Virus record (IMG/VR): IMGVR_UViG_3300029775_000400
DNA length: 34,772 nt
DNA from: a virus
Strand: one strand, 5' to 3'
Under the pieces are notes generated by a model. That model did no database searches and had not been told where the DNA came from. It saw only the letters and a program-made list of their open reading frames with translations. Positions 1-34,772 of the stretch are shown here, one piece after another. The position numbers and the translations under genes were made by a program. Numbering within the stretch: position 1 is the first letter of the stretch; the number at the start of each line of letters is the position of its first letter.

Positions 1-786
1 TTATAAAGCTTTTAAGTCGGCCTGTAAGGTTTTCAAGTCAAAACCATCCGGTGATTTACCATTCTTGAGGAATTCTGTGTCGAGTATGGCCCAGGCTTCA
101 TCTACGTATTTGTCCCAGAATTTCCAGGTCATGAACTGGGCTTTACCCCATGTAATGACCCAGAGTCCTTCTTTTGTTACTTTAAGAATTTTAATTGTTC
201 CATATCCTGAAGGGATTACACAGTGCCCGCCTTCTATCTCACTGTTTTTAGTTTGAACATCCCAAATATCGCCGTTCTGGAATTGTTCCATGGCATAGGC
301 CGGAACCATGAAACCTATATCAATTGCACTAAAAAGGTACTGGGCGATTTTAACTTCCTCATGGTCCTTACAGTTTAACTGGACAAAAGCCCCTATTTTA
401 TGCATTACACCATTTTTATCAGGTATCCCAACTTTTCTCCAATACTTCAGGACATCCCTTAGGCTACATCCAACATCTGTTGATTCATCTCCTGGAACGT
501 AGCCAGAAATGGCCTCATAAGTTTTTAATGCGTTATCATCAACAAACTCCGGCTTCTTCCCACCCTGAGTAAGCCAGATCATTAGCATGTGTATAGGTCC
601 GGCAACCGCACAATCTCCAATGCTATTATTGAGGAACATTCCATAATCCACGAAAGCCTCATAATCATTTGTGCTTTCCGGTGGTGTGGGTAGTACGGTT
701 TTATCAATGTATCGGGCTAACTTTAAATCACGTTTATCTTCTTTGAATGGTAATTTACCGAGTTTTAATCCATTATAATCTTTCAT
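1..786 (-). CDS. Papain-like (C1-type) cysteine peptidase, candidate endolysin
   Basis: 261 aa. LNNSIGDCAVAG (catalytic Cys), EGGHCVIPSGY (catalytic His), and ITWG at the NSWG position. GGAGATGA RBS. Located at the end of the tail module. Confidence 0.75.
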   Translation of the reverse strand: MKDYNGLKLGKLPFKEDKRDLKLARYIDKTVLPTPPESTNDYEAFVDYGMFLNNSIGDCAVAGPIHMLMIWLTQGGKKPEFVDDNALKTYEAISGYVPGDESTDVGCSLRDVLKYWRKVGIPDKNGVMHKIGAFVQLNCKDHEEVKIAQYLFSAIDIGFMVPAYAMEQFQNGDIWDVQTKNSEIEGGHCVIPSGYGTIKILKVTKEGLWVITWGKAQFMTWKFWDKYVDEAWAILDTEFLKNGKSPDGFDLKTLQADLKAL

Positions 787-910
787 TAAGTCATCTCCTT
801 AATTTCTGTAAAAAATGCTTAAAAATAAAAAGCAAAACACTTCAAAAAACGCTCATAGCGGTAGCTAACTCACATGTTTAGTTCACCTCAAAAAAGAGAA
901 ATAAGTTAAA

Positions 911-1501
911 TTATCCGTAGTAGGGGACGATGTAAAGGGGCGCGCAGCCTATGGACCAGGCATATAAGTCGCAAATGTTTATGGTGATCTCATTATCCCC
1001 CACCACTAACATTGAAGTAATCTCTACGGGCGGTCCTGACTGGATATAATGGTTGGAGTCATCATAAGATGGGGAATTAAGGGTTCCCTTGGAAGTTGTA
1101 ACCTGAATATAATCATCCGCCCATATCGTATCATTAGGTGTGTTCTGGCATGACTGCATTAAATAAACCCTGGCTTTACCATCCCAGTTAAAGTTGAAGG
1201 TTCCTAAGTTAACTACCTCATATTGATAGTTAACATCTCTAAGGAATCCATCTGTAACTTTTACACAATTTGATGATGTCACTCCACCTTTAACTGCAAT
1301 ATACTCACCAGTTCGTGTTCGTGTTACAAGTACGGTGTCTCCCACATTTATACTTGAATTTCCATGAATTGCAAGGGTACCATCTGGCAGCCGGTGAACC
1401 AGAACCTTATCTCCAATTGAAGGAGCGTTTCCTGGAGGTATGGCAACTTTTTCACCATTCTGGGTGGTGTAGACAATTGAATTATCTCCTTGTGAAGTCA
1501 T
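911..1501 (-). CDS. Putative tail tip / receptor-binding protein
   Basis: 196 aa directly after the hub gene. Two IGDKVLV/VGDTVLV motifs resemble spike OB-fold strands, followed by a beta-rich, aromatic C-terminal domain. Confidence 0.5.
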   Translation of the reverse strand: MTSQGDNSIVYTTQNGEKVAIPPGNAPSIGDKVLVHRLPDGTLAIHGNSSINVGDTVLVTRTRTGEYIAVKGGVTSSNCVKVTDGFLRDVNYQYEVVNLGTFNFNWDGKARVYLMQSCQNTPNDTIWADDYIQVTTSKGTLNSPSYDDSNHYIQSGPPVEITSMLVVGDNEITINICDLYAWSIGCAPLYIVPYYG

Positions 1502-1506
1502 CCTTT

Positions 1507-3840
1507 TTAACCTCCAAGGTTTCGGGCGTTAACTGTTCCAGGTTCGTTCACCGGCTGCACTGTTACACCATTCTTTCCCACATCCGTAACCACGGCAGTA
1601 AACGGTGCATACTCTTTAACTGCGTACTTTGCAATGCTATTTACGGCTTCATAGTCACTTAAAGGGCCAATTATGGAACGATCAGTTGTTGCAACTATCG
1701 TGGTTGTACGGTCTGCAGAATCCCCGTTTAAGGTTATAGCAGTTATGACAAAAGTCATTCCTCGGAGTTTATAATGATCTGGGAAGTAAACGGGTTGGCC
1801 CATTTCACAATCAGGGAATCGGCTTAAAACAATTGTTGCTGTGAAAATAGGTTTGGAATGTAGGTTTAACTCATTTTGTACCTTTGCATTTAAATCTGAT
1901 TGGTTTGTTATTGTTGAGTCTTGTATTGGCTCCCCTGTTTGCACACCGTAACCAGGCCAGATTAAACCAGTGTCTGGGTCTGTCCAACCGTTTATACTGG
2001 CCGTATCCTGAAGATGAGTCGTTATATTATTATTTTCTCCAGCAGTACCGGTCAAATTATTTACAAGGTTTTCACTGTTTTCTTCAACCTCTAAACTTAA
2101 CATCCGTGGATTATCTTTTAAAATACTAATTCCTATGCTCGTGTCTGGAACATCTGTGTAAAAGATTCTAAGAAGGCCCTTTTTATCAATAAACCAGTTA
2201 ACATTTTTACCCAGTACCCTACTAACCAAAGCCAATAAGTCATTTAAGGCAGCTGCTCGTGTATCCCAGTTACCCCCGAAGCCTTTAAAGACATTGTTTT
2301 GGTTTACAATTCCTGTTACTGTTATGTCCACGCAGGGCCCTAGTTCAACGCCCATTCCGTCCAGAATCATGTCCAATAACTGGTAGGAGGTGTAGCTGGT
2401 GGGATTGGATTCTACGCAAGCTAGTGTGAAGGGTTGTGATATGAGTTTGGATCCTGTGTCTCGTCCGGTTATGGTCCAGGTTCTTTCGCTGTCAACATTA
2501 CTGTCTTTTACATCCTGGATAGCACCTGAATAAAATCCGTCTTTATCACCATAACGTTCCTTAAATGTTATACCTTGACCAGTCATTAAGATTAAATCAT
2601 CTGCTGTTAAATAGGACACATCAAATGTGGAGGCAGCATCATTACCCCTCTTTTCAATATTGAAATTCTCCAAACCTGCATATTCCACGCCGTCAACTTC
2701 AAAAACGATGTCATCGTCTGGTTTGGGTGCGCTCATAGGACTATCGCCTAGAACGTTTCCCTGAACCATTATATTTTCAGTGGCTGAAACATATCGAGTT
2801 TCACTCCAGGCGCCCAGGGTTCCAGTGGCTGGTGGGGTTGCTGTTGGAATGACGTTTAGTTCATCAAACATGTCGGGATCGTAAGAAAGGAAACGGATCG
2901 TGGTTCCGGTGGGATAAGTGGAATTAGTGACGTTTAATACTTGGTTGCCGTTGACGTTGACTATAAAACCTGTAGTCGTGGTTGTAATTTGGATGTTATA
3001 CCAAACACCAGGTGAAAAGGTATAATTACGTGAAGCTATGGACGAACTGTTTCCATTGGTGGATAGATATGCTGCTATGTGATCAGAGTAAATCAGGAAT
3101 AAATTCCCATTTTCGTAACCATTACCCCCTGCGTCTGCAGTGATACCGCGTAATAAGATACCTCCCCAGTTGGATCCACTTGTACGTTGTATTCGGAAAG
3201 TATAATTTTTGGGGGAACCATCATCAAGAAAGTGGATTTTTATTCCACCTTTCACACCACTTCCAGATTGAGTGTATGCACCAGGATTTGTCCAAGTTCC
3301 TGCTACAACAGTCCAATCTGAAATATTATCCATTGAATTATAAAATGCAGGAACATTATCTGGATCTGCTGTTGTTGTGGCATTTAAATTCCCACAGTAA
3401 ACTTTTATATTATTTATAGCTGGACTTGCTGACAAATCTGGGATTTTAACGTAGAAATCGGCATGATCACCATCCACACAATCTACAAAACAATAATCCA
3501 ATTTCCTACCATCTAGGGTTGCAAACCTTATATCCTGAAAATCGCTTCGCATGTAACCTGAAACATAAGGAATTGTGATAAAAACAGGGTAATTAATTAA
3601 TTCTCCATCGGTGGACCCGGGTTGTTCATATATGGCTACATGGGGCCATTCAGGATAAATGATTCCTTTGTGGAGGTCAACAGGAGTTACAGTTCCTGGA
3701 GGGTTATTTGCCTGGAAAGGCAGCCATTTTCCCTGTTCAACACGCCTTTTGATTATTCCATTGTCCAGACGGTAAGGCCTGTTTGGGTTTAAACCTGTAG
3801 GGGTTGGCTGGTAGTCAGGTGAAACTCCAACATTTATCAA
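1507..3840 (-). CDS. Baseplate hub (Tal/gp27-like) fused to N-terminal DUF2341-like and ConA/LamG-like domains
   Basis: Likely TTG start at 3840, after GGGGT and just downstream of the previous stop. SDFQDIRF...FYVKIP...VYCGN is DUF2341-like, PGVWYNIQI...VNVNGNQVL is ConA-like, and FYSGAIQDV...WTITGRDTGSKL is hub-like. Confidence 0.65.
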   Translation of the reverse strand: MINVGVSPDYQPTPTGLNPNRPYRLDNGIIKRRVEQGKWLPFQANNPPGTVTPVDLHKGIIYPEWPHVAIYEQPGSTDGELINYPVFITIPYVSGYMRSDFQDIRFATLDGRKLDYCFVDCVDGDHADFYVKIPDLSASPAINNIKVYCGNLNATTTADPDNVPAFYNSMDNISDWTVVAGTWTNPGAYTQSGSGVKGGIKIHFLDDGSPKNYTFRIQRTSGSNWGGILLRGITADAGGNGYENGNLFLIYSDHIAAYLSTNGNSSSIASRNYTFSPGVWYNIQITTTTTGFIVNVNGNQVLNVTNSTYPTGTTIRFLSYDPDMFDELNVIPTATPPATGTLGAWSETRYVSATENIMVQGNVLGDSPMSAPKPDDDIVFEVDGVEYAGLENFNIEKRGNDAASTFDVSYLTADDLILMTGQGITFKERYGDKDGFYSGAIQDVKDSNVDSERTWTITGRDTGSKLISQPFTLACVESNPTSYTSYQLLDMILDGMGVELGPCVDITVTGIVNQNNVFKGFGGNWDTRAAALNDLLALVSRVLGKNVNWFIDKKGLLRIFYTDVPDTSIGISILKDNPRMLSLEVEENSENLVNNLTGTAGENNNITTHLQDTASINGWTDPDTGLIWPGYGVQTGEPIQDSTITNQSDLNAKVQNELNLHSKPIFTATIVLSRFPDCEMGQPVYFPDHYKLRGMTFVITAITLNGDSADRTTTIVATTDRSIIGPLSDYEAVNSIAKYAVKEYAPFTAVVTDVGKNGVTVQPVNEPGTVNARNLGG

Positions 3841-3854
3841 TTTAAAACCCCCAT

Positions 3855-4682
3855 TTATCCCATTACTGTTCTTAACATAGCCATTTCTGTTGCACAAGCC
3901 GATGTTCCACCACTTAAAGCCAGGAAACCAAGACAACCACAGTTACTACCACTATCAACAGGTAACTGTGTGAATCCATCCCATTCGATAATAGAGTTTG
4001 CGTTTACGGTTGGTATCATGGCCAATGGTTTATATAAGAATAGATCAATACTTCCTGTTCCTGTAGCGCTTATATTCACATTTGTTATACTTGAAACACC
4101 ACTATCTCCAGCAGCTAAAGGCAAACATGGAGTTGCAAGTGGCATCATTTTAGGAGCTGCCAAAGACGCTGCAAACGCCCCTGTATTGGTACTATGGCCT
4201 GTTCCCTGATCTGAACTAGCAGGATTATAAGTAACTGTAACCGTTGGTGTTACACTCGAAAGAGCTGTATTCACTGCACAACCTATCTGAACGCCTTTCC
4301 CATCTATATAACGTGTAAGTGAAGGCATTGTGATCGCTCCAGGACTTGAAGCTATGGAATAATTGGCAAGCCAGAGCACATCAATTAAAAGAAGTGCTGC
4401 AATCCCCGCATTTGAGGGAACTGAAACTCCACATTTAAGGAGGTATTTATCGTTTGAACCTGGGCTTGTAAGTGGTATTGCTCCTGCGTCGGTTTCATTC
4501 ATAATACCTCCATTGTTTCCTGCTGTTCCAACCATTGGGCCGGGGCTTCCTGCACTTCGTAAAAGGGATAACCAGTTTCCAGCTGCGGCGGGTGTTATGT
4601 TTGTATTTTTTATATATATTGGGTCGTCTGCTCCACCGTTTGCTCTTGCGTTTATTATTCCATCATAATTCGTTATCGATAT
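3855..4682 (-). CDS. Virion/tail protein, 275 aa, apparently starting at ATA
   Basis: The ORF-track frame (start 4535) stays open to 4682: ISITNYDGIINARANGGADDPIYIKNTNITPAAAGNWLSLLRSAGSPGP. GGGGAGTG RBS-like element upstream of the ATA. Confidence 0.7.
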   Translation of the reverse strand: MSITNYDGIINARANGGADDPIYIKNTNITPAAAGNWLSLLRSAGSPGPMVGTAGNNGGIMNETDAGAIPLTSPGSNDKYLLKCGVSVPSNAGIAALLLIDVLWLANYSIASSPGAITMPSLTRYIDGKGVQIGCAVNTALSSVTPTVTVTYNPASSDQGTGHSTNTGAFAASLAAPKMMPLATPCLPLAAGDSGVSSITNVNISATGTGSIDLFLYKPLAMIPTVNANSIIEWDGFTQLPVDSGSNCGCLGFLALSGGTSACATEMAMLRTVMG

Positions 4683-4683
4683 T

Positions 4684-5280
4684 TTAACACTCCCCTATTG
4701 CTTTTTTAGTTAAATCATGGATTAAAGAAGCAGTAATTGGATCTTGATAATATCCTAATGATTTCCAATTCCGGTTAAAAGAAATCCTACATTGCCAAGG
4801 TCTTCCTTCAGGATTCCCTCTTTTATCAAAGGTTGCTCCAGGATGTTTACCATATTTGGCTTTACTCATTTTTTCAATAGTTTTTTTAGGGTGTCTTCGT
4901 CCCCACATGGAATTATTTCCCCCTTTATGTGATTTACTCATTTTTTTTCGAGTTTCTTCTGAAAAACGGCCATGAGATCCGCCTTCTCTTATATTATAAC
5001 CCCATTTATCCACACTTGAATTATAATATATTATATAAAATTTTTCAAGAAGATTTAAATGGTTTTGATTTGTTATTTTTTGTTCTATGACTTTCCATGA
5101 AAAGTTTTCTTTTCCATATTTTTTTATAGCCATTTCTATTGCAGAATTAGGATGGGGCTTAGAATGGTGTTCATTTTTACGTTGTGGCCATTTTTGGATT
5201 GTTTGACCTACATAACATTTTCCATTTATCTTATTTTTGACTACATAGATCAACCCATTTACCTCGGTATTATTCGCCAT
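4684..5280 (-). CDS. Free-standing GIY-YIG homing endonuclease with NUMOD3-like repeats and AP2-like C-terminus
   Basis: GLIYVVKNKINGKCYVGQT; SEETRKKMSKSHKG and KKTIEKMSKAKYG; WQCRISFNRNWKSLGYY. Visibly more AT-rich than its flanks. Confidence 0.88.
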   Translation of the reverse strand: MANNTEVNGLIYVVKNKINGKCYVGQTIQKWPQRKNEHHSKPHPNSAIEMAIKKYGKENFSWKVIEQKITNQNHLNLLEKFYIIYYNSSVDKWGYNIREGGSHGRFSEETRKKMSKSHKGGNNSMWGRRHPKKTIEKMSKAKYGKHPGATFDKRGNPEGRPWQCRISFNRNWKSLGYYQDPITASLIHDLTKKAIGEC

Positions 5281-5334
5281 CTTTCTCAGCTCCTTAAAAT
5301 CAGTTTCCAGAAAAAAAAGTAAAAAAATAATAGT

Positions 5335-5712
5335 TTAGTTTAAGTAGGTTGCTGTGACTTTTATTCCACAGAGAAAGTTTCCTTCATCCGCATAATCAGG
5401 AACATCCAATTTAACATAAATCTTTTTATATGTACCATAAGGAATAGAGTCAATTGTGATTTTATTAGAATATCCAACCTCATTTAAGCTTAATTCAACG
5501 TATTTATATGATTCTGCGCTTGCATCTCTCATACTGTTAGGTATAAGGCTTGAATCCACTGGATAAGTTTGAATAACTACATTGGATAAGTCATTTACGT
5601 CACTGCCAACCTGGATAATTTGATCGCCTGTTTCAGTGTTCGCATATACACTTTGAAAAAGAAGATTAGAAATAGGATTCCCAGCATCATCCAAAACATA
5701 AAAAGGGTCCAT
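5335..5712 (-). CDS. Small tail-module protein
   Basis: 125 aa, beta-rich, start overlaps the stop of the Dit-like gene. Confidence 0.6.
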   Translation of the reverse strand: MDPFYVLDDAGNPISNLLFQSVYANTETGDQIIQVGSDVNDLSNVVIQTYPVDSSLIPNSMRDASAESYKYVELSLNEVGYSNKITIDSIPYGTYKKIYVKLDVPDYADEGNFLCGIKVTATYLN

Positions 5713-7049
5713 TATTCATACACCACCTTAACCTGTTTCAAATAACAACCACTGTTTAACGCAGCAGAGTTTACGCCATCCACAGGCGCCAGGTGCTGAC
5801 TGGTTAAAAAGCTTAAAATCATGGATGGTGGAGAAATGGTAAAGGTTAAAGTTTCTAGGCCATCCTCCCCAGTGTCATCTGTGTTGTGGTCGTGGCTGTA
5901 ATGCCAGCTTTGAGTATTTCCGTTTACGGTGAGCGTGGCGGGTAGGTTGCAGGCGTTTCCTTGAACTTCAACCTGTTTAACTGCTCTGTCCTCGGTTATT
6001 GTCATGATTCCGATTTCACGGCCTGCAGCATTAGGATCAGAACTCATATCCTGGTCCTTTGGAACATATGTGATGATTACTTGAATGTAATCCACCCAAA
6101 CCTCTTTATATTTATCCAGGGTGGCAGAGTAGCTCACGGTGAAATTTGGATCATTGTATGCTGAAGGGTCTGTTGAGAAATAAGGGAGCGACCCATCTAA
6201 ACTATCAAGAACTATGGTCTGCATATTGGAAGGGTCGGTTCCCTGGGCGTAATCTTTAATGGCCTCATCCACTGGGGAATACATGCCCGCCCCAGCAATA
6301 GTTATGTAGTGCTTTGCAATGTTGAAATAGGGACTTCTAATCTTACTATTATTTGCATAACAGATTTTAACTTGAACACGACTCACAACCATGTCAGTTG
6401 GAATATTAAATCCGAAGTTGCTTGCTATTAACTGCTTAGAACCACCAACACTACCTGAATCATTTGTTGCGTGGGCCGTGTAACCATCCGCACCCTCAAT
6501 GAGGCCTTGGTTGACCCACCCCCACGTCGCATTTGGTATAGAGTTATCTGAAACGGTCCCAGGGAAAGCACTAACCGTTCCACCAGTCTGAGCCGGAACA
6601 TCCTTAGTCCAACACTGATAATCAATATTCCTATACAATCTGTAATCTGGACTGTAAATCGCATAAGCCGGGAGATTCACCAACTGCAACTCAAAAATAA
6701 GATCCCACTGAATCAACTGATCCGCAAATTCAGTCTCAATAAACTGAGGATAGTAAAGGGCGCCCTGCCAGGAGTTATTCCCCTCTGTTATCGTGACGAT
6801 CTGGCCGTCACGTGAAACCTGAAGATCCGTCCCACCATTCATGAGTGGTTTATTGTTGATAACATCTGCAGCAATGGCCCTGAATGCTTCTATCTCATCC
6901 CTCGCATCAGCATAAAAATCATCAGGATAAGCCGCACAATGCAAAGTCACCTTGGGAAATTCAGTCCAATCAACACCGCTGGCACTATCATCCCCACCAG
7001 TTATCCACCTTGGAGTTATCCCATTTATAGTCCAATCACCATAACCCAT
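5712..7049 (-). CDS. Distal-tail (Dit-like) protein with inserted jelly-roll domain
   Basis: First gene after the TMP. The central WVNQGLIEGADG...SNFGFNIPTDMVVSRVQVKI...VWVDYIQVIITY segment resembles carbohydrate-binding-like inserts. Confidence 0.55.
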   Translation of the reverse strand: MGYGDWTINGITPRWITGGDDSASGVDWTEFPKVTLHCAAYPDDFYADARDEIEAFRAIAADVINNKPLMNGGTDLQVSRDGQIVTITEGNNSWQGALYYPQFIETEFADQLIQWDLIFELQLVNLPAYAIYSPDYRLYRNIDYQCWTKDVPAQTGGTVSAFPGTVSDNSIPNATWGWVNQGLIEGADGYTAHATNDSGSVGGSKQLIASNFGFNIPTDMVVSRVQVKICYANNSKIRSPYFNIAKHYITIAGAGMYSPVDEAIKDYAQGTDPSNMQTIVLDSLDGSLPYFSTDPSAYNDPNFTVSYSATLDKYKEVWVDYIQVIITYVPKDQDMSSDPNAAGREIGIMTITEDRAVKQVEVQGNACNLPATLTVNGNTQSWHYSHDHNTDDTGEDGLETLTFTISPPSMILSFLTSQHLAPVDGVNSAALNSGCYLKQVKVVYE

Positions 7050-7055
7050 CACACA

Positions 7056-10000
7056 TCACCTCCTTAAAATCACAGTTGGCTTCAAACCGTTAGTTACAGC
7101 GCCTTTCTGCAGGCTTGAGGATATACTATTACCTAAAAGGTTCCCACCCTGATTCACAACATTCTTATCAGCATTACCGTTTACCTGAACCGCTCCATCC
7201 TGTACGGTTAAATAAATAACTGTTTGACCCACCTGTGAACTGTTAATGGCTTTTGTAAGGCCTGGGTTTGAGAGGTTTGAAAGTCTTGGGAGCTGCACCA
7301 TCTCATCCATATAACCTGTGAATCGTGATAAACCTGCAACTCCACCCTGGGCCAGACTTGCAGCCCAAGACTTCATGTTCTCTGCCTTAATGGTTGCTAA
7401 TGGTCCCTCTTTTGGTGGGGAATGTGGAAACATGTTGGAAATCCTGGTAAAAACAGAACTTAAATTAGGTAAACCCGCCGTGATACCACCAGACAGGTTA
7501 TTTATCATGGATAAACCAGTACTCCACAAGTGAGAAGAGGTTGACTGCATACTGGCCAGGAAACTAGAGGTTTTACTAGTTATTGATTCCAGGTTCACAT
7601 CCAAACCGCCAAAACCAGAAGATAAACCACTGCTAAGGCCATTTATGAGTTGATTACCCCAGTTCGCCCAGTTTCCAGCAGAAACATTGCTTAAAGGGCC
7701 GGTTTTAGGTGGACTGTGGGTTTCAGTCATTCCCTGAATAACACTCAAAGCTGACCTTAAACCCGGAATACCATTTAAAATTCCTTCCTCCAAACCATGG
7801 ACTATCTGGCCACCATAATTTTCCATTTTACCAGGAAGGGTTCCAAGCCACTGCATGAATTTATTCCATTCATTCTGGACCCATTGAACGGCTTCATGTT
7901 CTCCTTTCTCAATATCAGACCATTTAGGGATTGGAACCTTTGGAACGTGGCTTTCAACATAAGTTTTAAGAGCATTCCACTCATTCTGAACCCACTGTTT
8001 AGCAGGGTCCAAACCCTTTTCAACATCGGCCCAGGTAGGGACCTTCACCTTAGGAGTGTGCTGTGTAACATACTGCTGCAAACCACCCCACTTGGTTTGA
8101 ACCGTATTCTTAGCAGTATCTAAACCTTGATGAATTGTAGTCCAATTCAATTTCGTATTTGGGGCATGACTGGATACGTATTGTTTTAACTGGCCCCATT
8201 TTCCTTGAACTGTGCTTTTAGCGCCGTCTAATCCTTGGTGGATTGTACTCCAGTTCACTTTTGGAAGTTTAGAAGTTACATTACTACTTACATACTGCTG
8301 CAATTGGCCTAACTTAGTCTGCACCGTAGTTTTGGCACCATCCAAACCAGAAGTAAGACCAGACCAACTAATTTTAGGCATCTTATAACTTGATTCTAAA
8401 CTCACACCATGGCCTTTCAACCAACCAGGTAAGTTCAACTGATCTGCAAGTGAACCCGGTATGTTCTTGTTTCCTGCATTGCCTAAATCTGTTTTTAGAT
8501 GGTTAATTGGATCCCAATCTGGGGCGGATGGTGTATTAAACCCTAAAACGGCCCCCATAGACATAGAACCATTAGAAACTAAGGAACCAAGATTCCCAAG
8601 ACCTCCAAGACTTGCAGAACCTAAGTCAATTCCCTGCCCTTTCAACCAACCGGGGAGGTTTAATTGATCTGCCAAGGATCCGGGAACGTTTTTGTTCCCT
8701 GCATTTCCTATGTCTTTTTTCATCTGGTTTATTGGATCCCAATCTATGAGGGGCTGGTTATTTTCAAGGTTCCATAGTGGGTTTCCAGGAAGATCCATAC
8801 CTAAAAATACGCCTGCATCTGCAGCTCCCATGTTCAGCATGTCAAAAAGGGTGGTTCCTAGGCTGTAACCTACGGCTTTTCCACTTCCTACCTTAGCTGA
8901 TGTATATAAACCGTTAAGGAGGGTATCTACAATTTCACCGCCACCAGGTAATTTTCCTAGGGTGCCTTTTATTCCTCCTTTGATCTTGTCAAATATTGAT
9001 TCACCAGATCCTGTTGAAGATGAACCACCAGTTCCAGACCAATCTGGCTCATAGGTGCCTTCACTGTTTTTTGTCATTTCAATAGTTTTGGGTTCTTCAG
9101 TTCCACTTCCTACTGTTGGGGTTGTTCCTGTGGTTGTTCCGCTGCCAAAGATCCTGGTGTAAACGTTTGAACCATCTAAATCCCCTACTTTTAGTTTAAG
9201 ATTATCAATAATACCACTTATCTTGCTGTAAGCAGTGTCCCCCTCACCTGTGTCCTTAAATATTCTATCATAGACATCGTACCCGTTAAGTTCGTTTATC
9301 TTTGCCTTTGCATCATCAACAAAACCGGATACTTTCCCTTCTGCAGCTGTGACGGTTCCCTTTTCATCACCAAAGATTTTACTCCAAACATCTGAATCTT
9401 TCAGTTCACCAAGTTTGGCCTTGGTATCACTGATAAAACTAGAAATCCTGGAAGATAGATCGCTTAAACTTGTGTTTACACGGCCTTCCTCATCATCTAG
9501 GAAACTCTTTGTATCTCCATAGTAGTGCTCGTAGCCATCGTCTAATATTCCAGTTATCTTTTCTTTTGTACTTTCCACTTTACTGGTTAGTTTAGTCAGT
9601 GTTTCGGAAGATGAACTTTCTATCTTATTATTGTCTCCGTAATAGTGTTCGTAGCCTTCATCAAGTATTTCGTTTACTTTATTTTTTGTACTCTCAAATT
9701 TCTCAGTTATCTTGTCCAATGTTTCCGAGTTAGAGTCAACCGCTTTGTTATTGTCGCCGTAGTAATGTTCGTAACCATCATCAAGTACTCCAGTTATCTT
9801 GTCCTTTGCAGATGAAACCTTACTTACCAGGTCATCCCAACTAACTCCTTGGATACGGCCTTCTTCATCATCAAGGAATGATCCAGTTTTACCGTAGTAA
9901 TGATCGTAACCCTCATCAAGTATTTCACCTATTTTATCCTTAGTACTCTCAAATTTACCAGTTATCTTATCTAATATCTCAGAATTAGATTCTACGGCCT

Positions 10001-12818
10001 TACCATTATTCCCATAGTAATGTTCATAGCCCTCATCGAGAATTTTGCCTATCTTATCTTTTGTATCCTCAAATTTACTAGTTATTTTGTCCAAGGTTTC
10101 AGAGTTAGATTCAATAGTTTTACTGTTGTTACCATAATAGTGTTCATAACCCTCATCAAGGATTTTAGTTATCTTGTTTTTGGTATCCTCAACCTTATTA
10201 ACTAACTCATCAAGGTTAAACCCTCGAATACGGCCTTCCTCATCATCAAGGAATGATCCAGTTTTACCGTAGTAATGATCGTAACCCTCATCAAGTATTT
10301 CACCTATTTTATCCTTAGTACTCTCAACTTTCTCGGTGATCTTGTCCAGGGTTTCAGAAGATGATTCTACGGTCTTATCATTATTCCCATAGTAATGTTC
10401 ATAGCCCTCATCAAGGATTTCACTTATCCTATTTTTTGCAGATGAAACCTTATTCACAAGATCATCAAGATTAAAACCCCTAATTGCACCCTCTTCATCA
10501 TCTAAGAAGGATCCCGTTTTACCGTAATAGTGTTCATAGCCCTTGTCTAATATTTCACCGATCTTGTCTTTTGCACCCTCAACATCCTCAGTTATCTTGT
10601 CCAATGTTTCAGAAGAAGTGTTCTCTACATTATTCGAGGTGCCATAATAATATTCATAGCCTTCATCCAGAAATCCATCCACTTTGTTAATAGACTCTTT
10701 AACTTTCCCAGTTACTTTATCTAAATTTTCAGAAGACTCAGAAGCTGACTCAGAACCACCGTAATAATGCTCATAACCTTCATCAAGTCCGGTTGATATG
10801 GCACCTTTTAATTCAGCCAATTTGGACTTTGTATTATCAACAAAGGAACCTATCCTAGCTTCAGCCTGATCAAGAATACTGAAATTCAAACTACCTTTCT
10901 CATCACCAAAAAGCATCTTCCAAACATTAGACTCTTTCAACTCACCCAATTTAGTTTTAGTTTTCTCAACAAAACTATTAACATCACCTTCAGCCTTCAA
11001 TTCGCCAGCTTCATCTGAAACAATCTCAAACTTAGTTTGAACAGTCTCTTTTACGGTTTTATCACCAAAGACTTTTTCATCCCATTCTTCAAGAGGATTT
11101 TTAATATCCCCAGTGCCTTTAAGCTCCTGGATTTTACTTATTAAACCTTGAACAGCATCTTTGATCTCAAGTAGTCCACCCCCTACCTTCTTAACAATAG
11201 GGATTGCTACTGCTAAACCTCCAACGATTAAACTAATTTTCCCGATAAGTTCATAATCCCAATCAGGTAAAGGAAAATTTATAATTTTATTCCATAATTT
11301 CTGTACTTCAGATCCAAGAGTTATTGTTTGGGCATTTGTTTGGCTCATTGCATCTGTTGTTTTGTTTGCAGAGTCTGTTGTGGCCTGTCCTGCATCCTGT
11401 GCACTTTCTTTAAGAAGGCCAAAGGTTAATGCTCCTCTACTTCCAAACAAATCTATTAAAGCTTCATTTTTACTTATTCCATAAGCTGCCTGAAATTGTG
11501 CATCCGTCATTGTAGAAGTTTTTTGAGTAACTTCATCCATAATGTCTGCAACGCTTCTAAAACTGCCATCTGCATTTTTGGCGTCAATATGCATTGCATC
11601 CAAGGCCACTTTTGCATTGGATTTTTCATAAGAAGTGGAGGTAAGCTGTTTTTGTAGGGATTTAGCACCAATGGTAAGAGCGCTTACAGCGGAACTTGCG
11701 CTTACTCCTACCTGGTCGAATGCACTTATATAATTTGTAATTTCTTCTGCATTGAACCCTACTGATTTTAAGGTTCTAAGTGACCCTGTCAATGCATTTA
11801 AGGCTTCTGTAGGAGTAGAAACTTTTAAATTCAAAAAAGCTTCATTTAAATAAGAAGTTACATCTGCAGCGTCTTGGCCGTGTAATCCATAAGTTGCTAT
11901 GATTGAACTAAGATCATACATTGCAGTATCTGTATCAATAGCTCCAGTTTTGATTAATTTAAAAGCAGCTGGTAATTCTGCAGCAACATCATCCGCATTT
12001 TTTAAACCCTTTGCTAAGATGTAAAAACCCTCTGATGATTCTTCAGTTGGCATGTAAGGAGCTAACTGAGCTAATGATGATCTTAATGCATTAACATTGG
12101 ATGTGGTAACTGGTACTCCTTCATAGTACAATGCTTTTTCTAAGGATCTTTCAGTTCCCATCCTTTTTGCTTCAACATCAACAGCAGCAATGGCTGATGT
12201 AATCCCAGTAATGGCTGCGGCAGCATTTGAACTTGAAGAAGCCGATTCATCTATACTGTCAGAATCTACTTCAGGAGTTACAGTTGTATCGTTCAGATCT
12301 TCAAGGTCTTCTCTTAGTTCATCAGCTTTTTCTAACGCGTCCCCCTGAAGATCTGCCTCTGGAGTGGCAACTTCACCATCTAGCTCGGTCATATCCTCTT
12401 TGAGGGTTTCCACGTTTTCTAACGCGTCTCCCCCTAAATTTGCTTCAGGGTTGGCTGTTTCACTATCTAAATCAGTCATGTCTGATTTGAGAGTTTCAAC
12501 ATCTTCCTGTGCATCTCCCTCAAGGTTTGCCTCAGGGTTTATTATTTCATTATCAATGCTCGTTAAGTCAGATTGAAGGGTTTCAACACTTTCTTGTGCA
12601 TTCCCTTCTAAATTTGCTTCAGGGTTGGACTCTTCATCATTTAAACGTGTTAAACTGTCAATTAAACTATTTACTTGGTCTAAGGCATCACCGGTTAAGT
12701 TTATATCAATATCTTGGGACTGTGGAAGGTCTACAAGTTGGTCGGCGATCTCGGTCAACCCATCTGTGATGTCATCAACATTCATTTCTGTGGTTATACC
12801 AAGGGTTTTATCTCCCAT
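7056..12818 (-). CDS. Tape measure protein (about 1920 aa)
   Basis: Longest ORF, downstream of the tail tube and chaperone genes. TP901-like core (KVALDAMHIDAKNADGSFRSVADIMDEV), Trp-spaced repeats, and twin HSPPKxGPL motifs. Start placed at MGDKT after GGAGTTG. Confidence 0.92.
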   Translation of the reverse strand: MGDKTLGITTEMNVDDITDGLTEIADQLVDLPQSQDIDINLTGDALDQVNSLIDSLTRLNDEESNPEANLEGNAQESVETLQSDLTSIDNEIINPEANLEGDAQEDVETLKSDMTDLDSETANPEANLGGDALENVETLKEDMTELDGEVATPEADLQGDALEKADELREDLEDLNDTTVTPEVDSDSIDESASSSSNAAAAITGITSAIAAVDVEAKRMGTERSLEKALYYEGVPVTTSNVNALRSSLAQLAPYMPTEESSEGFYILAKGLKNADDVAAELPAAFKLIKTGAIDTDTAMYDLSSIIATYGLHGQDAADVTSYLNEAFLNLKVSTPTEALNALTGSLRTLKSVGFNAEEITNYISAFDQVGVSASSAVSALTIGAKSLQKQLTSTSYEKSNAKVALDAMHIDAKNADGSFRSVADIMDEVTQKTSTMTDAQFQAAYGISKNEALIDLFGSRGALTFGLLKESAQDAGQATTDSANKTTDAMSQTNAQTITLGSEVQKLWNKIINFPLPDWDYELIGKISLIVGGLAVAIPIVKKVGGGLLEIKDAVQGLISKIQELKGTGDIKNPLEEWDEKVFGDKTVKETVQTKFEIVSDEAGELKAEGDVNSFVEKTKTKLGELKESNVWKMLFGDEKGSLNFSILDQAEARIGSFVDNTKSKLAELKGAISTGLDEGYEHYYGGSESASESSENLDKVTGKVKESINKVDGFLDEGYEYYYGTSNNVENTSSETLDKITEDVEGAKDKIGEILDKGYEHYYGKTGSFLDDEEGAIRGFNLDDLVNKVSSAKNRISEILDEGYEHYYGNNDKTVESSSETLDKITEKVESTKDKIGEILDEGYDHYYGKTGSFLDDEEGRIRGFNLDELVNKVEDTKNKITKILDEGYEHYYGNNSKTIESNSETLDKITSKFEDTKDKIGKILDEGYEHYYGNNGKAVESNSEILDKITGKFESTKDKIGEILDEGYDHYYGKTGSFLDDEEGRIQGVSWDDLVSKVSSAKDKITGVLDDGYEHYYGDNNKAVDSNSETLDKITEKFESTKNKVNEILDEGYEHYYGDNNKIESSSSETLTKLTSKVESTKEKITGILDDGYEHYYGDTKSFLDDEEGRVNTSLSDLSSRISSFISDTKAKLGELKDSDVWSKIFGDEKGTVTAAEGKVSGFVDDAKAKINELNGYDVYDRIFKDTGEGDTAYSKISGIIDNLKLKVGDLDGSNVYTRIFGSGTTTGTTPTVGSGTEEPKTIEMTKNSEGTYEPDWSGTGGSSSTGSGESIFDKIKGGIKGTLGKLPGGGEIVDTLLNGLYTSAKVGSGKAVGYSLGTTLFDMLNMGAADAGVFLGMDLPGNPLWNLENNQPLIDWDPINQMKKDIGNAGNKNVPGSLADQLNLPGWLKGQGIDLGSASLGGLGNLGSLVSNGSMSMGAVLGFNTPSAPDWDPINHLKTDLGNAGNKNIPGSLADQLNLPGWLKGHGVSLESSYKMPKISWSGLTSGLDGAKTTVQTKLGQLQQYVSSNVTSKLPKVNWSTIHQGLDGAKSTVQGKWGQLKQYVSSHAPNTKLNWTTIHQGLDTAKNTVQTKWGGLQQYVTQHTPKVKVPTWADVEKGLDPAKQWVQNEWNALKTYVESHVPKVPIPKWSDIEKGEHEAVQWVQNEWNKFMQWLGTLPGKMENYGGQIVHGLEEGILNGIPGLRSALSVIQGMTETHSPPKTGPLSNVSAGNWANWGNQLINGLSSGLSSGFGGLDVNLESITSKTSSFLASMQSTSSHLWSTGLSMINNLSGGITAGLPNLSSVFTRISNMFPHSPPKEGPLATIKAENMKSWAASLAQGGVAGLSRFTGYMDEMVQLPRLSNLSNPGLTKAINSSQVGQTVIYLTVQDGAVQVNGNADKNVVNQGGNLLGNSISSSLQKGAVTNGLKPTVILRR
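7840..8370 (-). repeat. Five Trp-containing repeats of about 36-39 aa in the TMP
   Basis: Units such as WSTIHQGLDGAKSTVQGKWGQLKQYV, WTTIHQGLDTAKNTVQTKWGGLQQYV and WADVEKGLDPAKQWVQNEWNALKTYV. Confidence 0.85.
8400..8745 (-). repeat. Duplicated block of about 42 aa in the TMP
   Basis: DWDPINQMKKDIGNAGNKNVPGSLADQLNLPGWLKGQG versus DWDPINHLKTDLGNAGNKNIPGSLADQLNLPGWLKGHG. Confidence 0.9.
9480..10790 (-). repeat. 11-copy LD[ED K]GY[ED][HY]YYG tandem array of 40-aa and 45-aa units in the TMP
   Basis: Read directly from the translation. DNA copies 9853-9952 and 10228-10327 are identical except for one position. Confidence 0.95.
12265..12715 (-). repeat. 29-aa acidic repeats (about 5 copies) at the TMP N-terminus
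   Basis: NPEANLEGNAQESVETLQSDLTSIDNEII, NPEANLEGDAQEDVETLKSDMTDLDSETA, NPEANLGGDALENVETLKEDMTELDGEVA, plus more degenerate copies. Confidence 0.9.
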
Positions 12819-12907
12819 TTCTTTCAACTCCATTGGGCTTTGATGAAAAAAAGTAAATAATAGAAATCATGAGAAAAAATAATAACTAAAAAGAGAGGAT
12901 CTTAAAA

Positions 12908-13312
12908 ATGAAAATAGGATATTTAGTGTGTACCAAATGCGGTAGCTACTATGAAATCCAACCACAAGACCATCCAGATGAATTCAGCGGGAAATGTGAA
13001 TGCGGTGGAAACATAAAATTTGTCAGATACAATGATTTTAATGATACTAACCGTAAAATTGGTGCAGGCTCTCCTTGGGAAATAAAAAGAAGAAGAGATA
13101 AAGGAGAGATAGTTGTGAATATAATTGCTGGGGGCATACCGTTTATATTAGGGTTATCCTGTTTTTATTTTGTATTTTGTGATTGGAAATCTCTTAATTA
13201 TGGTTATACAGAAGATATATTTTTTTTAATATTGTTAGGTATAGGCTTGTGCTTCATCGGTATTCTTGGGATGTTTGGTGGTTTTGTACCTAAAAAGGAT
13301 AGAGGTAGTTAA
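12908..13312 (+). CDS. Membrane protein with N-terminal Zn-ribbon (GYLVCTKCG...KCECGG) and 2 TM segments
   Basis: CxxC...CxC motif followed by two hydrophobic stretches. Confidence 0.8.
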   Translation: MKIGYLVCTKCGSYYEIQPQDHPDEFSGKCECGGNIKFVRYNDFNDTNRKIGAGSPWEIKRRRDKGEIVVNIIAGGIPFILGLSCFYFVFCDWKSLNYGYTEDIFFLILLGIGLCFIGILGMFGGFVPKKDRGS

Positions 13313-13909
13313 ATGAAATTAATGAAATATGTTTTTTTAATTGTTGTTTTAGCGTTGGTGGCTTTTTTTATGTTTGGATCCTCTTCAACGGCATATAATA
13401 ACCAGTATTATTCATTTAATTATCCTAATAATTGGACTAAGGAAACTGACACAAATAATTCATATGAAACTACTTCTGTATTAGTCCCAAATTATTCTAA
13501 CTTGGAACATCAAGTTAATATTGCCATAAGTGGTCCAGAAAATGAATCTATTGATTACAATTTGAACAGTTCTCGTGACTTATTTATGTCTACCAATAGC
13601 AAAGTTTTCCCAAATGAATCATATTTTGAGGATAAAGATCTAGTCAGTGACCCTGAATTCAAAGTATTGATAAACAAAACAATCAGAGTGAATGGCATGA
13701 ATGGTTTTGATGTGGCTACTTATGATGCATCCCCTTGGTATTTGAATTCCCCTCATGAAGTTGTAGAAGAAGTCATGTTACAGAAGGGAACTAAAGTTTA
13801 TACATTAAGGTTAACATGTTCTCCTATGGCCATAACCCAAGATCCTAATATATTCAATACCACCCACAAAGAGTTTGAAAGTGTTGTAACCAGCTTTAAA
13901 GGAAAATAA
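13313..13909 (+). CDS. Membrane-anchored/secreted PsbP-like protein
   Basis: Hydrophobic N-terminus; YSFNYPNNW and TIRVNGMNGF motifs typical of PsbP/DcrB-like folds. Confidence 0.6.
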   Translation: MKLMKYVFLIVVLALVAFFMFGSSSTAYNNQYYSFNYPNNWTKETDTNNSYETTSVLVPNYSNLEHQVNIAISGPENESIDYNLNSSRDLFMSTNSKVFPNESYFEDKDLVSDPEFKVLINKTIRVNGMNGFDVATYDASPWYLNSPHEVVEEVMLQKGTKVYTLRLTCSPMAITQDPNIFNTTHKEFESVVTSFKGK

Positions 13910-14020
13910 CTTTTAAATTTCATTCTTTGCGTTTCTCTAATTTTTTGGATTTAGAAAGAAATAGAAAGAAATATACATAATTTGATAAGATTAATTCATA
14001 AAGTACGGGGAGGTGATTAA

Positions 14021-14770
14021 GTGGGTTATTTGAAGTGTGATAAGTGTGGTGGTTCCTATGAACTACAAGAAGGGGAATCTCCTGAGGATTTTAGTGATAA
14101 ATGTGAGTGTGGTGGAACTTTAAGATATGTTGAAAATCTTGATACAAATTTTAGTGATGAATTGCCTAAAAAGAAGATTACTAAGAAATCTTTAGCTGTG
14201 ATTGGTTGTTCTGTTTTTGTTTTGATTCTTGTTGGAGCTTTTATTATTTATCCGGCTTATGCTTCTGCTATGTATAATTATCATTTTGGTGAAGCTAATA
14301 AAGATATTAGTAATGCTAAAGCTGCTTCTTCACAGGTGGATGCGTTGAATAAACCTTTAGATTCTGATATTCAGTCAACAGAAGAAAGTCAGAATTATAC
14401 TGAAAAAGCCATTAAGGAATTTCAATCTATGTCTTATTATGCTCCTGACAAACCTTCTAAGGAATATGCAGATCTACGTTCCAAACAGTTCCAAGAGGTT
14501 GATCAATGGGATAACATCTCTATACGGACTTTCCAAAATATGCAATCAAGTGGAACTTTGGCAGTGGCTTTAACTTTCCAGTCAACATCTGCACCACAAA
14601 TATACTCAATTCAAACAGATATCACAAGTTATCAGGATCAAATCGTCCAGCTTGTTGAAAGTAATCCTAACTTAAAACAACGCAGAATTGATGTGTTAGG
14701 GGAAGATACTGCTAGTAAACTGGGAACATATAATTTTAATGATAGTTCCAACTCAGTTTACTTTGCTTGA
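14021..14770 (+). CDS. Zn-ribbon (GYLKCDKCG...KCECGG), TM and helical ectodomain membrane protein
   Basis: GGGAGGTGA RBS and GTG start; N-terminal domain paralogous to that of 12908..13312. Confidence 0.82.
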
Positions 14771-15049
14771 ATCCTCACATATTTTGCTTTTTTTCATTTT
14801 TGCCCTTAAATCCCTTTTTAGTTTGTTGTTCTTCTCTTTAATTCGTTTAACTTCCGCTTCAGCCTCTTCTGGGTCTAGTTCATGTTTTTCTGGTGGTTGT
14901 TGTGATTGTATTATGTCATTTATTGTTGTGAGTTCTAGTTCCCAGGTGTATTCTAGTGTCCATCCTGAGTTGTAGGCTATTCCTGCGATTAGTTGGCGGA
15001 AGTTTTGGATGTCCTCTTGGAGGCTTATTTCTTTTTTCTTCCCTTTTTT
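14753..15049 (-). CDS. -1 frameshift extension of the chaperone (gpT-like), giving a fusion of about 259 aa
   Basis: The -1 frame reads [47 protein letters not shown]... to TGA at 14753. No start codon near its 5' end, and a TGA closes the frame six codons upstream of the slip site. Confidence 0.8.
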
Positions 15050-15531
15050 CCTGCTTTCCCCTTCACATCACCTTTGAAGTCTGGATTATCTGATGATATT
15101 TTTGCCATGACTTGATGGATCCGTGTAATGTCTACCTCGTCAACTTCTATGTCTGGTTTTTTGTCTATCTCTCCAGTATTCAAACCAGGATAATAGAAAC
15201 GTTTGATCCCTCTTTGAGCAAGTATGTAAACAATTTTTTGCATATCTGCTTTTATATCAATCATTTCATTCTGTAATTTATTCAGTTCTTTTAATTCATC
15301 TTTTGACCAGTCGGAATCAGTTGTATCCTCTGTTTTATTTGTAGTTAACCTATTCAGTTTTATTGATAGTTCGCTGACTCTTGTACCTATTTTTTCGAGT
15401 GTGCGAACGTGAGCATAATCATTGCCTCGGTAGCCTTTTATTTCGACTTTATTTCCGTTAATATCGAGTGTTTCGGTTCTGTATAGTTTTGGAATTTCAA
15501 TTTCAGTGTTCATTTTTAAATCAAACTCCAT
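15025..15531 (-). CDS. Tail assembly chaperone (gpG-like)
   Basis: Lies between tail tube and TMP; ends in a Lys-rich run containing two A_AAA_AAG slippery heptamers. Confidence 0.78.
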   Translation of the reverse strand: MEFDLKMNTEIEIPKLYRTETLDINGNKVEIKGYRGNDYAHVRTLEKIGTRVSELSIKLNRLTTNKTEDTTDSDWSKDELKELNKLQNEMIDIKADMQKIVYILAQRGIKRFYYPGLNTGEIDKKPDIEVDEVDITRIHQVMAKISSDNPDFKGDVKGKAGKKGRKKK

Positions 15532-15583
15532 ATAAAAGTTTTTTTTAATCTTAAAAAAAAATTAGAAAAAATAGTAAAGTAAT

Positions 15584-16360
15584 TTAATTTTCTTTAGGTA
15601 GTAATAAGAGCGGTTTTTTCTGTACTGACATGTCTAAGGCGTAGGTTGCGTTGTCGTTTGCTTTTCCACCGGGGATTATTGGGCTTAATCTGCACTGTTT
15701 GAAGTAGAAGCGGCCTAATACTTCATCATCTAATTCAAATGGAATGTATCCGTAGAGGACTTTTGGTTTTGGCACCATTTCATGGACATCGTAACCTGTT
15801 TGAACAGTTAGACCTACATCTGGAGTGTAAGGGTCGTACATGAGTTTCTGGATCTGTTTGATACTGTCATTACCCATGACTTGATTTGATTTGATTTGAA
15901 CATCGATCGTACCGTACCCATACATCTGATCAGTACTTCTTAGACGTCCAACTGTTTTGGTTGTCTGTTTAACGGTTGGTGTTACGTCCTGGGCTACGAA
16001 GGGTTCTAATTCTTCAACGTAATTTCCAACTATGCTGTCTGCACTGGCAGCGGCGGGTGCGGTGTCAAGTTCTATTGCTCCATCGATTGAGTCGCCGGTG
16101 GCGGCGTCTATTACTTCATCTATCTTGGAAACTGTTAATTTAGTGTTAACATTAGTTTTTACTCCGTAAACGTCCACGTCCTGAGGCTGAGCAATTATTC
16201 CCAGGCAACTTCTAGGAAATAGTGGGGGGTTTGCGAAAGTAAATTTTTTGTTGGTTCCGTCAATGGTACCGGTTAGGGCTTCTAGGGCATGTGGTACACC
16301 GAGTACAAAACCAACACTGTCATTCATTAAAATTGTTTCCAGGCTTATATCTTCATACAT
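15584..16360 (-). CDS. Major tail tube protein
   Basis: 258 aa at the expected position; beta-rich, with GKANDNATYALDMSV at the C-terminus. Confidence 0.65.
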   Translation of the reverse strand: MYEDISLETILMNDSVGFVLGVPHALEALTGTIDGTNKKFTFANPPLFPRSCLGIIAQPQDVDVYGVKTNVNTKLTVSKIDEVIDAATGDSIDGAIELDTAPAAASADSIVGNYVEELEPFVAQDVTPTVKQTTKTVGRLRSTDQMYGYGTIDVQIKSNQVMGNDSIKQIQKLMYDPYTPDVGLTVQTGYDVHEMVPKPKVLYGYIPFELDDEVLGRFYFKQCRLSPIIPGGKANDNATYALDMSVQKKPLLLLPKEN

Positions 16361-16363
16361 TTT

Positions 16364-16573
16364 TTATTCACTCTCCTTCTTTTCTTTTTCCTTTTTAGGT
16401 AACTCCTTTTTAGGATTTTCCAGTTCAGCAACCTTTTTTAGTGCATCTTCAATATCAAAGCCCTGGATTAAAGGGCCGTGACTGCAAATATAGTTCTTTG
16501 CGGTTTCAAAGTCTTTATTCTCACAATAACGTTTAATAGTCCTGTTTAATTCTGTTTTTGTCATTTTAGACAA
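16364..16573 (-). CDS. Small hypothetical protein
   Basis: GGAGGTG RBS and TTG start; fills the gap in the operon. Confidence 0.6.
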   Translation of the reverse strand: MSKMTKTELNRTIKRYCENKDFETAKNYICSHGPLIQGFDIEDALKKVAELENPKKELPKKEKEKKESE

Positions 16574-16644
16574 GATTAACACCTCCTAATGATTCATAGC
16601 CCAAGCTAGGGGGATCTAAAATTCTAAAAAAAATCTAAAAAGTT

Positions 16645-17115
16645 TTAACCATTCTTAGAGTAAATCCAAGGTCCTTTATATTGGAAGTCCAGGCGTGAAA
16701 GGTAATAGATCACACTGTTAACTTCCATGAGAAGACGCCTATCCGAGGTAAGGTAAACTGGATTAATTACGCCGGGTATTTTACCACTCAATCGGTTGTC
16801 TTTAAGCAGATTTCCAAATACAACATCTGGTACAACGCTGTTCCGGTCCTCTGCATCTTCAATTGTTTTGGCATCCTCATCATAACGTCTAAATAAGAAG
16901 GTTATGGATCCGCCCGCGGTAACAAGGTTTACTTTATTTCTCATGCTTTTGTTTAAAGCGCCCTGTTGGCATGGCTCTTGAAGGGTGACAATTGCGTTGC
17001 GGTCTTCAAGGTCTTCAAATGGACCAACTGCAGTAATATCAACTCCGGCACTGCCCTTGTAGGTTGCCTTTACTTTTAACCAATCACAGATTATCTGTTC
17101 CAGTTCATCAATCAT
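16645..17115 (-). CDS. Putative tail terminator protein
   Basis: Position after the neck genes; alpha/beta pattern with LLKDNRLSG. Confidence 0.5.
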   Translation of the reverse strand: MIDELEQIICDWLKVKATYKGSAGVDITAVGPFEDLEDRNAIVTLQEPCQQGALNKSMRNKVNLVTAGGSITFLFRRYDEDAKTIEDAEDRNSVVPDVVFGNLLKDNRLSGKIPGVINPVYLTSDRRLLMEVNSVIYYLSRLDFQYKGPWIYSKNG

Positions 17116-17546
17116 AAGTCAACCACCCAATCACCTAATTCACTTATAGGTTCATCAACTGCAGCATCTGTATCATCCATGGCCTCTTGTACATAATCAT
17201 TTGGAGCTGTTCCTGGATGATGAACCAGCATAACTGGATGGTCCGCACCTGGCCAGTAAAGGGCCTTAGCCTCAACTGGCTGTATTATGTGTGGTTCTGT
17301 TCCTTCAATAATCCAACGGGCGTGGTCGCTGTCTGGCCATGCACAACCTGTTAAACCAGAAGCTTCAACTAGTGTTTCATCCCTGTTCTGGCCGGTTCGG
17401 ACTGGAGATAAGACTTCCTCTGCTGATGCGTGGATATTAGAAATAGTTAGAACTGTGTCTGCGGCCTTGTCGGGTAGTTCCTCTTCCTTGGCTTTTATGG
17501 AGCTTTCAAGGTCATTTTTTTCAATGTTCAATCTTATAAATCCCAT
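17112..17546 (-). CDS. HK97 gp10-like neck/tail completion protein
   Basis: SPVRTGQNRD...HARWIIEGTEPHIIQP...VHHPGTAPNDYVQEAM; start after CAGGTG. Confidence 0.72.
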   Translation of the reverse strand: MGFIRLNIEKNDLESSIKAKEEELPDKAADTVLTISNIHASAEEVLSPVRTGQNRDETLVEASGLTGCAWPDSDHARWIIEGTEPHIIQPVEAKALYWPGADHPVMLVHHPGTAPNDYVQEAMDDTDAAVDEPISELGDWVVDL

Positions 17547-17560
17547 AAGAAAACACCTGC

Positions 17561-17941
17561 TCACTCGGTTTTTAATTGTACAGCTATGTAAACGTGTTTT
17601 GGCATTGGTTTTAACATCTTCCAAGTATATGTCAAACCGTTTCCATAATCCACTTTCAAGGTGCTGTCTTTATTCAGGTTAGCGGCATCTTTTAACATGA
17701 AGTGTGCCGCTGCATCACCCTGTTGTAAGACTGCATTGTTCACGAGGCTTTCAGTTCCATCCATGATATGCAGCATACAACGAAGATTTAAAACTGTTTC
17801 AGTGAATACTGGTTTATTTTTACTATCACGGACTTTATCACCGTTTTTATCCAGTTCTGGGGTTCGGTAAACAACTGTTACATCTGTACCGTAACGGGCC
17901 ACAAGTTGTTCAAAGTCATGAATTGCCTTTGTTAGAACCAT
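17561..17941 (-). CDS. Putative head-closure protein
   Basis: Position and beta-barrel-like pattern. Confidence 0.5.
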   Translation of the reverse strand: MVLTKAIHDFEQLVARYGTDVTVVYRTPELDKNGDKVRDSKNKPVFTETVLNLRCMLHIMDGTESLVNNAVLQQGDAAAHFMLKDAANLNKDSTLKVDYGNGLTYTWKMLKPMPKHVYIAVQLKTE

Positions 17942-18360
17942 CTTGGACTCCACCCTGGTGTGGCCGTTATATCTGGATCAGAACCTATCACGTTTGGTGT
18001 GATAAAGGCTCTGTGATATTTGGCCTGTTCTTCATAGCTTTTTCTTTCGCTGTTTTCGGTGGTTGCATCGTTGGTTTTGGTGTATGTTACCTGGAAATCT
18101 CCATCTTTTACCATGACTGGGTCTGTGGTTGAGGGTATAAGGTCCTGTGATTGCATCCATGAAAGAACTGCAAATGCTACAGCTTTTCTGGCGTGGCGGT
18201 CTGTGCTGGTTACATTGGGATTAACTGTTGTTAGTATTTCCTCTGATTCATCTGATATGTGCCATGCTATATCATCCGCATGGGCGTCCATGATAGTTTG
18301 ATCCACGTGTCCCTCTTCTTGGACATCTATTGGTTTGCAAAGGTCGTAATCTTCCGCCAT
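17932..18360 (-). CDS. Putative head-tail adaptor/connector
   Basis: Helical N-terminus, then VKDGDFQVTY, typical of gp6/gp15-like adaptors. Confidence 0.55.
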   Translation of the reverse strand: MAEDYDLCKPIDVQEEGHVDQTIMDAHADDIAWHISDESEEILTTVNPNVTSTDRHARKAVAFAVLSWMQSQDLIPSTTDPVMVKDGDFQVTYTKTNDATTENSERKSYEEQAKYHRAFITPNVIGSDPDITATPGWSPRWF

Positions 18361-18383
18361 CAAACACATCTCCAAGAAAGTTT

Positions 18384-18863
18384 TTATCCTTCTGGTTTTC
18401 TAGATTCTGTGATTGTGGGTGTTGCAGTCTGTTTTAATGCTGCATCAAAAGCTCTAATCAATTTCTGGGTTTCCTCTGGGAGTGTGCATTTATCTTCTTT
18501 TATGGCTTCAACTTGTAGATTATACCATTTTAGGGCGTGTTTATCTTTCCAAGTGGCTGGGCGCTGGGTTTCCCAGGCGTGGCCCTTTGATTTGACAACT
18601 ATACGGGCGTTCTCGGTTTCTGGGGAATCCCTGTAATCAACTAGGACATAAACTAGAGTTTCGCATTCACATTCAACAGTTATGGCCTTACCATCTTTTT
18701 TCATGAAGGATTTTGGTTTTAAACCCAACTTTTTACCACAATTAGGGCATTTTATGGCCTTAATTTTGTTGGCCTCATCCCTTAGATGGTTCTCTACTTT
18801 TTGGGTTTTCAATTTCTGGATTTCCAGGTCTATCTCCGCATTACTCTTTACTTTAGCCATCAC
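18384..18863 (-). CDS. Zn-ribbon hypothetical protein
   Basis: CPNCGKK...CEC; GGAGG RBS; directly after the MCP. Confidence 0.7.
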   Translation of the reverse strand: MMAKVKSNAEIDLEIQKLKTQKVENHLRDEANKIKAIKCPNCGKKLGLKPKSFMKKDGKAITVECECETLVYVLVDYRDSPETENARIVVKSKGHAWETQRPATWKDKHALKWYNLQVEAIKEDKCTLPEETQKLIRAFDAALKQTATPTITESRKPEG

Positions 18864-18919
18864 TTTAACCTCCTTTTCCTTGACATAAGAAAACTAGGGA
18901 TAAATTATAATCCCTGGTT

Positions 18920-19810
18920 TTATGCTGCATCGTATAGGTTTCTTAACTGCATAATGGCGTCGGTGTGGAATATGTCCTGGGCCTGGTAGGTTTCAGTGTT
19001 GTAGTAGATCATATTGTCCTTGTCGGGCATTCCCTGCTGGACTGGGAAGGTGTTTATATCCCATTCCACGTTTCTTTCTGCAACATCTGTTCCAAAGTAT
19101 TCAAGAAGTCCACAACCTGTAGCTAAACCTGTTGTCTGGTATATGTCGTTTACCCCGTTCTTGAACTGAGGAATCCTAGCAATGAAATCTAGGTAAGTGC
19201 TGCCTGTATTTGGTACCCTTCTAAGTAATTGTCCATAACTTAGAGGATCTAAGGCCAGTTTCATTGAAAGTCCTGTGTAAAGCTGTGTGCTTGCGAGCAT
19301 TCCCACGGCCTCAACAATTGTGTCATCTGGGGCGTTTGTGGTTCCGGCCTGGTTCCAAGCTTTACCATCATCTAATACAAGTGGGGTGGCGCTGGCGTCT
19401 TTGTACAAACCTTTTACGTTCCTATTGGCATCACCATTAAAGATGACATCATCCAAACTTTCACTCACAATCCTTCCAGACTGTCTGGCATCTTCACCGT
19501 TAAGAGCTGTAACTCCCATCCTTTGGTAAGCGTCAAGGGTCTGTTTGTGGAACTTAAAACCGTAAGTGTGTTCTATAACCTTAACGGTCCTAGGTTCTCC
19601 TTCCGAACTTTCCCTTGGCACTTCCCTAATCTTGTAACCTCTCTTTGCTTTACCTGTGAAGTTCTGAATGCTGTTCCTGGTTAAGGTTCCAACACCTGGA
19701 GGTATGTCTTCACCCCGGGCAATAAGGTTTGGTCCAACTAACGGGGCTTTGTAGGCTCTTATAACTTCTGCGCTAAAGTAATCTGTTATTTTTTGTGGTA
19801 GAAATCCCAT
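18920..19810 (-). CDS. Major capsid protein, HK97 fold (encapsulin/DUF2184-like)
   Basis: 296 aa after the decoration gene; IVSESLDDVIFNGDANRNVKGL motif. Confidence 0.85.
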   Translation of the reverse strand: MGFLPQKITDYFSAEVIRAYKAPLVGPNLIARGEDIPPGVGTLTRNSIQNFTGKAKRGYKIREVPRESSEGEPRTVKVIEHTYGFKFHKQTLDAYQRMGVTALNGEDARQSGRIVSESLDDVIFNGDANRNVKGLYKDASATPLVLDDGKAWNQAGTTNAPDDTIVEAVGMLASTQLYTGLSMKLALDPLSYGQLLRRVPNTGSTYLDFIARIPQFKNGVNDIYQTTGLATGCGLLEYFGTDVAERNVEWDINTFPVQQGMPDKDNMIYYNTETYQAQDIFHTDAIMQLRNLYDAA

Positions 19811-19823
19811 TTCTTATTCCTCC

Positions 19824-20288
19824 TTATAATTTAAGTTTTAGTGGGACAATGTCCCCAGCCTTACCGGCCTTATAGATTTTTCCTAGCCTTAATTTTAGGT
19901 TTGCAAAGGCGGCTGCTACTTCAGCGGATGTTGGTGTTGTAAGGGTTGGTGCTGCCTCGGTTGCAACGGCCCCATTTGCTGCAGGAACTACAATGTCCTG
20001 AAATGCAGAGTTACCGGCCAGTTTAACCCAAACACTACCAGAATCAAGGATTGTTGGGCTTTCATCTATCTGCCAGCCAGTTCTTTTAACGAATCCGCCG
20101 TTACCGTCTGGCATCATTTCATCTTCACATGGAACCGAAACACCAAGTGGTGTTGAACCTGCGGTGCAAACTTTTACCTTTGTACTGTCAGCGGGGTCTA
20201 TCATGACCACCGCGTAATCAGGTATAACTTCACTAGCTGTGAGGTCCAGGGCGATCTCGTGTGCATCGTTAAAGTCTTGAAGTGCCAT
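19824..20288 (-). CDS. Capsid decoration/cement protein
   Basis: 154 aa beta-rich protein between protease and MCP; PLGVSV, GSVWVKLAG, GKIYKAGKAGDIVPLKL. Confidence 0.7.
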   Translation of the reverse strand: MALQDFNDAHEIALDLTASEVIPDYAVVMIDPADSTKVKVCTAGSTPLGVSVPCEDEMMPDGNGGFVKRTGWQIDESPTILDSGSVWVKLAGNSAFQDIVVPAANGAVATEAAPTLTTPTSAEVAAAFANLKLRLGKIYKAGKAGDIVPLKLKL

Positions 20289-20290
20289 TC

Positions 20291-22294
20291 TTATTCCCTC
20301 CCCTGTTTATCAAGGTCTGATCTTAATTTTTTAACTTCATCCGCGTATTTGTTAGCGTCCTTCTCAATGCTACCATCAAATAGGTTTGGCATCTGGCCGT
20401 TTGGGGCTTTTTTCAGGATCCCCTTCATTACGCGTACTCCACCTTTTAAGCAGCCATCCAAATCTTTCTCTATTTCCTCATCAGTGTAACCGTAGTCCTC
20501 TTTGAGTGCCTTTTTCATGTCTTCCTCTGTATAATTTGGTGCTGGTTCACCGTGTGCTGCTGGGTTGAGTTTCTTGTGCAGGTCCACAGCACTTTTAACT
20601 AGGGATTTGTGGTCCTTGTCTGCGGTTTCTTTTTTCAGTTTCTGGTTGTCGGTTTGTAGGGTCTTTATTATAGCTCCCTGGTCCTCAATGAGTTTGCCCT
20701 GGGATTTTATAAGGTCTTCCTGGGTTCCAACTTTCTTTTCCAGGGCGTCTACCCTGTCATCTACTTTAACATCTTTCTTCATTTCTCCATCTCCTCCATT
20801 AGTTGGGCTTGTTGGCTCTGAACTTACTCCAGGGGCGGGTTTTGGTTCTTCAATGCCAAAAAGATTTTTAATGAACTGTTTTCCATCCTCTCCAAGATTT
20901 TTTAGTTTTGTTACAAATGATTCATCCAGGCCGTCTGGTAATGTTTTCTTTAATTCGGGTTTTTCAGATTTAACCATCCAAGCAACATTTTCCAGGGACT
21001 TTGTAACCATCTGTAGAGTTACAGGTACAGGATCTTCTAGTGTTACATCAATGTCTCCATCATCTCCAGTTGTCCTGGTAAATGGTACCTGGAAGTAATC
21101 CCCATCATAGGTACATATTATCACAAAGTCCGGTGTTGTCCAGGCTATGTAACAATCCCTGCTGATTCCTCCGTATGCGTTCGGGGTCCCGTATCGACGA
21201 TCTAATTCTTCTCCTACCTCGGATTGAATTGTTTCAAAGGCGTCATCCACTCCTATAACATCTTTTTTTAGTTTATTTTTCACTTTATAACCTCCAATTG
21301 TCTTCTTTTTCTCCTCATCTGCTTGGTGTTCATCAATAAGCTGTAAAAGTTCATCTGCTGCATCATAAAGGGCCTTGTTTTTACCTTTGGAACTCATTGC
21401 ACCGGCGGCTGCAGTTTTAGCAGCAATCACACCTTGACGTGAAACTTTACCATTGCCTTTCCCTATCTCAAAACCATAACTACCAGCCAGTTCTGGGTCT
21501 AGGTCTGGGTGTACGGCCAGGGCAACCTTCTTGTACTTCTCGATGTCATTGTCAAAGTCTGAAAAGCTGGGTTTACTCCATGAACCATTGTCAATATCAC
21601 CATTTTTAATGGCAGTTCTAGCCCACTGCATACAGGTTTGATTAACCTCATAGTCTGTTTTCTTCACCTTTTCAAGGTCCACAGTTAAAGATTTCCTTAT
21701 TTGACTGCAGATAGGACAAGCCTTCTGAATTGCCCGGGCTGTTCCTCTTGTCATCCAGGCACTGGGTATATCTGTTAGGGCGGCTTTGAAGAGTTGAACG
21801 CCATCTATTGGTGAAATTCCTTTGGAGGTCATTGGTAAGCGTTTTGTTGCCCGGCCTGTTATGGATCCACCCAGGGCCATTCCTGAATCTACGATGTCGC
21901 GGATGGTTTTCTCCCATTCACTGCGAACTTTTAGGTCTACCATTACGATCTTTTCGTCACCATTCTTCTCAACCCATGAATCTGTAACAGGACCTATCAG
22001 GCTTCTTAGGCCGTCAATGTGATAATCATCAATGTTAATGCCAGTGTAGTTTAGACCGTTAAATCCAATGCCTTTGGCTTGTGTTACAATGTCTTCCAGA
22101 GCGTTGTCGGTCATCTGTTCATTGTCCAGATCCTCTTCATCGCTGGAGATTCCGAACTGAATGTGGTAAGCGTTTCTTTGTTCTGCCTCATCATAAGCGT
22201 CATAAGCTTTAACAAGGGGCATTTTGAAGTTAAATTCCTTCTTAAATGTTGTTGGTGGCTGGTTAACTGTAAATGGTTTTGTTAATGTTTTCAT
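20291..22294 (-). CDS. Prohead protease-scaffold fusion
   Basis: HK97-type protease (SSDEEDLDNE, DDYH, LGGSITG, AALTDIPS), extra central domains, and a coiled-coil C-terminus; GGAGGTGA RBS. Confidence 0.82.
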   Translation of the reverse strand: MKTLTKPFTVNQPPTTFKKEFNFKMPLVKAYDAYDEAEQRNAYHIQFGISSDEEDLDNEQMTDNALEDIVTQAKGIGFNGLNYTGINIDDYHIDGLRSLIGPVTDSWVEKNGDEKIVMVDLKVRSEWEKTIRDIVDSGMALGGSITGRATKRLPMTSKGISPIDGVQLFKAALTDIPSAWMTRGTARAIQKACPICSQIRKSLTVDLEKVKKTDYEVNQTCMQWARTAIKNGDIDNGSWSKPSFSDFDNDIEKYKKVALAVHPDLDPELAGSYGFEIGKGNGKVSRQGVIAAKTAAAGAMSSKGKNKALYDAADELLQLIDEHQADEEKKKTIGGYKVKNKLKKDVIGVDDAFETIQSEVGEELDRRYGTPNAYGGISRDCYIAWTTPDFVIICTYDGDYFQVPFTRTTGDDGDIDVTLEDPVPVTLQMVTKSLENVAWMVKSEKPELKKTLPDGLDESFVTKLKNLGEDGKQFIKNLFGIEEPKPAPGVSSEPTSPTNGGDGEMKKDVKVDDRVDALEKKVGTQEDLIKSQGKLIEDQGAIIKTLQTDNQKLKKETADKDHKSLVKSAVDLHKKLNPAAHGEPAPNYTEEDMKKALKEDYGYTDEEIEKDLDGCLKGGVRVMKGILKKAPNGQMPNLFDGSIEKDANKYADEVKKLRSDLDKQGRE

Positions 22295-22337
22295 GGTGCT
22301 TATTCACCTCCATAAATTTTAAAAAAAAGTTTTTAGA

Positions 22338-22439
22338 TTATAACTTGAGTATAATGTGTGGTTTTCCTCTTAAACACACCCAAAACATTCTATGCTTATT
22401 TTTGGTGCTATCTCGGTATTTTGAGAAGTAAAACTTCAA
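22338..22439 (-). CDS. Small basic protein, 33 aa (MKFYFSKYRDSTKNKHRMFWVCLRGKPHIILKL)
   Basis: GGGAGGTGA RBS shortly upstream of TTG at 22439. Confidence 0.5.
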   Translation of the reverse strand: MKFYFSKYRDSTKNKHRMFWVCLRGKPHIILKL

Positions 22440-22485
22440 ATTCTCACCTCCCTTCATAACCAATACAAAAATAGGATAAAAATTT

Positions 22486-23358
22486 TTATTCAGATTCAGC
22501 CGTGGCGGGTTCTGACATGGCAAAGCCTGTAATAACTGGTTCGGCCATTGGAACATTGCAGCGGCATTTATCGTGTGATTCTGGGAATTCATCTGGACTG
22601 TAAGGACCATCTATAGCGTTATCTGTACATTCACCACATGGCGGAGAGTCACTATCACAATTTCCATTGTCTTCACAGGTTGTCCATGGAATCTTAATTT
22701 CAATGTTATAAGCTGTGATGGCGTTTTGGTATTGATCCAGGGCGCCTCCTTTGTAGGCTTCCACGTAACCATAGATCCCCATGGATTCAGATCTGTTGAT
22801 GGCTTCCTGGAAGATCCCATCAATGTTAACCTCGCTCTCATGGGTGGCGTAAAAGTCCTGAACATTGTTAAACTGTACCTGTAAACCTACCTTTGAGGTT
22901 ACTCGGTCGGCTATGTCCTGAGCATTGTTTAACTGTTGTTTTATCAGTGCGGTTTCCCGACCAGTGTCTGGTGTGGGTAATGCTGCAAGGCCTGCCCCTT
23001 TAATGTAACCATTAGCTTCTCTAACTCCTCGAGTGTACTGTTTTTCAATGTTTGTTTTAAGTTGGGGTGTGACCTCTTTCACATAGTCATCGGCCGCTTT
23101 TTGCATTTCTGTTTCAACATTGGGTTGGGTTATGGCAACTTTTCCAGCAATCCAAAACGCCATCAGGGCCGCCAGTAACTTTTTTCTGTGGTCGGTTTCC
23201 CCTTTCTCAGGTGTTCCATCACCAAGGGTTTCATCAGGTTCAAAGTCATCCTCCGTCAAATCTTTCTTTAAACAGCCAGGGCATGGAGTTTTAGTGGCTG
23301 GATAAGCTTTGAGAAGTAATTTATCAAAAAAGGATTCATCAACTGCTATATATTTCAT
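22486..23358 (-). CDS. MuF-like minor head protein
   Basis: C-terminal PWTTCED...CGEC...PESHDKCRC; follows the portal. Confidence 0.78.
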   Translation of the reverse strand: MKYIAVDESFFDKLLLKAYPATKTPCPGCLKKDLTEDDFEPDETLGDGTPEKGETDHRKKLLAALMAFWIAGKVAITQPNVETEMQKAADDYVKEVTPQLKTNIEKQYTRGVREANGYIKGAGLAALPTPDTGRETALIKQQLNNAQDIADRVTSKVGLQVQFNNVQDFYATHESEVNIDGIFQEAINRSESMGIYGYVEAYKGGALDQYQNAITAYNIEIKIPWTTCEDNGNCDSDSPPCGECTDNAIDGPYSPDEFPESHDKCRCNVPMAEPVITGFAMSEPATAESE

Positions 23359-23372
23359 ATAGAATCATCCCT

Positions 23373-23498
23373 TTATATTGAAAAGGCCATAAACTGAAAG
23401 ATAAGCCAAACAACACCCACTGCAGCCAAAATAAGTAGGAATACACAGAATAAAGATAGAGCAACAACACTGCAAGCAAATACTGAAGATTCATCCAT
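23373..23498 (-). CDS. Small single-TM protein, 41 aa
   Basis: AGGAGGT RBS and ATG; MDESSVFACSVVALSLFCVFLLILAAVGVVWLIFQFMAFSI. Confidence 0.7.
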   Translation of the reverse strand: MDESSVFACSVVALSLFCVFLLILAAVGVVWLIFQFMAFSI

Positions 23499-23531
23499 CT
23501 TTATAAACCTCCTTGTAAAAAAAGAATTAAA

Positions 23532-23645
23532 TCATTTTTTCAGGTCCATTTCGACTAATTTCTTAAACCGTTTAGCCTTATCATTATATTGGGGTTTGTG
23601 CTTCGTTCTGGTCTTTTTCTCTTTGAAGCGTGGATGTTCATACAA
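23532..23645 (-). CDS. Small Lys-rich protein, 37 aa
   Basis: GGAGGTG 6 nt before TTG; MYEHPRFKEKKTRTKHKPQYNDKAKRFKKLVEMDLKK. An alternative 28-aa ATG frame overlapping the portal stop also exists. Confidence 0.5.
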   Translation of the reverse strand: MYEHPRFKEKKTRTKHKPQYNDKAKRFKKLVEMDLKK

Positions 23646-25062
23646 CGCTCACACCTCCAGTGAGTTTTTTAATTAATCCATAGTCCCTAAGTGCATCTTT
23701 TACAATGTTGAGCTGTACTTTCTCACCACTTGCAGCTGCAGGTTGGGGGCTTGGCATTGGTTGAAGATCTTTCCATTCATCCCCTCCAAGGTCAACAGCG
23801 GCGGGTAAGTTTATCATGTCACGGACCTCTGGTCGGCTTATGGCACCGGTAGGCCATACTGCAGCAATAATTTGAGCAGCTTCTAGAAGATTCTTAGATA
23901 AAAATGGATTGTACTGTACTTCAAGGCGTCCCTCTGTGATGTCGTTCTGATTTAAAACTTCTTGGGCTGTGTTCTGGATTATCGGAGTGTAAATTGAGTT
24001 ACGCACACCATTTTCTTGTTTGGCTATGAACACATCTGTTAAGGCTTCCAGGGTTGCTCTGTTCACAACTTGACTCTGTGCATAAGCTAGTAATGTTAAA
24101 GGTACACCGAACTTAAACGCAATACTTTCTAGGGTTTGCTGTTCAAGTTCAACCATCTTAACCTCTTTACCCGCAAAACTGGACTGTTCAATATCCATCC
24201 AATCAAAACCAGCACTTGTACCACCACGATCAACTACTTTTTGGTAGTAGGTAGCGGAGTCATTAAGGTATTTTTTGGCTTCCTCTGCAGAGGATAAGAT
24301 TTTATCCTTCATGGGGCCTTCTCCCATGTCTTTTGTGTTTATTTTGATGGTCTGCAGTACCTGACTGTAAATATTACCCAATTTGGACCTGTATCTTGGG
24401 AAATGGGTTAAGGTTCTAAGGTCTGTTAAGGCCCTTTGTATGGCAGAGTGGCCGTATACAGATTTTTTGGATAGGTTGTTTTGAGTCCTGTAGATCACCC
24501 GGTCTTGGGTGAATGATGGTCCACTGACTCCGTCGATTGGTTTTTGTTGGTATTGAACGGTTCCGGTTTGGTCTTTCATCACGGCCCTTACGCTGTCCAT
24601 GGTTATGTTCATGGGGTTTATGCAGTCTGCACCGGTAACACCTGCAAATTTGTTACTGTAGAATTCTCCCATGCCGTTATATGTCTTGATTATGACGGAT
24701 CGGGCCAGTACTCGGAAGTATGTTGCAAACATCATCATGGTTGTATAAAAGTCCATTTCCACGAATTTTTCATCTACAACACGTTTGGCTTCTTTTCCAT
24801 CCTCCTCATCTTCAAATCCCACGGGTTTCAGGTTCCAACCCACACCCAGGTCAATGTAGTTTTGTAGGTCAATGAATGGCTGTGCGCCTCCACGGGTGTA
24901 ATGTAAGAGTAATTCCCATTCATCCGCAGCGGGCATATCCAGCATCTGGAGAATATTCCAGAATTGGAACATTGGATCCATCCTTTGAACCATTTCAAGG
25001 ACTTGATCTGAGTAATCGTTTCCTATGATAGGTGGATTATCACTTACTGCCATCTTTTTCAT
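23638..25062 (-). CDS. Portal protein
   Basis: 474 aa after TerL; SVYGHSAIQRAL, IAFKFGVPLTLL, GAISRPEVRDMINLP. Confidence 0.88.
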   Translation of the reverse strand: MKKMAVSDNPPIIGNDYSDQVLEMVQRMDPMFQFWNILQMLDMPAADEWELLLHYTRGGAQPFIDLQNYIDLGVGWNLKPVGFEDEEDGKEAKRVVDEKFVEMDFYTTMMMFATYFRVLARSVIIKTYNGMGEFYSNKFAGVTGADCINPMNITMDSVRAVMKDQTGTVQYQQKPIDGVSGPSFTQDRVIYRTQNNLSKKSVYGHSAIQRALTDLRTLTHFPRYRSKLGNIYSQVLQTIKINTKDMGEGPMKDKILSSAEEAKKYLNDSATYYQKVVDRGGTSAGFDWMDIEQSSFAGKEVKMVELEQQTLESIAFKFGVPLTLLAYAQSQVVNRATLEALTDVFIAKQENGVRNSIYTPIIQNTAQEVLNQNDITEGRLEVQYNPFLSKNLLEAAQIIAAVWPTGAISRPEVRDMINLPAAVDLGGDEWKDLQPMPSPQPAAASGEKVQLNIVKDALRDYGLIKKLTGGVSVV

Positions 25063-25077
25063 GTCTCCTTTTCACTT

Positions 25078-26568
25078 TCATATGCTGCTGCCCATGAGGG
25101 TTGGGTCAAATGCTACCTGTTCTGGTTCCTCTTCGGGGATGTCTAACTCACTGTAAGAGCCACTGAATGCGTCCACAAAGTCTTTTTGTTTTTTATCTGG
25201 GAAGTTCGCACATTGTTTAATAAAACGTTCTGCCAGAGGATGGGCTACCACATAGATTCCATTTACTTTTACCCAGTTTTTAGGGGCTTCTGCCCGGGCC
25301 TCTTTGTTGCCAGTTTCCTTGATGCCTTCAAAGTTGTATCCTGGCAGATTGATTAGGAAGTGTTTTGGTTGGCCTTTTCCGGCCTGGCCTGGGTCTTGTG
25401 GTATGCAATATTTAACGGTTTTTTTGGTCTTTTTATGGAGCCTGGCATAATTAGTAATGGCCTTGATTACCTCCGGTTCCTCTTCCCATATCTCAAATAG
25501 ATCAGTTATGAAAAGGCGGCGGTCCCGGGTTAAGGCCAGTTTCACACCTGCAGTTGAGGCACCACGCTGGCTTATTGGCGTTTCATCAGGGTACTTGGTA
25601 CCGGCCAGGTCAAACCACATAACTTCCTGGATAATGCCTTGTGGACGGTTCTCCACAATATGGAAATCTTTCTCTGAGAAGAATTTTCCCTTCCTGGAAG
25701 GTGGATCCTGTTGATAAATTGTTTGAAAATCTTCATCTCCAATATCCTTCTTAATCTGTAAAAGCTCTTCACGAGTTCTCAAGTCTGGACAAAGAGCTTC
25801 ACCAGGTTGACGGCCCAGAATGTCGTTTTCCTCTGCCAGTTCCGGTAAACGTAGATAAACCCATGTTTGGCCTAAATGTTCTCCACGGCGTAACCTTGGC
25901 AGTGCTTCCTCAACTGTAATCCATTCACGGCTTTGTAAGATGATACCGATTAAGTCGTTTTTGTCAAGGCGTTGGTGTATAACCACTACACCGGCCTGTT
26001 GGCGGGTGTAAGGGTCTTTTTCCTTCCTGGAGTTAATCACAGTGTTAAACAGGCTTTCAAGTTTTTCTTGGGTTCTGGGGCTGCGTGCTTCTTCAATGTT
26101 TTTGGTGGGATCATCAACTATGATGATATTTGCACCACGGCCCATGATACCGCCATTTATTCCGCTACAGAAGTATTCACCGCGATCATCACGAACCTTA
26201 AACCAGGATTTACTCTTTGTTGATTCGCTTAACTCAACAGGATACGGGAAATATTCACCAAACTCTTTAAGATTGTCACGAGCTTTCTCTCCAAAGGCTC
26301 TAGCTAGGGTTTCCTGGTAACTTACATGGATGATTTTCCAATAGGGCCGCATTCCCAAACAGTAGGCAGGAAATATTTCTGATACTTCCATGGATTTTCC
26401 TAATCTGGGTGATACTGCAGCTGCGAAGTTTTCCAGTTGCCCGTTGAAAATGTAATGCAAAAATTCAATTACCAGGTTAGTATGTGGGTAAGGTTGAAAA
26501 AGGCCATGAGTGCAGATCTTGGAGAAATCCCAGAGATCCATCAATGGCTTTTGTGTTTCTGTTGTCAT
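25078..26568 (-). CDS. terL: Terminase large subunit
   Basis: Walker A SPRLGKS, Walker B IIIVDDP, QTIYQQDP, nuclease FDLA and KDFVDAFS. Start at MTTET after GAGGTTG. Confidence 0.95.
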   Translation of the reverse strand: MTTETQKPLMDLWDFSKICTHGLFQPYPHTNLVIEFLHYIFNGQLENFAAAVSPRLGKSMEVSEIFPAYCLGMRPYWKIIHVSYQETLARAFGEKARDNLKEFGEYFPYPVELSESTKSKSWFKVRDDRGEYFCSGINGGIMGRGANIIIVDDPTKNIEEARSPRTQEKLESLFNTVINSRKEKDPYTRQQAGVVVIHQRLDKNDLIGIILQSREWITVEEALPRLRRGEHLGQTWVYLRLPELAEENDILGRQPGEALCPDLRTREELLQIKKDIGDEDFQTIYQQDPPSRKGKFFSEKDFHIVENRPQGIIQEVMWFDLAGTKYPDETPISQRGASTAGVKLALTRDRRLFITDLFEIWEEEPEVIKAITNYARLHKKTKKTVKYCIPQDPGQAGKGQPKHFLINLPGYNFEGIKETGNKEARAEAPKNWVKVNGIYVVAHPLAERFIKQCANFPDKKQKDFVDAFSGSYSELDIPEEEPEQVAFDPTLMGSSI

Positions 26569-26707
26569 GAAAAAAACAACCTCACAATATAAAGAGTAAT
26601 ACTCAAAAATTAGAAATACACGTGTAAACATTTCCAGCTAAGGCCTGAGAAGGCTTCATTCACATGATTAGTAATACTTTTTTCCAGTTCACAATAACCC
26701 CTTATAA

Positions 26708-27301
26708 TCAGTTTTCCTTAGCTTCCTTCTCCTTTTTACGCTTATAATAACCATCCATAGCTTCACGCTTAGAAGTAATCCAATCAGGATCACTCAAATT
26801 AGAATGTTCAACCTCAACCCGACCACTATGCCTCTGCTTAACCGTGCCACTCTGCTCCACCTTCTCAGTGGCCATACCACGAGCCAACCTTTCAGTGTCA
26901 ACACCAACCTTCCAAGTCCGGACAGCAGCATTCTTACGACTCTCCAAACTAGCCATAGACCGTAAATCTTCCTCAGCATTATTAAAATCATCCAACGCTT
27001 GCTTCTGAATCTGAACCGCATCCTCTGCCTGCCGCCGGTTCATTTCAACAATGGCCTGTAAATTCTTTTCAACCTGCATTTCATCAACAAAATCATCATA
27101 AGCCTCAGCACGCTCCACCCAATCATTTTGGGTTGAGTAGGATGCAATTTGCCTATGTGATATAGAATTCTTTGAATCTGCGTTGAATTTTTGATGAACC
27201 TGATCAAGTGATCGAGTAGGTCCTAAATCACGGTAAATACAGAAAAGTTTGAATGCTTTGCTTCGTTCACCTTTTTGGCGGAGCCATTTTTTATTGGTCA
27301 T
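26708..27301 (-). CDS. terS: Terminase small subunit
   Basis: WLRQKGERSKAFKLFCIYRDLGPTRSL...WVERAEAYD HTH-type N-terminus; upstream of terL. Confidence 0.8.
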   Translation of the reverse strand: MTNKKWLRQKGERSKAFKLFCIYRDLGPTRSLDQVHQKFNADSKNSISHRQIASYSTQNDWVERAEAYDDFVDEMQVEKNLQAIVEMNRRQAEDAVQIQKQALDDFNNAEEDLRSMASLESRKNAAVRTWKVGVDTERLARGMATEKVEQSGTVKQRHSGRVEVEHSNLSDPDWITSKREAMDGYYKRKKEKEAKEN

Positions 27302-27333
27302 TTTTGGATCACTTTAATGGTTAATTTCATAGA

Positions 27334-27445
27334 TTTTTGGTGAAGATCTTTCAGGATCTGGAAAGTTTTAGGAAGTTTTCATAAAGTTTATGGATTTTCT
27401 TACAACTTTCGGGTAATTTTGATTAATTTTCCAGGAAATTTTTTA
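27334..27445. other. Helically phased T-tract (bent DNA) segment upstream of terS
   Basis: T-tracts start at about 27366, 27376, 27387, 27395, 27407, 27417, 27427 and 27439; region appears non-coding. Confidence 0.6.
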
Positions 27446-27576
27446 CAAAAAATAGTTTACCAACTGGTACATTTTTTTAAGCTCTCATTCAATTTTATAC
27501 ACATTAAAATGATGAATGCGATTGTAGCTATGAGAACGTAAAAGTAGAACATTGTTAGGTCCATTTTAAGCACCTT

Positions 27577-27897
27577 TTAGAACCTGATTTTGAGTCCAAG
27601 TCCTATGAGAACACCGATAATGCTTGCAAGGACCATGAGGACGTTTGTTGTTTTGTTAAAAATAGAATCGTTATTGTTGTTTATTGCGTTTATGATGTCC
27701 ACTTTTTTGTCCACGTTGTTTACGGCGGTTTTGATTTCATCGAGTTTGTCGTCTGTATCCTTTTTTTCTGATTCAACACCATCAAGTCGTCTGTTGATTG
27801 ATGTGAAGAGGTCTTCATGGATACATTCGTGGCCTTGTGGCTCTGTTTTCATCTTCAAAGAACTCTTTGATCCAGGTTCATCTAGTAATCTACCCAT
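27577..27897 (-). CDS. Coiled-coil protein with C-terminal TM (XhlA/holin-like)
   Basis: Heptad stretch followed by VLMVLASIIGVLIGLGL; AGGTGA RBS. Confidence 0.6.
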   Translation of the reverse strand: MGRLLDEPGSKSSLKMKTEPQGHECIHEDLFTSINRRLDGVESEKKDTDDKLDEIKTAVNNVDKKVDIINAINNNNDSIFNKTTNVLMVLASIIGVLIGLGLKIRF

Positions 27898-27923
27898 GAG
27901 GATCACCTTTTTCCATCAAAATT

Positions 27924-28136
27924 TTATTCTTTTACAAATGCAGTATTGCCACCAACAGCCTGTATTAAAACCACAAGACCGTTCAGTACGGTTATTGCAA
28001 ATGTTATGTAAGCTGCCTGCGATGCAGAAACCATTGACTGTAAATATGTCAACATTGGTACTACAACAATAATTACCTGCACTGCTGCTGCTAACTGACC
28101 TGCTCCTGTCAAATTCTTAAATGCTTCAACTGCCAT
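27924..28136 (-). CDS. Two-TM holin-like protein, 70 aa
   Basis: Two hydrophobic helices and a short polar tail; GGAGG RBS. Confidence 0.55.
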   Translation of the reverse strand: MAVEAFKNLTGAGQLAAAVQVIIVVVPMLTYLQSMVSASQAAYITFAITVLNGLVVLIQAVGGNTAFVKE

Positions 28137-28225
28137 TTCCAATTCCTCCTAAAATTTTTTTTATTCAAACAAAAAGCGTATTAATAATAAACTATAATTT
28201 ATTAAGTATGTGTGGGTGATACAAG

Positions 28226-28537
28226 ATGTTAGATTACGTGGAGTATACAATTCAAAAAAACTCTCCAAATGCCACAATCATAAACCTAGTCTTTAAAGAT
28301 CCATCTAAACATGAAAAAGACCGGAAAGACCTGGAAAACTTTTTAGATAAAATCCTAAACTTAGGATCTGAAATCATAGAAGGCCATATCACCTTCAAAA
28401 GTTCATGTGAACTTCACCTAACAGTTCGCTGCCCCGAAGAATACTGGTTTAAATTAGATGAAACCACAAGACAAAAAGAAATTGTAAAACAATCCCACAT
28501 ACTCCAAGACATGTACAACCAAGAATTCAATGAATAA
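28226..28537 (+). CDS. Hypothetical protein
   Basis: 103-aa ORF with GGGTGA RBS on the opposite strand. Confidence 0.65.
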   Translation: MLDYVEYTIQKNSPNATIINLVFKDPSKHEKDRKDLENFLDKILNLGSEIIEGHITFKSSCELHLTVRCPEEYWFKLDETTRQKEIVKQSHILQDMYNQEFNE

Positions 28538-28748
28538 TCTTAAAGTTGGGGCCTGGTTCTACGCAGGCTCCCAAAAAATAGAGTTCAAACCTTCACGGCT
28601 ATAAAGGAATGAAAATAAAGTAATTTAAAGTGGAAAATGGGGGATTTAAACCCCCTCTTGGCTTCGATTTGTTTGAAGAGATCTTGGTTTTTAGGGGAAA
28701 CTTTTTCTATGTTCCCTTACCCTATCTTCTGGACGTAAAGTAATGTGG

Positions 28749-29147
28749 TCATTTTGCATGGATCCATGCTAATTTTTTGGATAATTTTTGATGGTAATCA
28801 TCATAATCAGGATTTCCTTCACTGTCAAGTTTGGGTTTAGGTATCTTCATTGTTCCAGGCCCCCAGGTTCTTTTAGATCTTAATTTTTGGGCGTATGCGA
28901 TTCTTTCTTGTTCTGCATGCTCAAATTTATCTCTCTTTGCTCTGATTTTGGCATCTATAATCTTTTTCTGTGCCCTATGTGCTTTTATTCTGCAAATATC
29001 CCCACAATAAATCCGATATCCCTGATTGTATTGCACAAATAGGTGATGGCATATAGGGCAAACCTTTAAAATACTGCGTCTTGGTGAATACTTAATTCCT
29101 TCATGTAATCCCCAGCGTGGAACTTTTGGAACATGTGGGATACTCAT
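28749..29147 (-). CDS. Zn-finger basic protein
   Basis: CPICHHLF...YCGDICRIKAHR followed by a basic helix. Confidence 0.7.
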   Translation of the reverse strand: MSIPHVPKVPRWGLHEGIKYSPRRSILKVCPICHHLFVQYNQGYRIYCGDICRIKAHRAQKKIIDAKIRAKRDKFEHAEQERIAYAQKLRSKRTWGPGTMKIPKPKLDSEGNPDYDDYHQKLSKKLAWIHAK

Positions 29148-29734
29148 AAGACCACATTCCCTTCATGCATCTGTATTTGGCCTTGAACCAAGCCACACTT
29201 TGGACAGACTACTTCCCCACGGTCCAGGTCCTGCACGCTAATGTTGCAGCCACATTCTTCACATTTTAAAACCTTTTCCACGTGAACCAATGGCATGCTC
29301 TTCTTATTTTTAACTGCTGCCATTTTTTCTTCCAAACAGCTTAAAAGTCTGGGATAACTTTTATAATTTGAAATTTCCTCACCAAAATTATAGTTTCTCA
29401 TCTCAAATTCCTCAAAAAAAGATTTATCACTATATAAAACATCAACCGTAACTCCCTTGAGAATTACCTCCTCATCTTCTTTGATATTTCTCAACGCAAA
29501 TATCTCAAAAAAATCCTTAACCTTTACAGGCTTCCATTTCTTTGTAATTAATGTATGGCAGTATGGACAAGTACCCGCATCCGTAGCAACTGCATCACAT
29601 TTAGGACAATGCGGTTTACCTGATTGGATCCTCGACGGCAACCGTTCAAGTTGAGGATTAAATGCTGTTTTAACCTGAGAAGGTTCACACTTTCCATGCT
29701 TTGAATTAAAGATTTTCCCACAATCTACACCCAA
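29144..29734 (-). CDS. Multi-Zn-ribbon protein with C-terminal TFIIB-type Zn ribbon
   Basis: GGAGGT RBS and TTG start; CPKC...CPYC; KCEECGCNISVQDLDRGEVVCPKCGLV. Confidence 0.75.
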   Translation of the reverse strand: MGVDCGKIFNSKHGKCEPSQVKTAFNPQLERLPSRIQSGKPHCPKCDAVATDAGTCPYCHTLITKKWKPVKVKDFFEIFALRNIKEDEEVILKGVTVDVLYSDKSFFEEFEMRNYNFGEEISNYKSYPRLLSCLEEKMAAVKNKKSMPLVHVEKVLKCEECGCNISVQDLDRGEVVCPKCGLVQGQIQMHEGNVVL

Positions 29735-29862
29735 AAACAAACCTCCATAAAACCCATAATAATATATACGTAACCAAGAGGGGTATAAACTAAAACACGA
29801 AAAATAAGCCAAAAATTAGGGTTAATATTCTTTTGAAAATCTTAATTAAAAAAAATAGAAAT

Positions 29863-30030
29863 CTAAAATGTTACCTGTTGACTTTTAATCTTCTTAAAAT
29901 TATTGGAACCACACTTACACGGCTTTAACTTAAAAAGACCTTCCTGCAACCGTCTATCCTCATCAACTGTAACTTTTATAACACAACCACATTCAACACA
30001 CTTATAATTAACTGTATTCCAACGATTCAT
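29863..30030 (-). CDS. Small Zn-ribbon protein, 55 aa
   Basis: GAGGT RBS; MNRWNTVNYKCVECGCVIKVTVDEDRRLQEGLFKLKPCKCGSNNFKKIKSQQVTF. Confidence 0.75.
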   Translation of the reverse strand: MNRWNTVNYKCVECGCVIKVTVDEDRRLQEGLFKLKPCKCGSNNFKKIKSQQVTF

Positions 30031-30049
30031 CTAAATTTACCTCTTTTTT

Positions 30050-30385
30050 TTAAACATTCCTATAAATCCAGACATTCCGAGTATTCTTGGTCCTGGGATC
30101 ATATTTGCTTTTGTTACTGAAGCCTAATTGATCTGCCATTTTCCGACCCATATACCTGACAGCCTTTTTACTATCCTGTAATGTACGATAACTTGGATGT
30201 ATAAGCTTTAAATCTTTCAGGTAAGAATACATGAACTCCGCTGTTGACTCTCCAAAGTTCCGTATAAACCATTTCTCAAAAGATTCCAAATCCTCCGAGT
30301 TCCGTATCGGTCTATCCCAGCAGGGCCATCCCTTATTTGATAACACTGTTTGAACCACCATAATACCTCCGTTTAGTTCAACCAA
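30050..30385 (-). CDS. Hypothetical basic protein
   Basis: ORF collinear with its neighbours; start uncertain (30385 or 30361). Confidence 0.6.
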   Translation of the reverse strand: MVELNGGIMVVQTVLSNKGWPCWDRPIRNSEDLESFEKWFIRNFGESTAEFMYSYLKDLKLIHPSYRTLQDSKKAVRYMGRKMADQLGFSNKSKYDPRTKNTRNVWIYRNV

Positions 30386-30665
30386 AAACGAAAGACTTTT
30401 ATATTAATATATACGGATAATTCTATCTTAAAAAAGTTTTCCCCACATGAGAAATAACCATTTCAATAAAAAGAAGCCTTCAATTTATACACATTCTCAA
30501 CTTGCAGCCTCCAAACCTGTAACAGGCCACCAAGCAAATACCGAACATTCACAAAAACAACTTCCAAATCTTTAGTAAATCTTAAAGCTAAAAACTTAAA
30601 AAATAAGTGTTATGCTCCATTTTTAGGAAAATTTCAAAGAAATAATCAAGGAAAAGAGTAAATAC

Positions 30666-30860
30666 TCATTCCCCTATCAAATCTTGCCTAAAGAACTGCA
30701 TATTTCCACATTTATTACAAATTAAGATTTTCCAATTATTTTTAGCTATTGTTCTTAATCCTAATTCTTGTACATTGGAGATAACACGAGGATCTGTTGA
30801 AGAAGTTGCAAATTCTTCATAAGTTCCTTCTTTACAGAATATACATTTTTTGCTTTCCAT
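30666..30860 (-). CDS. Small Zn-ribbon protein
   Basis: CIFC...CNKCGNMQFF. Confidence 0.72.
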   Translation of the reverse strand: MESKKCIFCKEGTYEEFATSSTDPRVISNVQELGLRTIAKNNWKILICNKCGNMQFFRQDLIGE

Positions 30861-30883
30861 AACATTTCGCTTCCTTTTATATT

Positions 30884-30912
30884 TTAAGATGTAACTTATT
30901 ATTACATCTTAA
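30884..30912. promoter_or_regulatory. Perfect 11-bp inverted repeat, candidate operator
   Basis: TTAAGATGTAA-cttatta-TTACATCTTAA in the divergent intergenic region. Confidence 0.55.
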
Positions 30913-31130
30913 TATTAACTAAGTTTCAATGTTCTTATAAAGATGTTGATTTAAACAAAAATTAAACGTTTATTCTCAAATTAAACTGTTAACTACGTCT
31001 TAATAAAATAGAATATTTCTATTTCTCTTTATTATCTCGATAAATTTTTCTATTATAATCGGAACAGGAACTTTTATTATTAGAACCCTGAAAACCTCAT
31101 AATAATACTAAGTAGGAGGTGAATTATGCA

Positions 31131-31502
31131 ATGGATAAGAAAATAATAATGGTTTTAACTGTATTTTTGATTGTGGGTGTGGTTGCTGTTTCAGGTTGCA
31201 CAAGCTCGGATAACATGACAACATCTGCAAATACATCTATGAGTAATGCTTCAACGCCAGTTGAGAACACAGCAACACCTGCAACTACAGAACAGAATAG
31301 CACAGTGACAACTACTGCAACGCCCTCAACAACAGCATCCTCTGCAAGTGCAGCATATGTGGGAAATTCAAACACACATAAATTCCACTTAGCAAGTTGC
31401 AGATATGTATCTAAGATGAGTGAGGATCATAAAGTCTATTTCAACACAAGAGATGAAGCAATAGCTCAAGGATACGTACCATGTAAAGTATGCAACCCCT
31501 GA
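31131..31502 (+). CDS. Lipoprotein-like protein with S/T-rich linker and Ada-type metal-binding domain
   Basis: VAVSGC lipobox; YVGNSNTHKFHLASC...EAIAQGYVPCKVCNP; GGAGGTGA RBS. Confidence 0.85.
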   Translation: MDKKIIMVLTVFLIVGVVAVSGCTSSDNMTTSANTSMSNASTPVENTATPATTEQNSTVTTTATPSTTASSASAAYVGNSNTHKFHLASCRYVSKMSEDHKVYFNTRDEAIAQGYVPCKVCNP

Positions 31503-31527
31503 ATTCTTTTCCTTTTTTTTAAGATGA

Positions 31528-31535
31528 TTTAAATA
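31528..31535 (+). promoter_or_regulatory. Archaeal TATA box for the channel gene
   Basis: TTTAAATA about 50 nt upstream of the ATG at 31587. Confidence 0.45.
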
Positions 31536-31586
31536 GTAAGGTATGCTTAAACTAAATTTTAATTGACTATTTTGAGTGGTAGAAAA

Positions 31587-32297
31587 ATGAAGATTAGAAC
31601 TATTTCAAGCATTGTTATAATATTCTTAGTTATCATAGATGTTTTCGTGATTACATGGTCTAGTTTCTCTAATGTAGGGGTTTTACTTGCACAAGGTATA
31701 ATCTATTTTGATTTAGCTGTCTGTTTTATACTTTTCTGTGATTTTATGCTCAGACTCCATGAAACAGAAGATAAAAAAGCATTTTTTAAAAATAAATGGA
31801 CATGGATTGACATAATCGCAATGATACCAATAGAATTCGCCCCTTTCAGATTTCTAAGATTAATACGAGTACTTATCCTACTAAACAAAGGTTCAAAACT
31901 TCTAAAAGAGTTTATTGAGGAAACTCACCTTGATTGGAGTTTTGGAATATTATTAATGACTGTTATTGCAGGTACAATCCTTTTTTACATTGTAGAAGCC
32001 GGAATAAATACAAACGTGCATAACTTAGGAGATGCTTTCTGGTATGTTCTACCAACCATGACAACAGATGGTGGAAATATATACCCAGCAACAGTATCCG
32101 GCAGACTAATCAGTATGACCGTGATGATCATAGGCGTCCTTTTCCTGGGGATGTTCACAGCACAAATAGCCTCATGGCTTACAGAAAAATCCGGAAAGAA
32201 CTGCGAACAAAACGAGATACAAGAACTAAAAGGAGAAATGCAAGAGTTACAGTCTGAGATCGTGGAACTAAAAGAAATAATCAGGAAGAATAAATAA
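31587..32297 (+). CDS. 6TM voltage-gated-type cation channel homolog with non-canonical filter
   Basis: S1-S3 (WIDIIAMIP), S4 RFLRLIR, pore region DAFWYVLPTMTTDGGNIYPATVSGR, S6, and a C-terminal coiled coil. Confidence 0.88.
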   Translation: MKIRTISSIVIIFLVIIDVFVITWSSFSNVGVLLAQGIIYFDLAVCFILFCDFMLRLHETEDKKAFFKNKWTWIDIIAMIPIEFAPFRFLRLIRVLILLNKGSKLLKEFIEETHLDWSFGILLMTVIAGTILFYIVEAGINTNVHNLGDAFWYVLPTMTTDGGNIYPATVSGRLISMTVMIIGVLFLGMFTAQIASWLTEKSGKNCEQNEIQELKGEMQELQSEIVELKEIIRKNK

Positions 32298-32530
32298 TTT
32301 ATTAATTAATAATAATTAATTAAATAATAATATAATATATAATATAATAAAATAAGGTATAATCAAGGAACTCCACGTGTAATCTACATGTGTACACGTG
32401 GAAGCTCCACGTATAGTTTTTTTTACACTTGAAAAAGTACACGTGCAACGTGTATGTGGCACGTGTAGTTTATGAGGGTATACCATTTTTACACTTGTTA
32501 CACTTGCAGCACTTGCAACTGAACTACACT
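32290..32530. repeat. AT-rich tract plus CAC[G/T]TG repeat array, candidate replication origin
   Basis: Almost pure A/T run from about 32290 to 32355. CACGTG at 32374, 32395, 32440 and 32460; CACTTG at about 32426, 32492, 32501 and 32510; 9-bp inverted repeat at 32372-32380/32394-32402. Confidence 0.6.
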
Positions 32531-32952
32531 GAAGTGATGTTGAACTCATCAATCTCACCCTTATCAATTGGAGTTATCACTTTCTCCTGGACTAACTGTT
32601 TAAACTCTGCTTTACCCATACCCAACTTCACACGATTATTCCTTAAAATATCTGGCAAAATGGCCTGTTCCCTTAGGTAGGCCCGTCTCAATCTGATAAT
32701 TACCTCATTTTGCATGTCAGGATCAACTATAATATCCTCTTTTAATGAGTCAATTTCTGATTCAACTTCTGTTAACCTTTGAAGTAGGTTGCCTCTTTCT
32801 TTTTCAAGTGCACTGTACCTTGCAGATTTACCCATGAGGTACTTGTAACCCTCTAAAAGGGCATAAGAAGGATTAATTCCCTCATTCTTTCCCTCTTTTA
32901 TAAGGGCTTCATCCTTCTTTTTAATGTACACTGTTATGTTTTTACCGGCCAT
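32524..32952 (-). CDS. RHH-like DNA-binding protein with coiled coil
   Basis: KNITVYI...GINPSYAL pattern, followed by a heptad segment. Confidence 0.55.
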   Translation of the reverse strand: MAGKNITVYIKKKDEALIKEGKNEGINPSYALLEGYKYLMGKSARYSALEKERGNLLQRLTEVESEIDSLKEDIIVDPDMQNEVIIRLRRAYLREQAILPDILRNNRVKLGMGKAEFKQLVQEKVITPIDKGEIDEFNITSV

Positions 32953-33130
32953 CACCCACCACCTTCAGTCCTGCTTTTTCAGCTTCAACTTTTTTTAATC
33001 GTTTCTCCAGTTTACCCTCCAGGTCTGTTAATTTCTCATCTTGGGGTCGTGTTTTGAGGAGGTATTTGACGTTTCGCAGGTCATGGTTCAGGTTAATCCA
33101 ATCCGTTTTAACTTCTAATTCACTGCGCAT
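32942..33130 (-). CDS. Small coiled-coil protein
   Basis: 62 aa, overlapping operon-style junctions. Confidence 0.65.
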   Translation of the reverse strand: MRSELEVKTDWINLNHDLRNVKYLLKTRPQDEKLTDLEGKLEKRLKKVEAEKAGLKVVGDGR

Positions 33131-33145
33131 TTTTTAGATCCTCCA

Positions 33146-33310
33146 CTATGGAAGTTTTACAACCTCTAAATCTGAGTTAAAATCTTTTGCGTATATTTCG
33201 AACTCCGTACCATCCTCAAAAGTTATATTGATGATTCCATAACCATTTTGACAGATGGAACTCACAGAACTTTCCTTTGATTTTTCTTCCAACCTTTCAA
33301 TCCCTTCCAT
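33146..33310 (-). CDS. Hypothetical protein, 54 aa
   Basis: ATG directly after the upstream stop, with a GAGGG RBS. Confidence 0.6.
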   Translation of the reverse strand: MEGIERLEEKSKESSVSSICQNGYGIINITFEDGTEFEIYAKDFNSDLEVVKLP

Positions 33311-33312
33311 CT

Positions 33313-33564
33313 TTATTCCCTCATTTTTTCCAGTTTTCCCATTAACTCTTTTTTCCTGCAATTTATCCTGGAAAGTTCATCAATTATCTGTTCCTCTTCG
33401 CCAGGGCAATATTTCATCGTGTTTTCTCTTGTCATAGGGATTATTACACGAGACCCATCTCTGAAACGTATAATATACGACTCATTTTCAACACCCCAAA
33501 CCTGATCTACTTGTTTATTCCTCAAAGCATCCCAAGATTTTTTTTCATCCTTAGTTAAACTCAT
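33313..33564 (-). CDS. Hypothetical protein, 83 aa
   Basis: TAA-a-ATG junction with the upstream small ORF. Confidence 0.65.
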   Translation of the reverse strand: MSLTKDEKKSWDALRNKQVDQVWGVENESYIIRFRDGSRVIIPMTRENTMKYCPGEEEQIIDELSRINCRKKELMGKLEKMRE

Positions 33565-33565
33565 T

Positions 33566-33715
33566 TTAATCAACCCTTTCCCCATCCACAATAATTCCAT
33601 GTGTTGTTCTCTCAATCACAATGCAATCATCCTGTATCTTCACGTTTAACTCCATATTATGCCATTCCCCATCAGCTGGAATGTTATCCCAGAATATTTC
33701 TTGAATATCTGCCAT
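33566..33715 (-). CDS. Hypothetical protein, 49 aa (missed by the ORF track)
   Basis: MADIQEIFWDNIPADGEWHNMELNVKIQDDCIVIERTTHGIIVDGERVD; exactly fills the gap between its neighbours. Confidence 0.65.
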   Translation of the reverse strand: MADIQEIFWDNIPADGEWHNMELNVKIQDDCIVIERTTHGIIVDGERVD

Positions 33716-33919
33716 TTATTCCACCCAGTTTTGGATCTGGAGTGACCAGCCAGCATCCTCACCGAAAGAGATAACGCGGGTCTCAATCCCCCGTACGGGT
33801 TGCATCCTGTGCTCGAAATCATGATTACACCACCCAATAAAGACTGGCATGTCCCCTTTATCTTCATGAATCCCTGTAAGCTCTTTAATCAATTCACTTA
33901 ACATCATATCCACATTCAA
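33716..33919 (-). CDS. Hypothetical protein
   Basis: 67 aa with an overlapping start/stop junction. Confidence 0.6.
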   Translation of the reverse strand: MNVDMMLSELIKELTGIHEDKGDMPVFIGWCNHDFEHRMQPVRGIETRVISFGEDAGWSLQIQNWVE

Positions 33920-34194
33920 TACCCCCTGTAAAATGCTATTAAACCTAAACCCATTGTGATGTAAGGCCCCCTGCCATCATGCCAGATTGGAGTCCAGTAA
34001 TTAAACCAGAACCGTTTCCTATGATGCTTAATGATTTCAATCTTATAATTAACCCGCTGGACCTTGCAAATATTTACCAGGTCAATCAGATGAAAACTGA
34101 AAATTGTACAACCATAAGACACACTAAAAGCCAAATATCCAGCCTCCTCTTTACTGCCTATCCTGGCCGTTACCTTCCACTCTCCAATCTTCAT
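33916..34194 (-). CDS. Hypothetical aromatic-rich protein
   Basis: GAGGTG RBS before MKIGEW. Confidence 0.6.
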   Translation of the reverse strand: MKIGEWKVTARIGSKEEAGYLAFSVSYGCTIFSFHLIDLVNICKVQRVNYKIEIIKHHRKRFWFNYWTPIWHDGRGPYITMGLGLIAFYRGY

Positions 34195-34348
34195 CTTCTT
34201 CCACCTCAACCAGGTTTTCGCCAATGATAAATCCATATTTCGCCCTGCTATTTTTACATTCCTGATTTGTACAGGCCCAATAATCCAGAGACTTACGCAT
34301 GAAAGGTTTAACATTTGAACCGCAGAGAGGGCATACTTTTTTAATCAT
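34151..34348 (-). CDS. Small Zn-ribbon protein
   Basis: CPLCG...WACTNQEC; overlaps both neighbours. Confidence 0.55.
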   Translation of the reverse strand: MIKKVCPLCGSNVKPFMRKSLDYWACTNQECKNSRAKYGFIIGENLVEVEEDEDWRVEGNGQDRQ

Positions 34349-34730
34349 GATTCCATAGCTCCTTAAGTTCTGGATTTGATTCAAAATCTTCTGGTTTGAT
34401 ATCTTCAACAAGTTCAGGGTTTTCCATTAAGTTTCCGACAATGACAAGCTTATTTTTAAAGCCATAAGTGTGGGGAGATCCCCAGGTTTTATTCTTTACA
34501 CAGGTTAACCTAAATTCGCAAAAGCTGAATAAAACTAGATAAATATATTCATCATTTCCTATGCGTACCAGATCATATTCTCTGAGAGGTTTACCTTGTA
34601 CATGAATGCCTGCATATCTTCTCAGAATGAATCTATCAGGAATTCCCCCTAAGTCAACAACTTTACCTGTATCATCTGAAATAGAAACCATGTCACCATC
34701 CAAACTAAGCATTATGTCATCCAGATCCAT
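34341..34730 (-). CDS. YopX-like protein
   Basis: YAGIHVQGKPLREYDLV...IVGNLMENPELVE matches the YopX GLKDKNGKEIYEGDIV...VIGNIYENPEL pattern. Confidence 0.7.
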   Translation of the reverse strand: MDLDDIMLSLDGDMVSISDDTGKVVDLGGIPDRFILRRYAGIHVQGKPLREYDLVRIGNDEYIYLVLFSFCEFRLTCVKNKTWGSPHTYGFKNKLVIVGNLMENPELVEDIKPEDFESNPELKELWNHD

Positions 34731-34772
34731 GGTTAAAATATTCCAATGATGTTTTCCATCTGAACCAATGTT

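What the first reader, a model, noticed from the sequence alone, without database searches (positions are those of the whole stretch)
1..786. Papain-like peptidase in the lysis position: candidate new type of pseudomurein endolysin
Seen: C1-type Cys (IGDC) and His (GGHC) motifs, TWG in place of NSWG, no signal peptide, no pseudomurein-binding repeats, and a position at the end of the tail module. Established: characterised methanogen-virus endolysins are PeiW/PeiP (C71, with PMB repeats) and PeiR (C39), all cysteine peptidases. No other endolysin is visible in the window. Inference: this is a different papain-fold lineage used for cell-wall lysis, or a virion-maturation protease.
Basis: partly seen in the sequence, partly recalled or inferred. 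Interest (0 to 1): 0.7.

Follow-up and report, generated by a model that had tools for sequence, protein, structure and literature searches.

The report
Papain-fold peptidase partnering the Pei endolysin
The gene does encode a papain-fold cysteine peptidase in the lysis region of a Methanobacterium virus, but it is not the missing endolysin: a Pei-type endolysin gene lies 172 bases beyond the window edge, and this peptidase is its conserved partner from a large, mostly phage-borne family often fused to or next to cell-wall hydrolases.

Summary
Observation confirmed. Window 1-786 (- strand) is a complete 261-aa ORF with IGDC (C59), GGHC (H188) and TWG (W213), and no signal peptide, TM segment or PMB repeats. 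The AF2 model (pLDDT 93.5) matches xylellain and cathepsins.

Interpretation partly supported. A metagenome contig 100% identical to the window end continues past position 1. It encodes, 172 nt downstream, a PG_binding_1 + transglutaminase-core/C71-like (Pei-like) protein.

- **Related proviruses:** the same C1-like gene is followed directly by a C71 Pei in one and by a PeiR homolog (PDB 8z4h, E 7e-38) in a M. paludis-like genome. The partner stays while the Pei type is swapped.
- **Family size:** about 7,000 50%-identity clusters, mostly viral (phrog_19005, unknown function).
- **Neighbours:** in bacterial phage contigs, recognisable neighbours are chiefly lysozymes, amidases and PG-binding proteins; 10 of 11 local lysin hits lie within two genes (p 1e-6).
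- **Natural fusions:** GH25-like, GH24, CHAP, and one C71 Pei + C1-like protein.

Best reading (about 0.6): a second lytic peptidase working alongside Pei, acquired from bacterial phage lysis cassettes. The substrate bond is unknown. No earlier scan note on other DNA reported this. Interest is moderate.

The parts
1..786 (-). Complete gene for a 261-aa xylellain-type (C1-like) papain-fold cysteine peptidase; stop codon at 1-3
   Evidence: ORF; phrog_19005 E 3.5e-35; AF2 pLDDT 93.5; Foldseek top hit 3ois xylellain at 1e-12, followed by cathepsins B/K/L/S
610..612 (-). Codon of the catalytic Cys59 (IGDC), at the N-terminus of helix 59-74
   Evidence: Invariant in 99 homologs; aligned to the IGSC cysteine of xylellain; helix start in the model
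628..630 (-). Codon of Asn53, six residues before the Cys, in the position of papain's oxyanion-hole Gln19
   Evidence: Invariant in 99 homologs; the positional equivalence to Gln19 is inferred from the spacing and from the xylellain alignment
223..225 (-). Codon of the catalytic His188 (GGHC)
   Evidence: Invariant; EGGHCV aligns with EGGHAV of xylellain; lies in strand 184-200 of the model
148..150 (-). Codon of Trp213 (TWG), equivalent to papain Trp177. The Asn175 position is Ile/Val in this family
   Evidence: Invariant W; read from the alignment columns
787..910 (-). 124-nt spacer between the last tail-module gene and the peptidase gene. It holds oligo-T runs, an A/T-rich TATA-like stretch and an AAGGAG ribosome-binding site, and is read as the start of a separate late/lysis transcription unit
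   Evidence: Sequence read directly from the alignment; the promoter/terminator role is inference only
911..1501 (-). 196-aa protein of unknown function, the last gene of the tail module. A homolog (38% identity) sits in the same module of the M. paludis-like provirus
   Evidence: (no Pfam family)

Best explanation
The ORF encodes an active, cytoplasmically made, xylellain-type papain-fold cysteine peptidase (nucleophile C59, general base H188, Asn53 in the oxyanion-hole position). It is the first gene of a two-gene lysis cassette in a temperate tailed virus of Methanobacterium. The second gene lies 172 nt downstream, just outside the window, and is a Pei-type endolysin (PG_binding_1 + transglutaminase-core/C71-like). 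I read the C1-like protein as a second lytic enzyme. After the still unknown membrane-permeabilising step it reaches the pseudomurein sacculus together with Pei. There it cuts a peptide bond of the stem or cross-link, or of wall-bound protein, that Pei does not cut, which speeds or completes wall breakdown. The cassette type was acquired from bacterial phages, where the same family pairs with, or is fused to, muramidases, amidases and CHAP domains. Shown: fold, conserved catalytic residues, gene pairing, fusions, distribution. Inferred: wall substrate, synergy with Pei, timing.
For: Fold and active site. Pei-like gene next door in an identical contig. The same pairing appears in relatives with different Pei types: L003 has PG_binding_1 + Peptidase_C71 at 4.4e-10, 4 nt downstream; the M. 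paludis-like provirus has a PeiR homolog at E 6.7e-38 to PDB 8z4h, 10 nt downstream; L138 and L139 have Pei-like or PG_binding_1 genes nearby. Fusions of the family domain: P0234 carries a C71 Pei domain (8z4f, 1.4e-6) plus the C1-like domain at 42% identity to the window protein, full length on 3 contigs. P0256 is GH24 lysozyme + C1-like. P0133 is CHAP + C1-like. P0134, P0144, P0148 and P0203 are Rv2525c/GH25-like + C1-like. Neighbourhoods: in the Manatee Spring phage the homolog overlaps the end of an N-acetylmuramoyl-L-alanine amidase gene. In about 78 IMG/VR loci the commonest recognisable families within two genes are SLT, GH25, Rv2525c-like, GH108/PG_binding_3, PG_binding_1, Amidase_2, phage lysozyme and holins. 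With a small local lysin library, 10 of 11 hits lie within two genes of the C1-like gene (Fisher p 1.3e-6). Among the structural neighbours listed by the ESM Atlas are Peptidase_C1 clusters that also carry Muramidase, GH19 or PG_binding_1 (leads only).
Against: No biochemical data exist for any member (phrog_19005 is 'unknown function'). Characterised C1 peptidases cut ordinary alpha-peptide bonds in proteins, not gamma- or epsilon-isopeptide or D-amino-acid bonds (my knowledge). One family at 35-45% identity serves hosts with murein and with pseudomurein, which argues against a strict wall-peptide specificity. Some members sit in cellular, non-lysis contexts: the Bryobacterales synteny with Cpn10 and methylmalonyl-CoA mutase, and L010 among transporter genes. 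Only a minority of viral loci have a recognisable lysin neighbour, although most neighbours have no annotation at all. The third catalytic residue could not be identified. PeiW and PeiP lyse cells on their own (PMC4592898), so a second enzyme is not strictly required.
Confidence: 0.6

Rival explanations
1. It is a protease that acts on proteins, not on the wall polymer, during late infection. Possible targets are wall-anchored or envelope proteins, or a lysis component that it processes or activates (the endolysin, or an unknown holin or antiholin).
For: The C1 fold and its closest structural relatives (xylellain, cathepsins) are protein endopeptidases. The family works across chemically different walls. 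The conserved N-terminal 45 residues resemble the short N-terminal extension of xylellain and the model aligns best to zymogen forms, which hints at regulated activity. How Pei crosses the archaeal membrane is unknown (PMC10791045).
Against: Repeated covalent fusion to muramidase, GH25-like, CHAP and Pei catalytic domains is the architecture of multi-domain wall hydrolases, not of regulators. No conserved candidate protein substrate gene accompanies it.
Confidence: 0.2
2. It is a virion-associated (tail-tip) wall hydrolase used for entry, or a virion-maturation protease.
For: The gene lies directly after the tail module. The Tal-like protein upstream has only a weak Prophage_tail hit.
Against: It is separated from the tail genes by a 124-nt spacer with T-runs and its own ribosome-binding site. 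It is far from the head module, where a maturation protease would lie. Homologs pair or fuse with soluble endolysin-type domains, not with tail structural domains. It is tightly coupled to Pei in relatives.
Confidence: 0.08
3. It is the virus's sole, new-type pseudomurein endolysin that replaces Pei.
For: No other lysin is found inside the window. It is a cysteine peptidase, like all known Pei enzymes.
Against: A Pei-like gene lies 172 nt downstream in a contig 100% identical over 1,712 bp. Relatives carry C71 or PeiR genes immediately downstream.
Confidence: 0.05
4. It is a cargo (moron) or housekeeping-type peptidase with no role in lysis, and sits here by chance.
For: Cellular homologs occur in conserved non-viral synteny in Bryobacterales and in a Methanobacteriaceae MAG.
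Against: Strong positional association with lysis genes (p 1.3e-6). The pairing is conserved across three proviruses that have swapped the Pei type. The nearest clusters are 70-90% viral.
Confidence: 0.05

Closest known systems
Xylellain (Xylella fastidiosa short C1A cysteine peptidase, PDB 3ois)
   Same: Best structural match (Foldseek E 1e-12, TM about 0.68) and the only PDB sequence match. Same size class (about 260-290 aa), no classical I29 propeptide, a short N-terminal extension, and shared local motifs (IGxC; TKN..EGGHxV). 'Xylellain-type' short C1A peptidases have been reported as horizontally acquired by Myoviridae and Siphoviridae and by methanogens (PMC10380794).
   Different: Only about 17% identity, and no Pfam Peptidase_C1 hit. 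The oxyanion Gln is replaced by an invariant Asn, and the Asn of the N-S-W-G motif by Ile/Val. Xylellain is a cellular enzyme with no lysis-cassette context that I know of (my knowledge).
PeiW / PeiP (Peptidase_C71) and PeiR (Peptidase_C39): the characterised pseudomurein endoisopeptidases of methanogen viruses
   Same: Cysteine peptidases of the wider papain-like clan, encoded in the lysis region of Methanobacteriales viruses and made without a signal peptide. The C1-like gene is their immediate neighbour, and in one lineage it is fused to a C71 domain.
   Different: Different fold family: C1-type L+R domains, against a transglutaminase-like core or C39. No Pfam or PDB sequence match to them. 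No PMB or PG_binding repeats. No activity data.
Multi-domain or split bacteriophage endolysins with a cysteine-peptidase catalytic domain plus a glycosidase or amidase (for example CHAP + amidase in LysK; peptidase + GH25/GH19/amidase in mycobacteriophage LysA)
   Same: Same logic: a peptidase activity is combined with a second wall-cleaving activity, either in one chain (P0134, P0256, P0133, P0234) or as adjacent genes (window virus; MW202816; Actinomadura prophages with GH25/Rv2525c-like genes upstream).
   Different: The peptidase module here is C1-like, which I do not recall among the standard catalogued endolysin catalytic domains such as CHAP, NlpC/P60, C39-like, M15 and M23 (my knowledge). 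In the methanogen viruses both partners are peptidases.
phrog_19005 (PHROGs family, unknown function)
   Same: The window protein matches it over nearly its full length (E 3.5e-35, residues 45-260 against profile positions 39-254 of 260).
   Different: The family carries no functional annotation. The link to lysis proposed here is new relative to that entry.

Membership tests
Papain family, MEROPS C1 / Pfam PF00112 | Papain fold (helical L domain plus beta-barrel R domain) | tested here: met
   AF2 model pLDDT 93.5. All top Foldseek PDB hits are C1 peptidases: xylellain, cathepsins B/K/L/S, Der p 1, falcipain, Cwp84.
Papain family, MEROPS C1 / Pfam PF00112 | Catalytic Cys at the N-terminus of the central helix, and catalytic His on a beta-strand | tested here: met
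   C59 starts helix 59-74 and H188 lies in strand 184-200. Both are invariant in 99 homologs and align to the Cys and His motifs of xylellain.
Papain family, MEROPS C1 / Pfam PF00112 | Oxyanion-hole Gln six residues before the Cys | tested here: not met
   The position holds an invariant Asn (N53) instead of Gln. It is chemically similar, so probably functional (inference).
Papain family, MEROPS C1 / Pfam PF00112 | Third triad residue Asn in the N-S-W-G motif | tested here: not met
   The motif is (I/V)-(T/S)-W-G. The Trp is invariant, but the Asn position is hydrophobic. An alternative third residue could not be located because no model coordinates were available to me.
Papain family, MEROPS C1 / Pfam PF00112 | Significant match to the family's sequence profile | tested here: not met
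   No Pfam family even at E <= 10 and no NCBIfam model. The only links are a weak phmmer hit to 3ois (E 0.074) and 20% of one ESM Atlas neighbour cluster carrying PF00112. NCBI nevertheless names the M. paludis homolog 'C1 family peptidase'.
Pseudomurein endoisopeptidase Pei (C71: PeiW/PeiP) | Transglutaminase-like core with a C-H-D triad, usually with PMB or other wall-binding repeats | tested here: not met
   No PF12386, PF01841 or PF09373 hit for the target and a different fold. The neighbouring gene L043:1885-2517 does meet it: Transglut_core 2.6e-22, C71 3.4e-4 (20.9 bits, below the 22-bit cut-off), PG_binding_1 2e-15, and PDB PeiW 8jx4 at E 0.007.
PeiR-type endoisopeptidase (C39) | C39 fold and sequence similarity to PeiR | tested here: not met
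   No match for the target. In the M. paludis-like provirus the gene downstream of the C1-like homolog matches PeiR (8z4h, E 6.7e-38).
Phage/virus endolysin (functional class) | Encoded in the lysis cassette next to other lysis genes | tested here: met
   Pei-like gene 172 nt downstream. Tight coupling in relatives. Enrichment of lysin neighbours in viral contigs.
Phage/virus endolysin (functional class) | Catalytic domain that occurs in wall-hydrolase architectures | tested here: met
   Fusions with GH24, GH25-like, CHAP and C71 domains.
Phage/virus endolysin (functional class) | Demonstrated degradation of the host wall | not testable with these tools
   Needs enzyme assays on pseudomurein or murein sacculi.

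The most novel reading that the evidence does not exclude
The C1-like protein is a true second pseudomurein hydrolase with a bond specificity different from the Ala-epsilon-Lys cut of Pei. On this reading it came from a previously unrecognised C1-type catalytic module of bacteriophage endolysins, was transferred into Methanobacterium viruses, and was retooled from murein to pseudomurein. Methanogen-virus lysis would then normally use a two-peptidase cassette.
Probability: 0.35. Interest if true: 0.65.

Novelty: new variant of a known kind. Interest (0 to 1): 0.48.

Why it matters
Only three pseudomurein-degrading enzymes are characterised (PeiW, PeiP, PeiR). They are the main tools for lysing Methanobacteriales and are candidate anti-methanogen agents.

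A conserved second peptidase that travels with whichever Pei type a virus carries, and is fused to Pei in one lineage, is a concrete candidate for a new wall-cleaving activity or a synergist. It can be tested with existing assays.

More broadly, the family has about 7,000 clusters at 50% identity, is mostly viral, and is annotated 'unknown function'. It appears to be an overlooked C1-type module of phage lysis systems.

The apparent lack of an endolysin was caused by the window edge.

Tried and rejected
- **Whole-genome search for Pei genes:** no genome is held for this window.
- **Single-protein scan and exact-pattern scan of IMG/VR:** both found nothing. The metagenome pattern scan then found L043.
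- **Megablast of 20 kb against known phages:** no match, so this is not Drs3. TerL is only 30% identical to Drs3.
- **Diverse alignment A1:** too divergent for the genome scan. The closer alignment A3 worked.
- **BLAST clustering of neighbours:** gave only tiny clusters, so I used Pfam tallies on pseudo-alignments instead. These give counts but not per-locus mapping. One Peptidase_C71 neighbour in the IMG/VR set could not be traced to its locus.
- **PDB searches of a Bryobacterales neighbour and the Komagataeibacter phage downstream gene:** uninformative.
- **tRNA or att site near the integrase in L043:** none found.
- **Literature:** no paper in the held library links this family to lysis. 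Medvedeva et al.'s compendium of methanogen viruses did not appear among the results of my searches, so I did not read it.
- **Virion-maturation protease:** rejected on gene position and on partners.

Full report
**1. What is at 1-786**

The - strand carries a complete 261-aa ORF with an ATG start. Its stop codon occupies window bases 1-3, so the window ends exactly at the end of the gene. The protein has no hydrophobic N-terminus or TM segment (highest 19-residue hydropathy mean 1.25), and Pfam finds nothing, so there are no PMB repeats.

The surrounding genes are the late module of a tailed virus, all on the - strand:
- TerL, 25081-26631
- portal, 23641-25062
- HK97-type MCP, 18923-19810
- tape measure protein, 7059-12833
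- Dit-like protein, 5715-7052
- a GIY-YIG homing endonuclease, 4687-5280
- a Tal-like protein with DUF2341, 1510-3936
- a 196-aa protein of unknown function, 914-1501

TerL is closest to Methanobacterium virus Drs3, at 30% identity. The closest homolog of the target is a Methanobacterium paludis protein (73%) that NCBI names 'C1 family peptidase'.

**2. Fold and active site**

Sequence profiles barely see the family. Pfam and NCBIfam give no hit. PHROGs gives phrog_19005, function unknown, at E 3.5e-35. Against the PDB there is only a weak hit to xylellain (3ois), but it aligns IGDC to IGSC and EGGHCV to EGGHAV.

An AF2 model built on 99 homologs is confident (pLDDT 93.5, pTM 0.90). Foldseek returns xylellain first (E 1e-12), then cathepsins B/K/L/S, Der p 1, falcipain and Cwp84. 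The viral structure library returns phage 'Peptidase_C1' proteins, some also labelled peptidoglycan-binding or muramidase.

Across 99 homologs N53, G57, C59, H66, G106, H188 and W213 are invariant. C59 starts helix 59-74 and H188 lies in a strand. Two features differ from papain: Asn53 replaces the oxyanion Gln, and the Asn of N-S-W-G is Ile/Val. The protein is therefore a divergent, probably active, xylellain-type member of the papain fold.

**3. The missing endolysin lies just past the window edge**

An exact 39-nt pattern from the window end retrieved a fermentation-metagenome contig, L043. It is 100% identical to window 1-1712 and continues for 12.6 kb beyond window position 1.

172 nt downstream of the C1-like gene it encodes a 210-aa protein. 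That protein has PG_binding_1 (2e-15) and a transglutaminase core (2.6e-22). It also hits Peptidase_C71 at 3.4e-4 (20.9 bits), just under the 22-bit cut-off. By sequence it hits PeiW (8jx4, E 0.007) and a pseudomurein endoisopeptidase (8z4f, E 0.06) in the PDB. Next come a TauE/SafE-type membrane protein on the opposite strand, an integrase, and early-type genes.

**4. The pairing is conserved while the Pei type is swapped**

- In a Methanobacteriaceae MAG (L003, C1-like 60% identical) the next gene, 4 nt downstream, is PG_binding_1 + Peptidase_C71 (4.4e-10).
- In the M. paludis-like genome (L137, 73-77% identical) the next gene, 10 nt downstream, is a clear PeiR homolog (PDB 8z4h, E 6.7e-38). 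A DNA methylase and then host genes follow. The same provirus shares the upstream tail genes with the window.
- Two further Methanobacteriaceae loci have a Pei-like catalytic domain or a PG_binding_1 protein nearby.
- The family was found in 6 of the 300 Methanobacteriaceae species genomes searched.

Non-orthologous replacement of the Pei partner, with the C1-like gene retained, argues that the two are not redundant.

**5. The family at large**

A profile search finds 7,038 clusters at 50% identity with E <= 1e-3, and 3,513 with E <= 1e-30. At least 302 IMG/VR contigs encode a member. The nearest ESM Atlas clusters are 70-90% viral.

Genome hits are mostly bacterial: Actinomycetota, Acidobacteriota, Alphaproteobacteria, Planctomycetota, Saccharibacteria and Melainabacteria. 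Komagataeibacter phages and a Manatee Spring myovirus also carry it.

In a quick maximum-likelihood tree the window, M. paludis and L003 proteins form one clade (SH-aLRT support 99). It is nested in a supported clade made mostly of high-GC viral contigs, with GC of 50-68% in most. Methanobacteriaceae members occur in at least two separate places. This fits published statements that xylellain-type short C1A peptidases were acquired horizontally by Caudoviricetes and by methanogens (PMC10380794). The direction from bacterial phage to archaeal virus is inferred from the nesting, on an unrooted tree.

**6. Evidence that the family belongs to lysis systems**

Neighbourhood:
- In the Manatee Spring phage the homolog overlaps the end of an N-acetylmuramoyl-L-alanine amidase gene, at the end of the baseplate module.
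- Among the two genes on each side in about 78 IMG/VR loci, the commonest recognisable Pfam families are wall hydrolases or wall-binding domains. These are SLT, GH25, Rv2525c-like, GH108/PG_binding_3, PG_binding_1, Amidase_2, phage lysozymes, LysM, one C71 and one holin family.
- In genome loci the neighbours include GH25/Rv2525c-like genes and another holin family.
- With a small local library of lysin domains, 10 of 11 hits in 79 loci fall within two genes of the C1-like gene, against 1 in about 1,150 more distant ORFs (Fisher p 1.3e-6).
- The window clade's nearest relatives (L056, L080, L090) have PG_binding_1 proteins nearby; in L080 and L090 these are GH25 muramidases.

Fusions:
- About a third of the top 150 representatives carry extra regions of 80 aa or more.
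- Those I could identify are Rv2525c/GH25-like (P0134, P0144, P0148, P0203), GH24 lysozyme (P0256, E 1.6e-18) and a CHAP-type phage hydrolase (P0133).
- P0234 (656 aa, seen at full length on three contigs) joins PeiR-like N-terminal repeats, a C71 Pei domain (8z4f, 1.4e-6) and a C1-like domain 42% identical to the window protein over its whole length.
- That last protein is the fused counterpart of the gene pair in this virus.

**7. Mechanism proposed, and its limits**

Shown: an intact Cys/His papain-fold enzyme; no export signal; a position at the head of a two-gene cassette with Pei; family-wide linkage and fusion to wall hydrolases.

Inferred: it is made late and reaches the wall with Pei after membrane permeabilisation. 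How Pei crosses the archaeal membrane is itself unknown (PMC10791045). Once there, it cleaves a peptide bond in pseudomurein, or in wall-bound protein, that Pei does not cleave.

Points against:
- No member has been assayed.
- C1 enzymes normally cut ordinary peptide bonds (my knowledge).
- The same family serves murein and pseudomurein hosts.
- Some members sit in cellular contexts: the Bryobacterales synteny with Cpn10 and methylmalonyl-CoA mutase, and L010 with a C-terminal Ig-like domain among transporter genes.
- PeiW and PeiP lyse cells alone (PMC4592898).

The main rival is therefore a lysis-associated protease with a protein substrate (0.2). A tail-associated entry lysin or maturation protease (0.08), a sole new endolysin (0.05) and an unrelated cargo gene (0.05) are less likely.

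**8. Comparison and novelty**

The closest characterised protein is xylellain: same fold and size class, about 17% identity, and a cellular enzyme. The target is not a member of C71 or C39. For C1 it meets the fold and the Cys/His criteria, but it fails the Pfam profile and two canonical active-site positions. I therefore file it as a divergent xylellain-type C1-like family, not as a canonical C1A member.

Functionally it resembles the peptidase half of split or multi-domain phage endolysins. I found no paper in the held library that assigns this family to lysis or notes the Pei + C1-like pairing. Some key papers on methanogen viruses did not turn up in my searches, so prior description cannot be excluded.

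Verdict: a new variant of a known kind, of moderate interest (0.48).

No whole genome is held for the window.

Noticed in passing
L043:2537-3343 (- strand; outside the window, about 20 nt beyond the Pei-like gene): A 268-aa TauE/SafE-type multi-pass membrane protein lies convergent to the lysis genes, between them and the integrase. It could be a cargo gene or a membrane component relevant to lysis. No holin has been identified for methanogen viruses.
   Followed up: no
L003:10806-11441; L043:1885-2517; L137:8875-9657: Three related Methanobacteriaceae proviruses keep the C1-like gene but carry three different endolysin types directly downstream: PG_binding_1 + C71, PG_binding_1 + transglutaminase-core, and a PeiR/C39 homolog. 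PG_binding_1, a murein-binding domain in bacteria, replaces the usual PMB repeats in two of them.
   Followed up: partly
P0234 (656 aa; three metagenome contigs, longest 49,960 bp): A natural three-part protein: PeiR-like N-terminal repeats, a C71 Pei domain and the C1-like domain. It is the fused form of the gene pair seen in the window's virus.
   Followed up: partly
L018, L019, L021, L023 (Bryobacterales genomes): Family members sit in a conserved chromosomal neighbourhood between Cpn10 and methylmalonyl-CoA mutase genes, next to an unannotated protein of about 180-280 aa. This suggests a domesticated or cellular branch of the family.
   Followed up: partly
window 4687-5280 (- strand): A GIY-YIG + NUMOD3 homing-endonuclease gene is inserted in the tail module between the Dit-like and Tal-like genes.
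   Followed up: no
L016 (5-kb contig binned to a Nitrososphaerales MAG): A family member is assigned to an archaeon without murein or pseudomurein. The contig is short, so the binning may be wrong. If it is right, it argues against a strict wall-polymer substrate.
   Followed up: no
L010:9995-11134 and L138:5103-6356 (Methanobacteriaceae genomes): Longer homologs carry a Pro/Thr linker and a C-terminal Ig-like (Big_3_5) domain and have no signal peptide. L010 lies among transporter genes, and L138 lies 1.3 kb from a divergently oriented Pei-like gene. In L138 the region around the catalytic Cys is diverged.
   Followed up: partly

What the first reader, a model, noticed from the sequence alone, without database searches (positions are those of the whole stretch)
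31587..32297. Virus-borne 6TM K+-channel homolog with a rewritten selectivity filter (TTDGGN)
Seen: the pore region reads AFWYVLPTMTTDG-GNIYP (DNA ACC ATG ACA ACA GAT GGT GGA AAT ATA TAC CCA). Established: K+ selectivity needs TTVGYGD, and the non-selective NaK channel has TVGDGN. Here V becomes D, the Tyr is absent (one residue shorter) and D becomes N, while the rest of the 6TM frame is intact; S4 keeps only three Arg. Inference: a non-selective or leaky cation channel, or a dominant-negative subunit that changes host membrane potential. In a Na+/H+-gradient-dependent methanogen this could block superinfection or time lysis.
Basis: partly seen in the sequence, partly recalled or inferred. 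Interest (0 to 1): 0.75.

Follow-up and report, generated by a model that had tools for sequence, protein, structure and literature searches.

The report
Host-derived GYG-less channel in methanogen virus
A tailed virus of Methanobacterium carries an intact, conserved six-helix ion-channel gene whose potassium filter lacks the usual Gly-Tyr-Gly, but the virus copied this filter from a family of host chromosomal channels rather than inventing it.

Summary
ORF 31587-32297 (+) encodes a 236-aa KvAP-like 6TM protein. Its pore loop reads TMTTDG-GNIYP where KvAP has TATTVGYGDVVP.

The gene is virus-borne. Three virus lineages with three different terminases share one early-gene module, and the cassette sits inside it with viral genes on both sides. 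The identical protein occurs on at least 26 contigs, the longest 195 kb, so these are probably integrated proviruses.

The "rewritten filter" reading does not hold. A single Methanobacteriaceae clade (24 sampled proteins, SH-aLRT 96) lacks GYG. Its TDGGN subclade includes chromosomal genes of M. paludis and relatives, 61-82% identical to the viral protein. Viral copies are nested inside it, so the virus most likely captured a host gene. Only Thr159 (Ala in most relatives) is special to the viral lineage.

dN/dS of 0.10-0.28 and exact recovery in 16 runs of 5 studies exclude an assembly error or a pseudogene.

The best reading is a host-derived moron: a voltage-sensor-bearing tetrameric cation channel, probably poorly K+-selective like NaK. 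Ion selectivity and the benefit to the virus were not tested.

Bacterial temperate phages carry the same short 6TM plus coiled-coil architecture with a canonical filter. This is a new variant of a known kind, of moderate interest.

The parts
31587..32297 (+). Channel gene, 236 aa plus stop (P0001). It is a KvAP-like 6TM protein of the K+-channel superfamily.
   Evidence: The exact protein is on at least 26 contigs.
31593..31820 (+). S1 (aa 3-27), S2 (aa 32-59) and a short S3 (aa 70-78). Acidic residues Asp42, Asp52 and Asp75 and the IDIIAMIP motif are present.
   Evidence: AF2 helices. Conservation in A1: D42 is nearly invariant and I77-P81 are invariant. That these residues form a charge-transfer centre is my comparison with Kv channels from memory, not a test.
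31839..31898 (+). S4 (aa 85-104, APFRFLRLIRVLILLNKGSK). It has Arg88, Arg91 and Arg94 at every third position, then Lys101 and Lys104. It is shorter than S4 of paralogues, which carry 4-6 charges.
   Evidence: R88 and R91 are invariant in A1.
31929..32060 (+). S5 (aa 115-137) and the pore helix (aa 147-158, LGDAFWYVLPTM). Pro156 is clade-specific.
32055..32087 (+). Pore loop or filter, TMTTDGGNIYP (aa 157-167). Thr160 and Gly162 are kept, Val is replaced by Asp161, the Tyr is deleted, and Asp is replaced by Asn164.
   Evidence: KvAP alignment. Family survey. Codons are conserved in 7 independent DNA sequences.
32094..32186 (+). S6 (aa 170-200). Gly172 and Gly183 are invariant.
32205..32294 (+). 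C-terminal heptad repeat (aa 207-236). The a/d positions are I211, L214, M218, L221, I225, L228 and I232. It continues S6 as one helix and is a likely tetramerisation coiled coil.
   Evidence: Sequence. AF2 helix 170-235. The same feature occurs in the Lactobacillus phage JNU_P5 homologue.
31131..31502 (+). Upstream cassette partner, a 123-aa lipoprotein-like protein. It has an N-terminal hydrophobic anchor ending in SGC, a Thr/Ser-rich linker and a C-terminal Ada_Zn_binding ('sunset') domain.
   Evidence: Pfam PF02805, 9.1e-07. Weak NCBIfam sunset-variant hits. A gene of this kind lies immediately upstream of the channel in L027-L031, L056, L012/L013 and the P0002 and P0005 contigs.
30861..31130 (+). 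AT-rich intergenic region upstream of the cassette, with TATA-like runs and an AGGAGGTG ribosome-binding site at 31113-31120. It is the putative cassette promoter, not tested.
   Evidence: Sequence only.

Best explanation
The gene encodes a voltage-sensor-bearing, probably tetrameric cation channel of the K+-channel superfamily. A lineage of temperate tailed Methanobacterium viruses captured it from the host, together with a small sunset-domain lipoprotein gene. The two genes form a two-gene moron on the strand opposite to all flanking viral genes.

Shown: the fold and family; the GYG-less pore loop; its conservation under purifying selection; its origin in a monophyletic GYG-less clade of Methanobacteriaceae chromosomal channels; and its position inside the virus.

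Inferred: the loop keeps the inner Thr and the first Gly but lacks the Tyr and one residue. It probably keeps only the inner ion sites and conducts monovalent cations with little K+/Na+ discrimination, as NaK does. Three S4 arginines and the acidic partners in S2 and S3 are kept, so the channel is probably still gated by voltage and closed at rest.

Most speculative: the gene is expressed from the provirus as a lysogenic-conversion function that adds a host-type cation conductance. Possible benefits are ion homeostasis of the lysogen or exclusion of incoming viruses. It is probably not a lysis device.
For: - **Family and fold:** Pfam hits are above the cut-offs. KvAP is the best solved relative, at E 2e-15. 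The AF2 model has pLDDT 85.7 with 6TM, a pore helix and a C-terminal helix. Foldseek places Kv channels on top.
- **Filter:** the alignment to KvAP and a survey of 170 relatives.
- **Host clade:** all 24 GYG-less rows form one clade (SH-aLRT 96) nested among TTVGYGD channels, and the window protein lies inside the 11-row TDGGN subclade.
- **Chromosomal orthologues:** they carry the same loop at a conserved non-viral locus with Lon, HTH, Lactamase_B, SSF, AMP-binding and ACT genes. Canonical paralogues coexist in the same genomes.
- **Selection:** dN/dS is 0.10-0.28 at dS 0.24-1.4, and the filter codons are conserved.
- **Not an artefact:** the exact stretch is in 16 runs of 5 studies, and the exact protein is on at least 26 contigs.
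- **Inside the virus:** the window holds TerS, TerL, portal, protease, major capsid protein and tape measure protein. Identical or near-identical cassettes are flanked by viral genes on both sides, with PCNA-like, Bro-N and HNH genes to the right. They occur in lineages with three different terminases. The mosaic junction is near 27459.
- **NaK precedent:** TVGDGN keeps only sites S3 and S4 and is non-selective (PMC9822992 abstract).
- **Phage precedent:** PHROG 7872 matches at E 2.6e-26. In Lactobacillus phage JNU_P5 the homologous ion transporter follows the gene annotated 'transcriptional regulator', on the same strand and divergent from the Cro/CI-family regulator and antirepressor genes.
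Against: - No functional data exist for any member of the GYG-less clade, so selectivity, conduction and gating are inferred from sequence only.
- The loop differs from NaK. It is one residue shorter, and the Asp precedes the Gly instead of following it.
- The loop sequence varies widely across the clade (ATDGGN, ATEGSNN, LATGSSS, ATVGADG, VSGNSD). This could mean that ion selection is not the selected property.
- Asp161 is Asn in one relative (P0007).
- Expression from the provirus is not shown.
- The direction of transfer, host to virus, rests on tree nesting and on synteny of the cellular copies, not on a formal test.
Confidence: 0.6

Rival explanations
1. The protein is a non-conducting or regulatory derivative. 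The pore is collapsed or plugged, and the protein works as a voltage sensor, a scaffold, or a subunit that co-assembles with cellular paralogues and modifies them.
For: The loop sequence is highly variable across the GYG-less clade. The viral protein is 61-82% identical to cellular orthologues and has a similar C-terminal coiled coil, so mixed tetramers are conceivable.
Against: The pore helix, Thr160, Gly162, Pro167 and the S6 glycines Gly172 and Gly183 are conserved. Purifying selection acts on the whole protein, loop included. The viral and cellular copies share the same loop, so nothing marks the viral copy as a poison subunit.
Confidence: 0.12
2. The channel is still K+-selective and achieves selectivity by a different loop geometry.
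For: The Thr-Thr pair, the first Gly and the pore-helix Trp are retained. K+ selectivity without a canonical filter exists in other families, such as TMEM175 (title and abstract).
Against: The Tyr is deleted, so the loop is too short to build four carbonyl sites. NaK loses selectivity with a smaller change (PMC9822992). Canonical TTVGYGD paralogues coexist in the same genomes, which suggests that the functions have diverged.
Confidence: 0.12
3. The channel is a lysis-timing or depolarising device, working like a holin, that collapses the Na+/H+ gradient late in infection.
For: A voltage-gated, poorly selective cation pore could give all-or-none depolarisation. This is inference only.
Against: The gene lies on the opposite strand, between the early and packaging modules and not in the lysis position. 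Two small membrane-protein ORFs lie next to terS at 27577-28142. At 236 aa and 6TM it is unlike a holin. Chromosomal orthologues at non-viral loci show a cellular role.
Confidence: 0.1
4. The gene is a host gene lying beside an integrated provirus and is not part of the virus.
For: The exact protein occurs on contigs up to 195 kb, so the element is probably integrated. DNA contigs of other samples diverge from the window left of 27459.
Against: The divergent left part in L027-L031 and L056 is another packaging module (portal, terminase, protease). The 10 kb to the right of the channel are small minus-strand viral genes that include PCNA-like, Bro-N and HNH genes.
Confidence: 0.03
5. The unusual filter is an assembly or sequencing error, or the gene is a decaying pseudogene.
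For: None found.
Against: The same loop is found in seven independent DNA sequences. The exact stretch occurs in 16 runs of 5 studies. dN/dS is 0.10-0.28. A real pseudogene copy with two TGA stops exists in another genome and looks different.
Confidence: 0.01

Closest known systems
KvAP (Aeropyrum pernix voltage-gated K+ channel; PDB 1orq, 2a0l, 6uwm)
   Same: It is the best solved sequence relative (E 2e-15). It shares the 6TM layout, an S4 with Arg at every third position, the S2 and S3 acidic residues, the pore helix and the ...P-x-T-x-x-G... S6 entry.
   Different: The filter is TTDG-GN instead of TTVGYGD. S3 and S4 are shortened, with 3 Arg instead of more. A C-terminal heptad coiled coil is present.
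NaK (Bacillus cereus non-selective cation channel, filter TVGDGN)
   Same: It is a K+-channel-derived pore that has lost the Tyr and ends in Gly-Asn. NaK is the precedent that such loops keep only the inner sites and conduct Na+ and K+ (PMC9822992).
   Different: NaK is a 2TM channel without a voltage sensor. Its loop has the normal length, with the Asp after the first Gly. Here the Asp comes before the Gly and the loop is one residue shorter. No specific sequence relationship to NaK was found.
Short 6TM channels of bacterial temperate phages (PHROG 7872; Lactobacillus phage JNU_P5 'ion transporter', Lactobacillus phage PLE, Enterococcus and Listeria phage records)
   Same: The PHROG match is full length (E 2.6e-26). 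The proteins have about the same size, the same C-terminal coiled coil, and sit in a temperate virus. In JNU_P5 the gene lies just downstream of the gene annotated 'transcriptional regulator', on the same strand. Greiner et al. 2018 report the PLE protein as identical to a host protein (PMC6163359).
   Different: All those examined carry canonical TTVGYGD. Their hosts are bacteria. Identity to the window protein is only 26-31%.
Chromosomal TDGGN channels of Methanobacterium paludis and relatives (P0004, P0006, P0008-P0011)
   Same: They share the ATDGGN loop, the truncated S4 and the coiled coil, at 61-82% identity. They form the same subclade in the tree.
   Different: They sit at a cellular locus (Lon ... 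Lactamase_B, SSF, AMP-binding, ACT) and have no sunset-domain gene upstream. The M. paludis group has a coiled coil about 45 residues longer. They carry Ala where the window has Thr159.
MVP (Methanocaldococcus hyperpolarisation-activated K+ channel; NCBIfam NF040645)
   Same: It is the weak best NCBIfam hit (2.1e-10) and is an archaeal 6TM channel.
   Different: The score is 40.8 bits against a cut-off of 300, so the window protein is not a member.

Membership tests
Voltage-gated K+ channel superfamily (Pfam Ion_trans PF00520 and Ion_trans_2 PF07885) | Domain models matched above the curated cut-offs | tested here: met
   39.7 bits against 25, and 39.6 bits against 22.5.
Voltage-gated K+ channel superfamily | Six transmembrane helices with a re-entrant pore helix between S5 and S6 | tested here: met
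   AF2 model at pLDDT 85.7. Foldseek top hits are Kv1.3, KCNQ2, Kv4.2 and Kv2.1, at E about 2e-7. S3 is short.
Voltage-gated K+ channel superfamily | S4 with basic residues at every third position | tested here: met
   R88, R91 and R94, followed by K101 and K104. This is fewer than in the paralogues.
K+-selective channels | Signature T-x-G-[YF]-G-D in the pore loop | tested here: not met
   The loop is TTDG-GN. The Tyr is absent, and Val and Asp are replaced.
K+-selective channels | Tetrameric assembly and selective K+ conduction | not testable with these tools
   This needs biochemistry, electrophysiology or cryo-EM. The C-terminal heptad repeat in the sequence is compatible with a tetramer but does not show one.
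NaK-type non-selective channels | 2TM architecture with filter TVGDGN | tested here: not met
   The protein has 6TM with a voltage-sensor domain. The loop is one residue shorter and the Asp precedes the Gly.
MVP equivalog (NCBIfam NF040645) | Score above the curated cut-off | tested here: not met
   40.8 bits against 300.
GYG-less Methanobacteriaceae clade (unnamed, defined here) | Placement inside the monophyletic clade whose members all lack G[YF]G | tested here: met
   The clade has 24 rows with SH-aLRT 96. The window protein lies in the TDGGN subclade, which has support 99 (quick tree, the careful search did not finish).
Phage short 6TM channels (PHROG 7872) | Full-length profile match | tested here: met
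   E 2.6e-26, residues 6-234 against profile positions 14-253 of 254. The phage members examined have a canonical filter.
Holins | A small protein with 1-4 TM helices encoded next to the endolysin | tested here: not met
   The protein is 236 aa with 6TM, on the opposite strand between the early and packaging modules.

The most novel reading that the evidence does not exclude
The TDGGN loop, one residue shorter than any characterised K+-channel-type filter and with a ring of four Asp before the Gly, may define a new selectivity type, for example divalent-sensitive or Na+-preferring. The virus-borne copy may act as a voltage-triggered 'fuse' that collapses the methanogen's Na+/H+ gradient, to exclude superinfecting viruses or to abort infection. 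I found no earlier report of an ion channel with a defined role in an archaeal virus in the papers I searched.
Probability: 0.12. Interest if true: 0.75.

Novelty: new variant of a known kind. Interest (0 to 1): 0.45.

Why it matters
The finding identifies an uncharacterised, naturally diversified clade of Kv-like channels that lost the Gly-Tyr-Gly signature once and then explored many loop sequences. All of them are under purifying selection, and canonical paralogues sit beside them in the same genomes. This is a ready-made natural series for asking what the minimal P-loop needs for conduction and selectivity.

It also shows that temperate archaeal viruses carry host-type ion channels, as bacterial temperate phages do. 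I found no report of this: Greiner et al. 2018 does not mention archaea, and two archaeal-virus surveys do not mention channels.

The cassette stays with one early-gene module across three different packaging modules. This suggests that it benefits the virus or its lysogen.

Tried and rejected
- **Tetramer prediction:** four copies with alignment A2 gave no verdict (score 0.14 against a mark of 0.42). It is not evidence either way.
- **RNA-library contigs:** run X18 has small contigs on 31119-31438 (identical) and 31792-31972 (94% identical, so from a relative). Run X17 covers the flanking early genes but not the channel. These are Logan contigs from oligo-dT libraries that may contain DNA, so they show nothing about expression.
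- **Whole genome:** none is held for the window.
- **Megablast of the structural module against the phage collection:** no match. At protein level the best TerL hit is Methanobacterium virus Drs3, at 30%.
- **IMG/VR scan with the channel alignment:** it found only distant bacterial-phage-type homologues at 26-27%.
- **IMG/VR relative by TerL (L011, 62%):** it is a fragment 36% complete with no channel match, so it is uninformative.
- **GTDB genome scan by peptide patterns:** it returned only 11 loci and missed known carriers. The family-wide six-frame search replaced it.
- **Exact look-up of the 143-aa neighbour:** it failed because the gene as called starts one codon later.
- **Literature search for TDGGN, ATDGGN and TTDGGN:** only unrelated papers came up.
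- **GC content:** the cassette is 31-32% GC, but the neighbouring early genes are 31-37%, so composition does not mark it as foreign.
- **tRNA genes:** none in the window.
- **Provirus ends:** integrase and att sites were not located, because the provirus ends lie outside the DNA I could fetch.

Full report
**1. The observation**

The ORF at 31587-32297 on the + strand is open and encodes 236 residues. It passes the curated Pfam cut-offs for Ion_trans and Ion_trans_2.

Its best solved relatives are the KvAP entries 6uwm, 1orq and 2a0l, at E 2e-15 to 7e-15. HMMER aligns its pore loop TMTTDG-GNIYP with KvAP TATTVGYGDVVP.

S4 reads APFRFLRLIRVLILLNKGSK, with Arg88, Arg91 and Arg94.

An AlphaFold2 model built on a 64-row alignment has mean pLDDT 85.7. 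It shows:
- S1 (aa 3-27), S2 (aa 32-59) and a short S3 (aa 70-78);
- S4 with its linker (aa 89-113) and S5 (aa 115-137);
- a pore helix (aa 147-158);
- S6 running on as one helix to residue 235.

Foldseek against the PDB returns Kv1.3, KCNQ2, Kv4.2 and Kv2.1 over 200-250 columns.

The last 30 residues form a clean heptad repeat, with I211, L214, M218, L221, I225, L228 and I232 at the a/d positions.

**2. Not an artefact and not a pseudogene**

- Nei-Gojobori comparisons of the window gene with six independent homologous DNA sequences give dN/dS of 0.10-0.23, and all pairs fall in 0.10-0.28, at dS of 0.24-1.4. The loop codons are conserved.
- The exact 3-kb stretch around the gene is held by 16 sequencing runs from 5 studies, covering fermentation, soil and other metagenomes from 2014 to 2025.
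- The exact protein is on at least 26 contigs.

**3. The gene is virus-borne**

The window encodes a small and a large terminase subunit, a portal, a maturation protease, a major capsid protein and a 1925-aa tape measure protein. The closest catalogued large terminase is that of Methanobacterium virus Drs3, at 30% identity.

The channel and a 123-aa gene just upstream (31131-31502) are the only + strand genes in a run of small minus-strand genes.

Contigs L027-L031 carry the identical channel protein. From about 29760 to the window's right end they match the window at 100% in translated comparison (tblastx), and from 27565 to 29760 at about 80-96%. To the left they hold a different packaging module: a 467-aa Terminase_6C protein, a 530-aa Phage_portal protein and an S78 protease. 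To the right they continue for 10 kb with small viral genes, including PCNA-like, Bro-N and HNH/AP2 proteins.

Contig L056 carries a copy that differs at four residues and has the same TTDGGN loop. It has the same early module and a third terminase type (402 aa, Terminase_3/6N).

DNA contigs from two further samples break away from the window at 27459, just upstream of terS. The cassette therefore belongs to an early-gene module that has recombined with at least three structural modules.

Contigs of up to 195 kb carry both the channel and the window's terminase, so the virus is probably an integrated provirus.

**4. The filter comes from the host**

The closest proteins in a 5.8-billion-protein collection are all from Methanobacterium-type contigs, and the nearer ones carry ATDGG-N.

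Four of them are chromosomal:
- P0008 and P0010 (61-64% identical; P0010 is M. paludis, CP002772) lie between Lon/HTH and Lactamase_B/SSF/AMP-binding/ACT genes in two genomes.
- P0004 and P0006 (81-83% identical, about 84% at DNA level) lie next to the same ACT and AMP-binding genes.

Among 170 relatives, the nearest ones lack G[YF]G. Their loops include ATDGGN, GTNGGN, ATEGSNN, LATGSSS, ATVGADG, ATVGSVD, VSGNSD and ITAGSGD. From about 43% identity downward the loop is TTVGYGD.

In a maximum-likelihood tree of 71 full-length rows, all 24 close GYG-less rows form one clade (SH-aLRT 96). It sits among canonical channels, and the window protein lies inside the 11-row TDGGN subclade, which has support 99. 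This was the quick tree, because the careful search did not finish.

Six-frame searches of Methanobacteriaceae genomes gave the following:
- Canonical and GYG-less paralogues sit side by side in the same genomes.
- 12 of 120 sampled genomes have a match at E 1e-40 or better.
- Only 2 of those 12 have the TDGGN type.

The simplest history is this. A duplicate of a Methanobacteriaceae short Kv-type channel lost the GYG once. The loop then diversified, and one variant was later captured by a virus. The host-to-virus direction is an inference from nesting and from the shared synteny of the cellular copies. Only Thr159 (Ala in most relatives, Gly in P0007) distinguishes the viral lineage P0001/P0171.

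**5. How it probably works**

*Shown.* The pore helix, the inner Thr (T160), the first Gly (G162), Pro167 and the S6 glycines G172 and G183 are conserved. S4 keeps three arginines. Asp42, Asp52, Arg56 and the IDIIAMIP motif with Asp75 are conserved. That these correspond to the Kv charge-transfer residues is my comparison from memory, not a test.

*Inferred.* Without the Tyr and with one residue fewer, the loop cannot build the four carbonyl sites of a K+ filter. NaK, with TVGDGN, keeps only sites S3 and S4 and is non-selective (PMC9822992). A poorly selective monovalent cation channel, still voltage-gated and closed at rest, is therefore the most likely function.

*Caveats.*
- The loop differs from NaK's.
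- The Asp precedes the Gly.
- One relative has Asn at the Asp position.
- The loop varies widely across the clade.
- No member of the clade has been studied.

**6. What it does for the virus**

This is the weakest part of the account. The cassette has the form of a moron: it lies on the opposite strand, has its own AT-rich upstream region and a strong ribosome-binding site, and is host-derived.

Bacterial temperate phages carry the same short 6TM plus coiled-coil protein with a canonical filter (PHROG 7872, E 2.6e-26). In Lactobacillus phage JNU_P5 the gene follows the gene annotated 'transcriptional regulator', on the same strand and divergent from the Cro/CI-family regulator and antirepressor genes. 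Greiner et al. 2018 list phage K+ channels, all with G(Y/F)GD, and note that the Lactobacillus phage PLE protein is identical to a host protein. Archaea are not mentioned in that paper (PMC6163359).

I therefore favour a lysogenic-conversion role over a lysis role.

**7. Novelty**

Two archaeal-virus surveys that I checked do not mention channels, and the loop motif is not in the searchable literature. Carriage of a K+-channel-superfamily gene by an archaeal virus and the GYG-less host clade both appear to be undescribed.

The protein is a variant of a well-known family, and the virus did not redesign it. I rate it a new variant of a known kind, of moderate interest.

Noticed in passing
window 27459 (junction); L027-L031, L056: There is modular mosaicism. 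The early-gene module carrying the channel is joined to three different packaging modules just upstream of terS: TerL of 517 aa in the window, 467 aa (Terminase_6C) in L027-L031, and 402 aa (Terminase_3/6N) in L056. DNA contigs of other samples become unlike the window exactly at 27459.
   Followed up: partly
window 31012-31502; L012 2185-3806: The 123-aa sunset-domain lipoprotein gene looks like a recombinant of two adjacent genes seen in L012/L013 (124 aa and 351 aa, both ending in an Ada_Zn_binding domain). Window 31012-31498 matches the first gene at 88%, and 31327-32300 matches the end of the second gene plus the channel at 85%, so about 1.1 kb is deleted in the window. A sunset-domain gene precedes the channel in every viral-type context seen, which suggests a functional partner.
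   Followed up: partly
L055 (G002:C10:76000-95900), about 9120-9820 and 12897-13073: The MAG that holds the chromosomal TDGGN gene P0008 has a second copy, 60% identical, with loop GTDGGN and two in-frame TGA stops. It lies 3.2 kb from a homologue (75% aa) of window ORF 30050-30385. It is probably the remnant of a related provirus.
   Followed up: partly
L012 211-2102 and 4683-5150: A related cassette (channel 88% identical) sits with a DpnII/MboI-type restriction enzyme, a NERD-domain protein and a pyridoxamine-oxidase-like gene. It is followed by a homologue (76% DNA identity) of window gene 32524-32952. This looks like an accessory or defence-type cargo region in a related element.
   Followed up: no
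window 12908-14770 (+ strand): A second + strand island of low GC (31-36%) interrupts the minus-strand tail module. Its ORFs are 134 aa, 198 aa (a weak PsbP-like Pfam match) and 249 aa. The first 120 bases of the 249-aa ORF resemble the start of the NERD gene of L012.
   Followed up: no
window 4684-5280 (-): A GIY-YIG/NUMOD3 homing-endonuclease-like ORF lies inside the tail gene module.
   Followed up: no
window 32298-32523: A tract of about 65 bp of pure A/T, followed by CACGTG-type repeats, lies directly downstream of the channel stop codon, where the cassette converges with the minus-strand early genes.
   Followed up: no
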